Part shown: positions 1 to 64,000 of the stretch, piece after piece
Layout of the letters: every line of letters begins with the position of its first letter
Position numbering within the stretch: position 1 is the first letter of the stretch
IMG/VR virus record: IMGVR_UViG_3300044912_000713
Length of the DNA stretch: 64,000 nt
Reading direction: 5' to 3' (one strand)
Source: an uncultured virus (IMG/VR IMGVR_UViG_3300044912_000713)
Taxonomy: Duplodnaviria > Heunggongvirae > Uroviricota > Caudoviricetes
Translations under genes and position numbers: made by a program
Notes under the pieces: generated by a model
The model's input: only the letters and a program-made list of their open reading frames with translations
What the model was told of the DNA's origin: nothing
The model's database searches: none

Positions 1-1632
1 GACAGAATCTTCTCCGACCCTAAGAAGTACCGAAAGTACACTTTCGAGCAGGCCAGGGAGAAGATTCTGTCCACCATGCACTACGGCTGCTGGGACATCG
101 AGACCCAGTACGCCGCGGGAGGCTCCGTAAAACCGGTGGCCTCCGTCGAGGAGCTCGCCGCCAAATACGGGGTAGAACCCGATTTCGTGGAGATGAAGAT
201 AAAGGACGGGACGAAGGAGGAGTACGAGCACACCACGGACCGCGAGCTTGCGAGAAAGATTGCCACCCACCACGTGGCCGAGGACATCGACTACTACCAG
301 AAGCTGAGGATGGCGATGCGGGCCGACGAAGGCGCCAAGCTGAAGTCGTACTACGCCGCGGGCGGAGAGACCAATCCCTGCGAGACGATAGTGGACGGGG
401 TTCGGCAGATAGACCCCGAGAGCATACGGAAATTGACGGAGTGCTCGGAGTCGCTGCCGCAGACCAAGACCATGCACACCGACGAGGACGGGGAGTACAA
501 GCCATACCGCAAGGCCCTGCACCGCAGGATAATCAACGGGGTGAAGGACGGGCTAATCTGCATCGAGAGGGACCAGCCCATCGCCATACTGATGGGTGGA
601 AGCCCCGCCAGCGGGAAATCCACGTTCCTCAAGAAGTCAGCCCCCTACCTGCTGGGCACGGAGATACTCAAAATCGACGCAGACGAGATTCGGGCGCAGC
701 TGCCGGAGTACCGGGGCTACAACGCGACCCAGACCCACATGGAGACGAAGGACATCGTGAACACGCTGCTGAGCGACCGGACGATAGGCGTCCCATGCAG
801 GTTCGACGTCATCTACGACGGGACGATGAACAACACCAAGAGCTACATCCCCCTGATAAACCTGTTGAAGGACCAGGGGTACAAGATATTCATAGTATAC
901 ATAGACCGCGTGCCGGAGGAGGTCGTGAAGGACAGGGCGCTCAAGCGCTACCAGAAGTCCGGCCGATTCGTACCCATGTCGGTGATAGACGACTTCTTCT
1001 CGAAGGGAACCGCCGCGCTGGAGCAGCTTAAGAAGGAAGTCGACGGATACATGGTCGTCGACGGGAGCTCCGGTGACTACAAAGTGATAGAGCAGGGGGG
1101 CATGAAGCTCCCGAAGGACCGGCAGTACTCCAGGATAGGAACCCCGATAGAGGTTTCCACAGAGGAGGTGGTGGTGGAGATGAAGTGGGGAGGCAAGCTG
1201 TACGAAAAGGGGGGGATAAACCCGGACGACCCGGCCACGAAGGGCGCGGTAGAGCACCGTGCGGGAGCCGCGGGCGGGCTGCTGGTCGGAAAGAGGCACT
1301 CCGAGGGCGGCATAAAGGCGGTGAACAAATCCACGGGACAGCCGCTGGAGATGGAGGGGGGAGAGGTCGTGATAACGAGAAACGCCGTCTCCGACAACAA
1401 GAAGCGGGAGTTCGAGGGCGAGATGCTCACCAACCGGGAGATTCTATCCAGAATCAACGTCAGCGGAGGCGGGGTGTCGTTCGACAAGGGCGGAAAGGTC
1501 CCCAAGAGCTGCGCATGCACCGGGAAGAGCTACAAGTACGGAGGAAAGACAATGACCGACAGGGAGATAGTGCTGAGCATGTACTCCCCGATGGAAAAAC
1601 TCAATAGACTAAACTCAAAAAGAAAAAGATGA
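1..1632 (+). CDS. Multidomain protein, 5'-partial: DUF5661-like domain, zeta-toxin-like P-loop kinase, C-terminal GxRHSxGG..ExEGGE domain
   Basis: Frame is open from base 1. Motifs: EEYEHT..A..IA.HH..E...YY (DUF5661-like); GGSPASGKS, IDADEIR, YDGT, RYQKSGRFVP (zeta/AAA_33 kinase). Domains are separated by YAAGG, MKWGG and YEKGG motifs. Confidence 0.75.
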   Translation, partial: DRIFSDPKKYRKYTFEQAREKILSTMHYGCWDIETQYAAGGSVKPVASVEELAAKYGVEPDFVEMKIKDGTKEEYEHTTDRELARKIATHHVAEDIDYYQKLRMAMRADEGAKLKSYYAAGGETNPCETIVDGVRQIDPESIRKLTECSESLPQTKTMHTDEDGEYKPYRKALHRRIINGVKDGLICIERDQPIAILMGGSPASGKSTFLKKSAPYLLGTEILKIDADEIRAQLPEYRGYNATQTHMETKDIVNTLLSDRTIGVPCRFDVIYDGTMNNTKSYIPLINLLKDQGYKIFIVYIDRVPEEVVKDRALKRYQKSGRFVPMSVIDDFFSKGTAALEQLKKEVDGYMVVDGSSGDYKVIEQGGMKLPKDRQYSRIGTPIEVSTEEVVVEMKWGGKLYEKGGINPDDPATKGAVEHRAGAAGGLLVGKRHSEGGIKAVNKSTGQPLEMEGGEVVITRNAVSDNKKREFEGEMLTNREILSRINVSGGGVSFDKGGKVPKSCACTGKSYKYGGKTMTDREIVLSMYSPMEKLNRLNSKRKR

Positions 1633-3125
1633 GAACCAAGCAGGAGATTAACAAGGACATACGCGACATCCAGAAGAAGATAACACTGAACGCGGAAGAC
1701 CGAAATACCCTAATTAAATTAAACGCATACTTGCAGACTTATCAAGACGAGTTGAGGCAGGTGGAAGAGGCGGAGAGAGCCGGAGCGGTGGCCACGTCAA
1801 CCCCATCCATAAAGTCCGCGTTCCCGACACCGCAGCCGACCGGGGCGACCGGAACGGCGGGAAGCTCGACGGCGGCACTCCTGAAGGGAATGGAGGACGC
1901 GCTGCTCAAGCAGCCGTCAGGGTCCAACGTCAGCGAGGAGAAGATAAAGGAGATAATCGACATCAAGATAAAGGACATGGCGGGCTCCGTGTCATTCGAG
2001 CAGCTGAAGCCATACATCGAGCAGTACCTCGAGACGGCCCGGGAAATAGAGCTCACCATACCCCAGTACGGCGTGACCGTCGGCATCAACCAGGACGACC
2101 TGATGATTCCAAACTTCTTCAAGGTGATAGACGACATGCTCGTCGGCAACAACGTGTACCTAATCGGTGAGGCCGGAACGGGAAAGACGTTCCTCGCAAA
2201 GCGGGTGGCGAAGGCGCTGAAGCGCCGCATGTACGTAATCAACTGCAGCCAGTACACGACCCCAATCGACATAATCGGGGGACAGACGATATCCGGATTC
2301 AAGGAGGGACAGCTGCTGATGGCGTGGGAGCAGGGAGGTATTCTCGTACTCGACGAGATGCCCAAGCTGGACGCGAACACCGCGGGCCTGTTCAACGACC
2401 CGCTCGCCCAGAGCAGCAAGACGACGCCGGACGCCGACGCCACGATTCCAAACCCAAGAAAGGGAGGGGAGCCGATAACCAGAAGTCCCCTGTTCGGCTG
2501 CATAGCCACGGGAAACATATACCCCAACAAGGTGGACATGGCCAGATACGTCGGAAACAACCAGCAGGACCTCTCGCTACTCGACCGATTCAGCGGCGGC
2601 GTCTACTACGTGGGATTCAACGAGAAGCTCGACGCCGAGCTTTCGAGATACAAGTTCATATACGACCTCTTCGTGGGAGAGAAGACCGGCTCCAACATCG
2701 GAATACGCTGGTACATGATTGAGAAGAACTACACCGCCTTCGCGGTAGTTTCGCTCAGAACGCTAATTGCGGTACGGGTGTCATTCGAGGTGGAGCTAGT
2801 CCGAGAGATTCAGAAGCGCAACGGTCAGAAGGTGATAAAGAACGGAAAGACGTTCGCGGACGCCGTAGAGTCCTTCCTCGTGGCCTTCAACGCCAATCCG
2901 GTGGTGAAGAGCGACCTGGTGACGAAGTACGGACTCACGAAGGCCAACCTGAACAAGATGGCGGAGGAAGCCATCCAGAAGTTCGTCGACAAGAACTGGG
3001 AGGCGCTATTGACGAAAGAGTTCTACAAGAAGGGGCAAGTGGCGGTCAAAGAAATGGAGTCGATGGGACTCGTGAAGAAAGCGGTCGTGGAGGAGAGCGT
3101 AATCATGGAAGAACTAAAATCGTAA
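1629..3125 (+). CDS. MoxR/CobS-like AAA+ ATPase with N-terminal coiled coil
   Basis: Walker A GEAGTGKT, Walker B LVLDEM, IATGN sensor, DLSLLDRF arginine finger. Confidence 0.85.
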   Translation: MRTKQEINKDIRDIQKKITLNAEDRNTLIKLNAYLQTYQDELRQVEEAERAGAVATSTPSIKSAFPTPQPTGATGTAGSSTAALLKGMEDALLKQPSGSNVSEEKIKEIIDIKIKDMAGSVSFEQLKPYIEQYLETAREIELTIPQYGVTVGINQDDLMIPNFFKVIDDMLVGNNVYLIGEAGTGKTFLAKRVAKALKRRMYVINCSQYTTPIDIIGGQTISGFKEGQLLMAWEQGGILVLDEMPKLDANTAGLFNDPLAQSSKTTPDADATIPNPRKGGEPITRSPLFGCIATGNIYPNKVDMARYVGNNQQDLSLLDRFSGGVYYVGFNEKLDAELSRYKFIYDLFVGEKTGSNIGIRWYMIEKNYTAFAVVSLRTLIAVRVSFEVELVREIQKRNGQKVIKNGKTFADAVESFLVAFNANPVVKSDLVTKYGLTKANLNKMAEEAIQKFVDKNWEALLTKEFYKKGQVAVKEMESMGLVKKAVVEESVIMEELKS

Positions 3126-3131
3126 TAAAAG

Positions 3132-4436
3132 GTGCGAAAGCTGCTGACATACATAGATTACAAATTCTCTTCCAGCACCTGGGGGTCTCGGAACACCATG
3201 ATAGGAGTCTTCGACAGCTACCGCGACCTGCTGGATTACAACAAGCGCAGGGAGACGATGTGCTCTCAGTACACCACCAACCTGGTCAGGGAATACTACT
3301 CCGAATCGGGCGTGGAAAAAGCGGCCAGGGGAAACATGGGAAGCAAGATAAAGCAGTGGGTTGGCACGACAAACTGGAAGGAGGCGCTGGAGGAGATTTG
3401 GACCTTCATAAACATAAAGGCGCTCAACAAGGCGCTGGCGGGCTTCCAGAGCCGCACCACGGAAGTCACCACCGTAGGGTTCGCGCAGCGGAAGAAGCTG
3501 TACCTGAACGACCTCTACAAGGGGGTCTTCTCTTTCGACCTGGCGTCCCCGTACATATACCCCAAGAAGGAGTTCTACAGCCCGCACTTCCAGCAGGAGG
3601 TGGGATGGGAGAAGGTGAAAAGCGAAGGAGTGGAGCCGAACCTAAAATACCTGTATGACGGTGAGCCCGTGCACGAGCTCGAGCAGCGCGACACCTACGA
3701 CTCCGACGGCAACAAAGTATTCACGAGCTCTTACGACCGGGCGAAGGCATACATAGACCTCCCGAAGCCGAAGAAGGAGGGATTCACGGTGGACCTGTTC
3801 GTGATATCGACATACAGCTACAACATAGAGGCTGACGACCTCGTGTGGAACGCGCTTGCCGTGAACGCGGTGGCCAAGACCATCTACGATTCCGGGATAC
3901 AGGTCCGGGTGTGGAGCATAACGCCGCTGGAGATAGAGCAGGCATACAGCATGGCGCTCATAACCAAGCTGAAGGACTACGACGAGGCGCTCGACGAGAA
4001 CGCCATATCGATAGTGGCCGCCGACCCGCGGTTCTACCGCGTCCACAGCTTCAGGTGCCGCTCGTACCTAGCCGACGACCTGGGAACTCCGGACGCCATG
4101 GGTGCGGGAATGGGAAAGAGCCAGAAGGACGAAGACAACGCGAAGAGGGTCATGCTCAAGGCCTTCAAAGAGCTGGAGATTTACGACGACCCCGTCACGC
4201 AGAAGATTTACGAGGACAACAAGATATTCATCCGGCAGTGCCTTTCCGAGCAGGCCGGGGTCAACGAGTACAAGAGAATCATGGAGTACTTCGAGGACTA
4301 CGCGGACTACCGCACGATAGGAACCGGAACCGACTTCAAAACGTTCCAGGGGTGGAAGCAAAACAAGAGGACATTCAACAGCCAGGAGACCTACGACGAG
4401 TACCTCCAGAAAAACAAGATAACCAGAAACACATAG
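3132..4436 (+). CDS. Putative divergent VWA/CobT-like partner of the AAA+ ATPase
   Basis: Immediately follows the MoxR-like ATPase; beta-alpha-beta segment VDLFVISTYS...ALAVNAVAKTIYDSGIQVRVW; GTG start. Confidence 0.5.
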   Translation: MRKLLTYIDYKFSSSTWGSRNTMIGVFDSYRDLLDYNKRRETMCSQYTTNLVREYYSESGVEKAARGNMGSKIKQWVGTTNWKEALEEIWTFINIKALNKALAGFQSRTTEVTTVGFAQRKKLYLNDLYKGVFSFDLASPYIYPKKEFYSPHFQQEVGWEKVKSEGVEPNLKYLYDGEPVHELEQRDTYDSDGNKVFTSSYDRAKAYIDLPKPKKEGFTVDLFVISTYSYNIEADDLVWNALAVNAVAKTIYDSGIQVRVWSITPLEIEQAYSMALITKLKDYDEALDENAISIVAADPRFYRVHSFRCRSYLADDLGTPDAMGAGMGKSQKDEDNAKRVMLKAFKELEIYDDPVTQKIYEDNKIFIRQCLSEQAGVNEYKRIMEYFEDYADYRTIGTGTDFKTFQGWKQNKRTFNSQETYDEYLQKNKITRNT

Positions 4437-4439
4437 GCC

Positions 4440-4733
4440 ATGAACAAGAACCAGTACGAGACCATAACCGAACTGATAACCGAGCACAACGAATACGTGC
4501 AGACCTACGGGATAGGAGACTCATCGTTCGCCGCCGTGTTCGAGGACGAGTCGGGTGACGACTTCGTGCTGATGCAGAAGGTAACCATGAGTCCCGACTT
4601 GACGGAACCCAGATACAGGAAGCACATGGTGAAGGTGGACAAGGCGGGATTCGCCAGCGACATGGAGGAGCGGTACTTCGGCAGCGGAGGCTACGTCGAG
4701 CACGTGAAAAAACTTAAACGAATCAAAGTGTGA
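4440..4733 (+). CDS. Hypothetical protein
   Basis: Tightly packed ORF; stop overlaps the next start (TGATG). Confidence 0.7.
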   Translation: MNKNQYETITELITEHNEYVQTYGIGDSSFAAVFEDESGDDFVLMQKVTMSPDLTEPRYRKHMVKVDKAGFASDMEERYFGSGGYVEHVKKLKRIKV

Positions 4734-7081
4734 TGGCAAAAGAAACGAAAGGAATACTCGCCCAGCTGGGACTCTCAAAGTCCCAAATCAAGCAGCTACC
4801 CCGCTCGATAGCGGACGAGGCCGCCATGATTGACGGGACGCGGGAAATAGTGTCCAGGATGGACGGCGGGGAGAGGAAAACGATAATGACCGACGCGGTA
4901 GCGCAGGCCATAGAGATATTCAAGAGCGCCCTTCTCGAACAGCAGGAGGTGGAGCTCACGGAAGAGCAGCGAAAGGAAATCGGCGAGCACGAGCCGGAAG
5001 AGGCCCGCGAGCAGCCAGGGGGTGAGGAATCGGGAGAGCAGCAGCCCGAAGGGGAAGACCAGCCCGAAGGGGAAGACCAGCCCGAAGGGGAAGAAACCGG
5101 AGAAGAGCAACCGGAGGGGGAAGAGCCCAAGCAGGAGCAGCCGGAAGAAGAGCCCACCAGCGGAAGGGAGCCTAAGGATGGAGAAGGCGAACCCGCGGGA
5201 GACGAACCGGGAAAGGATTTGGGAGGGGAAGACCTTCCGGTGAAACCGGGCGGAGGGGGTGGCGGAGAGCCGTTAGACCTGCCCGACGACGCGTATCCGA
5301 TACCCGACCTCACCGACAGGGTCAAGCAGGACATAATTGACAAGGTGTCCGACTTCAAAGGGGCCGCGCCCAAGTGGACATACGACGCCTCGCTGGAGAT
5401 AGACCAAAACGAATTCTTCGGACTGAAGCTGGACGAGTGGATACGGACATGGAACATACTCGTCGAATCGGCGCCGACGTTCGAATTCAAATACGAGCTG
5501 ATGTTCGGCGAGCGCAAGATGGAGAGGGCAAACCTGTTCAGCATTATGAAGTTCATCTGGGAGCAGGCCAAGGGAAGGAAGACCAAGCCGCTGGACAGAT
5601 ACTACATATACACGCAGTACCAGGATTTCATGGGATTCGTTCTCTGCTCCAACAAATACATGGTCAAGACAAAGCCATTCATCGATTTGGAAGGGGGAAG
5701 AGGACCTGTAAGGTTCCCCAACTACATGGCGGAGGTCGCGGCGCTGGGAATACCCGTGAAAGAGTTCACAATCTACTCCGAACTCGGAAGGAGGATGGAG
5801 CTCACGTACAAACCCGACGACTACAACTGGAACGCGATGATGCCCGGGTGGCCAATGATTGGGAACGACATAAGCATGTCGAACCCGGACATAGAGGCCC
5901 GCCTGAAATACATAGTGAAGAACCGCCTGTGGGTCGGAGAAGCCGAATTCATGCAGTTCATAAAGGGTGAGGAGGCCATGGGACTTCCACCGCTTTCCGA
6001 CACCATCAAGATTACCGTCCCCGGAAGGTGCAGGTACTACGAGACGTTCGCGGACAGATACGAGAAGCTGATATCCTTCGGAGAGCCAAACCCTCCGGAA
6101 AACAACGTCTACAGCGTCCACGACGTCAACGACGAGATACAGGCCTACACCAGCGACGTTCCCTACGTTAATCCCGGCGACTACATGCAGGAGAGCTATA
6201 CCACATACCTAAATAATCCCTATGATACGCTCTTCTACCTGCGGCAGATTATAGACTCAGCGGAGCTGTTCGCCGACACCGATATGTACCGGCTAAGGCT
6301 GGGACCACAATTTGCGAACGGAATCGACACCGTGAGCCCGAAGATGATGGCACCGGCCATCTTTCTCCAAGCGAAACTAGGTTCGAACTTCAATCCAGAC
6401 GGGCTCAACCTGGCATACTCAAAAGGGGAATGGATGGGGCACACAGAGACGTGGCTGTCGGTTTACAGTTTGAATGCAAAAATTTTCAATCCCGACACCA
6501 CGAAAGGAGAGCCCCGCTCATTCACCTCGATAAAGGTGATGGGTAAGGAGGACAAGTTCATAATTGCTTTACCCACCATAGGGTACTTCAATCCCCAGAA
6601 GGGGATAGCCTTCAAGCCGAAGAAGCAACCCGCCTCAAACAGCGAGCTCAAGAAGGTAATACTGGACCTCGAGTCCGACTACGACCGGATGTCCTCGTCG
6701 GGGGTCGAGGTGTTCGACACCCTGAAGGGGAAGGTGTTTCGCGACGAACAGACGGAAATGACCGTGGAGCAGCTGGTATCGGAGCTCCAATGGGACTGCG
6801 ACCGCTACTCGACGTTCGGAAAGCGCGCCTATGCAAACATGGCCGCCATGTTCGGACTTCCGGGATGCGCAGGCGACGAACCGGTACAACCCGAGCCACC
6901 GAAGGCAACGGATAAGCCGAAGAAGAGGTCCACGATAAGGGTGGTCAAATCGGCGGAGAGAAAGGAGGCCGAGGAGCAGGTTAAGGCGCTGAAGGCCGCG
7001 CTGAAGTACGCCCCGAAAGAGGAGAAGGAAATAATCAAGGCCCAGATAGAGGCCATGCAAACCGCAATAAAATACATGTAA
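4733..7081 (+). CDS. Large hypothetical protein with an acidic QPEGE-repeat linker
   Basis: Long ORF with coupled start; Glu/Pro/Gly-rich repeats near the N-terminus; basic helical C-terminus. Confidence 0.75.
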   Translation: MAKETKGILAQLGLSKSQIKQLPRSIADEAAMIDGTREIVSRMDGGERKTIMTDAVAQAIEIFKSALLEQQEVELTEEQRKEIGEHEPEEAREQPGGEESGEQQPEGEDQPEGEDQPEGEETGEEQPEGEEPKQEQPEEEPTSGREPKDGEGEPAGDEPGKDLGGEDLPVKPGGGGGGEPLDLPDDAYPIPDLTDRVKQDIIDKVSDFKGAAPKWTYDASLEIDQNEFFGLKLDEWIRTWNILVESAPTFEFKYELMFGERKMERANLFSIMKFIWEQAKGRKTKPLDRYYIYTQYQDFMGFVLCSNKYMVKTKPFIDLEGGRGPVRFPNYMAEVAALGIPVKEFTIYSELGRRMELTYKPDDYNWNAMMPGWPMIGNDISMSNPDIEARLKYIVKNRLWVGEAEFMQFIKGEEAMGLPPLSDTIKITVPGRCRYYETFADRYEKLISFGEPNPPENNVYSVHDVNDEIQAYTSDVPYVNPGDYMQESYTTYLNNPYDTLFYLRQIIDSAELFADTDMYRLRLGPQFANGIDTVSPKMMAPAIFLQAKLGSNFNPDGLNLAYSKGEWMGHTETWLSVYSLNAKIFNPDTTKGEPRSFTSIKVMGKEDKFIIALPTIGYFNPQKGIAFKPKKQPASNSELKKVILDLESDYDRMSSSGVEVFDTLKGKVFRDEQTEMTVEQLVSELQWDCDRYSTFGKRAYANMAAMFGLPGCAGDEPVQPEPPKATDKPKKRSTIRVVKSAERKEAEEQVKALKAALKYAPKEEKEIIKAQIEAMQTAIKYM
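5042..5095 (+). repeat. 18-bp tandem repeat CAGCCCGAAGGGGAAGAC x3 (QPEGED)
   Basis: Read directly; third copy has one mismatch. Confidence 0.9.
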
Positions 7082-7082
7082 A

Positions 7083-8672
7083 ATGGAAGACAAAAAGATT
7101 CAGAGCCTCAAAAAGGAGATAGCCAAGATGGAGGCCTCCTACGAGAAGAGCTCTACACCCCAGTCGGTAAAGAACATATTGAAGAAGTCGATAGACGCCG
7201 CGAAGGGAAGGCTCGCCAAGATGGAGGCCAAACCCGAGCCGAAGAAGGAGGAGCCGAAGTCAGAACCCGCTAAGCCGAAGGCCAAGCGGAAGCCGTCCAC
7301 GGCCCTCTCGAAGCTCATACGCCGGACCAAGTCGAAGGGCTACGAGCCGTACAAGGGCAAGAAAATCGACCTCGTGCGCGACGCCGGAAAGAAGGCGAAG
7401 GCCCCGGGAAAGAAGGTGTCCAAAACCGGAAGGACCTACTGGGAGAGCCGTCCGAACCGAATCGACGTCAAGCAGAAGGCGAAGTCGGCGCCGTACCTGA
7501 AAGAAGGCGGGGAGCTCATCAAACCGATGGCGGCGTACGGCGACATGGTGTACAACACGCTGGAGAACGCGCTTTCCTCCATGAAGCGGCTGGTGAAGCC
7601 GCAGAACTACACCCTTATTAAAAACGAGGCAAACAGGTTCATGGTTACGACGAACAACCGGGCCGCGAAGTTCGTGAAGCAGGGATGGGAGTACGTGTCC
7701 AGGATGTCAAACCCCCTATCCGACAAGTTCGCGTACGGAGGGGTAATGGGATACGAAGAGGGCGGATACATGGCCGAAGGGGGAATGGAGGAGCATGGAT
7801 TGAAGATAGGGGATACGGTAAAAAGCAACCTTTTCTGGGAAGACTCAATAACGGTAAAGGACAAGAGCGGCTCGCTTGCCAAGATAGAACTCGACAAGGG
7901 AAAAAGATTCGAAATGGCTTCAGGCGGATACACCGGGGATGTTGGCTCTGAAAAGGAATACGAAGAGCTAGTTGATGATATTGTCAATTTAGCAAACAGC
8001 AAATCACTCGAATACGAGGCAACAATTGATTTGTTGAGAGAAAGGGAAATATACAGCGATGAATTTATCAAAGGGCTACAGGATTATGCGGAAGGGGCAA
8101 ATTATCACAACATAGCAGAGGCCTGTAATGATATTTTAATGGGAAAGGTAATCTTAAAGGAAGGCGGCTACATGGCCGAGGGCGGCGCCCTGGAGCACGG
8201 GCTTCAGGTCGGAGACAGGGTCATGGTCGTAAAGGACAACATAATAGGCGTGATGAACGAGGAGACCGGCGAACAGGCCACCATCGACATATCCACCGGA
8301 GAGAGGAAGTCGTCGTCCGGGCAGTCGTACTCATCCGGCGGGACGATATCGAAGTCCTACGAGCCGATAGAGGGGACGCAGTACGAGCTGAAGGTCCAGG
8401 TGTACTACGACAAGGGCGGCATGAACTACTTCAGCGGACGCCCCGAGGCGCGCGGATACTACGCGAGCGTGTCCCCCGTGCAGGTGGAGCGCCGCGAGAA
8501 CGGAATCATGGTGGAGAGCTACGCGGCCTTTTCCGGGGTGAAGCAGCTGCTGGTCGAGACCCAGCGCTCGAGCCCGAAGGCGGAGCGGGAGGCCATGCAG
8601 AAGGCTGAGGAGGTAATCCCCCAGCTCAAGGCCCACGTGATTGAGAAACTCAGAAACAAATTGGGAAACTAA
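7083..8672 (+). CDS. Modular protein with Lys-rich N-terminus and xxxGG-delimited modules
   Basis: LKEGG, FAYGG, YEEGG, MAEGG x2, MASGG, YSSGG; duplicated EHGL.(I/V)GD.V module. Confidence 0.8.
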   Translation: MEDKKIQSLKKEIAKMEASYEKSSTPQSVKNILKKSIDAAKGRLAKMEAKPEPKKEEPKSEPAKPKAKRKPSTALSKLIRRTKSKGYEPYKGKKIDLVRDAGKKAKAPGKKVSKTGRTYWESRPNRIDVKQKAKSAPYLKEGGELIKPMAAYGDMVYNTLENALSSMKRLVKPQNYTLIKNEANRFMVTTNNRAAKFVKQGWEYVSRMSNPLSDKFAYGGVMGYEEGGYMAEGGMEEHGLKIGDTVKSNLFWEDSITVKDKSGSLAKIELDKGKRFEMASGGYTGDVGSEKEYEELVDDIVNLANSKSLEYEATIDLLREREIYSDEFIKGLQDYAEGANYHNIAEACNDILMGKVILKEGGYMAEGGALEHGLQVGDRVMVVKDNIIGVMNEETGEQATIDISTGERKSSSGQSYSSGGTISKSYEPIEGTQYELKVQVYYDKGGMNYFSGRPEARGYYASVSPVQVERRENGIMVESYAAFSGVKQLLVETQRSSPKAEREAMQKAEEVIPQLKAHVIEKLRNKLGN

Positions 8673-8673
8673 A

Positions 8674-9117
8674 ATGGCGAAGCTGATAACGAAGGAGCAG
8701 ATGCAGCGGCTGGAGAAGAACTCCCGCCTCGGGGACAAACTCGACACCATGCGGGCGGAGGTGAGAATCTTCAACCCGTACGGCATCGGGGCGTGGTACC
8801 TGCTGTCTCTCGACCCGAAAGACCCGGACCTGGCGATTGCAATCGTCGACGCGAGGGTCGTCACGGTAGCGAAAGTCCGGATATCCGAGCTGGAGGGAGT
8901 CAAGGTCCCCCCGTTCGGCCTTCCGCTGGAGAGGGACCGGTTCTACGAGCCGAAACCCGCCATCGACGTGTACCGCTACGTCACGGGAACGAACGCGCAG
9001 TCCATGGCAGTCGGAGGTGAGATATCCCCGAAGGCCGGAATGGGCCTGTCGTTCAATCCGGGCTCCGTTTTCGTGGGATACGAGAGCTTCCCATCCAAAC
9101 CATCCATACTAGAATGA
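8674..9117 (+). CDS. DUF2958-like protein
   Basis: FNPYGIGAWYL...ISELE...GLPLERDRFY.P pattern; ATG after AAA at 8674. Confidence 0.65.
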   Translation: MAKLITKEQMQRLEKNSRLGDKLDTMRAEVRIFNPYGIGAWYLLSLDPKDPDLAIAIVDARVVTVAKVRISELEGVKVPPFGLPLERDRFYEPKPAIDVYRYVTGTNAQSMAVGGEISPKAGMGLSFNPGSVFVGYESFPSKPSILE

Positions 9118-10193
9118 CGACCGCAATCGAGACATACAAGGAGTACGGGATAGACGAGTCCGACTACAGGAAGGTGCAGCTGTACAGCTACACGGACCTG
9201 GTCATAAAGGACGCCGCCACCGCGGCCCACATAATCAGGTCGCTCTACAGTCCCGGACAGATTGAGCTGGTGGAGTACGCCGGCTTCCTGGCCATGGACG
9301 AGGACTCGTACCTCTTCGGGTACGCGTTCATGTCGAAGGGGGGAATCGTGCAGACGACGTTTGACCCGCAGGTCATATACAAGAACCTGTCGATATCCGG
9401 GGCGAAGAAGGTCATATTCTTCCACAACCATCCCTCCGGGAACCTCCAGCCGAGCCCCGCTGACATAACCGTCACCTACGCGAGCTCGGCGGTGCTCTCC
9501 TCCATGGGGATAGAGTACCTCGACCACGTGATAGTCACCCCGCTGGGGTACTACTCCTTCGCGGAGGACAAGACGAAGGAGGGCTTCCGGCTGACGCAGT
9601 ACGCGGCGACCGGGGTCAAGCTGAAGGAGGCGACCGTGGAGGCCAACGTGCCGGAGCTCAGGCTCTACGTCAAGAAGTCCAACGTCACCGAGGCGTTCTA
9701 CAAGTCGACGAAGAAGCTGAACTCCCACACCGCGACGGCAAACTTCATAGAGAAGCTGCTGGACAGGAACGGGGCCAAATCGAACACCGCGATGGGATTC
9801 GTAGCCGTCAACAACGCCCAGTATCCGGACTTCGCGTCAATGTCGGCGCTGGACGAGGCTTCCGTGAACCCGTCGGACGACGCCTTCTTCAAGGAGTACA
9901 GCCGGACCATGATGAGCGCGTGCTCGCGTTACATGGTCGTGTTCATAAACAGGCCGGTGGAGGGGGGAGTGGCGCTGGACTCGAACTGGACCAACTTCTT
10001 CGTGAAGCTGGGGGCGCTGGGAAGCATCGTCGGCCTGAACGTGCTGGACATCGTCGTTCGGGACTCGAAGACCGGGCAGACAAACTCAATAATCGAGGAC
10101 GTTCAGGAAAGGCTCAACCAGATGGTGGCAGCCGGGGTGTCCGGGGGAGACGACGCCCAGATTGAAGCAGTATTCAAATTCATAAACATATAG
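9114..10193 (+). CDS. RadC-like JAB/MPN domain protein with a second degenerate JAB-like domain
   Basis: E...HNHPSGNLQPSPAD...LDHVIV; C-terminal half repeats the pattern (VFINRP...VLDIVV) without the His ligands. Confidence 0.8.
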   Translation: MTTAIETYKEYGIDESDYRKVQLYSYTDLVIKDAATAAHIIRSLYSPGQIELVEYAGFLAMDEDSYLFGYAFMSKGGIVQTTFDPQVIYKNLSISGAKKVIFFHNHPSGNLQPSPADITVTYASSAVLSSMGIEYLDHVIVTPLGYYSFAEDKTKEGFRLTQYAATGVKLKEATVEANVPELRLYVKKSNVTEAFYKSTKKLNSHTATANFIEKLLDRNGAKSNTAMGFVAVNNAQYPDFASMSALDEASVNPSDDAFFKEYSRTMMSACSRYMVVFINRPVEGGVALDSNWTNFFVKLGALGSIVGLNVLDIVVRDSKTGQTNSIIEDVQERLNQMVAAGVSGGDDAQIEAVFKFINI

Positions 10194-10195
10194 CA

Positions 10196-12487
10196 ATGGC
10201 ACAGGAAAACGAGATTTACGACAACATAGCGATGCTCAGGAACCAGGCTGAGACAATAGACCACCACGCAAAGGAGTTCAAGGAGGCGGTGAACAACGCC
10301 GACGAAACGATGCCGTGGGTCGTGGCAAAGGCCGCGGTCGTGTCATCCAACCTATCCGACATATCGCACTACACCGAATCCAACAACGAGCTGGAGTCGT
10401 ACGAGGACGGCGGATACGTCGACCACGACATCGATGACTTTGACACACCCCACTACATGGCGATGGGCGGAAGGATGCAGGTGGGAAGGACCTACCGCGC
10501 GAAGGACGGCAACTCTTACCGATACGTCGGAAACGACTACTTCATGGACGCCATGCGGAACTACATAAAGAAGGACAAATCGGACTTCGACGGGCACACC
10601 TTCGAGGACGGGGGAGTGGTGTCCGCGGACGAGGTGGTTCCCGGCGCCAGGTTCGGAACGGGAAACATGGTTTTCGTGGTGGAGGACATCGAGCAGACCG
10701 AGGACGGGGAGACGTACGTCACGGCGGCCGTAGAGTCCGACCGTGAGAAGACGTTCCGGGACACGCTTCCGGAGTTCGTCGAAATCATGTCGCAGCAGGG
10801 GGTGAGAAGGCTGGACCACGGGGGTGAGCTGGAGATGGGCGCAATCATGGTTTACGGGAAAACGCAATCGGACAACTACCAGCTGGGGCGCACGTTCCGC
10901 GAGCTGAACATACCCGCCGCATGGTTCGCGCGGGAGGGACACTGGGCCGTTATGGGGGACGAAGAGACGCTCGACGAGCTGACGCTGCGACTTCCGGACG
11001 AGTTCGAGGAGCGGGGAATCGACGCCAGAATCGAATACGTGAGGGATACGGACGAAGAGAAGTACGAGGGATACTACGCCGGTGGCGGAAAAGTCAACAA
11101 GCAGGAGCAAATGAAGTTCTTTGAGGAGGAGGTGAACGAGATGGGATACTCGTACTCCGACTACACCCCGGCCGCGTGGAAGCAGATATTCTTCTTCTTA
11201 TTGGAGGAGGGGTTCGACCACGAAGAGGCGAAAGAGGTGATGCTTTCGAAGTACATGAGATGGTGCCGGGACGCGGCCATGAATGCCGGAAAGAGGGAGA
11301 GCCAGCTCAGCAGCCTGAACGACTTCAAGAAGTGCTACTCTGAAGAGGGCACGAAAGAGTTTCTAAAAAAGATGATTCGGCAGGGATACGAGAAGGGCGG
11401 CCACATGGCGGAAGGTGGACGGGTCAACAACGGGGACGTGGTTCGAATCAAGAACCCGATGCCCGACGAGAACCCGGACCAGCTTTATCTGGTCGTCCAG
11501 GAGCATCTGGATGAGTATGGCCCTGATGACCAAATCGAGGTGATGGCGCTCGGAACTGGAATGTCCATCCCGGGTGTGAACAGGGTAGAGATGAGGGATT
11601 TAGAAGTTGTCGAAAACGCCGAGAAGATGGAGAACGGAGGAGAGGTTGGTGACTTGGCAAACGTAATCGCCGAAAACAAGTCCGGGGTTGTAATGAGAGT
11701 AAACAACGGGAAATTCCACATGAAGTTCCCCGATGGAACTGAGAGGACTTATTCCGCAGAGGAGTTGAAGTTCATAAACAGCGACGACGACTTCGAAAAC
11801 GGAGGGCAGGTTACCAAGCCCGTGACATTTGGAAATTTAGCAATCGGAAATGAATACTATCAAGTAACAAGACCAGATTTGGGGATAGAAAAAATAAAAA
11901 TCACACAAAAAGACGGGAACAGCTCCTACAGCTATACAAGCGATAAAAATTCAATCGAGACCTATGCCACCAAGCATAAAGGCAAGTTTGAAGACACCGA
12001 GGAGCTATACGGCATTTATTCGAATAAGGATGCCGCAAAAGAAAAGGCCATGCAGCTACTTAATGAGAAAATGAGCAAATATGCAAAGGGCGGCGATACC
12101 AAATACTGGATTCAGGGAGCTACGAAGAAGAAGGGAGCGCTCCGCGCCGAGGCGAAGCGGATGGGCCTTATTAAAGGCGACGAGAAGCTGACCATGGAGG
12201 ACCTGAAAAAGCTCGAGGCGAAAGGCGGGAAGACCGCCCAGCGCGCAAGACTGGCCATGACCCTGCAGAAGCTGCGCGGCGGCGGAAAAGTCAAGTTCAA
12301 GGACAAGGTGGCCTCCGTGAAGAAGAGCCTGCTGGAGAGGAAGAAGGTTCCGAAGTCGGTGCAGAAGGATTACGGTAAGACGTACTCTCCGGCCGAGGCG
12401 CAGGAATCGGCGCAGCGGATAGTGGGAGCCATGACTGCGGCGGAGAGAATCAAAATGACAATCAAATCCAAAAAAGCTAAGAAATGA
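10196..12487 (+). CDS. Large modular protein with 11 xxxGG motifs and basic C-terminal domains
   Basis: YEDGG, MAMGG, FEDGG, LDHGG, YAGGG, YEKGG, MAEGG, MENGG, FENGG, YAKGG, LRGGG; C-terminal WIQGA.KKKGALR...RARLA.TL. Confidence 0.8.
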   Translation: MAQENEIYDNIAMLRNQAETIDHHAKEFKEAVNNADETMPWVVAKAAVVSSNLSDISHYTESNNELESYEDGGYVDHDIDDFDTPHYMAMGGRMQVGRTYRAKDGNSYRYVGNDYFMDAMRNYIKKDKSDFDGHTFEDGGVVSADEVVPGARFGTGNMVFVVEDIEQTEDGETYVTAAVESDREKTFRDTLPEFVEIMSQQGVRRLDHGGELEMGAIMVYGKTQSDNYQLGRTFRELNIPAAWFAREGHWAVMGDEETLDELTLRLPDEFEERGIDARIEYVRDTDEEKYEGYYAGGGKVNKQEQMKFFEEEVNEMGYSYSDYTPAAWKQIFFFLLEEGFDHEEAKEVMLSKYMRWCRDAAMNAGKRESQLSSLNDFKKCYSEEGTKEFLKKMIRQGYEKGGHMAEGGRVNNGDVVRIKNPMPDENPDQLYLVVQEHLDEYGPDDQIEVMALGTGMSIPGVNRVEMRDLEVVENAEKMENGGEVGDLANVIAENKSGVVMRVNNGKFHMKFPDGTERTYSAEELKFINSDDDFENGGQVTKPVTFGNLAIGNEYYQVTRPDLGIEKIKITQKDGNSSYSYTSDKNSIETYATKHKGKFEDTEELYGIYSNKDAAKEKAMQLLNEKMSKYAKGGDTKYWIQGATKKKGALRAEAKRMGLIKGDEKLTMEDLKKLEAKGGKTAQRARLAMTLQKLRGGGKVKFKDKVASVKKSLLERKKVPKSVQKDYGKTYSPAEAQESAQRIVGAMTAAERIKMTIKSKKAKK

Positions 12488-13035
12488 GCGCGGCATACGA
12501 CCAAATAATTTACGACACGGCAATCGGGGAGGGTTTCAACCCCACCGCGGCCAAGCTAATCGTTGCCCAGGCCAGGTTCGAATCGGCGGACTACTCGTCC
12601 AACGTTTTCAAGAGCAACCTGAACACCAGTGGCATGAAGTACATCGGTCAGCCTCTGGCGACCAGGGGAACGCCGGCGCCGAAGAACGAGCAGCGCTGCA
12701 ACGGCGGATGCGACAGCGACTACTACGCGAAGTTCAAATCCGTGGGAGACAGCGCGAAGGACAAGATTCAACGGCTCTACAACATCACGATGAGGGGGGT
12801 AAGCCCGGCTCAGCTCAAGGCGGCGAAGACCGCGGACGAGTTCGCCAACCTGCTGAAGAGAAGGGGATACTACGGCGCACCCGAGTCGCAGTACGCCAGC
12901 GGGCTGAGGGCCAAGCTTCTCAGGATACAGGTTGTCGAGTTCGTGAGCAAGAACAAAACGAGCATAGCCATACTGATTGGCGGCGTCGCGCTACTGGGCG
13001 CGGGATACCTCCTCTATAAAAAATCCAAAAGATAA
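12484..13035 (+). CDS. Lysozyme-fold (glucosaminidase-like) peptidoglycan hydrolase with C-terminal membrane anchor
   Basis: AQARFES, N.SGMKY, Y..F.S, LKRRGYY; C-terminal hydrophobic helix followed by KKSKR. Confidence 0.7.
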   Translation: MSAAYDQIIYDTAIGEGFNPTAAKLIVAQARFESADYSSNVFKSNLNTSGMKYIGQPLATRGTPAPKNEQRCNGGCDSDYYAKFKSVGDSAKDKIQRLYNITMRGVSPAQLKAAKTADEFANLLKRRGYYGAPESQYASGLRAKLLRIQVVEFVSKNKTSIAILIGGVALLGAGYLLYKKSKR

Positions 13036-13532
13036 TGTACTCTCTAGCGGTTAAAAACAGGACACGGGACTTCGTGAAGGCGTACGGACCCGGCATAGTC
13101 AACGCCATAAAGGGAACGGGACTCTTCTTCCCGGCGGTCGTGGCGCAGAAGGCGCTCGAGAGCGGATGGGGAACCAGCGAGCTGACGAGACAGGCCTTCA
13201 ACTTCGGCGGAATCAAATACAACCCGAAACTTCCCGGCGTCACGGGATTCGTGACCAGGGACACGACCGAGTACATAAATGGCAGGAAGGTCAGGGTGCA
13301 GGCCAAGTTCAGCAAGTTCAAAGACGTCGAATCTGGAATCAGGGCCACCATAACGGTGCTGCTTGGCGACAGGTACAGGAGCGCGAGGCTGAACGCGAAG
13401 ACCCCAGAAGAGCAGGTGCTCATGATAGCCAGGGCCGGTTACACGACCACTCCGGCGCAGAGGTACCTCTCGTCGCTGCAGGGAATCATCGAGGCCACGC
13501 AGGACCTCACCGGACTCGGAAGAATATCTTAA
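13035..13532 (+). CDS. GH73/FlgJ-like glucosaminidase
   Basis: VVAQKALESGWG, NFGGIK, TTEY, F..F, AGYTT. Confidence 0.85.
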   Translation: MYSLAVKNRTRDFVKAYGPGIVNAIKGTGLFFPAVVAQKALESGWGTSELTRQAFNFGGIKYNPKLPGVTGFVTRDTTEYINGRKVRVQAKFSKFKDVESGIRATITVLLGDRYRSARLNAKTPEEQVLMIARAGYTTTPAQRYLSSLQGIIEATQDLTGLGRIS

Positions 13533-13542
13533 ATTTACGCAC

Positions 13543-13686
13543 ATGAGAAAGAAAGTCACAATAGCAGTAATAGCCGTGGTTGCCGCATACGCGGGAGTAT
13601 ACTTCTACCAGCGCCACAGGCGCAGGCTGGCCAACGAGCGAGAGGCAAGCGAGGCGGAGGCCCTAACGGTAATAAACGAACTCTAA
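13543..13686 (+). CDS. 47-aa single-TM protein (missing from ORF track)
   Basis: MRKKVTIAVIAVVAAYAGVYFYQRHRRR...; fills an intergenic gap. Confidence 0.7.
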   Translation: MRKKVTIAVIAVVAAYAGVYFYQRHRRRLANEREASEAEALTVINEL

Positions 13687-13714
13687 ACAACAAATCACCA
13701 TAAAAATCAAAGCA

Positions 13715-14266
13715 ATGTCAAAATTCGAAAAAAAAATCACGGAACTGGGTCTGGAAGAGGGAAAGCTCTCCAAGAACCTGAACAAGATGGTAAAGGACTT
13801 CAGAAAGGCGGAGGCGCAGCTGGAGGAGATGAAAGAGGAGCTTGAAAAGGTCTCGGGCGACGAGAAGGAGCAGCTGAAAGGCGAGATTGCAGAGCTCGAG
13901 GAGGCGCTTGCGGAGACGGACGAAGAGCTGGTCGGAAGGGTTCAGACCTATGCCGACAACCGGGAGTACTACGCCCAGAAGGTGCAGGACCTGAACCGGG
14001 GCCGCCAAAAGGCCGAGCAAGCGAGAGGGGCGGCATCCAACCCGCAGCCACAGCCACAGCCACAGAAAGTGGAGGAGGCGCCAAAACAAGTAGAAACCCC
14101 TAAAATAGAGGAGGCAAAGGTAGTGTCGACGGAACCGGCCGGCACGGCGGCGGCGAAAGCCGTCCCAATCGAGGAGAAGAAGGAGAGCTCGAACTGGCTT
14201 CTGTGGGGCGTCCTGGGAATCGCCGGAATCATGGTCGGTGTGAACCTCTTCAGAAACAAAAATTGA
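13715..14266 (+). CDS. Coiled-coil protein with C-terminal TM anchor
   Basis: Heptad-rich N-terminus, PQ repeat, WLLWGVLGIAGIMVGVNLF tail. Confidence 0.75.
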   Translation: MSKFEKKITELGLEEGKLSKNLNKMVKDFRKAEAQLEEMKEELEKVSGDEKEQLKGEIAELEEALAETDEELVGRVQTYADNREYYAQKVQDLNRGRQKAEQARGAASNPQPQPQPQKVEEAPKQVETPKIEEAKVVSTEPAGTAAAKAVPIEEKKESSNWLLWGVLGIAGIMVGVNLFRNKN

Positions 14267-14303
14267 TTTCGTAGATGCAAATCAAAACTATACCTTCATA
14301 TAC

Positions 14304-14600
14304 ATGAAACAGAAAAACCTACTCCTGCTGGCCGCAGCGGTCGCCGGGGGATACCTACTTTACAGAAAGTACTGGCGCAAACCGCAGAACAAGTCCGAGA
14401 AGGCCATGCAGAACTTCATGTACGCCACCGGAAAGACGTCCGTGGGTACCACCGTGGGCACGCCGAGAGGCTGCGCCGGAAACGTGTTCTACGTGGCCGG
14501 TTCGACGCCCGGAAAGTGCCGTTTGGGATGCAACAACGCGGACGGGGACATCATCTTCCCACAGGGGTACCAGGAGTTCCCTTGCCCTGAGGGAGTATAG
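14304..14600 (+). CDS. N-terminal TM protein with small Cys domain
   Basis: LLLLAAAVAGGYLLYRK; four Cys. Confidence 0.7.
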   Translation: MKQKNLLLLAAAVAGGYLLYRKYWRKPQNKSEKAMQNFMYATGKTSVGTTVGTPRGCAGNVFYVAGSTPGKCRLGCNNADGDIIFPQGYQEFPCPEGV

Positions 14601-14608
14601 GGTTCGCC

Positions 14609-14869
14609 ATGAACGCGAGAAAGGCACTCATATTGGCCGCGGTGGGAATCGGGGCCTACATGCTTTACAGGAGCATGAGGGGCCGTAGAACGGAGGATAA
14701 ACGCCTTTCGGGGGGATACTGCCTCGGAGGGGTCTGGATACCGGCCGGAGCGGGGGAGCCATACGTCAGGGACGGGGCCTTGTTCTACTGCCCGAATCCC
14801 GGAGCGGACGGGTGCATGGGGGAAGAGGTGAGGGTCGATTTGGAAAACGTTGACAAAAGGTGTATTTGA
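14609..14869 (+). CDS. N-terminal TM protein with small Cys domain
   Basis: ALILAAVGIGAYMLYR. Confidence 0.7.
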   Translation: MNARKALILAAVGIGAYMLYRSMRGRRTEDKRLSGGYCLGGVWIPAGAGEPYVRDGALFYCPNPGADGCMGEEVRVDLENVDKRCI

Positions 14870-15151
14870 ATGGCATACAGAATAAAAAACCACACGCTGG
14901 CACAGGCCAGGAAGCTGGGTGTGACGGTAAAACCGAGCACCGTGGAGGGAAAGAAGATTGACGTGTTCAACCGGAAGGGCGAGAAGCTCGCATCGGTGGG
15001 CGCGCTGGGATACGGCGACTATCCGACGTTCAAGGAGCAGAAGGGAAAGGAGTTCGCGGACAACAAGAGGCGCCTCTACAAGATGCGCCACCAGAAGGAC
15101 CGCGTCGTGAGGGGGACACCGGGATGGTACGCCGACAAACTATTATGGTGA
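14870..15151 (+). CDS. Small basic viral protein (DUF5754-like)
   Basis: KKIDV...GALGYGDY......RRLYKMRH...GWYADKLLW pattern. Confidence 0.55.
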   Translation: MAYRIKNHTLAQARKLGVTVKPSTVEGKKIDVFNRKGEKLASVGALGYGDYPTFKEQKGKEFADNKRRLYKMRHQKDRVVRGTPGWYADKLLW

Positions 15152-15152
15152 A

Positions 15153-15467
15153 ATGTTCAGTGCGGGCGGATACATAATGATTCTGGGGATACTGATGGGG
15201 CTGGCCTTCATCGTGTCCTCGGTTTATTTCGTGAACAAGATATTCGTCAAGCAGACGAAGGACGTGCTGGTGAAGTTCGTGATACTGATTTTCACGGCGC
15301 TGGTGGGTCTCTTCATAGTCGACAAGGTGATAGCCTTCAAGATTAAGCTGCTGCCCGACGACCAGAACGCGCAGCTCTTCGACCTGATTAAGACCCTGGT
15401 GCTGATGATATTCAGCTACTACTTCGGGACGAAGACCGCGGAAACAAGAAAGGAACAAAAGGACTAA
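15153..15467 (+). CDS. Three-TM membrane protein, holin-like
   Basis: Three hydrophobic helices ending IFSYYFGTK; upstream of the endolysin. Confidence 0.6.
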   Translation: MFSAGGYIMILGILMGLAFIVSSVYFVNKIFVKQTKDVLVKFVILIFTALVGLFIVDKVIAFKIKLLPDDQNAQLFDLIKTLVLMIFSYYFGTKTAETRKEQKD

Positions 15468-15479
15468 AATGGAATACTC

Positions 15480-15698
15480 ATGGGTAACGGACTATACAAC
15501 TTCCTTGGCAGCCTTCTCGTGCTGCTACTGGCGATTCTGATATTCTTCACGCTGATGACATCGGAGATGCCCGACAAGAACCGGGAACTCCTAATCGCGT
15601 TCATATCGGTGCTGTTCGGCGGGATGGCGGCGTCTATCAAGAACATAATCGGAGACAAATCGGAGACGAAGGAGGAGGATAAAAAAAATAAGGAATAA
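15480..15698 (+). CDS. Two-TM membrane protein, holin-like
   Basis: Two hydrophobic helices and a charged tail. Confidence 0.55.
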   Translation: MGNGLYNFLGSLLVLLLAILIFFTLMTSEMPDKNRELLIAFISVLFGGMAASIKNIIGDKSETKEEDKKNKE

Positions 15699-15708
15699 AA
15701 CGTATAAC

Positions 15709-15930
15709 ATGAAAGAGTTGATAACGGTTGCGGCGTCGTTCATACTGGTGGTGGGACTGGCGCTATTCATGTACATGGGCAACCAGAAGCATACAACTGC
15801 GGTGATGGAAAATCAGCAATTGAAGGAGCTAGTGGACAAGAACCACGATGCCCTTAAGCTGGAGATATCCCGAATCGACGCTCACCTGCAAGAGACAGAC
15901 AGCATTTTTCACAATAGAAAAACCGAATAA
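15709..15930 (+). CDS. TM plus coiled-coil protein
   Basis: N-terminal hydrophobic helix. Confidence 0.6.
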   Translation: MKELITVAASFILVVGLALFMYMGNQKHTTAVMENQQLKELVDKNHDALKLEISRIDAHLQETDSIFHNRKTE

Positions 15931-15931
15931 C

Positions 15932-16162
15932 ATGAAACAGATTTTCAACTGGCTGAAAGGGTTCGTCTCCAACAACGGAGAGGCGTCAAGCAAGAGACTG
16001 GTAGGCGTCATGTGCGCCGCCTTCCTATGCGGGGCGATGCTGAAGGAGTACAACCCGGCCGACGCGCTCGTGTATTCCGTGAGCGCCCTCGCCTTCGCCT
16101 CGCTGGGACTAACCTCGGCGGAAAAGATATTCAAAAAGAAAGAAGAAAATAAACCGCAATGA
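15932..16162 (+). CDS. Two-TM holin-like protein
   Basis: SSKR before TM1 and GLTSAEK after TM2; stop overlaps endolysin start. Confidence 0.6.
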   Translation: MKQIFNWLKGFVSNNGEASSKRLVGVMCAAFLCGAMLKEYNPADALVYSVSALAFASLGLTSAEKIFKKKEENKPQ

Positions 16163-16758
16163 TTACGGACGCGCTGGGCAGAATCCTGCCCGTCAACATA
16201 TTGAACGAGATTGCGCTGATAACGCAGAAGTTCCAGCTCAACACGCCGTTGAGGCTTTCGCACTTCCTGGCGCAGTGCGCCCACGAGAGCGGAAACTTCA
16301 AGCTCGTCAATGAGAACCTAAACTACTCCGCCGACGGGCTGCTTAAAATCTTCCCCAAGTACTTCAAGGACAGGGCCACGGCCGAATCGTACGCGAGAAA
16401 GCCGGAGAAGATTGCCAACAGGGTGTACGCTAGCCGAATGGGAAACGGCGACGAGGCGTCCGGGGACGGATACAGGTTCAGGGGCAGGGGATACATCCAG
16501 CTGACCGGAAGGGACAACTACAAGGCGTTCTCCGACTTCATAAAGGAGGACTGCGTTGCCAATCCGGACCTTGTGGCGACCAAATACCCGCTTTCGTCCG
16601 CCGCCTTCTTCTTCGAGAAGAACGGGCTGTGGAACGTCTGCGACAAGGGGGCGACCCCCGAAGTGGTCACCGCGGTAACAAAGAGGGTGAACGGCGGAAC
16701 GCACGGGCTGGACGACAGGCTCTCCAAATTCAACGTATTCAAATCTACAATGGCATAG
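16159..16758 (+). CDS. GH19 family endolysin
   Basis: HFLAQCAHES, ENLNYSA, GDGYRFRGRGYIQLTGRDNY, VNGGTHGLDDR. Confidence 0.92.
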   Translation: MITDALGRILPVNILNEIALITQKFQLNTPLRLSHFLAQCAHESGNFKLVNENLNYSADGLLKIFPKYFKDRATAESYARKPEKIANRVYASRMGNGDEASGDGYRFRGRGYIQLTGRDNYKAFSDFIKEDCVANPDLVATKYPLSSAAFFFEKNGLWNVCDKGATPEVVTAVTKRVNGGTHGLDDRLSKFNVFKSTMA

Positions 16759-16759
16759 C

Positions 16760-17269
16760 ATGGCATTCAAATTCAACATTTCGCAAGGAGAGGAGTGGCT
16801 GTTGAAGGCCGCGAGCGTAGGCGCCGCCCTTCTTGGGGTTGTCGCCGTATACACCTTCTATCGGAACAACATCTGGCACCCCACCGTTGTCGTGAAGGAC
16901 GTGGACTTCAAGAACGGAATAGCCAATCTGGAAATCAACGGAAGGCCGTTCGTGCTCAGGGGGGACTCATCGTACCTGATAGGCTTCGACTGGGGCATAA
17001 GGTTCGGATTTCTGCCCACGGCGGAAGGTCGCAGGGTCTATGACCGAATCGAGGTGCTGAAGCGGGGAATGGTCCACCAGGTAATCCGCCAGGCCGACAA
17101 GAACGGGTCATTCACAGGTTTCGACGAGCGCACATTCTGGAATGACGCCTTCGAAGGCGGGAAAGGCGGACTGTACGCGGTGAAGGCCTTCACTGGAGAA
17201 GAATCCAAGCTGGACAGCGTCTGGGGTGTGAAATCAGGAGAAAGCTTCTCAATCTTCGCGGAAAAATGA
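16760..17269 (+). CDS. TM-anchored hypothetical protein
   Basis: N-terminal TM; SFTG and AFTG motifs near the C-terminus. Confidence 0.7.
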   Translation: MAFKFNISQGEEWLLKAASVGAALLGVVAVYTFYRNNIWHPTVVVKDVDFKNGIANLEINGRPFVLRGDSSYLIGFDWGIRFGFLPTAEGRRVYDRIEVLKRGMVHQVIRQADKNGSFTGFDERTFWNDAFEGGKGGLYAVKAFTGEESKLDSVWGVKSGESFSIFAEK

Positions 17270-17661
17270 TAGGAGAGATAAAATCGGCGATTAAGAGCAA
17301 GGGTGCGGGCGAGGCCGTATTGTACGCCGGTCTTTTGGGACTGGTGCTTTCGGACGTAATACCGACCCCGGCCGACGCCGTTTACTTCAGGCTGATGGAG
17401 AAGAACAAGGCGCTACTCGAAGATGGAAAGATAACCCCCCGGCAGTATTGGACCAGGGACGCCACCCTATACTACGGTTTGAACCCGCTTTGGTGGCTGC
17501 TGGTACTTGGAATAGTATACAAAACCAAAGGAAGTCTGGCGGACAAAGCCAGGTGGGGAATAGCCGTCGTGGGAGCCGGAGCCGTTCTGGGCGCAATCAG
17601 CAAGAACATAAAGGAGGAGGAAAGAAAAAAAATTATTCGGAGAATCGAATCAAATACTTAA
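17266..17661 (+). CDS. Multi-TM membrane protein
   Basis: Three hydrophobic segments. Confidence 0.7.
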   Translation: MIGEIKSAIKSKGAGEAVLYAGLLGLVLSDVIPTPADAVYFRLMEKNKALLEDGKITPRQYWTRDATLYYGLNPLWWLLVLGIVYKTKGSLADKARWGIAVVGAGAVLGAISKNIKEEERKKIIRRIESNT

Positions 17662-17703
17662 TTTTATCCACAAAATCAACTTTAACCTGAAAAAACACAA
17701 GTC

Positions 17704-17820
17704 ATGGGAATCAACAACAAGAACATCCTTCCCGCGTTGGTAGGATTCGGAATCAGCCTCGTAGGCGTTTACATCATCGTGCGAGTTGCATCCGGAGCAT
17801 GGGCTGCGGGCCAAAAGTAA
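17704..17820 (+). CDS. 38-aa single-TM protein (missing from ORF track)
   Basis: MGINNKNILPALVGFGISLVGVYIIVRVASGAWAAGQK; A-rich leader. Confidence 0.7.
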   Translation: MGINNKNILPALVGFGISLVGVYIIVRVASGAWAAGQK

Positions 17821-17826
17821 TTACAA

Positions 17827-17946
17827 ATGGCAGTCGCAAAGAAGAAGGTAAAGGTGGCTGACATAGCCAAGCTTGCCAAGAAAATTCGTAAACCGAACGA
17901 AAAGTGGACCGACGCCATCAAAAGGGCAGCGGCTCAATTAAAGTAA
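17827..17946 (+). CDS. 39-aa highly basic protein, possible DNA-condensing core protein (missing from ORF track)
   Basis: MAVAKKKVKVADIAKLAKKIRKPNEKWTDAIKRAAAQLK. Confidence 0.65.
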   Translation: MAVAKKKVKVADIAKLAKKIRKPNEKWTDAIKRAAAQLK

Positions 17947-17950
17947 ATTT

Positions 17951-18565
17951 ATGCCTAAGAAGGAGACCGTCGTGGTTTTCAGAGGCGAGGACAAGTTCAT
18001 CGCCAAGAAGAAGAGAGTCTACGACAAGAACAAGGGAGAGTCCGAGTTTGTCGGCATCGTTGAAGGTCCTAAACCGACGCTGGTCGCCATAGACGACGCT
18101 GGCGGAGGCGGAACAGCAGAGATGCCCGTCAGAATCCCCGAAGTTCCCGTGGACAATCCACCGCCGCCACCCCCGGTTGAGCCATACAAGGCTCCGGACT
18201 GGAGCGCGATGGGTTGCGACGACATAGACGCCGAGCTCAACAGGCTCCGCGAATTCCTCATGGTTGCCAGAATACCCATGGAGATTTACTCCCAGTACCA
18301 GGCAGCAATAGCGTCCGGAGAGGCCGCAAGGGTGGAGAAGTGTGGGAAGACCCCGCCTGCCCTGCCCGACGTGCCACCACCACCTCCGCCGCCACCACCG
18401 CCACCGCCACCGACTCCGGTCGGACTTGGACTTCCCCCCAGAGCGGGAGGAGGAGCAGCGGCACCGGCTGGAGGAGGCGCGAAGAAGGAGGAAGGCAGGC
18501 CGAACCTGCTAATCTGGATTCTGCTCGCACTTGCGGGAGTCTATCTTCTAAGCGATAAAAAGTAA
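17951..18565 (+). CDS. Proline-rich protein with C-terminal TM
   Basis: Poly-Pro tracts; LLIWILLALAGVYLL tail. Confidence 0.75.
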   Translation: MPKKETVVVFRGEDKFIAKKKRVYDKNKGESEFVGIVEGPKPTLVAIDDAGGGGTAEMPVRIPEVPVDNPPPPPPVEPYKAPDWSAMGCDDIDAELNRLREFLMVARIPMEIYSQYQAAIASGEAARVEKCGKTPPALPDVPPPPPPPPPPPPPTPVGLGLPPRAGGGAAAPAGGGAKKEEGRPNLLIWILLALAGVYLLSDKK

Positions 18566-18569
18566 GTAA

Positions 18570-18998
18570 ATGAAAGCAGCAGCACCAGCACCGGCACCTG
18601 CACCAGCACCCGCCCCGGCGGTTGAAGTGGCTGCACAGGGAGCTCAGACCCCTCCGGCGCCTCCCGTACCGGGACCGCAATACGTTCCCCCGCCACAACC
18701 GGCGGGAATGGCCATGGCGGAAGGTGGAGAGACACCGAGGAAAAACCCGTTCCGGGACTTCTTCTCCGACATCAACGTCATGGACGTGGCGGTGTCGGCG
18801 CTGATAGTGGCCGGAGTGATATATTCGATTCAGTACCACAAGTTCATGATGATGCTGGAGAAGTCCGGATACACCGACCTCTCGAGCAGACTCGCGAAGG
18901 TGGAGTCCGAAATCGCGGCGGCGAAGAGGAAGTCTACTGAGGCAAACGCGGCCGGACGTCCCGGAATGAGACGTCGCAGGGGCGTAATCACGCTATAA
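18570..18998 (+). CDS. Ala/Pro-rich membrane protein
   Basis: APAPAP N-terminus, MAEGG motif, central TM, basic tail. Confidence 0.7.
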   Translation: MKAAAPAPAPAPAPAPAVEVAAQGAQTPPAPPVPGPQYVPPPQPAGMAMAEGGETPRKNPFRDFFSDINVMDVAVSALIVAGVIYSIQYHKFMMMLEKSGYTDLSSRLAKVESEIAAAKRKSTEANAAGRPGMRRRRGVITL

Positions 18999-19013
18999 GA
19001 AAAACCATAAAAT

Positions 19014-19658
19014 ATGCTAGACACCATTACCTGGGGAAATCCATCCCAGAAGCATCTGCCGTTCCTAGAGGACGGCAAGTCTTTTTTGGACCGGCTCGTG
19101 CCGCAGCTGGTGAAGTTCACATTCCCCAAAAACTCGTCCAAGGCGACCAGGGAGGAGCTCAACGAGCTCGTCGACAACGTCAAGCTGCTCACGGAGGACC
19201 CGGAGACACTGAAGAGGTACAGGGCGTACGACGCGAGCCTGACAAAGGTGTTCGCCGACATGATTCTGCAGCAGCAGCTGGGTGACAGGGGGATTCAACT
19301 CGTGGACCAGCTGATAGACGACACGGTCCCCGTCATAATGAAACTAAAGTTCCACTTCCAGAGGCCGCGACCATACCAGCTGGCCCAATACTACAAGCTC
19401 AAGCTGTTCCCGTTCTACTCCCGCTCCGACCAGTCGCCGTCGTATCCTTCCGGGCACGCTCTTCAGGCGAAGGTCATCTGCCACGTACTGGGCAACCACT
19501 TCCCGGAGAGGTTCGACTACTTCGAGAGCCTGATGCAGGACATCCAGAACAGCAGAATATACATGGGGATACATTTCCCTTCCGACGTTGAATACGCCAA
19601 CCTCGTCGCCGAGACAATAATCAGGGACAAGGAGTTCAAGCAAAAGTACCAGCTCTGA
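19014..19658 (+). CDS. PAP2 / vanadium-haloperoxidase superfamily phosphatase
   Basis: KFHFQRPRP, SYPSGH, SRIYMGIHFPSD. Confidence 0.85.
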   Translation: MLDTITWGNPSQKHLPFLEDGKSFLDRLVPQLVKFTFPKNSSKATREELNELVDNVKLLTEDPETLKRYRAYDASLTKVFADMILQQQLGDRGIQLVDQLIDDTVPVIMKLKFHFQRPRPYQLAQYYKLKLFPFYSRSDQSPSYPSGHALQAKVICHVLGNHFPERFDYFESLMQDIQNSRIYMGIHFPSDVEYANLVAETIIRDKEFKQKYQL

Positions 19659-20059
19659 TGCAGATACCGATGCGCAACGGCCGCTCCACCTGGAAGCAGG
19701 GGTGGGCCGAGATAGGCGGCAAGCGAAAGTTCTACCGCAGCAGGTGGGAGTACAGGTACGCGCTCTACCTCGAATTCATGAAGAAGTGGAGGCACATATC
19801 CGAATGGGAGCACGAACCCGAGACCTTCTGGTTCGACAAGATTAAGAGGGGTACGAACAACTACAAGCCCGACTTCAGGGTCACGTTCCCGAGCGGGGGC
19901 GTCGAATACATAGAGGTGAAGGGGTACATGGACCAGAAGAGCAGGACCAAGATAAAGAGGATGGCCAAGTACCATCCGCAGGTCAAGCTGAGGGTCGTCG
20001 ACGGGACCTGGTTCAAGGCGAACGCGGGTGTACTCAAAAAAGTCATTCCGGAATGGTAA
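19658..20059 (+). CDS. PD-(D/E)xK endonuclease
   Basis: RSRWE, YKPDF, YIEVKG. Confidence 0.8.
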   Translation: MQIPMRNGRSTWKQGWAEIGGKRKFYRSRWEYRYALYLEFMKKWRHISEWEHEPETFWFDKIKRGTNNYKPDFRVTFPSGGVEYIEVKGYMDQKSRTKIKRMAKYHPQVKLRVVDGTWFKANAGVLKKVIPEW

Positions 20060-20105
20060 AAAGACGGAAATTTTTATATTTTCGGAAGATAAAAAATAAG
20101 AAAGA

Positions 20106-20540
20106 GTGAGCCACGAAGAAACCGTAGAGATAATCGAGGAGCTCCTTAAGAGCGTGAAGACCCGCGGTCTCAAGAAGACGCTTGGGCTGCTCAAGACCAG
20201 CGGGAACACGCAGGCCGACCTCAACGACCCGTTCGACAGCTTCGTCGTCAACGAGATTCTGGAAGAGTTCAACATGACATACGACGAGCTGTTCTTCAGC
20301 CGCTACATAAGGGGGGAGAGAAAATACGTGCTAGGACTGTGCGTGCACTTCCTGTACAACAAGAGGACGCTCGGGGAAATACGCAGAAGCATCGTGCCGA
20401 CGAAGACAAAGCAGCTGCTCGGAAGGTACAGGCAGATAGTGCTCGAGCTCGACGGAAAGAACCCGCAGCACGCGAAGTACGTGCAGTTCATGGGGGAGAT
20501 GGATAAAAAAATTGAAAAATTCCTAAAAACCAAAAAATGA
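20106..20540 (+). CDS. Hypothetical helical protein, possibly DNA-binding
   Basis: ORF follows a promoter-like TATTTTCG; helical and basic; start codon uncertain. Confidence 0.55.
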   Translation: MSHEETVEIIEELLKSVKTRGLKKTLGLLKTSGNTQADLNDPFDSFVVNEILEEFNMTYDELFFSRYIRGERKYVLGLCVHFLYNKRTLGEIRRSIVPTKTKQLLGRYRQIVLELDGKNPQHAKYVQFMGEMDKKIEKFLKTKK

Positions 20541-21676
20541 CCACAGAGAACAACAGTCAGGAACAGGAGCAGCAGTTGCCGCAGGGAGCGCCCCAGCGCA
20601 CATACAATCCATTCCTCGAGAACGTCAACGAGAAGCCGTACACGCAGATGACGGTGGCGACGAATCCCACTCAGATTGGAACGGCGATACCGGAACCATC
20701 CTACACGCCGAACGCGGTCAGGGGCAACGAGAACCCCTACGGGATGCTGGGGGGAGACATGACAGGAGGAATGGGAGGCGCATCGCAGGCGCCGGCGCAA
20801 GCCCCGATAAATCCGGGATACAACAACCTTCCGGACGGAGAGGCCAAAATGGGCGCGGAGAACATGGCGAAGCTGCTGATTGACGGATACGAGCAGCTGC
20901 ACGTCTTCGCAAACCAGGCGCTGCAGATTTCACCCAGAAAGCTCAGAAAGATGGTTTCCGAGGGTGAGATAGACCTGTCCGTTGAAGTGCCGTACGAATA
21001 CGGTAGGACCATAACGGCCGGGGAGTTCGTGGAGGAGTTCAACACGCAGAACAAGGACACGCTCACTGTCAGCAAGGATTTCAAGAAGAACGTCACCCCC
21101 GTCCTCACGAGGGTGCTGCAGAAGAGGGGCGCGGGATTCACCGACGAGCAGTATCTCGGATACATGGTGGCGAAGGACCTCCTGCTGAAGGGTGTGATAG
21201 TCGCGCAGGTGAGGGGAACGATGAACGAGATGCTCAATGTGATAAAAGACTACACCACTGCCATGAAAGAGGGAGGAGCGCCTCCGACGGGGCCACGACC
21301 AGAACCTAAGCCCCAGCAGCCCAGACAGCCCAGCCCGGATGCAACAACCTTTCAGGAGCCCGACCACGGCTCTGAGCGGTTCAACTTCGAGGACAACGAG
21401 GCTGTGATGGCCGCGACGGTTCAGACGCACTCCGTGCCGCAATCCGGAAGGGCGAAGGCAATAGCCGCGAAGAAGCGCGACCAGGAGTGGAAGGAGGCGG
21501 TGGACAAGGCCAGCGCAAGACCTTCGTACGAGGAGGCCATGCAGAAGAAGAAGGGCAAGAAGAAGAACAAGCCGAAAGACTACATAGTCCCCCTCGACGA
21601 GGAGCAGGTGGCGGAAGGAATCGTGCTGAGAGAGACGAAGGAGGTGGACAAGGATAAAATACACGGAATCGACTGA
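20537..21676 (+). CDS. Hypothetical protein in the packaging operon
   Basis: 379-aa ORF; low-complexity ends with a helical core. Confidence 0.75.
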   Translation: MTTENNSQEQEQQLPQGAPQRTYNPFLENVNEKPYTQMTVATNPTQIGTAIPEPSYTPNAVRGNENPYGMLGGDMTGGMGGASQAPAQAPINPGYNNLPDGEAKMGAENMAKLLIDGYEQLHVFANQALQISPRKLRKMVSEGEIDLSVEVPYEYGRTITAGEFVEEFNTQNKDTLTVSKDFKKNVTPVLTRVLQKRGAGFTDEQYLGYMVAKDLLLKGVIVAQVRGTMNEMLNVIKDYTTAMKEGGAPPTGPRPEPKPQQPRQPSPDATTFQEPDHGSERFNFEDNEAVMAATVQTHSVPQSGRAKAIAAKKRDQEWKEAVDKASARPSYEEAMQKKKGKKKNKPKDYIVPLDEEQVAEGIVLRETKEVDKDKIHGID

Positions 21677-21678
21677 GC

Positions 21679-21999
21679 ATGAAAGTCAAGAGCGAAAACT
21701 GGCTTCAGTTCAAGCGGAAGTTCACCTACATGCTCGACATACTGGGAGACGAATCCGACAAGTTCTCATTCGGGGACTCCCCGGACGACTTCTCCCTGTT
21801 CGTGAACGAGTGCGAGGTGATACCTATATTCGCTAGGAAGGACAGCGTGATGCGGGTGGAGTACGACTTCACCATGTGCAACACGAGAATCAGGACGCTG
21901 GCGCTGTCCATCTACATGGACGCCGCCAGAATCGAGATGACATTGAAAGACGACAAAAAAATCGACGACGAAATAAAATGGCAAGAGAACCACTGTTGA
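21679..21999 (+). CDS. Hypothetical protein
   Basis: Packed ORF overlapping the ATPase start. Confidence 0.6.
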   Translation: MKVKSENWLQFKRKFTYMLDILGDESDKFSFGDSPDDFSLFVNECEVIPIFARKDSVMRVEYDFTMCNTRIRTLALSIYMDAARIEMTLKDDKKIDDEIKWQENHC

Positions 22000-22796
22000 T
22001 GGCCGCTTGCGGAAAGAAGGGCGTGGGAAAGAGCTACCAGCACATGCTGCTGATGAACGGATACGTGATGGGAGACCCCTACAGGGGCGTGAAGGGTCGC
22101 AAGTGCCTAATCATGGACGTCAACGACGAATACTCCGTATACAACGTGCCGGCGATATCGCTGAACGACATCCCCCTCTACACGGTTCATCCGTACACGG
22201 AGATTAGGAGGATTCGCCCTTTTCATCCCGACGGCAGGAGGATGACGCTCGACGAGTGGGCAAACGCGCTCTTCTACGTGCTCAACCGATTCCAGAACGG
22301 ACTGCTGCTCATAGAGGACATCAACAAGTTCATAGGAGACCACCTGCCGCACGACCTCGTCGGCGCGATAGCCACGAACAGGCACGCGGGCCTCGACATC
22401 ATTCTATCGTACCAGTCGCTGGGTCGCATCAACACGAAGATTTGGGGCAACATGAACATCATGCGATTCCACAAGAACGTGGAGAGCGTGGAGAGGCACA
22501 AGATGAAGTTCCCCGACAAGTACGAGATGATGCGAATAGCCGAGATAATCGTCAACAACGAATACCACAAGGGAAACAACCGCTTCTTCGCCTACGTGGA
22601 CATGGACGAGGAGAAGATAAGGGGAGACATGAGCAACGAGATAATAGAGGCGGGAATACTTCAGTACGTCTACGAGAAGAATTCGGAGATAATAAGGCCG
22701 TACCTGTTCCAGAAGGAGAACGGAAAGAAGAAGTACAACCAGGAGACCGCCACCAAGGAGGTGTGCGAGAGGCTCAGAAGGCAGTATTTCCAGTAA
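21978..22796 (+). CDS. A32-like (FtsK/HerA superfamily) genome packaging ATPase
   Basis: Walker A GKKGVGKS near the N-terminus, Walker B LLLIED, family motif NRHAGLDIILSYQ; 272 aa; next to the putative capsid gene. Confidence 0.8.
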   Translation: MAREPLLMAACGKKGVGKSYQHMLLMNGYVMGDPYRGVKGRKCLIMDVNDEYSVYNVPAISLNDIPLYTVHPYTEIRRIRPFHPDGRRMTLDEWANALFYVLNRFQNGLLLIEDINKFIGDHLPHDLVGAIATNRHAGLDIILSYQSLGRINTKIWGNMNIMRFHKNVESVERHKMKFPDKYEMMRIAEIIVNNEYHKGNNRFFAYVDMDEEKIRGDMSNEIIEAGILQYVYEKNSEIIRPYLFQKENGKKKYNQETATKEVCERLRRQYFQ

Positions 22797-22825
22797 GAAA
22801 TTTTTTTCCGACCCCACAACCCAGT

Positions 22826-22853
22826 CCCCGTCATTCTTGGCGGGGTTTTTTTT
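22826..22853 (+). terminator. Rho-independent terminator
   Basis: CCCCGTCA-TTCT-TGGCGGGG stem followed by T8. Confidence 0.85.
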
Positions 22854-22948
22854 GCCATTTTGTTTACAATTATTTACTACCCAACAAGTAAGATAAAAAA
22901 AATCTTAAAAAAGTTGTACGATTTCAAGAGAATTTTGATTTCGCAAGC

Positions 22949-22956
22949 TATATTCA
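22949..22956 (+). promoter_or_regulatory. TAnnTTCA promoter box upstream of the capsid operon
   Basis: TATATTCA in an AT-rich intergenic region; motif recurs before other operons. Confidence 0.55.
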
Positions 22957-23019
22957 CTTCACAATGACGCACGGGTCTGTACCCCGCGTCGATATTAAAA
23001 AACCCAAAAACGTTCAAAA

Positions 23020-23127
23020 ATGAACTTCAAGAAACTCGCAGGTGATTTGTTGGTTGTTGCTGGAGGCGTAGCCCTCTACATGTTAGCTATTAAGCCATTG
23101 CTTGACAAAGCTAAAGTAACCAGCTAA
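23020..23127 (+). CDS. 35-aa single-TM protein, candidate major membrane protein (missing from ORF track)
   Basis: MNFKKLAGDLLVVAGGVALYMLAIKPLLDKAKVTS; shares T-ending codon bias with the next gene. Confidence 0.7.
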   Translation: MNFKKLAGDLLVVAGGVALYMLAIKPLLDKAKVTS

Positions 23128-23187
23128 GGAAGACGGTGAATTGATTTTGCAATCAAATTCTAAAAAAATCCTTAAAATCTATCAAAA

Positions 23188-23901
23188 ATGAGTTCTATTC
23201 AACGCTATTTACAAATGGCAAATCGTTCTGTGAACGAGCAGTTTGTTGGCGCAGACGGATTCTTGGATGATGACATGTATTTCACTGGTGGCCAGTTCTT
23301 CGACACTGACTTAGTTGGTGCCGATGGCGCTGCTGCAGCTCCCGCTGTTACAGCTCCTAGCTTAATGCGCTCTCAGCCTTACATCCTCACCGTTTCCAAC
23401 GCGTCCAACGCGGCAGTTACTATCGACATTTTCGGTGCTTACATCTATTTGAACAACGCTGGTTTCACAGCCGGTTCATTGACAGTGAGCAACGTGACTA
23501 TCACAAGTAACCTGTCAAACGTTACCTATTACAACCTCTTGAACCAGTCAAGCTTCAGCCCTTTCACAATCGGAAGTACGCTGATTAGCTCTGTGAACGG
23601 TACCACCAGCCAGGTGTTACAGCCAATCACACTGACTACTCAGGACGCAAACGGTAACCAAGCGGTGAAAATCTTGACACCAGTAGTTGACCCATATCAG
23701 AATCAGTCTGGTATCGTTGACCTGAAGCAGCCATTCAGAATCGACGGCTTCACGAAGCTGACGTTCTCTATCTACGCTTCAACCAGCGTTCAGTTCCAGT
23801 TCTATCCTTCTGATACCATCAACGTTGCTCGTGGCCTGGGTGGAAACCCTGTGTCTAAGCAATACGGCAGTCCGAAGATTATCAGACCTGCAGTACGCTA
23901 A
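23188..23901 (+). CDS. Putative major capsid protein (single jelly-roll-like, beta-rich)
   Basis: Beta-strand-rich and charge-poor; distinct codon usage; own promoter and terminator; adjacent to the A32-like ATPase; paralog at 59833. Confidence 0.65.
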   Translation: MSSIQRYLQMANRSVNEQFVGADGFLDDDMYFTGGQFFDTDLVGADGAAAAPAVTAPSLMRSQPYILTVSNASNAAVTIDIFGAYIYLNNAGFTAGSLTVSNVTITSNLSNVTYYNLLNQSSFSPFTIGSTLISSVNGTTSQVLQPITLTTQDANGNQAVKILTPVVDPYQNQSGIVDLKQPFRIDGFTKLTFSIYASTSVQFQFYPSDTINVARGLGGNPVSKQYGSPKIIRPAVR

Positions 23902-23917
23902 TCCAAGCGCACAAAAT

Positions 23918-23963
23918 AAAAAAGGGGCTGAAGCCGGGGGTAACTCTAGCTTCGCCCTTTTTT
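23918..23963 (+). terminator. Rho-independent terminator after the capsid gene (possibly bidirectional)
   Basis: AAAGGGGC-TGAAGC...GCTTC-GCCCTTTTTT inverted repeat. Confidence 0.8.
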
Positions 23964-23989
23964 ACTTAAAAAATCAGTAAATTCACTCT

Positions 23990-24397
23990 ATGTCAAACCA
24001 AAGGGCAAACATATACGGATACATGGCGGCCTCGAACCCCTATTTCGTGAAGTCCCTCGCGTACAAGTACGGATACGAGTACGACAAGGACCAGTCGCTT
24101 TCGACCGTTCTGCAGCAGCTCGTGAGCTACGAGGGTGAGCCGGTCCTAATCGAGATTATCGAGAACCATCCCGACAAGGAGCTTTTCGCCGACTACTTCA
24201 AGAAGCAGTTGGACAAGAGCCAGGAGACGCCGAAGGCGCCTTTGACCAGCGAGCTCGCAACGTACATGAACTTCACCGGCCAGCTGGCGGCGGTGCAGCA
24301 GGTAGCGGAAAACAAGAAAGTAACGACGGAGACTAGCCTAATGGTGCTCGCGGGCGCCATGCTAATCGCCTTCGCCATCATAACGAAAAAAAATTAA
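23990..24397 (+). CDS. C-terminally anchored membrane protein
   Basis: YMNFTG motif; C-terminal TM. Confidence 0.7.
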   Translation: MSNQRANIYGYMAASNPYFVKSLAYKYGYEYDKDQSLSTVLQQLVSYEGEPVLIEIIENHPDKELFADYFKKQLDKSQETPKAPLTSELATYMNFTGQLAAVQQVAENKKVTTETSLMVLAGAMLIAFAIITKKN

Positions 24398-24403
24398 GAT
24401 AAA

Positions 24404-25138
24404 ATGGCAACACTGACGGCCGTAGACACAACGAGGGCGCTGCTCTCATACCAAGTGGTAAACGACAGGGACTCCCTGATATCCCTTCTGAAGCGGAACG
24501 GGGTATCCCTTTCACCAAACAGCACCGACGCGGAGCTAAACACCGCGATTCTCGTCGCAAGCTCCAAGAGCGAGAACTTCAAGAAGGAGCTGGCAAGACT
24601 GCTAGCATCCAAGGCCGAGAGCGCAGGGGACAAGTTCGCCTCGTTCGCGGGTGGAGAAGACATGTTCGGATTCACCGGAATCGACGACTTCCAGAGCGCC
24701 AACGGTCCCGCCCTTCCGAGAACGACCGTCGCGAACGTGAAAGCGCAGCCCGTTCAGATTTCCGCCAGCAGAATGGCGAGCATACAGGCGCAGGCGGTAA
24801 ATCCAACCGGAGCGAAGGGTAAGACGAAGGTCGGAGCCGCCCTGTCATCGGTCGGCAAATTCCTGAAGGACAACGTTCTCACCAAGGAGAACATAGACAC
24901 CGCCGTGCAGGTGGGACTGACCAAGATAAACACGTCAACCCAGAACAAGGCCAACAAGGTCGCCAACGAGACGCTCCTTCTGCAGCAGCAGCAGGACGAG
25001 ATTCGCATGCAGCAGGGTGCTGGGGCGAAGACGGGAATGGGAACGGGAGCGTGGATAGCGATTGGCGTCGGCGTAATAGCCCTGGTGGGAATAATCATCT
25101 ATGTATCAAAACGCGGCTCTAAGGCGGCGGCAAACTAA
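24404..25138 (+). CDS. C-terminally anchored membrane protein
   Basis: FASFAG, FGFTG, FQSANG motifs; AWIAIGVGVIALVGIIIYV TM. Confidence 0.75.
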   Translation: MATLTAVDTTRALLSYQVVNDRDSLISLLKRNGVSLSPNSTDAELNTAILVASSKSENFKKELARLLASKAESAGDKFASFAGGEDMFGFTGIDDFQSANGPALPRTTVANVKAQPVQISASRMASIQAQAVNPTGAKGKTKVGAALSSVGKFLKDNVLTKENIDTAVQVGLTKINTSTQNKANKVANETLLLQQQQDEIRMQQGAGAKTGMGTGAWIAIGVGVIALVGIIIYVSKRGSKAAAN

Positions 25139-25144
25139 GAACGC

Positions 25145-25630
25145 ATGAACATCAGCATAAAGAAAGCAATCGGACTGGCCGCGATAGCCGTGGCCGGATA
25201 CTACCTGTTTAAGGCGATGGGAAAGAAAACCCCTGAGGCGAAACCCGCAGAGGGCGGACAGGCTTCGCCTCCAGCGAACGTCTCGGCGGACGGATTCAAC
25301 TCCAACCCGACGAACGCGCAGAGGGACATATTCAGGAGAGGTCCGGTGGACATCGTGAGACCGGAGCGCATACCATACCGCCCCGCGAAGCCGTGCCGCA
25401 AAGAACCCATCTACATGCCGTCGTACAACGCGATACCCAACGCATACGACAGGACCGTGGGGATGCCTTTGATGAAACGAAACCCTGCGACGGAGATGTA
25501 CGCGAACGCCGACGGAACCCAGATGTACGCGACCTTCGGCGGAAGGTGCAGCACGGACCTGCAGAGCGCTTGCCGCTGCATGTCAGAGAAGACAGAGAGA
25601 TATAAAATCGACATTCCTCAACTACCATAA
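25145..25630 (+). CDS. N-terminal TM protein
   Basis: TM; VSADG and YANADG motifs. Confidence 0.7.
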   Translation: MNISIKKAIGLAAIAVAGYYLFKAMGKKTPEAKPAEGGQASPPANVSADGFNSNPTNAQRDIFRRGPVDIVRPERIPYRPAKPCRKEPIYMPSYNAIPNAYDRTVGMPLMKRNPATEMYANADGTQMYATFGGRCSTDLQSACRCMSEKTERYKIDIPQLP

Positions 25631-25639
25631 ACAAAACTT

Positions 25640-25786
25640 ATGAACAACAACATCAGATATGCCGGAGTCGGAGCCGTGATAGGCGGGATAATCGGCGTCA
25701 TCATGGGAAAAAGCATATTGACTAACGCCCTAATCGGGGCGGCAATCGGAGTGGGTGCCGGATACCTGAAGAATAAAAATAAGTAA
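25640..25786 (+). CDS. 48-aa glycine-zipper membrane protein (missing from ORF track)
   Basis: GVGAVIGGIIG...LIGAAIGVGAGY. Confidence 0.7.
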   Translation: MNNNIRYAGVGAVIGGIIGVIMGKSILTNALIGAAIGVGAGYLKNKNK

Positions 25787-25788
25787 AG

Positions 25789-26025
25789 ATGGCCGAGGCT
25801 AAGGAGATACTAGACAAGCTGAAACAGCTGAAGTCCAAGTCGGACAACATGTCCATGCGGAAGAGCAGGGCGACCGTGAACGGCGCGCTGATAGGCGCGG
25901 CCGGAGGCCTCCTGGTCGGAATGGCCCGAAACTACAGCCTGATATCGTCCGCGATGGTGGGTTCTGTACTGGGGGCGCTGGTAACATATCTCGTACTTCC
26001 AAAAAACGACGACAATGAAGAATAA
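25789..26025 (+). CDS. Glycine-zipper membrane protein
   Basis: GALIGAAGGLLVG...MVGSVLGALV. Confidence 0.7.
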   Translation: MAEAKEILDKLKQLKSKSDNMSMRKSRATVNGALIGAAGGLLVGMARNYSLISSAMVGSVLGALVTYLVLPKNDDNEE

Positions 26026-26452
26026 AGGCGTGGTAATAGTTTCTTCGGTGCTGGCACTGGCCGGGGCCTATTTCATCTACCGCTACTTCACGGCAAAGAA
26101 TAAGAGAATGACCATAGGTTTGAATCCGGCGGACGCAAACACGACGGTCGGAAGCCGGGACATAGTCGGCGAAGATGTTCTCAAAAAGGGAAGCAAGGGG
26201 GCGAAGGTGAGGAGGCTGCAGGGTCTCCTCTTGAAGATTGACCCCAAGTCGCTTCCGAAATACGGGATTGACGGGGACTTCGGTTCGGAGACCGAGGCCG
26301 CGGTGCTGAAGGTTCTGGGAAAGACCGTCGTCACCGATTCCGACATGGCCGAACTGGAGAAGAGGGCGCTGAGGGCGCAGTTTCCATACGTGGCGGCCCC
26401 TGCCTCGACATCGCAGCCGAAGCCGCTGTTTCTCGCAGACCTTGGAAAATAG
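26015..26452 (+). CDS. Membrane-anchored peptidoglycan-binding (PG_binding_1) protein
   Basis: N-terminal TM; LKKGSKGAKVRRLQ...GIDGDFGSETEAAV. Confidence 0.85.
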   Translation: MKNKGVVIVSSVLALAGAYFIYRYFTAKNKRMTIGLNPADANTTVGSRDIVGEDVLKKGSKGAKVRRLQGLLLKIDPKSLPKYGIDGDFGSETEAAVLKVLGKTVVTDSDMAELEKRALRAQFPYVAAPASTSQPKPLFLADLGK

Positions 26453-26472
26453 GACAAAAAATAACCACATAG

Positions 26473-26775
26473 ATGAACCAAGACCAACCCATGGAAAAGG
26501 AGCTGACCGCAAACCAGCTCTACAAGAACTACAGAGACGAGGGAGGAACCCTCAAGTTCTCTGACTGGCTTACGAGAGAGAAGACGAAGGGAGTATTCCC
26601 AATCAACGGAAACCTCGACGTGGAGGTAAAAAAGACTATTATGAGCGTAAAGAGAAATTCAGGGGCGAAGAGAACAATCCTGGGCATGCCGGTGGGAACA
26701 CTGGTCGCCGTGGGTGCGGTGCTAATCGCCGCCGTGGTAATATCCAAAATAATGACTAAAAAGCAACAGCCATGA
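26473..26775 (+). CDS. C-terminal TM protein
   Basis: Hydrophobic tail. Confidence 0.7.
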   Translation: MNQDQPMEKELTANQLYKNYRDEGGTLKFSDWLTREKTKGVFPINGNLDVEVKKTIMSVKRNSGAKRTILGMPVGTLVAVGAVLIAAVVISKIMTKKQQP

Positions 26776-27059
26776 GAAACTTCATACTGGGAATAGCCGT
26801 GGGAGCCGTCGGGATGCACATACTGCACAAGATGGGGTACATGGGTGCGAATCCACCCAAGACGCAGGCCGAGAAGGACGCCGCGGTCAGCGGTGTCATG
26901 GAAGAGGCCAAGAACTACGGTGACGCGCTGAAGAGGCAGTTCGACATCGTGATGCCTTCCGACGTGGTCTCCAAAAGAGCAGAGGAGCTTGGAAAGGTGT
27001 TTACTCAGGGTAGATATTCTATTGACGTAACAAGGGAAAAAGCACCACTTTCAATATAA
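26772..27059 (+). CDS. N-terminal TM protein
   Basis: FILGIAVGAVGMHIL. Confidence 0.7.
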   Translation: MRNFILGIAVGAVGMHILHKMGYMGANPPKTQAEKDAAVSGVMEEAKNYGDALKRQFDIVMPSDVVSKRAEELGKVFTQGRYSIDVTREKAPLSI

Positions 27060-27886
27060 TGAACTTCACGCTCTGGACAAGATACGAACCCGTCACCGTG
27101 AAGGTGGTCATCATGACCACTTCCCCGGAAACGATTGCCCTGAAGGTCTACGACCCTTCTCAGGCGAACACCGTATTCACGGACAGGACGAAGACCGTGA
27201 GCGGGACGGAGGAGCTTTACGTGAGGATGCCACTCTCACCCGGAACCGCCAAGCTTGAAATATACAACAAGAAGAACGGGAACATACCGGTGGACAACTC
27301 ATTCAAGATAGTATCGATAACGAAGCAGGACCTGCAGAGGACGCTCGCCAGGACAAAGATGGACACCTTCGGAGTCCGGAACTTCGTCGAATTCGCGCAG
27401 AAGTTCGCGTTCAACGCCGGATGGCTAGCCGCACCGAAGGACTACGTCAGCGGGATGGGACCTTACAAGATTGAGTACCTCCCGGTGATAATAAACTCCA
27501 GGGGCGAGAAGATGGCTACCCCGGCCCGAATCAGCACCAAGAACGGAAGGATTCAGGCCTCTCAGCAGGCCTTCAGAAACTTCACCATCCCGATGAGGAT
27601 GGCTATTCTGCTGCACGAGTTCAGCCACTTCTACCTCAACGACGACGTCTCGAACGAGACGGAGGCCGACTTGAATGGACTCACAATATACCTCGGACTC
27701 GGATATCCAATCAGGGAGGCCTTCGCCGCCTTCGGGGAGACCTTCATCGGAAGTCCGACGCCGCAGAACAAGCAGAGGTACGACATAATCGACAAGTTCA
27801 TAAGGGACTACGTCGAGGAGTACAAGATAAAAGACGTCTACGCCGCCGAGCCAGTGGCGCAGAGAAAAATGATTAGGCTCGCATAG
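27059..27886 (+). CDS. Zincin metallopeptidase (HEXXH)
   Basis: ILLHEFSH followed by ETEAD (third ligand). Confidence 0.75.
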   Translation: MNFTLWTRYEPVTVKVVIMTTSPETIALKVYDPSQANTVFTDRTKTVSGTEELYVRMPLSPGTAKLEIYNKKNGNIPVDNSFKIVSITKQDLQRTLARTKMDTFGVRNFVEFAQKFAFNAGWLAAPKDYVSGMGPYKIEYLPVIINSRGEKMATPARISTKNGRIQASQQAFRNFTIPMRMAILLHEFSHFYLNDDVSNETEADLNGLTIYLGLGYPIREAFAAFGETFIGSPTPQNKQRYDIIDKFIRDYVEEYKIKDVYAAEPVAQRKMIRLA

Positions 27887-27891
27887 ATTAT

Positions 27892-28251
27892 ATGAAAAGG
27901 AAAACACTCTTTTGGGTTGGAATATACGCGGCCGCCGGGGTCGGCATCTATTTTCTGTTGAAAAAAACCAATGTCGGCGCCAGACTATTCAATCCGCCCC
28001 TGAAGGAGATGCAGGATAAAATGTGGGACGTCTATGTTTCGGCGTTTCCGTCCGTGGCACAACTCAAGGAAACATATTTGAAGACGGATGCTTTCACTGA
28101 CGAGGCGTTTTTGGCGGCTTGGTACAACGCCCACAAAAAGGGTCAAAGCGCCTTCAAGTATAAAAACAGATACTGGGAGACCAAGTCTGGAATGGGTGTT
28201 GGATGGAAGGATACGCAGGACGCGTTAAAAAATTACAGTGCCAATAAATAA
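27892..28251 (+). CDS. N-terminal TM protein, AT-richer than its neighbours
   Basis: TM; many T/A-ending codons. Confidence 0.7.
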   Translation: MKRKTLFWVGIYAAAGVGIYFLLKKTNVGARLFNPPLKEMQDKMWDVYVSAFPSVAQLKETYLKTDAFTDEAFLAAWYNAHKKGQSAFKYKNRYWETKSGMGVGWKDTQDALKNYSANK

Positions 28252-28259
28252 ATTCAATC

Positions 28260-28823
28260 ATGGCTAAGACAAAGGTTTATCAATACTACACCGAATTGCC
28301 ATCCTGGGCGAAGGGAATAGTCGTGGTCGGCGGAATAGCGATAGTGTACTTCGCGGGCCGCTCCATTTTTAGAAAGCTGCGGGAGTCCAAGACCGCCCAA
28401 GACTCGAGAGAGGCGGTAAAAGACGCCGAAAACGACAAGTCAAAACTGGTCAGGGGCGGCGTGAAGGCGTCCTACAGCAAGACGCAATACCAGACGTGGG
28501 CGAACGCAATCCAGCAGCAGTTCGAGGGTTGCGACTTTTCGGCCGAGATAACCTGGGGTAGCGACTCTCCCCTGGGCGCGGCATCCGTATGGAGCAGCAG
28601 TGGCTACAAGGTGGCGTCCATTCTTAACCAGTTGAAAAACGACGTGGACTACCTCGAACTCACGACCGCGTGGGGCATCAGGACCTACGACGCCTGCGGA
28701 TATTGGACTGGGGACATCAAGAACGTGGACTTTTCAAAAGCCGTTCAAAGCGAACTGTCGGCTAGGGAGATATCCAACCTGAACCAGATTTTGAAGAAAA
28801 AAGGAATCAAGTACCAACTATAA
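28260..28823 (+). CDS. N-terminal TM protein
   Basis: GIVVVGGIAIVYF followed by a helical domain. Confidence 0.75.
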   Translation: MAKTKVYQYYTELPSWAKGIVVVGGIAIVYFAGRSIFRKLRESKTAQDSREAVKDAENDKSKLVRGGVKASYSKTQYQTWANAIQQQFEGCDFSAEITWGSDSPLGAASVWSSSGYKVASILNQLKNDVDYLELTTAWGIRTYDACGYWTGDIKNVDFSKAVQSELSAREISNLNQILKKKGIKYQL

Positions 28824-28834
28824 AATAAACAGAC

Positions 28835-29365
28835 ATGGCAGCAGCAGCAGTATTTTTAGCACCAACGGTAGTGGGGGGAACGCTCTTATCGAAGCGGGCC
28901 GAAAACAGGAGAAAGCAGGCGGCGGCCAACGCCTTCTCGCAGAAGTACCCACTCGTCGACAACCCGGCATCCAACAGCGCAGCCATACAGGCGGCGAAGG
29001 CAGAGCTAAAGGCGATAAATGCTTCTCCCGCAAGGACGCCCGGGGCGAAGCGCGTAAAAAACAGAAACAGCGCGGAGCTGTCGAAGTGGATTGCCGTCAT
29101 GGAGTCCCATGGAAAGGACCTGAAGGCCGGAATGGCTGTTGCGACTACCCAGTCGGCGGCGGTGGCTAGCATGGCCCCCAACGTGGCGAACACGCCCCCG
29201 GTCGTGATGCCCCCAAGCCAGGGCGGAACGCAGGAGCCCGAGACGCCCGCGGAGGCGGCGGCTGCGGAGAACATGGCCGCACCGACGAAAGGAGGCACCA
29301 ACTGGCTTCTCATCGGCGGCATCGCCATAGGCGCGATAGTATTGTACAAAATAATTAAAAGATAA
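28835..29365 (+). CDS. C-terminal TM protein
   Basis: NWLLIGGIAIGAIVLYKII. Confidence 0.7.
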   Translation: MAAAAVFLAPTVVGGTLLSKRAENRRKQAAANAFSQKYPLVDNPASNSAAIQAAKAELKAINASPARTPGAKRVKNRNSAELSKWIAVMESHGKDLKAGMAVATTQSAAVASMAPNVANTPPVVMPPSQGGTQEPETPAEAAAAENMAAPTKGGTNWLLIGGIAIGAIVLYKIIKR

Positions 29366-29368
29366 GAC

Positions 29369-29941
29369 ATGGCAATCGAGATGATTGAAAACAACGAGCT
29401 GGCCGCGCTGGCTCCTAGCAGACTGGGACTCAACGAGTTCGCGGACGACAACTGGGCGTATAGGAACTACACCGGCTCGGACGAGTTCTTCAACCTTTTC
29501 GGTAGCAGGCAGGCCAAGAAGGAAAAGTATTCGCAGCAGGTACAGCAGAAGTTCGGCGGACTATCCACGGACTGCGAAAACATACAGACAAGCATCGACC
29601 TGGTGAACAACGAGCTCAGGACCCTACTGAAGCAGAAGCAGAACCTGGAGGTTAAGACCAAGGTCAAGAACCTGAATGCCAGACTGGGCGAGCTCAAGGC
29701 AATGCAGATTTCGCAGAAGTGCGAGAAGCAGCTGGCGGAGCAGCAGCGCCAGACGCAGCAGGAGGAGGTTTTGACGACGCTGACAAAGCTGAGCGACGTT
29801 TCGGTCGGCAAGGCGTCCGAGGAGCTGAAGGGCCTGCAGGGTGGCGAACCAGCCGGCACGGACACCAACAAGCTTCTCCTTTACGGGGGAATCGGGGTGG
29901 CCGCCCTCGTCGTGATAATCCTAATCGCAAAACGAAACTAA
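29369..29941 (+). CDS. Coiled-coil protein with C-terminal TM
   Basis: YRNYTG and FFNLFG motifs; TM tail. Confidence 0.75.
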   Translation: MAIEMIENNELAALAPSRLGLNEFADDNWAYRNYTGSDEFFNLFGSRQAKKEKYSQQVQQKFGGLSTDCENIQTSIDLVNNELRTLLKQKQNLEVKTKVKNLNARLGELKAMQISQKCEKQLAEQQRQTQQEEVLTTLTKLSDVSVGKASEELKGLQGGEPAGTDTNKLLLYGGIGVAALVVIILIAKRN

Positions 29942-29942
29942 A

Positions 29943-30425
29943 ATGAAGAAACTGGCGGCGCTGGCCGGAATAGGGATAATCGGGTACGCACTGTACCGCT
30001 ACTACAAGAAGCAGATAGCCTTCCTGGAGGACCTGACATACCAGGTGGTCGGCGTGAGCCCCAGGGAGATTTCGAAGAGCAACGTGTCCGTGGACGTAAC
30101 CGTGAAGGTTTTCAACGCGTCAAACGTGAACGTCACCATCACGCAGATAATACTGGACGTCCTGGCGAACGGGGTGAAGGTGGGAAGCGTCAACGAGACC
30201 AAGGACATAACCCTCCTTCCCGGAAAGACGACCGTGCTGTCATTTAATTTCTCCTTCAATCCGCAACTCGTACTCAAAAATTTAGTAGATTTGGTCACGT
30301 TAACAGTGGCCGCAAAAGACCTCAAGATTCGGCTCGAGGGTTACATCAGGGCGAGGAGCTCTTTTCTGAGCACGTCGCTCCCGTTCACCTACGAGACGAG
30401 CCTGAAAGAGGCGATAAAAAGATAA
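29943..30425 (+). CDS. LEA_2/WHy-like domain protein with N-terminal TM
   Basis: VKVFNASNVNVTI....DVLANGVKVG pattern. Confidence 0.7.
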   Translation: MKKLAALAGIGIIGYALYRYYKKQIAFLEDLTYQVVGVSPREISKSNVSVDVTVKVFNASNVNVTITQIILDVLANGVKVGSVNETKDITLLPGKTTVLSFNFSFNPQLVLKNLVDLVTLTVAAKDLKIRLEGYIRARSSFLSTSLPFTYETSLKEAIKR

Positions 30426-30429
30426 AAAT

Positions 30430-30702
30430 ATGGGTTCGTTAAACGTACACACGCAAGAACTGTCCGGAGGCACCATAACCATAGTGTCGTCGGACAACGC
30501 AGTAAGGGTCAGCATAATCTGCAGCTCCGGGACGATTACGGTCAACGGAAGCTCGACGTTCCAGTCGGTGCCGTCCGGTCCGGTGACATTCGAGCCGGGA
30601 GAGGGAATCACGGTTACGTCCCCTGCGCTCAACAATCCCATAGACGGGCTCACGGTCGACGCGACCGGTGGGGTCGCGGACCTGGTCATATCGACGCAAT
30701 AA
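30430..30702 (+). CDS. Small all-beta protein, possibly structural
   Basis: Beta-rich 90-aa ORF. Confidence 0.6.
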   Translation: MGSLNVHTQELSGGTITIVSSDNAVRVSIICSSGTITVNGSSTFQSVPSGPVTFEPGEGITVTSPALNNPIDGLTVDATGGVADLVISTQ

Positions 30703-30730
30703 ACAAGCTAAACCAAAAAAAAACCATAAA

Positions 30731-31162
30731 ATGGAAGACTTAATCATTTCGGAGACGAATAAAATCTTCTCCAAGGCAATCGAGAGACAGGCTAAGAAGA
30801 GAGGGATGGACCCCCTCGACGCATCGATACTCCTGAAGCTGGACGCGGAGGGAGAGGTCGAGTACTGGATGTGCGAGAACCACACTCCGGTCGAGAAGGT
30901 CGGGATACTGCAGGTGCTGGGAGTCAAGATAGACCTTCGCATGTACTCCGTGATAGTGCCTCCCCAGATTAAGAAGATTCTGGAGGGTTTCGAAACGGAG
31001 TTCGGCTCGAAGGACGTGGAGGTAATGGTTTACCTCAACAGGGAGCAGCTATGGCAGAGCGAAGAGGATGCGGAGGAGGACCTGGCGTATTTGCTGTTCG
31101 TGGAGGGCGGCAGAAAAAAGAAATTCAAATTAGAGCAAGTATTAAACCTGCAGATGACGTGA
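30731..31162 (+). CDS. Hypothetical protein
   Basis: ATG after A-rich leader. Confidence 0.7.
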   Translation: MEDLIISETNKIFSKAIERQAKKRGMDPLDASILLKLDAEGEVEYWMCENHTPVEKVGILQVLGVKIDLRMYSVIVPPQIKKILEGFETEFGSKDVEVMVYLNREQLWQSEEDAEEDLAYLLFVEGGRKKKFKLEQVLNLQMT

Positions 31163-31200
31163 AACTAGAAAAGGGTGCACATGGATTCTTTCCTAAAAAC

Positions 31201-31244
31201 TCCGAGATTGGAAGCCGCGCTTCCGGTTTCGGATTTCGCGTTTT
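31201..31244 (+). terminator. Hairpin / possible terminator before the fibre genes
   Basis: TCCGA-GATT-GGAAGC-CGC-GCTTCC-GGTT-TCGGA followed by a T-rich tract. Confidence 0.5.
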
Positions 31245-31269
31245 AATGCAAAAGTAAAATTCATAGTCC

Positions 31270-34200
31270 ATGAGCACATCATTTCTAGGTGGAGACGGAT
31301 TCGGTTTTATAGGCGGCGTCGGCGGCGGCGGGGGCACGGGTTCATCGGGAACCAGCGGAACCAGCTTCGGCAGTTCCGGAACCTCCGGCAGCGCGGGAAC
31401 ATCGGGCCTTGCCGGGTCTAGCGGAACGTCCGGCTCGGGTTCGAGCGGAACATCGGGCCAGAGCGGTTCGAGCGGAACATCCGGATTCGGCTCTAGCGGC
31501 ACGTCCGGCGAGACGGGAACTTCGGGAACGAGCGCGATGGACGGCAGCTCCGGGACATCCGGGGAAACCGGGACGTCGGGTACCGACGGCAGCTCGGGTA
31601 CGGACGGAAGCTCCGGAACCGACGGCTCAAGCGGGGAGAGCGGGACGTCCGGACAGGACGGCTCATCGGGAACCAGCGGCGATTCGGGTACCTCGGGAGA
31701 GTCCGGCAGCTCGGGAACGAGCGCAAGCGACGGAAGCTCCGGCACCTCCGGGGTGAACGGGACCTCCGGTACCGACGGCAGCAGCGGCACCTCCGGAACG
31801 GACGGCAGCTCGGGAAGCAGCGGGACATCCGCGACCTCGGGAAGCTCCGGGTCATCGGGGACCTCCGCGGAGAACGGAACGGCGGGTACCTCCGGAGAGG
31901 GGGGCACGTCCGGTACGGACGGCAGCTCCGGCAGCTCGGGTACGACGGGGACGTCGGGGATAGACGGGACAAGCGGCACGTCGGGAAGCGACGGGTCGAG
32001 CGGCGAGTCGGGCTCGTCCGGGACATCCGGCAGCTCGGGAACGGACGGGTCTTCGGGTACCTCCGGCAGCGACGGCTCATCGGGAACGGCAGGCGACGCG
32101 GGTACATCCGGTACGGACGGCTCAAGCGGCACGGATGGAAGCTCCGGGACCTCGGGAAGCTCTGGAACGGCGGGAGAGTCGGGTACATCCGGCACCGACG
32201 GCAGCAGCGGAACCAGCGCAGAATCGGGGACCTCTGGAACGACGGGGACTTCGGGGACGGACGGAAGCTCCGGAACCGACGGAAGCTCGGGACAGTCGGG
32301 CTCCAGCGGTACTAGCGGGCAGGACGGCTCATCCGGTACGGACGGCAGCTCGGGAACATCGGCGACATCGGGAAGTTCGGGGACATCCGCCACTTCAGGC
32401 TCCTCAGGGGTAGACGGCGGCGGAACGGGACTCTGGGAGTATTCGGCCGGCAATGCCGGGGATACAGCGGGAGAGATGGAGGCCTTTGGCACTTCCAGCC
32501 TTTTCTCGGCCACGACATCTTTGTACATAAACCAGATTGACCAGAACTCTGTAAACTGGTACGGGTACGTAAACGCCCTCCTGTCGGCCACCGGCAGGTT
32601 CATAGTCCAGGTTTCCGAGCTAGGAAACCCATCAAACAACGGAATTTACGAGGCCACCAACCTGACCCTGGGAACGGGCAACGCCATGGTTATGACGTCG
32701 CTCACCTTCCTGTCAGGAAGTGGCACGTTTGCCAACGCAACGATATACGCGGTATCATTCATACCGTACGGATTCAACGGAACATCGGGAACGAACGGTT
32801 CCTCCGGCACGGCGGGACAGGACGGTACCTCTGGCACGGCGGGAATGGACGGAAGCAGCGGCACGTCCGGGACGGACGGCAGCTCGGGAACCTCCGGTCT
32901 GACCGGGGACTCCGGCACGTCCGGAACCTCTGGTTCGAGCGGGGAGACGGGCACTTCGGGCAGCTCGGGGACGTCCGCGACCAGCGGCGAAAGCGGGACT
33001 TCAGGCACGGACGGCTCGTCCGGGACCGACGGAAGCTCGGGAACCTCGGGAAGCTCGGGTACGGACGGCAGCAGCGGAACGGACGGGTCCTCCGGGACTT
33101 CGGGTACCGACGGCAGCTCCGGGACCGACGGGTCTTCGGGTACGGACGGCAGCAGCGGAACAGACGGGTCCTCCGGGACATCGGGCACCGACGGCAGCTC
33201 AGGTACGGACGGGTCCTCCGGGACCTCCGGAACGGCGGGAAGCAGCGGGACCAGCGCGAGCTCGGGCTCCAGCGGAACATCCGGTACAGACGGCAGCTCG
33301 GGCTCATCGGGCACGTCCGGTACGGACGGCAGCTCCGGAACCTCAGCCAGCAGCGGAAGCTCTGGGACTTCGGGGGAATCTGGCACGTCGGGCAGCTCGG
33401 GAACTTCGGGGACGGACGGCAGCTCCGGCAGCTCGGGTACGTCCGGGACGGACGGTTCTAGCGGCACGGACGGCAGCTCCGGCTCTTCGGGGACTTCGGG
33501 GACGGATGGAAGCTCCGGGACGGACGGAAGCTCGGGGACCTCGGGTACGGATGGCTCAAGCGGGACGGACGGAAGCTCCGGCAGCTCAGGCACCTCCGGG
33601 GAGTCGGGCACGTCAGGAAGCTCCGGGACGTCGGGTACCGACGGCAGCTCGGGCAGCTCGGGCACGTCCGGTACGGACGGTAGCTCGGGGACGTCGGGCA
33701 GCTCGGGCACATCGGCGACCTCAGGGACATCGGGGACGTCAGGGACGTCTGGGACCTCTGGCACGAGCGGCGTAAACGGACTCACTTGTGGTGAGTATCT
33801 CATTTTCAACGATACCGGTTCGACCCAGACCTACTCTTACGACGACTGCGCGGGAGACGCGCAGAGCGTTAGCATAGGCGATGGCGTCACACAGACAATA
33901 TGCGCCCTCGTCGGAAGCGTGGTCGGACCCGCGATTTCAAACTGCAAATGCTATTCGCTGACCAATGACGGAGACCCAACAAATACAAATACAACCACTT
34001 ATGACGACTGCGACGGCAACCCGCAGACAATAAGCAATAAGATATTTAATTCGGCGGCCACTTACTTCTGCGCCCAGGAGGGAAGCATAACAATTACCTC
34101 TGGATTGACGGTAATAGAGGTAGGGGACAACCTGTCCACGTGCGGCGGGATTTGCGGAAACTCCCTATTTACCATAACATACCAGGGCGTTTGCTCCGGC

Positions 34201-36507
34201 TCCTCGGGAACTTCCGGGACGTCCGGGACGTCGGGAAGCTCGGGCACGTCCGCGACGGCCGGCAGCTCCGGGACTTCAGGGACCGACGGCTCATCAGGGA
34301 CGTCGGGAAGCTCTGGACTGAGCGGGGAAAACGGGACGTCCGGAACCTCGGCCAGTTCGGGAAGCTCCGGCACCAGTGCCATGGACGGGTCCTCTGGGAC
34401 GTCGGGAGACGCGGGAACGTCCGGAACCGATGGAAGCTCCGGCACCTCGGCGACCAGTGGCAGTTCGGGAAGCAGCGGGACCTCGGCCAGCTCGGGTTCG
34501 AGCGGCACGTCGGGGATAGACGGTACCTCAGGGACCTCCGGCAGCTCCGGCAGCTCGGGAAGCAGCGGGACGTCGGCCACGGACGGCTCAAGCGGGACGT
34601 CAGGCTCGTCAGGTACCTCGGGGACGGACGGCAGCTCGGGAACGTCGGCAAGCTCCGGCAGCAGCGGGACATCCGCGACATCGGGCTCGAGCGGCACGGA
34701 CGGCAGCTCCGGAAGCTCTGGAACGTCGGGCACGGCGGGAAGCAGCGGGACGTCGGCCACGGACGGCAGCTCGGGAACATCCGGGGCGACCGGCACGGCG
34801 GGAACATCGGGTATAAACGGGGTCGCGGGCGGACTGGTGTACTACATGAACCAGTCGACAAACACCAGCTCGGCATTCGGAACGCCGACATACAAGCAAT
34901 TTTCGGATACCCCAAGTGGCAGCGCGCAGACAACTGTAACGACCACTGTTCCCTTAAACTCAACCGCTACGATTGCCGCTTTCGCAACGGATAGCGGAGT
35001 GCCTAACGCGGAGTTTATCCCAGCGGGTAACTGGGCGTTCGTGATGCACGTTCAACTCGACAATTCAAACGCCGAGTTTAATTGCTACGCCGAGATATAC
35101 ACGTACACCACCGGTGCGGTTTCGACATTGATTGGAACGACCAACGCGGTTAACATACAGTATCTTGGTGGAGCGATTCAACAGCTTTATACCGATACGT
35201 TCATCCCATTAACGGATACAAACGTATCGGATAGGTTATACATCTTGGTTAAGGCGCAAAATGTTGACAACCAAAACCACGACATTACCTTCTATACGGA
35301 AGGACAGACATACTACTCCTACGCCCAGACGACATTCAATCCGCCAAGCGGGACGTCGGGAACGTCAGGGGTGAACGGGACCTCCGGCACGTCGGGAAGC
35401 AGCGGCACGTCCGCGACCTCCGGCAGCTCGGGAACCTCGGGGACCGACGGAAGCTCGGGCACGTCCGCGACCAGCGGCAGCTCGGGAAGCGACGGCTCAT
35501 CCGGAACCTCGGCCACGTCGGGGTCCAGCGGCACGTCGGCGACTTCGGGAAGCTCGGGCACGTCCGGTACGGACGGCAGCTCCGGGACCTCGGGAAGCTC
35601 GGGCACTTCGGCGACCAGCGGAAGCTCAGGCACGGACGGCTCATCCGGAACCTCGGGCAGCTCGGGTACGAGCGCGACCGACGGCAGCAGCGGAACGGAC
35701 GGGTCTTCGGGGACGGCCGGGACCTCGGGAAGCTCGGGAAGCTCCGGAACCAGCGCGACGAGCGGAAGCTCGGGCACGTCCGCGACCAGCGGCAGCTCGG
35801 GAACGAGCGCCAGCGACGGAAGCTCCGGCACGTCCGGAAGCTCGGGAACGTCGGCCAGCTCGGGAAGCTCGGGCTCCTCGGGAACGTCGGCAAGCTCCGG
35901 CAGCTCGGGAACTTCGGGCACGGACGGCAGCAGCGGGACCTCCGGAAGCTCCGGAACCTCCGCCAGCTCCGGCAGCTCGGGCTCATCCGGAACGTCGGCC
36001 AGCAGCGGCAGCTCAGGCACCTCCGGGGCGAACGGGACCTCCGGCACGGACGGGTCATCCGGGACGTCGGCAAGCTCCGGCACATCCGCCACCAGCGGAA
36101 GCTCCGGAAGCTCGGGAACGAGCGCTACCAGCGGCAGCAGCGGCACTTCGGGGGAGAACGGCTCGTCCGGGACCTCGGGAAGCTCGGGAAGCAGCGGGAC
36201 ATCCGCGACCTCGGGCAGCAGCGGCACATCGGGGGTGAACGGGACCTCCGGCACGAACGGCAGCAGCGGAACGTCCGCCAGCTCCGGGACCTCCGGGGCC
36301 AACGGGACCTCGGGGACGTCGGGAAGCAGCGGGACGAGCGCGACCTCTGGGTCGAGCGGGACCTCGGCAAGCTCGGGAAGCAGCGGCTCGTCCGGAAGCA
36401 GCGGAACCTCCGCCAGCTCGGGAACCAGCGCCAGCTCGGGAACGGCGGGAGCGACGCCGGAGTTCTTCGGAACCAGCTCGTCTTCCATAACGCTCCCACT
36501 GACATAA
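31270..36507 (+). CDS. Giant Gly-X-Y (Ser/Thr-rich) fibre protein A with three globular inserts
   Basis: Four long (G-T-S/G-S-S/G-T-D)n blocks separated by non-repetitive domains, one of them Cys-rich. Confidence 0.85.
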   Translation: MSTSFLGGDGFGFIGGVGGGGGTGSSGTSGTSFGSSGTSGSAGTSGLAGSSGTSGSGSSGTSGQSGSSGTSGFGSSGTSGETGTSGTSAMDGSSGTSGETGTSGTDGSSGTDGSSGTDGSSGESGTSGQDGSSGTSGDSGTSGESGSSGTSASDGSSGTSGVNGTSGTDGSSGTSGTDGSSGSSGTSATSGSSGSSGTSAENGTAGTSGEGGTSGTDGSSGSSGTTGTSGIDGTSGTSGSDGSSGESGSSGTSGSSGTDGSSGTSGSDGSSGTAGDAGTSGTDGSSGTDGSSGTSGSSGTAGESGTSGTDGSSGTSAESGTSGTTGTSGTDGSSGTDGSSGQSGSSGTSGQDGSSGTDGSSGTSATSGSSGTSATSGSSGVDGGGTGLWEYSAGNAGDTAGEMEAFGTSSLFSATTSLYINQIDQNSVNWYGYVNALLSATGRFIVQVSELGNPSNNGIYEATNLTLGTGNAMVMTSLTFLSGSGTFANATIYAVSFIPYGFNGTSGTNGSSGTAGQDGTSGTAGMDGSSGTSGTDGSSGTSGLTGDSGTSGTSGSSGETGTSGSSGTSATSGESGTSGTDGSSGTDGSSGTSGSSGTDGSSGTDGSSGTSGTDGSSGTDGSSGTDGSSGTDGSSGTSGTDGSSGTDGSSGTSGTAGSSGTSASSGSSGTSGTDGSSGSSGTSGTDGSSGTSASSGSSGTSGESGTSGSSGTSGTDGSSGSSGTSGTDGSSGTDGSSGSSGTSGTDGSSGTDGSSGTSGTDGSSGTDGSSGSSGTSGESGTSGSSGTSGTDGSSGSSGTSGTDGSSGTSGSSGTSATSGTSGTSGTSGTSGTSGVNGLTCGEYLIFNDTGSTQTYSYDDCAGDAQSVSIGDGVTQTICALVGSVVGPAISNCKCYSLTNDGDPTNTNTTTYDDCDGNPQTISNKIFNSAATYFCAQEGSITITSGLTVIEVGDNLSTCGGICGNSLFTITYQGVCSGSSGTSGTSGTSGSSGTSATAGSSGTSGTDGSSGTSGSSGLSGENGTSGTSASSGSSGTSAMDGSSGTSGDAGTSGTDGSSGTSATSGSSGSSGTSASSGSSGTSGIDGTSGTSGSSGSSGSSGTSATDGSSGTSGSSGTSGTDGSSGTSASSGSSGTSATSGSSGTDGSSGSSGTSGTAGSSGTSATDGSSGTSGATGTAGTSGINGVAGGLVYYMNQSTNTSSAFGTPTYKQFSDTPSGSAQTTVTTTVPLNSTATIAAFATDSGVPNAEFIPAGNWAFVMHVQLDNSNAEFNCYAEIYTYTTGAVSTLIGTTNAVNIQYLGGAIQQLYTDTFIPLTDTNVSDRLYILVKAQNVDNQNHDITFYTEGQTYYSYAQTTFNPPSGTSGTSGVNGTSGTSGSSGTSATSGSSGTSGTDGSSGTSATSGSSGSDGSSGTSATSGSSGTSATSGSSGTSGTDGSSGTSGSSGTSATSGSSGTDGSSGTSGSSGTSATDGSSGTDGSSGTAGTSGSSGSSGTSATSGSSGTSATSGSSGTSASDGSSGTSGSSGTSASSGSSGSSGTSASSGSSGTSGTDGSSGTSGSSGTSASSGSSGSSGTSASSGSSGTSGANGTSGTDGSSGTSASSGTSATSGSSGSSGTSATSGSSGTSGENGSSGTSGSSGSSGTSATSGSSGTSGVNGTSGTNGSSGTSASSGTSGANGTSGTSGSSGTSATSGSSGTSASSGSSGSSGSSGTSASSGTSASSGTAGATPEFFGTSSSSITLPLT

Positions 36508-36542
36508 ACAAGCAATTGAAACAACAATAGAACCCACAGGGG

Positions 36543-39500
36543 ATGCCATACAGCAACATAACGATAACGACCGCCACCGGACTTAGCTTCAAACCGAACG
36601 ACTTCGTCCAGCTGAGCAACAGCGCCACGGTGTACATCATCGGGCGCGTCGTTTCGTACGCCTCCGGTACGGGGGTGATGGTGGTGACGCCATACTACTT
36701 CGAGGGCACGGCGGGAACGTACTCCACCTGGGACGTGGCCCTCGCGGGCGCCTTCGGCACTTCCGGAACCTCGGGAGGGGCGGCGACCTCGGGGTCGGCC
36801 GGACAGTCCAACTCGTCGGGAACGGCGGGGACCTCCGGCTCCTCGGCATCGTCGGGCAGCTCGGGGACTTCGGGAACCAACGGCTCGTCCGCCTCTGCGG
36901 GCTCCAACGGCACCTCGGGAAGCTCGGGCCTTGACGGCTCGAGGGGAAGCTCCGGGACCTCCGGCACGAACGGCAGCTCCGGAACCTCCGGGGCCTCCGG
37001 CAGCACCGGCAGCTCGGGAACCTCTGGCACGTCTTTCGGCACCTCCGGCACCGACGGCAGCTCCGGCGCCAGCGCGACCTCCGGGTCGTCGGGAACGTCG
37101 GGCTCGAACGCCGTGTCGGGACTCGGGGGCGGAACCTCCGGCACCTCCGGCAGCAGCGGGACCACCGGCTCTTCGGGAGTTGCCTCCGGCTCCGGCTCGT
37201 CAGGAACCAGCTTCGGGACGTCGGGAACCTCCGGCTCCTCGGCCAGCTCCGGCACGTCCGGGTCCAACGGCAGCTCAGGCAGCTCGGGCACCTCCGGCAA
37301 GAACATATTTTTTTCCACCAACGGGACCTCCGGCTCCGCCGGCACCTCCGGCGCTTCAGGCGCGAGCGGGGCGTCGTCCACGTCGGGGTCCTCGGGACTC
37401 AGCGGCGGCAACGGGGTGGCGGGAAACAGCGGGGCGTCGGCCACCGCGGGCTCCTCCGGCACGTCGGCCTCCTCCGGGGCGGGACAGTCGAACGGCTCCA
37501 ACGGGACCAACGGCAGCTCGGGCACCAACGGGACCAACGGCTCGTCCGGAACGGCGGGCTCCTCCGGGGCGGCGGGCGCTTCCGGGGCGTCCGGCACGAA
37601 CGGCAGCTCAGGCACCTCGGGCATAACCAGCTACGGGCAGGTCAACTACCAGATTTGGTCGGTGAACGGCGGTACGGGCTCCACCAGCCAGTACGGGGCA
37701 TACCCCACCAGCGCAAACAACTTCGACAACTGGTTCAACAGCACCAACAGCAACTCCGTGAGATATTCTACCGGCGTGTCCGTTCCATCGGTCATCCTTG
37801 ACTTCGGTTCATGGACCACGCTCACGAACGCCGGAATAACCATACCACCCACCGGCGGCGATTACATCGCCGTCATCGTCAACTGCACCTTCAAGGCCAG
37901 CGAGACGGGCACCTACACCTTCACCGCGGAGTCGGACGACTCGGTGGACCTCTTCATCGGGGGCACCAACGTCGTCAGCTTCTACGGGGGGCGCGGCATT
38001 TCCCCTCTCGGAACAACAACCGGAACCATAAGCCTGACCGCCGGCACCTCCTACACCATGCGCGTGCGCATGCAGGAGTACGCGGGCGGGGAGGGACTTC
38101 AAATTTTCTGGAAGAAGCCATCGCAGAGCGCGGGAAGCACCTGGTACCAGAACCTGGACGAGATTCTCTCCAGCGTCTCCAGCGGCAGCTCCGGAACCTC
38201 CGGCAGCTCGGGAACGAGCGGCAGCGCCGGGAACGCGGGGGTCAGCGGCTCCTCGGGGACGTCCGGGACGTCCGGCACCAACGGCACCTCCGGGAGCTCG
38301 GGGGCGGCGGCCACCAACGGCGTCAGCGGGGTCAGCGGCAACGCGGGCGCCTCGGGAACCTCCGGGTCCAGCGGGACGTCGGGGTCGATAGGAAACCGCG
38401 GCAGCTCGGGAACGAGCGGCGTCTCGGGCGGCAGCGGCGCGAACGGCTCCTCCGGGGCCAACGGCGTGGCGGGAGGCAACGGCGTGTCGGGGGGAAGCGG
38501 CTCGAACGGCTCCTCCGGGGCCAACGGCGTGCCCGGGGCGAACGCCACCAGCGGCTCGTCGGGACTCTCCGGGAACAACGGGGCTCCGGGCGGCAGCGGC
38601 ACCTCGACGGGCAGCGGCTCCTCGGGACTCAGCGGGTCCAGCGGCATATCCAGCTCCAACGGCACCTCCGGAAGCTCCGGACAGAACGGGGCAACCGGGG
38701 CGACGGGCTCCTCCGGGGTCAGCGGCGCCAACGGCGCGGGCGGCTCCAGCGGGACGTCCGGGGTGCTATGCGCCTCCACATTCGTATTATGCTGCACTTC
38801 GAGCGCGTTCCCCTGCACATGTTCCCCGACCCTAACCGGCTTAATCTGCCAATCGGTGGGGTTCGGGAAATTTGCTTATTTCAATACCGGAACCCGCACC
38901 GTCATGACCGGGGGCACTTACTCGTACGTTCACGGGGGTAATGACTCGGCGATTCTCGGGGGATGCAAGGCCTCGACCTACATAAGCGCAGTCTGCAATT
39001 CGGTGGTGGCCGGAGGCGGAAACAATAAAATAGAGTCCGGCGCGGAGGGCGCCGTCATACCGGGGGGAAGGTGCAACCTCATCAACGCGGGAAACCACAA
39101 CGTGGTGGCCGGTTGCTACAGCTGCTCGGTGGGCTACTCCGTCACTGTCACGCTGGGACCATCGCAAATCATGGCCGGAGATGCCAGGACACTGGTCGAG
39201 GAGCTGGTAAAGGCCAGCGGAACCTTCGCCATACCGCACCCGGACCCGCAGAAGCGCGACACGCACCAGCTGCGGCACAGCTTCGTCGAGAGCCCCACGG
39301 CGGGCGACAACATGTACCGCTACAGGGTGAGCGCGGCCGACTGCCACGCGGTGATTTCGCTGCCCGACTACTTCAGGTTCCTCAACCGCGACGTGCAGGT
39401 GCACGTGCAGCCGAGCGGGCACACCGCCAGGGCCTACGCCAGGGTTTCCACAGACTGCACGACCGTGGAGCTGTTCTCGGAAGGGGATGGCAACTACGAC

Positions 39501-39581
39501 CTGCTCGTGATGGGCACCAGGAACGACGACTTCGCAAGGCGCTTCTGGAAGGGGACGGAGCGCATAATAGAGAACGAATGA
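36543..39581 (+). CDS. Gly-X-Y fibre protein B with PA14 domain and conserved C-terminal domain
   Basis: GTYTF...SDDSVDLFIGG...EYAGG..L...W (PA14); C-terminal F.IPHP...H..VESP..G...YR. Confidence 0.85.
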   Translation: MPYSNITITTATGLSFKPNDFVQLSNSATVYIIGRVVSYASGTGVMVVTPYYFEGTAGTYSTWDVALAGAFGTSGTSGGAATSGSAGQSNSSGTAGTSGSSASSGSSGTSGTNGSSASAGSNGTSGSSGLDGSRGSSGTSGTNGSSGTSGASGSTGSSGTSGTSFGTSGTDGSSGASATSGSSGTSGSNAVSGLGGGTSGTSGSSGTTGSSGVASGSGSSGTSFGTSGTSGSSASSGTSGSNGSSGSSGTSGKNIFFSTNGTSGSAGTSGASGASGASSTSGSSGLSGGNGVAGNSGASATAGSSGTSASSGAGQSNGSNGTNGSSGTNGTNGSSGTAGSSGAAGASGASGTNGSSGTSGITSYGQVNYQIWSVNGGTGSTSQYGAYPTSANNFDNWFNSTNSNSVRYSTGVSVPSVILDFGSWTTLTNAGITIPPTGGDYIAVIVNCTFKASETGTYTFTAESDDSVDLFIGGTNVVSFYGGRGISPLGTTTGTISLTAGTSYTMRVRMQEYAGGEGLQIFWKKPSQSAGSTWYQNLDEILSSVSSGSSGTSGSSGTSGSAGNAGVSGSSGTSGTSGTNGTSGSSGAAATNGVSGVSGNAGASGTSGSSGTSGSIGNRGSSGTSGVSGGSGANGSSGANGVAGGNGVSGGSGSNGSSGANGVPGANATSGSSGLSGNNGAPGGSGTSTGSGSSGLSGSSGISSSNGTSGSSGQNGATGATGSSGVSGANGAGGSSGTSGVLCASTFVLCCTSSAFPCTCSPTLTGLICQSVGFGKFAYFNTGTRTVMTGGTYSYVHGGNDSAILGGCKASTYISAVCNSVVAGGGNNKIESGAEGAVIPGGRCNLINAGNHNVVAGCYSCSVGYSVTVTLGPSQIMAGDARTLVEELVKASGTFAIPHPDPQKRDTHQLRHSFVESPTAGDNMYRYRVSAADCHAVISLPDYFRFLNRDVQVHVQPSGHTARAYARVSTDCTTVELFSEGDGNYDLLVMGTRNDDFARRFWKGTERIIENE

Positions 39582-39606
39582 AATTGAAACATAAAAAACA
39601 AATCAC

Positions 39607-39960
39607 ATGCTAATAGCCAGAATCAATCCGCCCGCCAAGAGGATTATCCAGACAGGACCCTTCGAGACGAAGGAGTTCACCGGCGACCTGATGATACTTC
39701 GATGCGAGAAGCTCACCGTCGGCGCCAACGAGAACATCGAAATCGAGGTGAGGTTCGGAAACGTCAAGTACGAGAATAAGCTCGACGGCTCGCAGGGAAA
39801 GGCGCTCTTCGACAAGGTGTACCGCATGAAGGTGGACCTGACCCAGCAGGAGGCCGCGGGATGGGGAACCGACGACTCGGTCCTCTACGACATCGTCGCC
39901 CAGAAGCTGGGACTCTCCGTGACAGAAAAGATTGAGATAGACCTGCCATTCAACACCTGA
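39607..39960 (+). CDS. Hypothetical protein within the fibre cluster
   Basis: Coupled ORF between fibres B and C. Confidence 0.7.
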   Translation: MLIARINPPAKRIIQTGPFETKEFTGDLMILRCEKLTVGANENIEIEVRFGNVKYENKLDGSQGKALFDKVYRMKVDLTQQEAAGWGTDDSVLYDIVAQKLGLSVTEKIEIDLPFNT

Positions 39961-42497
39961 TGCCCTACGCCAACCTCTCCATAACAATATCGACCGGACT
40001 GTCATACCAGCCCGGGGACTTCGTGCAGGTGAGCCACGACGCCTCCAACTACGTCGTTGGAGAGGTCGTGTCCTACAATCCCGCCAATGGGGCGCTGACC
40101 ATAGCGCCGACCCTGAGCGTGGGCTCCGGGACGTACGCGTCGTGGAGCGCCAACCTCACCGGCGCCAGCGGGACGCTGGGAACGTCGGGAACCGCGTCGA
40201 CCTCCGGCACCTCCGGAAGCTCGGGAACGGCGGGAACCTCCGCCAGCTCCGGCTCATCGGGAACCTCCGGCTCCTCCGGAATCGCCGCCACCTCCGGGTC
40301 GTCGGCGACCTCCGGCGCGTCGGGAACCTCCGGGTCGTCGGCCAGCTCCGGCACCTCCGGGGCAAGCGCCTCCAGCGCCACTTCCGGGGCCAGCGCCACC
40401 AGCGCGACCTCCGGCAGCAGCGGCTCGTCCGCCAGCTCCGGCTCCAGCGGGGGTTCGAACGCAACGTCCGGCACGTCCGGAACGGCGGGCTCGGCGGGCG
40501 TCTCGGGAAGCTCCGGCTCATCGGGAACCACGGGAACCAACGGGCAGGCGAACGGCACCTCCGGGGCGTCCGGGACCTCAGGGTCCTCCGGCACATCCGG
40601 AAGCTCCGGCACGTCGGGCTCGTCGGGGGTGGCGAACGCCACCTCTGGCTCGAGCGGTCTCAGCGGGGCGAGCGGCAGCAACGGCACTAACGGGCAGAGC
40701 GGCTCCTCCGGCACCAGCGGGGTCGGGGGCACGTCTGGCAGCTCGGGCATCTCGGCGACGTCTGGAAGCGCGGGAACCTCAGGGGCTCCCGGGGCCTCCG
40801 GAACCAGCGGCTCGACCGGGACAAACGGGACCTCGGGAAGCTCCGGGGTGGCCGGGTCCAACGGGACCTCCGGCAGCTCCGGCACCTCCGGCTCGTCGGG
40901 CACGGGGGGGACCTCGGGCGTCTCCGGACTATCGCGCACGTCGGGCTCGTCGGGAACGTCGGGCACGTCGGGGACCTCCGGCAGCGCCGGGACGGGCGGG
41001 GCCTCCGGCTCTTCCGGCACGTCGGCGACCTCCGGCAGCGCGGGGACCAACGGCACGTCGGGCTCCAGCGGGGCCAGCTCCTCGTCGGGAAGCTCCGGAA
41101 CGTCCGGAACGGCGGGTACGAAGGGCACGTCCGCGTCAAGCGGGCTGTCCGCCGCGTCGGGAACCAGCGCGACGTCGGGAAGCTCCGGCACGTCCGGAAG
41201 CAGCGGAACCTCGGGGGCCGCGGGCGGCTCCGGGGCGAACGGCACGTCCGGGACCTCCGGGACGAACGGGACCAACGGGACCTCCGGCTCCAACGGGACG
41301 AGCGGAAACGCGGGGGCGTCGGGCTCCTCGGGAAGCAACGGGACATCCGGCTCGAACGGGGTCAGCCGCAGCTCGGGGACCAGCGGGACCTCCGGAACGA
41401 ACGGGGCGGCGGGCGCGCCAGGCGTCAGCCGCAGCTCGGGGACGAGCGGAACCTCCGGGACGACGGGAGGCTCGGGGGTGGCGAGGAGCTCGGGAACGTC
41501 CGGCAGCTCGGGACAGAACGGCGCGTCGTCGACCAGCGGGACATCCGGGGTGAACGGCGCGAACGGCGCTCCCGGGACCTCCGGGACCAGCGGCGCGACG
41601 GGAGGGGCGGGGGCGAACGGCTCCAGCGGCTTCACCAACGCGACATGCCACCCATACCCCTGCTCCACGAACTGCCAGGTGCTCGACTGCCTCGGCAGCA
41701 ACTCGGTATACGTCACCAACCAGTACCACGCCGTGTGGGGAGGAGCGCTGAACTACGTATGCTCGGGAAACAGGTCGAACATAATACTCGGGGGGAGGGC
41801 CAACTGCATATACTGTGAAGCTAACGCCGCCACCAACGCGTACAACGTGATAGCGGGGGGGAGCGCCAATCGCATCTGCAGCGCCGTAGCCATCACCTGC
41901 TTCCCCAGCCTGTACAACGTAATCCTCGGCGGGGAGAATAGCTACATCCGCTCGGCCAACGGGTGCGCCTATGCAAACGTAGTAATGGGAGGGAAGGGCA
42001 ACATAATAAACCGTAGGTCCTTCAGCGCGGCGATGGGAGACTCCATCACAATCGGGGGAAACTTCTCCTTCGGATTCGGCGCGACGAAGACGGTCCTGAG
42101 GAACACCGCCCACTTCGACGCAATAGAGAAGACGACGAACAACTTCAGGATACCGCACCCAAACCCGTGCATGCGGGCCACGCACCACCTCATACATACC
42201 TCGGTGGAGTCGCCCACGGCTGGAGACACCCTGTACAGGTACGACGCGACCACGGTCGGCGGAAGGGCCACGATTGAGCTCCCCGGATACTTCATCCACC
42301 TCAACGAGAGGCCCCAGGTGTGGACGACCCCGACCGACAACTTCGGCTCGGCGTTCGGCACCATTTCCGGCGACATGAAGAGCATAGAGCTGTACTCGGA
42401 CGTCGACGGAACCTTCCACGTCCTCGTCGTCGCCACCAGGAAGGACTTCGACGGCGTCAATGCGTGGAGGGGAGCGGAGACACTAAAACCACTGTAG
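39960..42497 (+). CDS. Gly-X-Y fibre protein C (paralog of B and D)
   Basis: Shared N-terminal GLS...DFVQ...G.VVSY domain and C-terminal IPHP/VESP domain. Confidence 0.85.
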   Translation: MPYANLSITISTGLSYQPGDFVQVSHDASNYVVGEVVSYNPANGALTIAPTLSVGSGTYASWSANLTGASGTLGTSGTASTSGTSGSSGTAGTSASSGSSGTSGSSGIAATSGSSATSGASGTSGSSASSGTSGASASSATSGASATSATSGSSGSSASSGSSGGSNATSGTSGTAGSAGVSGSSGSSGTTGTNGQANGTSGASGTSGSSGTSGSSGTSGSSGVANATSGSSGLSGASGSNGTNGQSGSSGTSGVGGTSGSSGISATSGSAGTSGAPGASGTSGSTGTNGTSGSSGVAGSNGTSGSSGTSGSSGTGGTSGVSGLSRTSGSSGTSGTSGTSGSAGTGGASGSSGTSATSGSAGTNGTSGSSGASSSSGSSGTSGTAGTKGTSASSGLSAASGTSATSGSSGTSGSSGTSGAAGGSGANGTSGTSGTNGTNGTSGSNGTSGNAGASGSSGSNGTSGSNGVSRSSGTSGTSGTNGAAGAPGVSRSSGTSGTSGTTGGSGVARSSGTSGSSGQNGASSTSGTSGVNGANGAPGTSGTSGATGGAGANGSSGFTNATCHPYPCSTNCQVLDCLGSNSVYVTNQYHAVWGGALNYVCSGNRSNIILGGRANCIYCEANAATNAYNVIAGGSANRICSAVAITCFPSLYNVILGGENSYIRSANGCAYANVVMGGKGNIINRRSFSAAMGDSITIGGNFSFGFGATKTVLRNTAHFDAIEKTTNNFRIPHPNPCMRATHHLIHTSVESPTAGDTLYRYDATTVGGRATIELPGYFIHLNERPQVWTTPTDNFGSAFGTISGDMKSIELYSDVDGTFHVLVVATRKDFDGVNAWRGAETLKPL

Positions 42498-42504
42498 AAA
42501 GATA

Positions 42505-45024
42505 ATGCCATTCAGCAACGTCACCATAACGACCCAGACAGGACTGTCGCTCAAGGCGAAGGACTTCGTCCAGCTGTACTACGACGCCAGCACCACCATC
42601 TACGGAAGGGTGGTCTCCTACAACCCCTCGAACGGAACGCTGGTGTACACGCCGCTCTCGTTCCAGGGGGCGAGCGGAACCTACTCGAGCTGGAACATCG
42701 ACATGAGCGGGATGCACGGCAGCTCCGGGACCTCGGGAACCTCCGGGGCCTCCGGGACTACCGGCACCTCGGGGAACTCTTCTTCCTCCGGCCTATCCGG
42801 CACCTCCGGGACGTCGGGCAGCTCGGGGACCGCGGCATCTTCCGGGACCTCGGCCACGGCCGGCAGCTCGGGAAGCTCCGGCACCGGCGCCGTGAGCGGC
42901 ACCTCGGGCGTATCCGGCACCTCGGCGTCCAACGGCGCGGGGGGAACGTCGGGCTCGTCCGGGGTATCCGGCACCGCGGGAAGCTCCGGCACCACCGGAA
43001 CGTCGGCGGTCTCCGGGACATCGGGCTCCAACGGGACCTCGGGCAGCTCGGGGGCGAGCGGAAGCTCGGCCACATCAGGGACCTCGGGGACGAGGGGAAC
43101 GGACGGCTCGTCCGGGGTATCAGGCACATCGACCGCGTCGGGCAGCTCAGGCAGTTCGGGCACGCAGGGGACGTCCGGGGTTTCGGGAACGTCCGGCTCC
43201 AACGGCACCTCCGCGGTGTCGGGCACGTCCGGCAGCAGCGGGGTCAGCGGGACGTCGGGGACCTCAGGGGTTTCCGGGTCGTCGGGCACGGCGGGAAGCT
43301 CCGGCACATCCGCCACCGGCGGCAGCGCCGGGACATCGGGCACCAGCGGCGTCAGCGCGACGTCCGGCTCATCCGGCACCTCCGGGGCCAACGGGAGCTC
43401 GGGGAGCTCGGGAAACTCCACCGGAAGCGGCGTGAGCGGCACCTCGGGAAGCTCCGGCACGTCCGGGGTCATCGGGGCCTCGGGCGCCTCGGCGCTGAGC
43501 GGCGCAAGCTCCACCTCGGGCTCGTCCGGAACGAACGGCAGCAGCGGAACGTCGGCGGCTTCAAGCGCCAGCCAGACCAGCGCCACCTCCGGCTCTTCCG
43601 GGACTTCGGGGAGCGCGGGCGCGAGCCAGCAGTCCGCCGCGTCGGGAAGCTCGGGACTGTCGGGCGGCAGCGGGGCCAGCGGCGTCGCCGGAGGCAGCGG
43701 CGTCTCCACCGGCAGTGGAAGCTCGGGGACATCGGGAATCTCATCAACGAACGGCAGCTCGGGCACCAACGGCTCGTCGGGCCAGAGCGGGGCCAACGGG
43801 ACGACGGGAACCAACGGCAGCAGCGGCAGCTCGGGCAGCAACGGCAGCTCGGGCACCAGCGGCGTCAGCGCGACGTCCGGCTCATCCGGCACCTCCGGGA
43901 CGGCGGGGGTGAGCGGCGGCAGCGGGTTCTCGGCACCCAACGGCTCAAACGGGACGTCGGGCACGTCGGGCACGTCCGGCCTCAGCGCGACATCGGGCTC
44001 AGGGGGCACCTCCGGCAGCAACGGGACGTCCGGCACGTCCGGTACGACGGGGACGAACGGATTTCCGAACCTGGGAAGGGGGACATCCGGAACCAGCGGC
44101 AACGCGGGCGGCGCCGGCGGAAACGGGAGCTCCGGGACCAGCGGGGCTGCGGGCGCGGCGGGCTCTTCCGGAACGAGCCCCAACCCCCCATTCATATTCT
44201 CCACCGCCACGACGGGCGGAAACCTGATAATACCGACATTCTCCTCGACGGTACTGCAGGCGGGCGAGTGCGACTCCATAATAATAGGAGGGGACGGAAA
44301 CCAGATGTACGGCAGCTGCTCCGTGGTGGCGGCGGGTTACTGCAACTGCGCAGGGGGAGGAAGGGACGTCCTCGTCGGAGGGCGGTTCAACTGTACACGC
44401 AAGATGCCTACGACCTGCGACAACTGGAACGTGATAATGGGCGGATTCTGCAACAGGATGTCCTGCTGCGCGAACCACAGCACGATACTGGGCTCGAGGT
44501 GCTCCTGCGTCGGAAACGTGGGCGTCTGCGTGTGCGCGGGCTGGGTGATGGGCTCGAGGGAGTCGTGCTCGAACTACAGCTGCTCCGGCGTTCTAGGTGC
44601 AAACACCTGCGCGGTGTCGGCGGCGTGCACCACTGCGTTCAACATAATAGACAAGAGCGCCGGCACCTTCTCGATACCGCATCCCGACCCGGAGAAGTCG
44701 CGTACGCACCTGCTCGTGCACGCCTTCGTCGAGAGTCCGACCGCGGGCGAAAACCTCTACCGCTTCGAGGTGGAAGTGGTGGACGGAAAGGGGGTGGGAC
44801 AGCTCCCCTCATACTTCAAACACGTCAACAGGGACGTGCAGTTCAAGATAACTCCCAAGGACTTCCATGGGATGGCGACGGCGAGCGTGGACGAGTCGTG
44901 GGATTCGTTCACGCTGACGGCAACGGCCGACGGAACCTACAACGTGCTCGTGATGGGAACGAGGACCGACAAGGGCGGGGTCAACAACTTCCTCGGTCCA
45001 GAGGTGCTCATTCCGCTGCAGTAG
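42505..45024 (+). CDS. Gly-X-Y fibre protein D (paralog of B and C)
   Basis: Same N- and C-terminal domains; Cys-rich GG.N repeats. Confidence 0.85.
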   Translation: MPFSNVTITTQTGLSLKAKDFVQLYYDASTTIYGRVVSYNPSNGTLVYTPLSFQGASGTYSSWNIDMSGMHGSSGTSGTSGASGTTGTSGNSSSSGLSGTSGTSGSSGTAASSGTSATAGSSGSSGTGAVSGTSGVSGTSASNGAGGTSGSSGVSGTAGSSGTTGTSAVSGTSGSNGTSGSSGASGSSATSGTSGTRGTDGSSGVSGTSTASGSSGSSGTQGTSGVSGTSGSNGTSAVSGTSGSSGVSGTSGTSGVSGSSGTAGSSGTSATGGSAGTSGTSGVSATSGSSGTSGANGSSGSSGNSTGSGVSGTSGSSGTSGVIGASGASALSGASSTSGSSGTNGSSGTSAASSASQTSATSGSSGTSGSAGASQQSAASGSSGLSGGSGASGVAGGSGVSTGSGSSGTSGISSTNGSSGTNGSSGQSGANGTTGTNGSSGSSGSNGSSGTSGVSATSGSSGTSGTAGVSGGSGFSAPNGSNGTSGTSGTSGLSATSGSGGTSGSNGTSGTSGTTGTNGFPNLGRGTSGTSGNAGGAGGNGSSGTSGAAGAAGSSGTSPNPPFIFSTATTGGNLIIPTFSSTVLQAGECDSIIIGGDGNQMYGSCSVVAAGYCNCAGGGRDVLVGGRFNCTRKMPTTCDNWNVIMGGFCNRMSCCANHSTILGSRCSCVGNVGVCVCAGWVMGSRESCSNYSCSGVLGANTCAVSAACTTAFNIIDKSAGTFSIPHPDPEKSRTHLLVHAFVESPTAGENLYRFEVEVVDGKGVGQLPSYFKHVNRDVQFKITPKDFHGMATASVDESWDSFTLTATADGTYNVLVMGTRTDKGGVNNFLGPEVLIPLQ

Positions 45025-45054
45025 CGCGCAAATCCGTATTTTAGCAAAAAAGCC

Positions 45055-45933
45055 ATGAAAAGAATCCTGACCATAAACGGGGGGATGGGAAAGTCGGTGT
45101 TCGCCACCGCCCTGTGCAACGGAATCAAGAAGGCGCATCCCAACGACCCCCTCTACGTTGCGACCGGATACCCGGACGTTTTCTCCGGCATCGAATCGGT
45201 GGACATGGCGCTCAGCCACGGCCACGAGTCGTACTTCTACGAGAGGTACATCGCCGACGGCGACTTCACCCTGTACGCGAACGAGCCATACCTCGTGTCG
45301 GAGCACGTAAGGTGCTCGGAGCACGTGCTTGCGAGCTGGTTCCGCCTCTGCGGAATAGACTACGCCGGAGAGCTTCCGCAAGTCAACATAAACTACAGGG
45401 AAAACCTATTCTACTCCAACAAGTTCGCGCCAAAGAGGCAGTACATGGTCATTCAGTCAAACGGCGGTCCGGCCGGCGACGTCGACCTGAAGTACAGCTG
45501 GGCTCGCGACATACCTACCGCGGTCGTCAGGGCCGTGGTGGAGGAGTTCTCCCCCCGGTACGACATATACCACATCAGGAAGGACAACCAGCTGTCTTAC
45601 GAGAAGACCATACCCGTGCAGGACAGCTACAAGGCCATCTGCTGGCTGCTGAAGAACAGCGACAAAAGGCTGCTTATGGACAGCTTCTGCCAGCACGCGG
45701 CGGCGGGAATGGGAAAGCGCTCCACTGTTCTGTGGATTGCGAACAAGCCGAACGTATTCGGATACGAGATACACGACAACGTGGTCGCGAACCCGGAGAC
45801 GAGGAAGCCGGACCTCAGGTCATCATTCCTGTCCAAGTACAACATATCCGGAGCCGTCAACGAGTTCCCCTACAACGACGAGTCGGAGATTTTCGATGTA
45901 AATAGGATTATAGACTCGATAAAGTCACAGTGA
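45055..45933 (+). CDS. GT9-like (GT-B) glycosyltransferase
   Basis: INGGMGK, MDSFCQHAAA, STVLW pattern. Confidence 0.65.
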   Translation: MKRILTINGGMGKSVFATALCNGIKKAHPNDPLYVATGYPDVFSGIESVDMALSHGHESYFYERYIADGDFTLYANEPYLVSEHVRCSEHVLASWFRLCGIDYAGELPQVNINYRENLFYSNKFAPKRQYMVIQSNGGPAGDVDLKYSWARDIPTAVVRAVVEEFSPRYDIYHIRKDNQLSYEKTIPVQDSYKAICWLLKNSDKRLLMDSFCQHAAAGMGKRSTVLWIANKPNVFGYEIHDNVVANPETRKPDLRSSFLSKYNISGAVNEFPYNDESEIFDVNRIIDSIKSQ

Positions 45934-47544
45934 GAAGACGCCGTGCGATGTTATCACAGCCTCCACTATCCCACCCCTCAGGTGGGCGAACGCCTCCTCG
46001 GGCCGCTCGACTATCGGCTCCTCGTGCACGTTGAAAGACGTGTTCACCAGCACCCCGAATCCGGATAGCCTCTTGTATTCGCTGAGTATCGCGTAGAACA
46101 GCGGATTGACCGACTCCCTCACTACCTGTATCCTGGCCGTCTTGTCCACGGGATGGACGACCGTGGGTATCCTCTCCGCCCAGCCGGGTTTCGTGTCGAC
46201 CAGCATCGTCATGAACTCGCAGCACTTACTCGACTTGCGCAAATCGAAGATTTCATCGGCGTCCTCCTCGAGCACCGCCGGGGCGAACGGCATGTAGTCG
46301 TTCCTCTTCAGCCTTCCATTCAATTTCGCGTAGGTTCCCTCCTTCGTGGCGTCGCATATTATGCTCCTGTTTCCCAGCGCCCGGGGTCCGTGCTCGCTCC
46401 TGCCCTGGTAGAGGGCCATGATTGTCCCCGAGTGCAGCGACCTCGCGATTTCGGAGATGTCCAGGTCCGAAACCGTCAATCCGTGCGCCGCGGATAGAAC
46501 GTCCTCCCTCGTGTAGGCGTTTCCCAAATACATCGACTCCACGGGAGCCGGATTGAGGCGACCGTCCAGCCTGTGTATGGTTCCGAAGCAGCACCCTAGC
46601 GCCAGCCCCTCGTCTCCCATCGGAGGCAGCACGAACACCTCGTCGAACTGCGGCATCTCGTTGATGCGCCGGTTCAGCTTCACGTTGGCGAATATGCCGC
46701 CGCTGAGGGCTATCTTTCGGCACTGCGGGGCCTTTCTGGAATAGTTTGAAATCAGCTCCACCACCTTGTCCTCGAAGAGCCGCTGTCCCGTGTGGGCTAT
46801 GTTCTGCAGCGCCTTCTTGAACTTCCAGTTCTTCGAGCCGACAACCTCGTAGAACGACCGGTTCAGGTTGTAGTACACTCCGCCGGCCTCCACCACGTGG
46901 GTGTCGGGGCCGGTCTGCGTGTCCATTATGGGCAGGACGGAAGACCAGACGGCGTACAGGTCATTCCACATGTGTCCGTGCCCGGAGAGCCCGACCACCT
47001 TTCCCTCGTCCTTCAGCCTCCTGAAGCCTACGAGCTCGGTGAGGGCCGCGTAGAAGTGTCCGAGCGAGACCCTGTCGGTCTTTATTCCATCCACGTAGCT
47101 CATCCTTCCCCCGCTACCTACGTAGGTGCGGGAGCTGTGCGCGTTGACTCCACCGCTGGCGTCGGCGCAGAAGACCAGCGTGTCTTCGGAGAATCCGCTC
47201 ATCTGGTACGACAGCGCGGCATGGGCCTCGTGGTGGTCTATCGACACGTACTTGTGCTCCGGAATCTGGTATCCGGTCGTGGCCTTGAATATGTCTATCC
47301 CGGTCTGCGTCGGGAAGAAAGACGTGAAGTGGTCGACGTCTTCGAAATCGACCCCGAACCGCTCTTTGAGGCACGACAAGCTGCGCTGCGGAAAGCGCTC
47401 GAAGTCGTTCTCGTAGTCGACGTGCGGCTTGATTCTGGTCAGCCTCTCCTCCTCTATTGCGGCGACGATTCTTCCATCGACGACGTATGCGGCACCGCAT
47501 GAGTGCGCCCCCGCTATGAATCCCAATATCTTACAGCTTTTCAT
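45925..47544 (-). CDS. NodU/CmcH-family carbamoyltransferase
   Basis: EEER.TR.K, HHEAHA, EGKVVGL, GGIFANVKLN, GPRALGNRS, MPFAP, NTSFN. Confidence 0.93.
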   Translation of the reverse strand: MKSCKILGFIAGAHSCGAAYVVDGRIVAAIEEERLTRIKPHVDYENDFERFPQRSLSCLKERFGVDFEDVDHFTSFFPTQTGIDIFKATTGYQIPEHKYVSIDHHEAHAALSYQMSGFSEDTLVFCADASGGVNAHSSRTYVGSGGRMSYVDGIKTDRVSLGHFYAALTELVGFRRLKDEGKVVGLSGHGHMWNDLYAVWSSVLPIMDTQTGPDTHVVEAGGVYYNLNRSFYEVVGSKNWKFKKALQNIAHTGQRLFEDKVVELISNYSRKAPQCRKIALSGGIFANVKLNRRINEMPQFDEVFVLPPMGDEGLALGCCFGTIHRLDGRLNPAPVESMYLGNAYTREDVLSAAHGLTVSDLDISEIARSLHSGTIMALYQGRSEHGPRALGNRSIICDATKEGTYAKLNGRLKRNDYMPFAPAVLEEDADEIFDLRKSSKCCEFMTMLVDTKPGWAERIPTVVHPVDKTARIQVVRESVNPLFYAILSEYKRLSGFGVLVNTSFNVHEEPIVERPEEAFAHLRGGIVEAVITSHGVFSL

Positions 47545-48631
47545 TCTCGGTTATTTTATGTGTCAAGGCCAATGCGGGTATCTTCTTGTGACATTCGAAG
47601 TGCCTCGGGGTATCCTCGTGTCTCGGACACCAGCGCCAGTCACCCTTGTTGAATCTGAACGCCGGGTCGTTCCAGCACGAGTTGCATACGCTATGGTCGG
47701 AAATCCTCACCGTGTTGAAGGTGAACTCGTGCTCGGGGTTGGTGAAGTTGGATATCATGTACACCCGCTTCCTCATCGCGTACGCGAGCCACGATATCCC
47801 GCTCGACAGCCCTATGAAGAAGTCGCAGTGGTGCAGGTGCGTCATCAGAGACTCCATGGACTTGTCGCCCATCTCCTCCAGCCCATCGAACTCGGATGTC
47901 TTTACGCCCATCATGTCCGACTCTTTCGAAACCTCTACGACCCGATATCCCCTCTCCCGCAGGAAGTCTATCGTTTCCTGCCAGTGGTACCACAGCTTGC
48001 ACTGGGACGTGGAGTAGATGGATATGCAGACGTATTTCTCGGCGAAGGGTCTCTCAGAGGGGTAGTAGTCAATCAGCGGCTGTATCTCGCGGTGCGGAAG
48101 GTGCAGTATGTTGGACGCGCTCTGCTGCAGTGGAATCAGTATCGGATTGACCGGCTCTTTGTTCGTGTCCCAGAACCATCCTATCTCGAACATGGCGATT
48201 AGGTCGTTGACCACGACCCCGCGACCGACGAACTCCAGCTCCGGATATGCCTTCTCGAAAAGGAAGTTCTTGAACGTCGAGACGATTACCTTGCACTGAT
48301 AGTGCCTTGCGAATTCGAGGCAGTATGGCATCCATGCGATTGTGTCGCCGAGGGCCTTGCTGTCGAACGATATCATTACCCTCTTGCCTTTAATCCTGTC
48401 GAGGAAGTTAATCTGCTCAATCGTCCTTCCCTCGAATCTAATGATGACCGCGAGGTTCGAAAGGTAGCGCCTGTTCAGCCTAATCCATCCCCCGTTGGAG
48501 ATGGTGGATTTGTACACCGTGTCGCTGGTGTCGCGGTCTATTACGGATACCTCGTATTGGCGGTTCTTTCCCCCGTCCGCGGTGAGCTCGAAGTACAGGC
48601 CATTGACGTGATGGATGTTGTATGTCAGCAT
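47531..48631 (-). CDS. Aah/TibC-type autotransporter protein O-heptosyltransferase
   Basis: FDSKALGDTIAW, FFIGLSSGISWLA, ISNFT...EF, Cys finger CNSCWN...WCP...FEC. Confidence 0.8.
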   Translation of the reverse strand: MLTYNIHHVNGLYFELTADGGKNRQYEVSVIDRDTSDTVYKSTISNGGWIRLNRRYLSNLAVIIRFEGRTIEQINFLDRIKGKRVMISFDSKALGDTIAWMPYCLEFARHYQCKVIVSTFKNFLFEKAYPELEFVGRGVVVNDLIAMFEIGWFWDTNKEPVNPILIPLQQSASNILHLPHREIQPLIDYYPSERPFAEKYVCISIYSTSQCKLWYHWQETIDFLRERGYRVVEVSKESDMMGVKTSEFDGLEEMGDKSMESLMTHLHHCDFFIGLSSGISWLAYAMRKRVYMISNFTNPEHEFTFNTVRISDHSVCNSCWNDPAFRFNKGDWRWCPRHEDTPRHFECHKKIPALALTHKITENEKL

Positions 48632-49662
48632 CGCTTGATTGTTTTTTCGTATGCAATTGTGTACCTGTCGGCAATCTCGGAGGAGCCGAGGTTGTGGAAC
48701 GACAGCGCCGACTCGTACATCCGCGCCAGGGTCCGGCATACCAGCCTCCAGTCATACGAATCCCGGACCGAAAGCATCCGATTCCTAATCGGGAAGTATT
48801 CTGCCATGGTCGCGCGAACGCCCTCTGTCACCGCCTCGGCGCTGATATCCGGGATGACGTGCAGTCCCGGGATGGGGCGCGAGCCCCGGTACGTCCCCAC
48901 TATGGGAAGGCAGCAGCTGGCCGCCTCGCAAAGGGTAAGGTTCGGATGCCCGTATTCGAGGTTGGAGGGGTGGAGGAATATGTGGTGGGATTTGAATATC
49001 TCGACCTTCTCCTGCTCCGTGGGGTTGCTGTCGATGACCGTGAGCCTTTCGTACGAAAGCAGGTCCTTGTGAATCTCGAAGAACCTGGTGTTTGCGTCGG
49101 CTCCCACAATCGTTATCGGGAGGTTGAGCGCTCGGGCGGCCTCTATGCCGAACCTGAAGCCCTTTCTGTCCGCGCCATAGTCCCCGGCGACTCCGTTGTT
49201 GGCGCACATCAGCAGCCTGAACTCGTTGACCATCTCCACCTCTCCGGGGGTGTAGTAGGAGGTGTCTGCCCCGTGGGTGAGGTAGAAGAGCTTGTCCGTG
49301 TCGTCGAAGTAGTCCACCACGTACTCGGCCGGTGCGATTGAGAATATGGACCCCTTCATGGCCTTCAGCTGCTGCTTGTAGTTGAAGCTGTCCTTTCCGT
49401 AGAAGAACGAGTGGTGGTCGTGGGTGGAGTACACGTAGGGTATCCCCCGAGCCTCCGCCTCCAGGCAGAGGTTGGCGACGTGTATGTGCACGATGTCGTA
49501 GTCCTCCTTTCTGACCTCGTTGAGGTACCTAACGTCCACGTGGTGGCCGAGCGCCCTGAGGTTCTTGGCGTACTCGTCCGTTATCAGCTCTGTAGCGCCC
49601 CATCCCCTCTCTCCCGTGGGAAGTATGGGCATGTTGCTGCTTATGACCTGGCATATTCTCAT
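48625..49662 (-). CDS. GT4-family glycosyltransferase
   Basis: GWGATE, DIVHIH, E..HPNLTLCEA. Confidence 0.85.
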   Translation of the reverse strand: MRICQVISSNMPILPTGERGWGATELITDEYAKNLRALGHHVDVRYLNEVRKEDYDIVHIHVANLCLEAEARGIPYVYSTHDHHSFFYGKDSFNYKQQLKAMKGSIFSIAPAEYVVDYFDDTDKLFYLTHGADTSYYTPGEVEMVNEFRLLMCANNGVAGDYGADRKGFRFGIEAARALNLPITIVGADANTRFFEIHKDLLSYERLTVIDSNPTEQEKVEIFKSHHIFLHPSNLEYGHPNLTLCEAASCCLPIVGTYRGSRPIPGLHVIPDISAEAVTEGVRATMAEYFPIRNRMLSVRDSYDWRLVCRTLARMYESALSFHNLGSSEIADRYTIAYEKTIKRC

Positions 49663-52367
49663 TTGCTGAACTTTTTATCCTGTTTGTCTATTAGCGAGTA
49701 TCCGTCGGCCTGCGAGGTGTAGCGGGACTTGACAATCCCCATCTTGTACGGGCTTGCGCGGAATATGTGGTTGAACAGTATGTCCGCCGCGTCCCACTTC
49801 CTGGTCCTGAACTGCTCCTTTATCCACTTCGATGCGAATCGGGGGAACATGACGCACTGTATTCCAATTATGTGGTTCGTGATGTACATGAGCGACTGGT
49901 TCGGCACCTCCTCCGTTACGGGAGACTGCGGCCACCCGTGCTCCAGGGTCTTCGTGTCGCCGAACGAGAAGTACCCTATGTTCCGTTCGGACATCACTTC
50001 CGCGGCGCGGTTCACGGCGTCCACGAACTCCTCGTGCGGCTTCTCTATTATGCAGTCCCCCTCGCAAAGTATGAGGTAGTCGCAGTCGTCGAATTCGGAC
50101 AGAATCGCGTTCTTGAATGACTCGTAGCAGCCGTAGTGGGCCGGCGTCAGCGCGGTTCCCAGCCTCTGCACGGTCTGCTCGTCGAACAGCTCCATCGAGA
50201 CGCACTGGGGCCTCTCGCAGTTGAAGGACGGCGGAAGGTCCGCGTAGGGCTCGTTCCTATGAAGCACGTATTCTATTCCAAACTTGGATAGCGGTTCCAG
50301 CGACCGCCGGCTCTCCTGCTCCTTCGGAAGGTCGAGGGTTGTCTGCAGGTGAACGAGCTTCACTTTCGGCCTTTTGTTCTTCCACTTGTACGTCCCGGTG
50401 GACTTGTACGTGGGGAGGTTCTTTTCGGTTATGGTGTAGGATTCGGTCTTGTACGGCTCGTCTCCGTCGTAGAATGAGAGCGTGACCTTCACGGGCTTTC
50501 CGGCGAATTTGAACTCCTTCTTGAACTCGCGCTGCTTGCTTATCTGGAAGCGCCCGTTGAAGGTTTCGAATCCGTCCTCCTCAATCACCACTCCGACCCT
50601 CCTGTCGTCAACGTTGTAGGTGAAGAAGTAGAACATGAAGTCGTTGTCCCCCTTGTCTATCGGGAGTATCGAGTAGTACTCGGAGTTCGATGCCACGCCG
50701 AGGCCGCTGTGCTTTATGAGCGTCTCCTCCTGATTGTGTATTACGGTCACGCCGTCGAGCCCGTTCAAGCGCTTTACCATGTAGTCCTCGAGGAAGTTAT
50801 GCGCCCCAATTGCCGAGCATGCGGAGTTGTAGGCCTCCGCGGTCCTCACGTCGTCGAAGGATTGCAGGAAGAATTCGGTTTGGAAGAACATTCCGTTGGT
50901 CTGTATGCCCTTTCCGAACGGGGTGTTCAGGCTTCCGAGGTAGGCCTTGCGTCCGGAGGCCACCGACTCGAATCCGGTCTCGATGACCGGAAAGTCGCGC
51001 TCGTCCAGGACGACGTCGTACGTGGAGTAGAAGAACCTGGAGTATCCCATGTCCCTCGCGAACTTGGCGGCCGTGAAAAGGTTCATCAGCACCGTGAGGC
51101 TCTGGTTGCTGTGCTTCAGGCCGTTTATGTTCATGTCGACGTTGAACTCGTCCGTGTGCCGGTAGAATTTCGTGTAGTACGAGTGGTGGCATAGCCTGTT
51201 TTCCGAGTCGAATATGTAGTAGTCCACCATCCGCTGCGTCTCCGTGTCCACCGGATAGTGCGATATGAGCAGTATTCTCCTTCCGAGCGCCTTTGCGCTG
51301 GTTATCGTGTTCTTGGTCAGCTCGACGCGGCTCTTCAGGTTTGGATATGTCCCGATTACGACCAGCTCGTCCGTGTTGTTGAAGGCCTTGGGCGACACGA
51401 TGTTTTTCAACAGCTCCGCGTCCTGCTTCAGGTCTCCCGTGAGGTAGTTCATGTTCGGGGTTCCGTGGAATCGGTTTAGGTATACGTCGAGGTTGTACAT
51501 CAGCTTTGGAAGCGACTCGTACTGCAGCGCCTCCTTTATCACTATGGGGTTCAACTCCTTGTTTCCCCTGTCCCCCTTCGATGGGAAGAGGAACAAATCG
51601 GCGGCCTTCAAAAACTCGTCGGCGTCCGAGCGCTCTCCCCAGATGACGCAGTTCTGCAGCCTCGGCTCGTCCTTCTTCCACTCCATCAAAGGCACCCAGT
51701 AGCTCGAGAAGTTGTCGGCCTGGTTGCCCAGGAAGTGAAATTTAATCTTGTAGTCAGACAGCTCGTGGCACAGCTCGAAGGCATATCCCTGGTTCTTCCT
51801 CTTCGTGAAGAGCCCGATTATCACCACGTGTTTGTAGTCGGGTTCGAGCCCTAGTCTCTTTCTCGCGGCCATCTTGTCCTGCTGCTTGGCATCGACCGGG
51901 TACTCTATTATTTCGAACGGCACATTGAGGTGCTTGTACTTCAAGGCGTTGTAAGGGCTGACGAAAACGAACCTGTCCGGCATGTATCTCTTGCTCCCGG
52001 GATTGAAGCTGCTGTCGTGGGTGGTTTCCACAATCGTGTATTCGCGCTCGGGACGGTACACCCACTGCGCCATGTCCTCCGACATGAACATCTCGGGAAA
52101 CTCCTCGACGCTCACGCAGTCCGGTTTGAAGTCCTCGAATATCCGCTTCAGCTCATCCGTCTTGTTCTGTCCGAGGGTCTTGAACCGGTCCGGTTCGAGA
52201 GCCCCGACTATTATGTTTCTCTGCACCACGTAGTTCCATGCCAGCATCGCGTGCTCCACGACCATTACGTCAAACCTGTCCTTCAGCAGCAGCACCTTGT
52301 TCGCGGTTACCTGCGGAGCGCCTCCCGTGCTCAGGTGCGGCGTAAATATCAAAAGTCTCTTTTTCAT
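49659..52367 (-). CDS. Multidomain glycosyltransferase (GT4-like, central GT-A-like, GT25-like)
   Basis: HLSTGGAPQ, RKNQ, ELNPIVIKEA; YDVV; GCYESF...LCEGDC...AAD. Confidence 0.8.
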   Translation of the reverse strand: MKKRLLIFTPHLSTGGAPQVTANKVLLLKDRFDVMVVEHAMLAWNYVVQRNIIVGALEPDRFKTLGQNKTDELKRIFEDFKPDCVSVEEFPEMFMSEDMAQWVYRPEREYTIVETTHDSSFNPGSKRYMPDRFVFVSPYNALKYKHLNVPFEIIEYPVDAKQQDKMAARKRLGLEPDYKHVVIIGLFTKRKNQGYAFELCHELSDYKIKFHFLGNQADNFSSYWVPLMEWKKDEPRLQNCVIWGERSDADEFLKAADLFLFPSKGDRGNKELNPIVIKEALQYESLPKLMYNLDVYLNRFHGTPNMNYLTGDLKQDAELLKNIVSPKAFNNTDELVVIGTYPNLKSRVELTKNTITSAKALGRRILLISHYPVDTETQRMVDYYIFDSENRLCHHSYYTKFYRHTDEFNVDMNINGLKHSNQSLTVLMNLFTAAKFARDMGYSRFFYSTYDVVLDERDFPVIETGFESVASGRKAYLGSLNTPFGKGIQTNGMFFQTEFFLQSFDDVRTAEAYNSACSAIGAHNFLEDYMVKRLNGLDGVTVIHNQEETLIKHSGLGVASNSEYYSILPIDKGDNDFMFYFFTYNVDDRRVGVVIEEDGFETFNGRFQISKQREFKKEFKFAGKPVKVTLSFYDGDEPYKTESYTITEKNLPTYKSTGTYKWKNKRPKVKLVHLQTTLDLPKEQESRRSLEPLSKFGIEYVLHRNEPYADLPPSFNCERPQCVSMELFDEQTVQRLGTALTPAHYGCYESFKNAILSEFDDCDYLILCEGDCIIEKPHEEFVDAVNRAAEVMSERNIGYFSFGDTKTLEHGWPQSPVTEEVPNQSLMYITNHIIGIQCVMFPRFASKWIKEQFRTRKWDAADILFNHIFRASPYKMGIVKSRYTSQADGYSLIDKQDKKFSK

Positions 52368-53308
52368 AGGTATTCTCTTATTGAGGCATAAACAGAATCA
52401 ACGGGCGGATGGCACTCCATGGTTGGATAGTTCTCCAGGCACCTTATGAGGGGCGCCACGCCCTGTATGTTTCCCCACTCTTTAATCCCGTGCTTGGCGT
52501 CCGACCCGCACTCCAGCGCGCAAGAACCCCTCACGTAGCGGTACTTCCACGTCTGCCCTCCCTTCCTGTAGGGGGCGCGGAACTCCTGCTTAATGTTCGA
52601 CCCGAGGTGGATTATCGGCGCCTCCGTCGTCCCGGCCAGGTGCAGCAGTCCGCTGTCCATCGTCACGAAGCAGGCGCTCTTCTGTATTATCCACCAGCAG
52701 TCCGAGACGCTCGTCTTGTTCATCAGGTTTCTTCCAAGCGGGATGTCAAAGTTGAAGACGGGCTTCTGTACGTTGAAGAACCCAGTCTCGCTGGAGTCCT
52801 TTCCTATCGAGACCACATGGATGCCCTGCTCGTTGAGTTTCGCCGTCAGCTCCATCCATCGGGAAGCCTCCCACGTCCTTGTCGGCCACGATGACACCGG
52901 GTGAATCACCACGTAGGGCTTGTCGGGTATCATGGATTCATCGATGGGAAATACGGGCCTGTAATGGCACTCCATCTCGTCTTTCGCGAGCATGAATCCC
53001 AGCTGTATTGCGTGAAACTGCCTTATGTCAATCATGTTGTGCTTGTACTCGATTCCCCGCTCGTTCTTCTTTCCCACGTTGTAGAACGTGTCGTGCACTA
53101 TGTAGTTCGAAGAGAAGTGGTCCATGTCTACGGACGACCTCTTGTAGCTCGCGTCCACGTACGGGTTCTCTTTGAAAATGTCCGGACGCTGGGATATGAC
53201 TGTCACCCTTTTTCCGTAGTAGTCGTGCAGCTTCTTAATCGTGGGAGTGGCGCAAATCAGGTCGCCGAGCCCGTTGCACTGCTCGAGGTTTATGGCTATT
53301 GGTTTCAT
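52364..53308 (-). CDS. GT9-family (heptosyltransferase-like) glycosyltransferase
   Basis: GLGDLICATP, VIHP, MDSGLLHLAG. Confidence 0.88.
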   Translation of the reverse strand: MKPIAINLEQCNGLGDLICATPTIKKLHDYYGKRVTVISQRPDIFKENPYVDASYKRSSVDMDHFSSNYIVHDTFYNVGKKNERGIEYKHNMIDIRQFHAIQLGFMLAKDEMECHYRPVFPIDESMIPDKPYVVIHPVSSWPTRTWEASRWMELTAKLNEQGIHVVSIGKDSSETGFFNVQKPVFNFDIPLGRNLMNKTSVSDCWWIIQKSACFVTMDSGLLHLAGTTEAPIIHLGSNIKQEFRAPYRKGGQTWKYRYVRGSCALECGSDAKHGIKEWGNIQGVAPLIRCLENYPTMECHPPVDSVYASIREYL

Positions 53309-54132
53309 ATAACGTATTTGAAGTGGTCGAAATACCACTTGAACCTGTTTACTATCCACTCGCAGACGTACTGTCCGAGCACGTCCTTTGCATCGGAGGG
53401 TCTCATCTCCAGCGTGTTTCTAATAATGTGGTCGCCGAATCCCATGTGCGGGTTGTCGTCCTCGTGCGTCAGCTGCGGGATGTGGTCGAAGTTGTGCTGG
53501 AAGAACGGTATTTCAAGGTAGTTGTATATGCGTGAAATCTCCCTGTCGGGATTGAGGCAGAAGTCCTCGTACTTAACGAAAAGTATCTTATGCTCGTCCT
53601 TCATCTGAATGACGCTCTCTATGCGCTCCAGCATGATGCCGATGGGAACGCCGTTTGCCCACGAGTCTATGCGCTTGTTCACTATGGTGTTCTTCATCTC
53701 GGCCCAGTCAATCATGAGGTCCTTGTGCATGTTCTTCCTGAACTTCTTCTCCATGCTGCAGAAAACGTCCCTGAGGTCTCGAACCATGCAGACTATCTTC
53801 GGTTGGTATGGCAGGAACTCCTCAATCCACCTTACGTACGGCGTCCATGCCCTTCCCTTGTCGATGTAATACTTCTTGTTGGTTATGGAGTTGGCATATC
53901 CGTGAATGGCGGAGTTGCAGAATCCGGCGAACGCCTTTCGCATGGCATCCTGGTCAAGCGCGTGCTTGAACTCTTCGATTGTGGTGAAGTTGTGCCTTGC
54001 CCCGTACAGCAAGTCCATCAATCCGCTGGTCGGAGTAGCGTAGATGTCCGGATTCTGGGCCAATATGTTCTGCAGCAGGGTGCTCCCGCTCCTCGGCATG
54101 CTGGACTGGAAGAAGATTCTTTCTACTGCCAT
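53305..54132 (-). CDS. Sulfotransferase
   Basis: MPRSGSTLL (5'-PSB), RDLRDVFCS (3'-PB), KYEDF. Confidence 0.9.
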   Translation of the reverse strand: MAVERIFFQSSMPRSGSTLLQNILAQNPDIYATPTSGLMDLLYGARHNFTTIEEFKHALDQDAMRKAFAGFCNSAIHGYANSITNKKYYIDKGRAWTPYVRWIEEFLPYQPKIVCMVRDLRDVFCSMEKKFRKNMHKDLMIDWAEMKNTIVNKRIDSWANGVPIGIMLERIESVIQMKDEHKILFVKYEDFCLNPDREISRIYNYLEIPFFQHNFDHIPQLTHEDDNPHMGFGDHIIRNTLEMRPSDAKDVLGQYVCEWIVNRFKWYFDHFKYVI

Positions 54133-54141
54133 TTTTTTTCG

Positions 54142-54167
54142 TGAATTTATGGAAATTCTTATATTCA
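54142..54167. promoter_or_regulatory. Back-to-back divergent TAnnTTCA promoter boxes
   Basis: TAAATTCA on minus (54142-54149) and TATATTCA on plus (54160-54167) between divergent genes. Confidence 0.65.
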
Positions 54168-54185
54168 CGGAAGTAAATAATTGAC

Positions 54186-54575
54186 ATGAATATATCAATA
54201 GGACCGGGCGAGGCGTACGACCGCCTCACGATACTCGAGATTAAGCTGAGGCGAATCTCCGACCCCGAAAAGCTCAAGAACGTCGACCGGGAATTGACGT
54301 CCCTCTCCGCCTCCATACTCAACTATTGCGCCCGGACCAACCAGGCGCCACCGCCCGAGCTCGTAGACTCTCTAAGATTCGTCAACGAAAGGCTCTGGAA
54401 GGTGGAGGACGAACTCAGGCAGCTGGAGAGCGAAAAGGCCTTCGGGGACCATTTCGTGAAGCTGGCGAGGCAGGTGTACTACCTCAACGACGAGAGGGCT
54501 GAGTTGAAGAAGGAGATAAACTTGAAAATGAATTCGGAATTCGTAGAAGAGAAGTCATATAAACCGTACAAATGA
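54186..54575 (+). CDS. DUF6165-like protein
   Basis: GE..DRLTILEIK...N..LW.VED..R...AR.VY..ND.R...K..IN...EEKSY. Confidence 0.75.
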   Translation: MNISIGPGEAYDRLTILEIKLRRISDPEKLKNVDRELTSLSASILNYCARTNQAPPPELVDSLRFVNERLWKVEDELRQLESEKAFGDHFVKLARQVYYLNDERAELKKEINLKMNSEFVEEKSYKPYK

Positions 54576-55087
54576 TAAAACCGGGAGAGATAACGGTCCT
54601 GTTCGGACAGCCGCACAGCGGCAAGAGCACCCTTGCGTGGGAGCTGAAGAAGGCTTTGATTGAATCGGAGGGAATATCCTATCCCATAGTAGACGGGGAC
54701 GAGATTAGGGCCATCTTCAAAAACGGCGACTACAGCCGGGAAGGTAGGATTAGGAACCTGCAGAGAATCAGCGACATAGCCGTCTACCTAGCCCAGCAGC
54801 ACGAAAGGGTTATTGTGGCTGCGGTTTACCCTTACAAAGAGGCAAGGGAATACCTCGACTCGCAGATTAAAGACGTGAAATGGATTCACCTGAGCTACGA
54901 TGGGGTAAGGGGAAGGGAGACCTTCCACGTCAAAGACTTCGACCACGTGTTCTATGGTGGAAATACATATTCAATAAATACAAGCAAAAATGGAACAGAC
55001 GAGTGCTGCCAGAAAATACGCCTTATTCATCGGCCGCTACCAGACGCTGCACGAAGGGCACAAGTACCTATTCAGAAAGAAGATTGA
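54572..55087 (+). CDS. cysC: Adenylylsulfate (APS) kinase
   Basis: GQPHSGKST, VDGDEIR, YSREGRIRN. Confidence 0.8.
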   Translation: MIKPGEITVLFGQPHSGKSTLAWELKKALIESEGISYPIVDGDEIRAIFKNGDYSREGRIRNLQRISDIAVYLAQQHERVIVAAVYPYKEAREYLDSQIKDVKWIHLSYDGVRGRETFHVKDFDHVFYGGNTYSINTSKNGTDECCQKIRLIHRPLPDAARRAQVPIQKED

Positions 55088-55367
55088 CGAGGGAGTGCCG
55101 GTCATGGTTGCAATCCGGGACGTGCCGACGGACGAGAAAAACCCGTATAACCCGACGCAAGTCGTGGACATGTTCTTCCACGACCCCGAAACCTCCAAAT
55201 GGATATCCGAGTCGATGATGATTGTAACAGTCATCCCGGACATAGAGGGGGTGTACTACGGCAGGGACGTCGGATACAAGGTGGAGCAGCTCGCGGTTCC
55301 GCCGGAAGTGGCGTCAATCTCCGCAACTGCGATAAGGGAAGAGAAGAGAAAAAGGGGAGAGATATGA
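54990..55367 (+). CDS. Small HxGH nucleotidyltransferase
   Basis: GRYQTLHEGH, YGRDVGY, ISATAIR. Confidence 0.8.
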   Translation: MEQTSAARKYALFIGRYQTLHEGHKYLFRKKIDEGVPVMVAIRDVPTDEKNPYNPTQVVDMFFHDPETSKWISESMMIVTVIPDIEGVYYGRDVGYKVEQLAVPPEVASISATAIREEKRKRGEI

Positions 55368-55588
55368 CAATCGACAAGAAGAGGCACGTCGCAAAGACCA
55401 TAAGCTACCGGCTCGTAAGCACGGGAATAGGCTTCGTCATGATGTATTTCGCCACCGGCAGCCTTAAGATAGGCGCCGCTTTCGGCGTTGCGGAGCTGAT
55501 ATACAAGCCCATTCAATACTACCTGCACGAGAGGGTCTGGTACCGATACATAAAGTACGGACTCAAGAGAGAGAAGGGTCAACGGTAG
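55364..55588 (+). CDS. DUF2061-like small membrane protein
   Basis: KTISYR...YYLHERVW. Confidence 0.75.
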   Translation: MTIDKKRHVAKTISYRLVSTGIGFVMMYFATGSLKIGAAFGVAELIYKPIQYYLHERVWYRYIKYGLKREKGQR

Positions 55589-56396
55589 ATATCCTCATGT
55601 GCGCGAGGTAGCGGGGAAGTCCCTCTTCAATCGTGTATTTCGGGGTCCAGCCGGGCATGAACAGCTCCGGATTGGCCTTCGTGAACTGCTGGTAGTTTTC
55701 GGGAATGGAATCGGCTTCGGCGTACTCGTATCTCAAACCGAGAATGTCCATCACCTCCTCGAAGCTCCTATCCTGGCCAGAACCCACATCGTAGTACTTT
55801 CCACGAATACCTTCGTAGTTTTCAAGCGCGTGCAAGTTTGCGTCGACGACGTCCTGGATGTAGACGAAGTCCCTGCGGGGTCCTGTCGGAAAAAGCCGGA
55901 ACGGCTCGCCCCACTTGCACTTCATGTATGCCTGGCACGCCACGGAGGCCATCTTTCCCTTGTGGTACTCGTTCTCCCCGTAGACGTTGAAGTATCTGAG
56001 CGCGACCTGCCTTCTGCCTATCGCGTACGTCTCCCCGATGTATTTTGATGCCGCATACAGCGTCTCCGGAAGTCCGGATGACCCGGTTACGGAAGCCGAC
56101 GAGCTGAAGATGAAGGGTTTGTTATTCGCCTGGCACCAGTCGGAAAGAAGCATGGTTGAAAGGACGTTCCTTGTCATAATCATGGGCACGTCGGTACACC
56201 TGGTGTCCGCAATTGCGCCGACGTGGAAGATTGCATCCGGGTTCAGCTTTTCAACGTACTGTGTTAGCATCTCGTGCCACTTTCCCCGCTCGAAAATCCA
56301 CTGCTCAATCCCGAGGCAAATCCATCCTTTGGCTTCTATCGCCCGCTGCAGGGCACCGCCCACGAAGCCCTTGTTTCCCGTTACGCAAATCCTCAT
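55563..56396 (-). CDS. hldD: ADP-L-glycero-D-manno-heptose 6-epimerase-like
   Basis: TGNKGFVG, YAASK, LRYFNVYG, HKGKMASV, RDFVYI.DV. Confidence 0.8.
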   Translation of the reverse strand: MRICVTGNKGFVGGALQRAIEAKGWICLGIEQWIFERGKWHEMLTQYVEKLNPDAIFHVGAIADTRCTDVPMIMTRNVLSTMLLSDWCQANNKPFIFSSSASVTGSSGLPETLYAASKYIGETYAIGRRQVALRYFNVYGENEYHKGKMASVACQAYMKCKWGEPFRLFPTGPRRDFVYIQDVVDANLHALENYEGIRGKYYDVGSGQDRSFEEVMDILGLRYEYAEADSIPENYQQFTKANPELFMPGWTPKYTIEEGLPRYLAHMRISTVDPSLS

Positions 56397-56407
56397 GTCT
56401 TTTAAGG

Positions 56408-56415
56408 CAAATTTA
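56408..56415 (-). promoter_or_regulatory. Canonical Bacteroidota -7 promoter box TAAATTTG
   Basis: Exact TAnnTTTG match 11 nt upstream of the hldD ATG. Confidence 0.55.
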
Positions 56416-56416
56416 G

Positions 56417-57187
56417 TCAAACCACGCTAACCCCGCGCTGTGATACTACGGTTCCAGCCAAGTCGTTTGCGTAGTCTATGGCCGCGTAGATTTTTCCAGA
56501 CCTCATGTAGCTGAAGGCAAGTGCCGCCGTGAAGGTGTCCCCTGCCCCGCTCACGTCTATGGTGTTAATCGGCTTGCGCGAAGGGTACTTGGTTCCGCCG
56601 TGCATTGCCCCGTCCGAGCCAAGCGTCACGACGAACTTGGTGGAAAACTTCCTCTTGTGGGTCTGCAGCACGTTCTCTGCGTACTCTTTGCTGTTGAGCT
56701 TTATGAAGTCAACGTAATCGAAGATGGAGAGCTCCATTTTTTTCTTCGTATCCATGAAGACGGGACATTTTTCCTTCTTCAACCTCGATATCCTCTTCAA
56801 ATCCTCTATCTGGATGAACCCCTTGTCGTAATCGGACACGATTATGCAGTCGGCCTTAGAAATCTTGTCCTTGGCCTCCGGGGTGAATGAAATCCGCTCG
56901 AATTCCTCCTCTTCGTCCACGCGAAGGAAGTAGTGATTGGTCTTTGAGTCGACGTACCTTGTCTTGACCGAACCCGATGCGGAGAGGATGGCGTCCACGG
57001 AATGTGCGTTTCCGTTCTGGAAGGCGATTGAGGCGAGGTTGTTGAAAACATTCGCAGCCATCCCTTTGTTCTCCCTCCTATAGGAAGGTGTGAAAACGGG
57101 TACGGGCGCTTCCGGGGAAAGCCTGTTGGAGTCCCCGTATACGAACACGTCCGTGCACTGCTCGCCTATGACTAGAAAATTGGCCAT
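56417..57187 (-). CDS. hldA: Heptose-7-phosphate kinase (RfaE/HldE domain I, PfkB family)
   Basis: RLSPEAPVPV, GMAANV, SDYDKG, DVSGAGDTF. Confidence 0.88.
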   Translation of the reverse strand: MANFLVIGEQCTDVFVYGDSNRLSPEAPVPVFTPSYRRENKGMAANVFNNLASIAFQNGNAHSVDAILSASGSVKTRYVDSKTNHYFLRVDEEEEFERISFTPEAKDKISKADCIIVSDYDKGFIQIEDLKRISRLKKEKCPVFMDTKKKMELSIFDYVDFIKLNSKEYAENVLQTHKRKFSTKFVVTLGSDGAMHGGTKYPSRKPINTIDVSGAGDTFTAALAFSYMRSGKIYAAIDYANDLAGTVVSQRGVSVV

Positions 57188-57552
57188 CAGTTTCCCTTTT
57201 TTATCCTGTAGGAGTCGTGGTCGAAGTGCTCCGTTGACACTTCGATTATCTCCCCGTCGGTCAAGGCGTGAAGCTGGTGGGGCATACCGGTCGGTATTTC
57301 GACCACGTCGCCCGGAACAAGGCTCCTCGTATGCTCGACTCCCCGCTCCGTGTCAATCCAGTTGAAGATGAACTCCCCCACCCTGACAAACCAGGTCTCC
57401 TGCTTCACCATGTGGTAGTGCATCGAGAATCTGCATCCGGCGCGAAACTCGAGAATCTTTCCGCAGTACTTATGACAGTTGTGAATGACCAGCTCGCGCC
57501 CCCATCCTTTGGGTATCTCGCAGCATTTAGTCAATTTTGGCTCTTTTCCCAT
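57187..57552 (-). CDS. Cupin (sugar isomerase-like)
   Basis: KGWGRE, SMHYH..KQETW, PHQL, EVST. Confidence 0.8.
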   Translation of the reverse strand: MGKEPKLTKCCEIPKGWGRELVIHNCHKYCGKILEFRAGCRFSMHYHMVKQETWFVRVGEFIFNWIDTERGVEHTRSLVPGDVVEIPTGMPHQLHALTDGEIIEVSTEHFDHDSYRIKKGN

Positions 57553-57943
57553 TCTTTATCTTTTTTATGGTTTCCGAAGTCGACAATCCCCCTATGCGCT
57601 GAAAGAAAGTCACGTTGGCGCAGTGCTCCGCGCCTATTATCTTCTTGCCCATGTAGTCGCTGCCGATAACCATCTGCCATGGGCTGAGCTGCCTGATGTA
57701 GTCGGACAGCTGGTGGTCCGTATCGAATACGTACACTTTTTCAACATACACCAGAGATTCAAGAAGAGACTTCCTGAACTGCTGGTCGTTGACCGGCCTG
57801 TCAGAACCCTTGGCCTGGCGAATCCTCGCGTCCGAGTCGATTCCGACGAATACCATGTCTCCGAGCGTGGAGGCGAACTCAAGAAGCTTGAGGTGGCCCA
57901 TGTGCAGGACGTCAAAGCATCCGTTTACCCATACTTTTCTCAT
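57527..57943 (-). CDS. hldC: Heptose-1-phosphate adenylyltransferase (RfaE/HldE domain II)
   Basis: NGCFDVLHMGH, DSD...KG..RP, GSDY, STS. Confidence 0.88.
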   Translation of the reverse strand: MRKVWVNGCFDVLHMGHLKLLEFASTLGDMVFVGIDSDARIRQAKGSDRPVNDQQFRKSLLESLVYVEKVYVFDTDHQLSDYIRQLSPWQMVIGSDYMGKKIIGAEHCANVTFFQRIGGLSTSETIKKIKNGKRAKID

Positions 57944-58070
57944 AGGAGTATTGTAAAATTTTCACTTAATTGTCCTAGCAACGAATATAAATAATTCCAC
58001 AAGATATGCAATCTTTTGAAAAATTGTGCACGTAATCAAAAAAAACCAGTATTTTCATGTGCAATATATT

Positions 58071-58349
58071 ATGACAGAGATGAGCATCGATACGAGAACA
58101 GTCGAGCGCTTGGACGCCATGGAGCGCACGCTCGAAAGCCTGGTTCACAAGTTGAACAAGCTATATGTGGCGGTTGCAGGGGACGAGACCCTCGACCAGG
58201 AAGGATACCTGCAGCGGCTGAAGAAGCTGGAGAAGCAGGTTCACGAGCATCAAGTCCTAAAATACAAACTCATGGGCGCTTTCGTCGGAGGTGGTGCGAT
58301 TTGGACCATACTCTGGGAGGCGTTCAAAAAATTAGTACTGAAAAGCTAA
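58071..58349 (+). CDS. Coiled-coil protein with C-terminal TM
   Basis: Follows a TATTTTCA box; hydrophobic tail. Confidence 0.65.
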   Translation: MTEMSIDTRTVERLDAMERTLESLVHKLNKLYVAVAGDETLDQEGYLQRLKKLEKQVHEHQVLKYKLMGAFVGGGAIWTILWEAFKKLVLKS

Positions 58350-58777
58350 TGCCAGTGTTACCATCAGCAACTTCTACGGCTGCAACCGCGGCCACCAGCG
58401 CCTCCAAGGCGAGCAGCATCGCTGGAAAGGCAGACGTCATAGGGGCGGCCGGACAAGTGGGGGCTCTCGCAATCAGCACCATCGGACAGATTAGCGACGC
58501 CAACAAGCGCCGCAAGTTCGAGGAAAACTTCTCGAGGCTGACTTTGGAGCAGCAGAAGGGGCTGGAGATGCTGCTGATAGAATCGAAGTCGAACACGGAG
58601 AGGCTGTCAGTGCTAGCGCAGTATCTGACGCAGCTCAACGCGCAGCGGATATCGAACCTGGCCTCGTACTACGGGGAGAAAGAGAAGAGCGGTAGAAACA
58701 AAACATTGATAATTCTCGGTGGAGTCGTGGTGGCCGGCATACTGGTGACGTATCTGCTCCTGAGAAACAAGAACTGA
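58349..58777 (+). CDS. C-terminal TM protein
   Basis: Coupled TAATG start; similar architecture to the next ORF. Confidence 0.7.
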   Translation: MPVLPSATSTAATAATSASKASSIAGKADVIGAAGQVGALAISTIGQISDANKRRKFEENFSRLTLEQQKGLEMLLIESKSNTERLSVLAQYLTQLNAQRISNLASYYGEKEKSGRNKTLIILGGVVVAGILVTYLLLRNKN

Positions 58778-58778
58778 C

Positions 58779-59126
58779 ATGCCCATACCAATAATCATAG
58801 CGGCGATTGGGGCTGCGGCGAGCGTCGCATCGGCCGCTTCTGGCGTTGACAAGGCCTCCAAGGAGAGGTATTTCAGCCAGCAGTTGGCCTTCTTGAACCA
58901 AGATGAGCAGAACCAGCTAGCAAAAAAATTGGAGGGGGCGAAGAGCAACGACGAGAGGGTCAGGATACTCACATCCGCGGTCTCATCCGTGGAGGAGGCG
59001 AGGCTGAAAGGTCTCACCACTGTCCAGCTCGAAAGGGAAAAGACCAAGAAGACCCTGCTCGTGGTGGGAATCGCCGGAGCGGTCGTTCTTCTTTTGACTG
59101 TTTTAATAGTATCAAAAAGAAATTGA
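58779..59126 (+). CDS. Membrane protein, likely paralog of the preceding ORF
   Basis: Shared L..EQ..L...L...KSN.ER...L motif and TM tail. Confidence 0.7.
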   Translation: MPIPIIIAAIGAAASVASAASGVDKASKERYFSQQLAFLNQDEQNQLAKKLEGAKSNDERVRILTSAVSSVEEARLKGLTTVQLEREKTKKTLLVVGIAGAVVLLLTVLIVSKRN

Positions 59127-59127
59127 A

Positions 59128-59511
59128 ATGCCAGAAGTAAACGGTCTAGACACGCTGCAAGACAAGGCGCTGACCCCCGACAAGAAAGACCAGCTGGTAA
59201 ACCAGATACAGTCGGAGATTGACTCGCTGAATCGCATACTTAGGGAGCAGGGTGCTCCCGCCGCGGTTTTGGAGGCAGCCAAGAGGAATAAGAACTCGCT
59301 GCAGGGACTTGTCAACAAGATTCTCGCCAAGAAGGGGGTGATAACGCCGACAGAGACGAACGACGCCCTTGAGGCGATGGCGAAGGCCAAGCGGGAGCGT
59401 CTCGAGAGCGACTTCTCGACGACTGTTCGCAGATTTGCAATTGTGGCTGGACTTCTGATTGGCGGCTATCTGGCCTGGAGGTACGTGAAAAAATTAAACC
59501 AGAACGGATGA
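59128..59511 (+). CDS. C-terminal TM protein
   Basis: FAIVAGLLIGGYLAW. Confidence 0.7.
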   Translation: MPEVNGLDTLQDKALTPDKKDQLVNQIQSEIDSLNRILREQGAPAAVLEAAKRNKNSLQGLVNKILAKKGVITPTETNDALEAMAKAKRERLESDFSTTVRRFAIVAGLLIGGYLAWRYVKKLNQNG

Positions 59512-59831
59512 ATAAGAACTTAAAGACGGCGATATTGGTCTTCGGGGGCGGAATCGTCCTCTACTGGGCTTTCACCAAAATCAGGCCTTTCGTAAAGACA
59601 AAGAAATTGAAGAAGGAAATCGAATCGGGTTCCGCCGGAAGCGCGGAGAAGGTTAAAAAGGCGGGCGCGGCCCTGAGGGCTTACAACACCGCCAAGAGGG
59701 AAGGGCAGCCGAAGGAGTTTCTCGACGAACTGAACCTCGAGCTCATGAAGGAGTACGGGGTTAAAATCATGACGGACAAGTCTACCGGAAAGACATTCGC
59801 GGCCGATTCCGATGGCAACAAAATAGTGTAA
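59508..59831 (+). CDS. N-terminal TM protein
   Basis: AILVFGGGIVLYWAF. Confidence 0.7.
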   Translation: MNKNLKTAILVFGGGIVLYWAFTKIRPFVKTKKLKKEIESGSAGSAEKVKKAGAALRAYNTAKREGQPKEFLDELNLELMKEYGVKIMTDKSTGKTFAADSDGNKIV

Positions 59832-59832
59832 G

Positions 59833-60354
59833 ATGGCAGTACCTCCAGTGATAACGACAATACCACCTGCAATTTCGGTGACCGCACCGGCGGGAAGCGT
59901 GCTGGGTACGGGGATAACGTACCAGCAGTTTTTGCAGAGCCTCGGCACGTACAACTACGGTGTCGAATACTTCTACATGCAGGCCTCTACCTATCCGGAG
60001 ATTGGACAGCCGGTATATTACAACAGGTTCCTGGCGAACGGGGACTCCGTGACGGCTTTCTTGCCTTTTCATGTCGACCCTTACCAGTCCCAACCGGCCA
60101 TCTTCTACGAGACCGAGAGGGACCAGATAATCTTCACCGGACTGACCGCCCTGCAGTTCAAGCTCCAGCCGACCAGCACCGTGTACTTCAAGTTCTTCGC
60201 CACGATTCTCTACATAGGCAACGATTCCAACCATAGCTGGGACGCCTACATGGGAACCGACGCGTTCAAGCAATTGGAGCAGGAGGAGGGAATCACGTTC
60301 TTCGACGACTACTGCAATTACCTAATAGACGAAAGCAACGACAATGTCAATTAA
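59833..60354 (+). CDS. Paralog of the putative major capsid protein (minor or second capsid protein)
   Basis: Colinear TY..L, QP, ANG, VDPYQ.Q, G.T.L.F, V.F.F shared with 23188-23901. Confidence 0.7.
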   Translation: MAVPPVITTIPPAISVTAPAGSVLGTGITYQQFLQSLGTYNYGVEYFYMQASTYPEIGQPVYYNRFLANGDSVTAFLPFHVDPYQSQPAIFYETERDQIIFTGLTALQFKLQPTSTVYFKFFATILYIGNDSNHSWDAYMGTDAFKQLEQEEGITFFDDYCNYLIDESNDNVN

Positions 60355-61813
60355 ACGGGAGCTCATACAGTTCACGCTGGTCAATTCGACCGACTGCGAG
60401 TACACCATTCCGCTCATGCAGCTGAATGTATATTCTATCAACGCAACGACCAAGTACAGCTGGAACATAACCTCCCAGAACCTTTCCTGCGGGACGGGAA
60501 GTATCGTGATAAATTCAATCACATACAACATAACATTTGCCCCGAACCTGGCCGGACTCCTGGCCGCGTTGAACGCGCTCGGATTCGGATTCTTCTGCAG
60601 CGAGACGATTGGACCCAACACATTCATATACACCGTCGACGACACGAACATATACGGAAACCTTGACCTGTGCGCGACCGGAACGACCACGACGACAACG
60701 TCAACAACATCAACGACATCAACGACTTCCTCAACGACTTCGACGACTAGCTCGACCACGTCGACCACCTCATCTACGACATCTACGACTTCAACGACCT
60801 CTTCAACGACATCTACGACTTCTACTACAAGTTCGACCACGTCGACCACTTCATCGACAACCACCACGACATCGACTACCACCACGACGACAACCCTTTC
60901 AGGCGTAAACCTTAACCTCCTCGAGCAGGCGGTAACAGGCGGTAGCAATATAAACGCAGAATACAGCACAGACCTCGGTGTCACATGGACACCGTTCCTA
61001 AACAATCCGGTAACTTCGGGCAATCCAAATTACAATTCGTATAATTTTCTAAACCTGCTACCCGGAACCACATTGTACGTCGCGTTGCTTGACACATCTA
61101 ACAACGACATACAATACGGTTCAGGATTTTTCAGCTCCGACTATGTCTCACTGTGCGGTAAGTCAACGCCATTCATCACGACTATATTAACCGGAGTAAA
61201 CAATATCTACTTGAACGTCGCGGTGTCCGGTGGAAATCTGGTTAATTGCCCGGTTACCACTACCACGACTACAACGACCACATCAACTACGACAACCACA
61301 ACAACTTTGCCGGCCTGCGTCGAATCGGTATCTTTCGACGTTACCAGCCCTGGTGACGTATCGGTGACAAACTGCTGTGGAATCGCTTCACTCAACACGT
61401 ACGCGATAGGAAGCTACACCCTAACTGCGGACTGTTATCAGCTTAACGGCGTTGTTGCGATAGACGCGGTAATAACCAACGTCGTATACTCTCTTCCTGC
61501 GTGCAACTGTCCTCCGACGACCACAACCACGTCTACGACCACCACGACTACGACTGTGGGTCAGCAGATAAACATATTCTTGGACACGACTTCGATTAAC
61601 GTGTGCTCGGGTAATACCTTCAACAACGTATACATAACCCAGAGCTCGACTTTCGGACCTGGAACGATTGTCTACTATGACGCCGGTTGCACGCTACCAA
61701 TGAACAACACGAACACCTACTTCTACGTTGTTAAGAATCCTAGCGCGTCGCAGACCGTGTACGACTGGGATGGAACGACGGGGACGATAGGAAACTCGGT
61801 CGGAAGCTGCTAG
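60344..61813 (+). CDS. Thr/Ser-rich mucin-like structural protein (spike-like)
   Basis: Four beta/Cys domains linked by three poly-Thr/Ser tracts. Confidence 0.8.
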   Translation: MSIKRELIQFTLVNSTDCEYTIPLMQLNVYSINATTKYSWNITSQNLSCGTGSIVINSITYNITFAPNLAGLLAALNALGFGFFCSETIGPNTFIYTVDDTNIYGNLDLCATGTTTTTTSTTSTTSTTSSTTSTTSSTTSTTSSTTSTTSTTSSTTSTTSTTSSTTSTTSSTTTTTSTTTTTTTLSGVNLNLLEQAVTGGSNINAEYSTDLGVTWTPFLNNPVTSGNPNYNSYNFLNLLPGTTLYVALLDTSNNDIQYGSGFFSSDYVSLCGKSTPFITTILTGVNNIYLNVAVSGGNLVNCPVTTTTTTTTTSTTTTTTTLPACVESVSFDVTSPGDVSVTNCCGIASLNTYAIGSYTLTADCYQLNGVVAIDAVITNVVYSLPACNCPPTTTTTSTTTTTTTVGQQINIFLDTTSINVCSGNTFNNVYITQSSTFGPGTIVYYDAGCTLPMNNTNTYFYVVKNPSASQTVYDWDGTTGTIGNSVGSC

Positions 61814-61846
61814 GGTATATGAAAACACAAAAAAAAACCATAAAAG

Positions 61847-62824
61847 ATGAGAACGGAAGAAAAGCGGCTGACGCTGATTTGCGTGCAGCCTTCAATAATC
61901 TACTACGCATGGCAGGTGGAGGTCATGCTCACGAACTTCGAGCGGCTCAACCTTCACGATAAATACAACATCCACTGCCTGTTCGCCTACAACAAGAGCG
62001 AACCGGACTGGAGGGAGAAGGTGGCGCTCGTCACCAAGGTGATGTTCCGATTCCAGGGAGTGGCCGAATTTTACTTCTACCCGGACACGAGGCAGTATCC
62101 GGTAAGCTACATCTCATCGATTAGACCCAACGCCCTCAAGCAGCACTTCGCCAGATTCCCCGAGCTCGGGAAGCAGGCGGTTTTCTACCACGACTGCGAC
62201 ATTATCTTCTCCAAGTACCCCGACTTCCTCGATGTCATGGTCGAAAGCGGGGAATGGTTCGTTTCGGACACGATATCCTACATCGGATACGAATACATCG
62301 TATCGAAGGGACACGACGTGCTCGACCTCATGTGCCGCATAGTGGGATGCCACCCGTTCCTGATTAGGGACAGGCAAAGCCAGTCTGGAGGCGCGCAGTA
62401 CCTGATGAGGGGCGTCGACTTCCAGTTTTTCGACAAGATGGAGAGGGATTGCGAGCGCATGTACCGAGAGGTGACCGACCTAAACAACAAGAAGAAGCAG
62501 CTCGACCCCAAGCACCACGAGCTACAAATCTGGTGCACCGACATGTGGTGCCTCCTCTGGGGGGCGTGGATGAGGGGATACGACACGCACGTCTCGCCGG
62601 CCCTTGAGTTCTGCTGGGCCACGGACCCGCTGGAGAAGTTCGAGAAGAACTACATTTTCCACAACGCCGGCGTTACGAAGGCCGGAGAGGGATTCTTCTA
62701 CAAGGGACTCTACACAAACTCACTGCCATACCAGGATGAGAGGTATCCGATAAACCCGCAGTCCGCGAGCTCCAAATACCACGAGCTTCTTATGGAGGTC
62801 GGAAAGACAAGCTGCCTAATATAA
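61847..62824 (+). CDS. GT-A glycosyltransferase resembling protein O-glycosyltransferases (HPAT/SERGT-like)
   Basis: Y.WQ, Y..SIRP, YHDCDIIF (DxD), GGAQYL, WCTDMW. Confidence 0.6.
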   Translation: MRTEEKRLTLICVQPSIIYYAWQVEVMLTNFERLNLHDKYNIHCLFAYNKSEPDWREKVALVTKVMFRFQGVAEFYFYPDTRQYPVSYISSIRPNALKQHFARFPELGKQAVFYHDCDIIFSKYPDFLDVMVESGEWFVSDTISYIGYEYIVSKGHDVLDLMCRIVGCHPFLIRDRQSQSGGAQYLMRGVDFQFFDKMERDCERMYREVTDLNNKKKQLDPKHHELQIWCTDMWCLLWGAWMRGYDTHVSPALEFCWATDPLEKFEKNYIFHNAGVTKAGEGFFYKGLYTNSLPYQDERYPINPQSASSKYHELLMEVGKTSCLI

Positions 62825-62829
62825 AACCC

Positions 62830-63060
62830 ATGATAGACAAGATTAAAGAGATAGTCCAGTCGTACGCGACTATGGTAAACCCCACGGACGAGCAGAAGCG
62901 CGCCGCCGAGATAAGGCTCCTGAGCTGCATGAAGTGCGAGGAGTGGAAGCAGAACGCTGTCGGAATCAGCTACTGCGGAAAGTGCGGATGCGCGACAAAG
63001 GGAAAGATATTCTCCCCGAAGGGGGTGAACGCATGCCCGCTGGGCAAGTGGATAATATAA
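62830..63060 (+). CDS. Small Cys-rich zinc-binding protein
   Basis: R...C..C...C..CGC...K....CPLGKW. Confidence 0.75.
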   Translation: MIDKIKEIVQSYATMVNPTDEQKRAAEIRLLSCMKCEEWKQNAVGISYCGKCGCATKGKIFSPKGVNACPLGKWII

Positions 63061-63070
63061 AATTCTAAAC

Positions 63071-63586
63071 ATGCCATACAGTTACGGAGAGTTCAAGACC
63101 CAGGTCAGGGACCACATAGTGGACAACTTCCCCAGGAGCACTAAAATACTGGACGTCGGCGCCGGAAGCGGCACCTACGGGAACCTTCTGAAGCCCCACT
63201 ACGACGTGGTGGACGCCATCGAGGTTTTCCCAGAGTACGTGAAAATGTTCGACCTGCGCTCGAGGTACAACTACGTGCACATTGGAAACATCATGCAGTT
63301 CGGGTTCGAAGGATACGACTACCTCGTGCTGGGGGACGTGCTCGAGCACCTGACCGTCTCTGACGCGACCTCGCTGATTGAGAGGATTGACGCGCTGGGA
63401 AAGAAGGCGCTGGTGGCCGTGCCGTACATGTTCGAGCAGGGGATTGAATTCGGAAACATCTACGAGACCCACCACCAGCCGGACCTCACCGTGGCGAGGA
63501 TGTACCAGCGATACCACACCCTTAGGCTCATATACGGAGACCTCGGCTACGGTTACTACATCAACTACATACCGCCGATAAAATGA
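63071..63586 (+). CDS. Class I SAM-dependent methyltransferase
   Basis: ILDVGAGSG, GDVLEH. Confidence 0.88.
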   Translation: MPYSYGEFKTQVRDHIVDNFPRSTKILDVGAGSGTYGNLLKPHYDVVDAIEVFPEYVKMFDLRSRYNYVHIGNIMQFGFEGYDYLVLGDVLEHLTVSDATSLIERIDALGKKALVAVPYMFEQGIEFGNIYETHHQPDLTVARMYQRYHTLRLIYGDLGYGYYINYIPPIK

Positions 63587-64000
63587 ACCTGAAAGTCGTA
63601 GTAAACAACAGGAACAGGCTCACGACGACCAGAAACATGGTCGAGCACCTGCTGCGGCTGAACCCGAGGCAGGAAATCGTCATTCTCGACAACGCCTCGA
63701 CGTATCCGCCCCTCATGGAGTGGTACCAATCCGTAAACGAGAATCCGGAGAGGTGGCCCACCCTGCAAATCAGGCTCCTGCCGAACCTCGGACACCTGGC
63801 GTTCTGGAACTCAAACATGCAGGGCGAGGTCGGCGAGTACTTCGTGTACAGCGACTCAGACATAGAGCTCGACCCGGAGATGCCCCATAATTGGGCGTTG
63901 CAGATGATTAACTTGATTGAGAAGTACGAAATCAATAAGGTCGGGCTTTCCATACGGATTGACGACATACCGGACCACTATCCCCATAAATCCCAGGTTT
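63583..64000 (+). CDS. GT2-like glycosyltransferase, 3'-partial
   Basis: MNLKVVVNNRNR...IVILDNASTYPPL...VYSDSD; runs off the window end. Confidence 0.7.
   Translation, partial: MNLKVVVNNRNRLTTTRNMVEHLLRLNPRQEIVILDNASTYPPLMEWYQSVNENPERWPTLQIRLLPNLGHLAFWNSNMQGEVGEYFVYSDSDIELDPEMPHNWALQMINLIEKYEINKVGLSIRIDDIPDHYPHKSQV

Follow-up and report, generated by a model that had tools for sequence, protein, structure and literature searches.

Introduction

In tailless jelly-roll viruses, the kinship between vertex and capsid proteins is usually seen in the fold alone. VP7 of HCIV-1, HHIV-2 and SH1 and VP16 of the Thermus phage P23-77 are small single-jelly-roll proteins that stand beside a larger one and are regarded as its paralogs. 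Genes of this type adjoin the large capsid gene and the ATPase gene, an adjacency that is a defining feature. The vertex of PRD1 and PR772 (Tectiviridae), with penton P31 and spike protein P5, is among the known systems closest to the one described here. For HCIV-1 and HHIV-2, VP9 is described as a single-barrel penton that acts as an adaptor for distinct spikes and docks on the membrane protein VP13; it is 20.7% identical between the two viruses, and their capsid proteins are highly similar (PMC6414509). The conserved set reported for sphaerolipoviruses consists of the capsid proteins, the main membrane protein and the ATPase, and the genomes reported are 28-31 kb (PMC12643093).

The stretch of DNA analysed here, called the window below, comprises the initial 64 kb of one virus record from lake water, 71,736 bases long. 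We propose that one of its small proteins is an ancient, fast-evolving paralog of the putative jelly-roll capsid protein, likely the base to which the spike attaches and predicted to form the penton at the capsid vertices. We give this reading a probability of about 0.6. By analogy, the penton of tailless membrane viruses is probably the known role that fits the protein best.

Judged from genes and models, the small paralog resembles VP9 in that it is small, predicted to be a single barrel and distinct from the lattice protein, with strong divergence beside a conserved capsid, as described for VP9 (PMC6414509). It differs from VP9 in other respects. VP9 reaches the membrane by an N-terminal helix, whereas the small paralog has a Pro/Thr-rich N-terminal arm and a C-terminal extension, and it is still recognisably homologous in sequence to its capsid protein. 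The genomes of its lineage measure 72-102 kb rather than about 30 kb, and HCIV-1 and HHIV-2 are archaeal viruses, whereas the host here is, by inference, probably a bacterium.

Results

The two genes compared start 36.6 kb apart, the capsid gene lying upstream.

59833..60354, + strand: small paralog (the A1 family), 173 aa, ATG start, intact ORF; Pro/Thr-rich N-terminal arm (1-29), jelly-roll-like core (about 30-129) and C-terminal helical tail
23188..23901, + strand: putative major capsid protein, 237 aa; N-terminal helix and disordered arm (1-60; arm 15-60) and jelly-roll core (61-210)

The initial annotation had taken the 173-aa protein for a distant paralog of the putative capsid protein after aligning the two by eye, and BLASTP bore this out. 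Capsid residues 139-206 aligned with residues 53-122 of the small protein (22/70 identities, 31%; E 9e-7 as a single comparison), with five of the noted motif pairs in order: QPITL/QPVYY, DANGN/LANGD, VDPYQNQ/VDPYQSQ, DGFTKLTF/TGLTALQF and STSVQFQF/TSTVYFKF. The sixth pair, TYYNLL/TYQQFL, was aligned by hhalign. Profiles were compared with three alignments, namely A1 (45 small-paralog sequences), A2 (27 capsid sequences, a subset of 399 capsid relatives) and A3 (47 capsid sequences from IMG/VR loci, more diverse than A2). Aligning A1 with A2 gave a probability of 97.2% and E 3.3e-11 over 96 columns; with A3, the local alignment reached 97.9% and E 5.4e-13 over 129 columns and the global one 98.1% over 144 columns. 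The profile-profile alignment suggested as a check was significant at both E-values.

An HMM built from A1 scored the capsid protein of the window at 44.9 bits (E 1.9e-13 among 311 window ORFs), compared with 2.7 bits for the next window ORF and 14.4 bits for the best of 2000 shuffled capsid sequences. The reciprocal test gave 19.1 bits versus at most 12.4 for 2000 shuffles. Across 61 related IMG/VR loci the A1 HMM also matched 64 ORFs of the capsid type, and 62 of these matches had E 5.4e-7 or lower; the 173-aa and 237-aa proteins were the only two family members in the whole 71,736-base record. By these comparisons the two proteins are homologous, beyond chance. An extension of the homology to the first capsid strands (63-97) was set aside; hhalign places residues 9-16 of the paralog on the capsid strand 103-107.

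The 173-aa protein had no family match in Pfam, PHROGs v4 or NCBIfam. A profile search of PDB chain sequences with the A1 family returned a single unrelated chain (E 0.16) and hence no similarity to VP9. The profile of the 237-aa capsid protein matched no curated family and no PDB sequence. Searches of the ESM Atlas with both proteins returned only unnamed clusters, with scores up to 0.87 and TM up to 0.32.

We compared the two proteins by AlphaFold2. The model of the 173-aa protein had a mean pLDDT of 60.2, with blocks of residues 41-120 at 73-81 and 70 residues below 50; six strands were modelled, and the termini, including the N-terminal arm 1-29, were not. The capsid protein, modelled on A3, had a confident beta core (block pLDDT 82-94 over 61-210). 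The elements of the small paralog (H30-36, E39-50, H54-57, E61-66, E72-77, E89-93, E105-108, E118-129) and those of the capsid model (H114-123, E126-137, H140-144, E147-152, E158-163, E176-179, E190-195, E200-207) corresponded one to one at an offset of about +82 to +84, which is the hhalign register. The match of its helix and six strands to the capsid helix and last strands makes the small paralog look, in these models, like a capsid core that lacks its N-terminal arm and first strands and carries an added C-terminal helical tail.

The structural neighbours of both models were nucleoplasmin-type and STMV-type jelly rolls, all below the noise bar of the tool itself (best Foldseek E 0.09). The best of them, the nucleoplasmin/NPM1 core, shares a fold-class likeness only, again below that bar, and says nothing on function, nucleoplasmin being a eukaryotic histone chaperone. 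The structural match to the penton of FLiP (PDB 8a06 chain E), a small ssDNA virus with a double-jelly-roll capsid protein, was weak. A Foldseek search of BFVD with the capsid model found nothing beyond generic jelly rolls (C1q-like proteins, nepovirus coat), none of them above TM 0.51. These neighbours support the fold class and nothing more specific. Structure prediction, the other check suggested at the outset, agreed with the paralogy in that the order of secondary structure was the same in the aligned register and both models had jelly-roll neighbours, at a moderate pLDDT for the paralog.

The small paralog is a well-populated family. It had 119 relatives at E<=0.01 in 90% clusters, and an exhaustive profile search gave 344 representative clusters at E<=1e-3. 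Across the 45 sequences of A1, 17 positions were invariant (including Y30, Q32, G38, P83, Y84, Q85, F157, C161 and Y163) and 13 nearly so, and the C-terminal helical tail of about 45 residues is specific to the family and ends in a conserved FFDDYCNYLID. A capsid-gene duplicate that is non-structural or decaying, with no role in the particle, would account for quick divergence. We nevertheless regard it as very improbable, given the intact ORF, the 30 positions just listed as invariant or nearly so, the number of clusters, a conserved place in a structural-looking operon and fusions to spike domains.

Among 14 contigs with a capsid protein at least 78% identical to that of the window, 10 carried the small paralog. 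In these 10, identity to the window was 32-47% for the small paralog versus 78-84% for the capsid protein. All five distant records that were searched (74-102 kb) held exactly one small copy besides the capsid gene, 147-180 aa long as called (open frames of 156-181 aa) and 17-38 kb from it. We then placed the copies in a maximum-likelihood tree of 68 hand-picked rows (48 small-paralog, 15 capsid and 5 other paralog domains). A 100/100 branch split all 48 small-paralog rows from the capsid and other paralog rows, and the other paralogs nested inside the capsid clade. These data show the small paralog as a single old clade that occurs once per genome across the lineage. Its terminal branches measured about 0.3-1.5, versus 0.02-0.19 for capsid rows; by branch length as by identity, it evolves far faster than the capsid protein.

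The gene of the small paralog is flanked as follows.

58026..59831, + strand: five small, closely packed genes that appear to share an operon with the paralog (58026-58349, about 58346-58777, 58779-59126, 59128-59511 and 59508-59831)
60344..61813, + strand: spike-like protein, 489 aa, its start overlapping the end of the paralog gene by 11 bases; N-terminal domain at about 1-112 (LNALGFGFF...DDTNIYG), poly-Thr/Ser linkers and variable distal domains

Two of the five small upstream genes encode hydrophobic membrane-type segments. Their order was kept in 16/16 close loci and was recognisable in the five distant genomes, and the stop of the last (59508-59831) sits 1 base before the paralog ATG. 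On the other side, the 11-base overlap means that the paralog and spike genes are, by their layout, translationally coupled. In this tightly coupled operon, the paralog gene stands with the genes of small membrane-type proteins on one side and the spike gene on the other.

A spike-type ORF of 333-1364 aa was directly downstream of the paralog, or overlapped it, in 16/16 close loci. What these proteins have in common is the N-terminal domain alone (LNxLGFGxF...DDxNVYG); behind it come Thr-rich linkers and distal parts that are unrelated. Spike residues 1-115 had 217 relatives among proteins of 268-856 aa, with L76, N77, L79, G82, F84 and D99 invariant. In the distant genomes, a spike-type ORF lay at most one gene from the paralog in 5/5 (directly in two, with one ORF between in three), as called by HMM in two genomes and by a motif recognised by eye in three. 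The intervening ORF of about 155 aa in the last three (L079:1883-2362, L081:1044-1502, L082:1889-2353) is conserved but unrelated to its neighbours, with a motif around HPDK..N..GGN, and is absent from the window; this interruption counts against the proposed tie to the spike.

The paralog and the spike also appeared in one chain. In 8 of the 150 listed representatives (344 clusters), a paralog domain was followed by a spike N-terminal domain, with domain E-values of 1.2e-3 to 4.9e-17; one of the eight also had PKD and LRR matches. Fused forms stood beside unfused ones with strong support in the 68-row tree (P0250/P0274, P0278/P0262 and P0305+P0347), and from these three pairings or clades, fusion or fission therefore happened more than once. 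Two further candidates were rejected: the spike-N HMM match of P0242 overlaps the paralog domain itself and is probably spurious, and the reverse domain order seen by eye in P0370 had no HMM confirmation.

The initial annotation had further linked the small paralog to the adjacent spike, as its anchor. This link gained support from the 16 adjacent loci, the gene overlap and the eight fusions, all of it sequence-based, and from adjacency, overlap and fusions the small paralog likely binds or anchors the spike. Loci with a closer paralog (46-47%) also had a closer spike N-terminal domain (59-61% over 113 aa), and in the same loci the capsid protein and the products of 59508-59831 and 61847-62824 were slightly less similar to the window. 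With the 16 loci forming just two groups, such co-variation of the paralog with the spike N-terminal domain is no more than suggestive.

The association with the spike does not by itself fix a place on the particle. Synteny and fusions would equally suit a spike foot or adaptor distinct from the penton, placed on another vertex protein, on special capsomers or on the viral membrane; its capsid-like fold would then dock onto the lattice. A membrane-tethered form does occur in the family: among 53 representatives of at least 190 aa, 18 had a C-terminal hydrophobic anchor (Kyte-Doolittle 1.8 or above), and about 20 more had, by eye, a weaker C-terminal hydrophobic segment followed by Lys/Arg. This alternative differs from the penton in position alone. 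We consider such a foot distinct from the penton unlikely, since every genome has one copy and no other penton candidate was detectable by sequence in the lineage, and since size and fold class match the single-jelly-roll pentons described in the structural account of HCIV-1 and HHIV-2 (PMC6414509). The anchors also bear on the preferred penton reading, as fusion to an outward spike and a membrane anchor place opposite demands on the same C-terminus, which only long linkers reconcile.

The surroundings of the capsid gene are of a different kind.

21876..22796, + strand: putative genome-packaging ATPase, Walker A GKKGVGKS, just upstream of the capsid gene
23990..30425, + strand: small ORFs downstream of the capsid gene, a single hydrophobic segment being present in many

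The true start of the ATPase gene is probably an internal ATG. Its product had weak PHROGs matches (terminase large subunit, E 6.6e-4; Zot-like, E 1.1e-3), nothing above the Pfam threshold and no PDB sequence match; motif and position point to a role in packaging. Hydrophobic segments on the Kyte-Doolittle scale were present in 8/13 ORFs examined of 23990-31162, and the sole Pfam match of the small ORFs in 23990..30425 was LEA_2 at 29943-30425. We regard these ORFs as candidate virion membrane proteins. The capsid gene is preceded by an A-rich leader of its own, about 290 bases long. Its GC3 is the lowest among 41 window genes (0.54; others 0.61-0.88), and it lies in the only 2-kb bin of the window with GC <0.5. 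We infer that the virion is tailless with an internal membrane and that the 237-aa protein forms its capsid lattice. The small-paralog gene has a genome-typical GC3 of 0.74, no leader of its own and an internal position in its operon. With codon usage and operon position as proxies, it does not look highly expressed.

The initial annotation had left open whether the small protein is a second capsid protein or a vertex protein. A second small major capsid protein would join the 237-aa protein in pseudo-hexameric capsomers, in the manner of VP7 and VP4, and the penton would be some other protein. At 237 and 173 aa, the two proteins are close in size to the large-and-small capsid pair of sphaerolipovirus-type viruses, and the small paralog is similar in size to VP7 and VP16. 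Paralogous jelly-roll proteins of unequal size occurred in every lineage genome examined, no third jelly-roll protein was detectable in the 71.7-kb record, and two single-jelly-roll capsid proteins are described for HCIV-1 and HHIV-2 (PMC6414509; PMC12643093).

Several observations nevertheless make a second lattice protein quite unlikely. VP7 and VP16 genes adjoin the capsid gene, whereas the small-paralog gene neighbours the spike gene and, both here and in 5/5 distant genomes, is 17-38 kb from the capsid and ATPase genes. It lacks features of high expression, both in GC3 (0.74 vs 0.54) and in having no leader. Its repeated fusions involve spike domains that reach several hundred residues, and on a lattice protein such a fusion would make the whole shell carry spikes. 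Its 32-47% identity, against 78-84% for the capsid protein, marks it as fast-evolving, whereas sphaerolipovirus capsid proteins, VP7 and VP16 included, are reported among the most conserved structural proteins (PMC12643093). A vertex protein fits better than a second capsid protein because the gene is away from the capsid and ATPase genes, evolves faster and lacks the codon usage of the capsid gene.

Further copies of the capsid type were seen in relatives. A 102-kb record (L061, the same record as L032 and G001) has at 9824-11017 a 397-aa ORF with two tandem capsid cores (residues 57-205 and 239-393; E 1.8e-21 and 1.1e-25), a natural double-jelly-roll-like fusion whose halves both nest inside the capsid clade; this genome also has a single-domain capsid gene. 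L025 has two tandem full-length capsid genes (10001-10702 and 10726-11427). Other relatives have shorter capsid-clade paralogs of 193-220 aa (L023:6784-7437, L039:7727-8308 and L060:605-1267), which lie 2-3 kb upstream of the main capsid gene.

The virus itself belongs to a lineage that looks tailless and membrane-containing and is undescribed. None of 61 window ORFs scanned matched a tailed-phage structural family in Pfam, and neither the capsid protein nor the ATPase had a tblastn match in 50,697 deposited phage records. A full-text literature search found no description of the lineage or of the small-paralog family. Near-identical DNA was found by a sequencing-run search in 24 lake-water metagenome runs, all DNA, with no RNA run among those listed. 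The record of the window has no terminal repeats and may be incomplete. Its IMG/VR relatives reach 102 kb, and four of the five that were opened are rated 100% complete. One of the five, a 74-kb relative (G004, the record of L016 and L078), has inverted terminal repeats according to the IMG/VR classification, which would fit a linear, possibly protein-primed genome.

Gene starts gave a hint of the host. A Shine-Dalgarno-like core at -20 to -5 was present in only 4/40 window gene starts, and the 20 bases upstream of these 40 starts were 51% A, versus 25% in the window. The scarcity of cores and the A-rich leaders suggest that the host does not rely on Shine-Dalgarno sites, a pattern that hosts such as Bacteroidota fit. 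By these start-site statistics, the host is probably a bacterium, for example one of the Bacteroidota.

Discussion

If the small paralog is the penton, its history and working could be as follows. A copy of the capsid gene would have lost the N-terminal arm and first strands and gained the C-terminal helical tail. Its product would oligomerise at the five-fold positions, docking the spike N-terminal domain on the outside and touching membrane proteins on the inside. The paralog and the spike N-terminal domain would change together as a host-range module, and the lattice protein would stay nearly constant.

One counterpoint to the penton concerns the rest of the shell: with the paralog at the vertices, no second lattice protein is detectable in the record, and the capsomers would be built from one single-jelly-roll protein. 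We know of no solved precedent for such capsomers. That the lineage builds a large icosahedral shell with an internal membrane from one single-jelly-roll protein plus a penton copy of it is a tentative idea, and rather doubtful. If true, it would represent the simplest state proposed for the ancestors of two virus types, the sphaerolipovirus-type viruses with two capsid proteins and the double-jelly-roll viruses of the PRD1/adenovirus type. The next evolutionary steps appear to be visible in relatives, in the tandem capsid genes of L025, the 397-aa double core of L061 and the spike-fused pentons.

A jelly-roll vertex protein that anchors a spike is a known kind of component. New here are a family without a curated match whose kinship with the capsid protein is at the level of sequence, and its occurrence in three architectures: free, spike-fused and membrane-anchored. 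Also new is the undescribed lineage, with genomes several times larger than the 28-31 kb reported for sphaerolipoviruses (PMC12643093). The kinship still visible in sequence (E about 1e-13) would point to the origin of a spike-bearing vertex-type protein by duplication of a shell protein. Together with the hypervariable Thr-rich spikes, the three forms provide a testable model of a host-recognition module. The group concerned is one of abundant, undescribed large freshwater viruses, probably of non-Shine-Dalgarno bacteria such as Bacteroidota, and the capsid protein and small paralog form a marker pair with which such viruses can be found and sorted in metagenomes.

Other parts of the window also carry recognisable genes. 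Pfam domains of the early region, at 76-1632, 9114-10193, 12484-13532, 16159-16758 and 19014-19658, comprise a Zeta-toxin/AAA_33 kinase, a RadC-like JAB domain, two glucosaminidase domains, a chitinase-class-I-like domain and a PAP2 phosphatase. ARAGORN called a 93-base tRNA-SeC with anticodon TCA at 12504-12596; it overlaps the start of a glucosaminidase-like ORF (12484-13035) and may be a false call. Four very large proteins with collagen triple-helix repeats (1745, 1012, 845 and 839 aa), one of them also with PA14, are encoded at 31270-45024, the most GC-rich part of the window (0.64-0.72), and may be virion fibres.

A large sugar-modification block occupies 45925-57943 (mostly - strand) and 61847-63999. 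It encodes a carbamoyltransferase, two GT9 heptosyltransferase-like proteins, GT1/GT4 enzymes, an epimerase, a cupin, an APS-kinase-like protein, a methyltransferase and a GT2 enzyme, as well as a PfkB kinase and a cytidylyltransferase, the two halves of an ADP-heptose-type pathway. The poly-Thr/Ser linkers of the spike could be targets of glycosylation.
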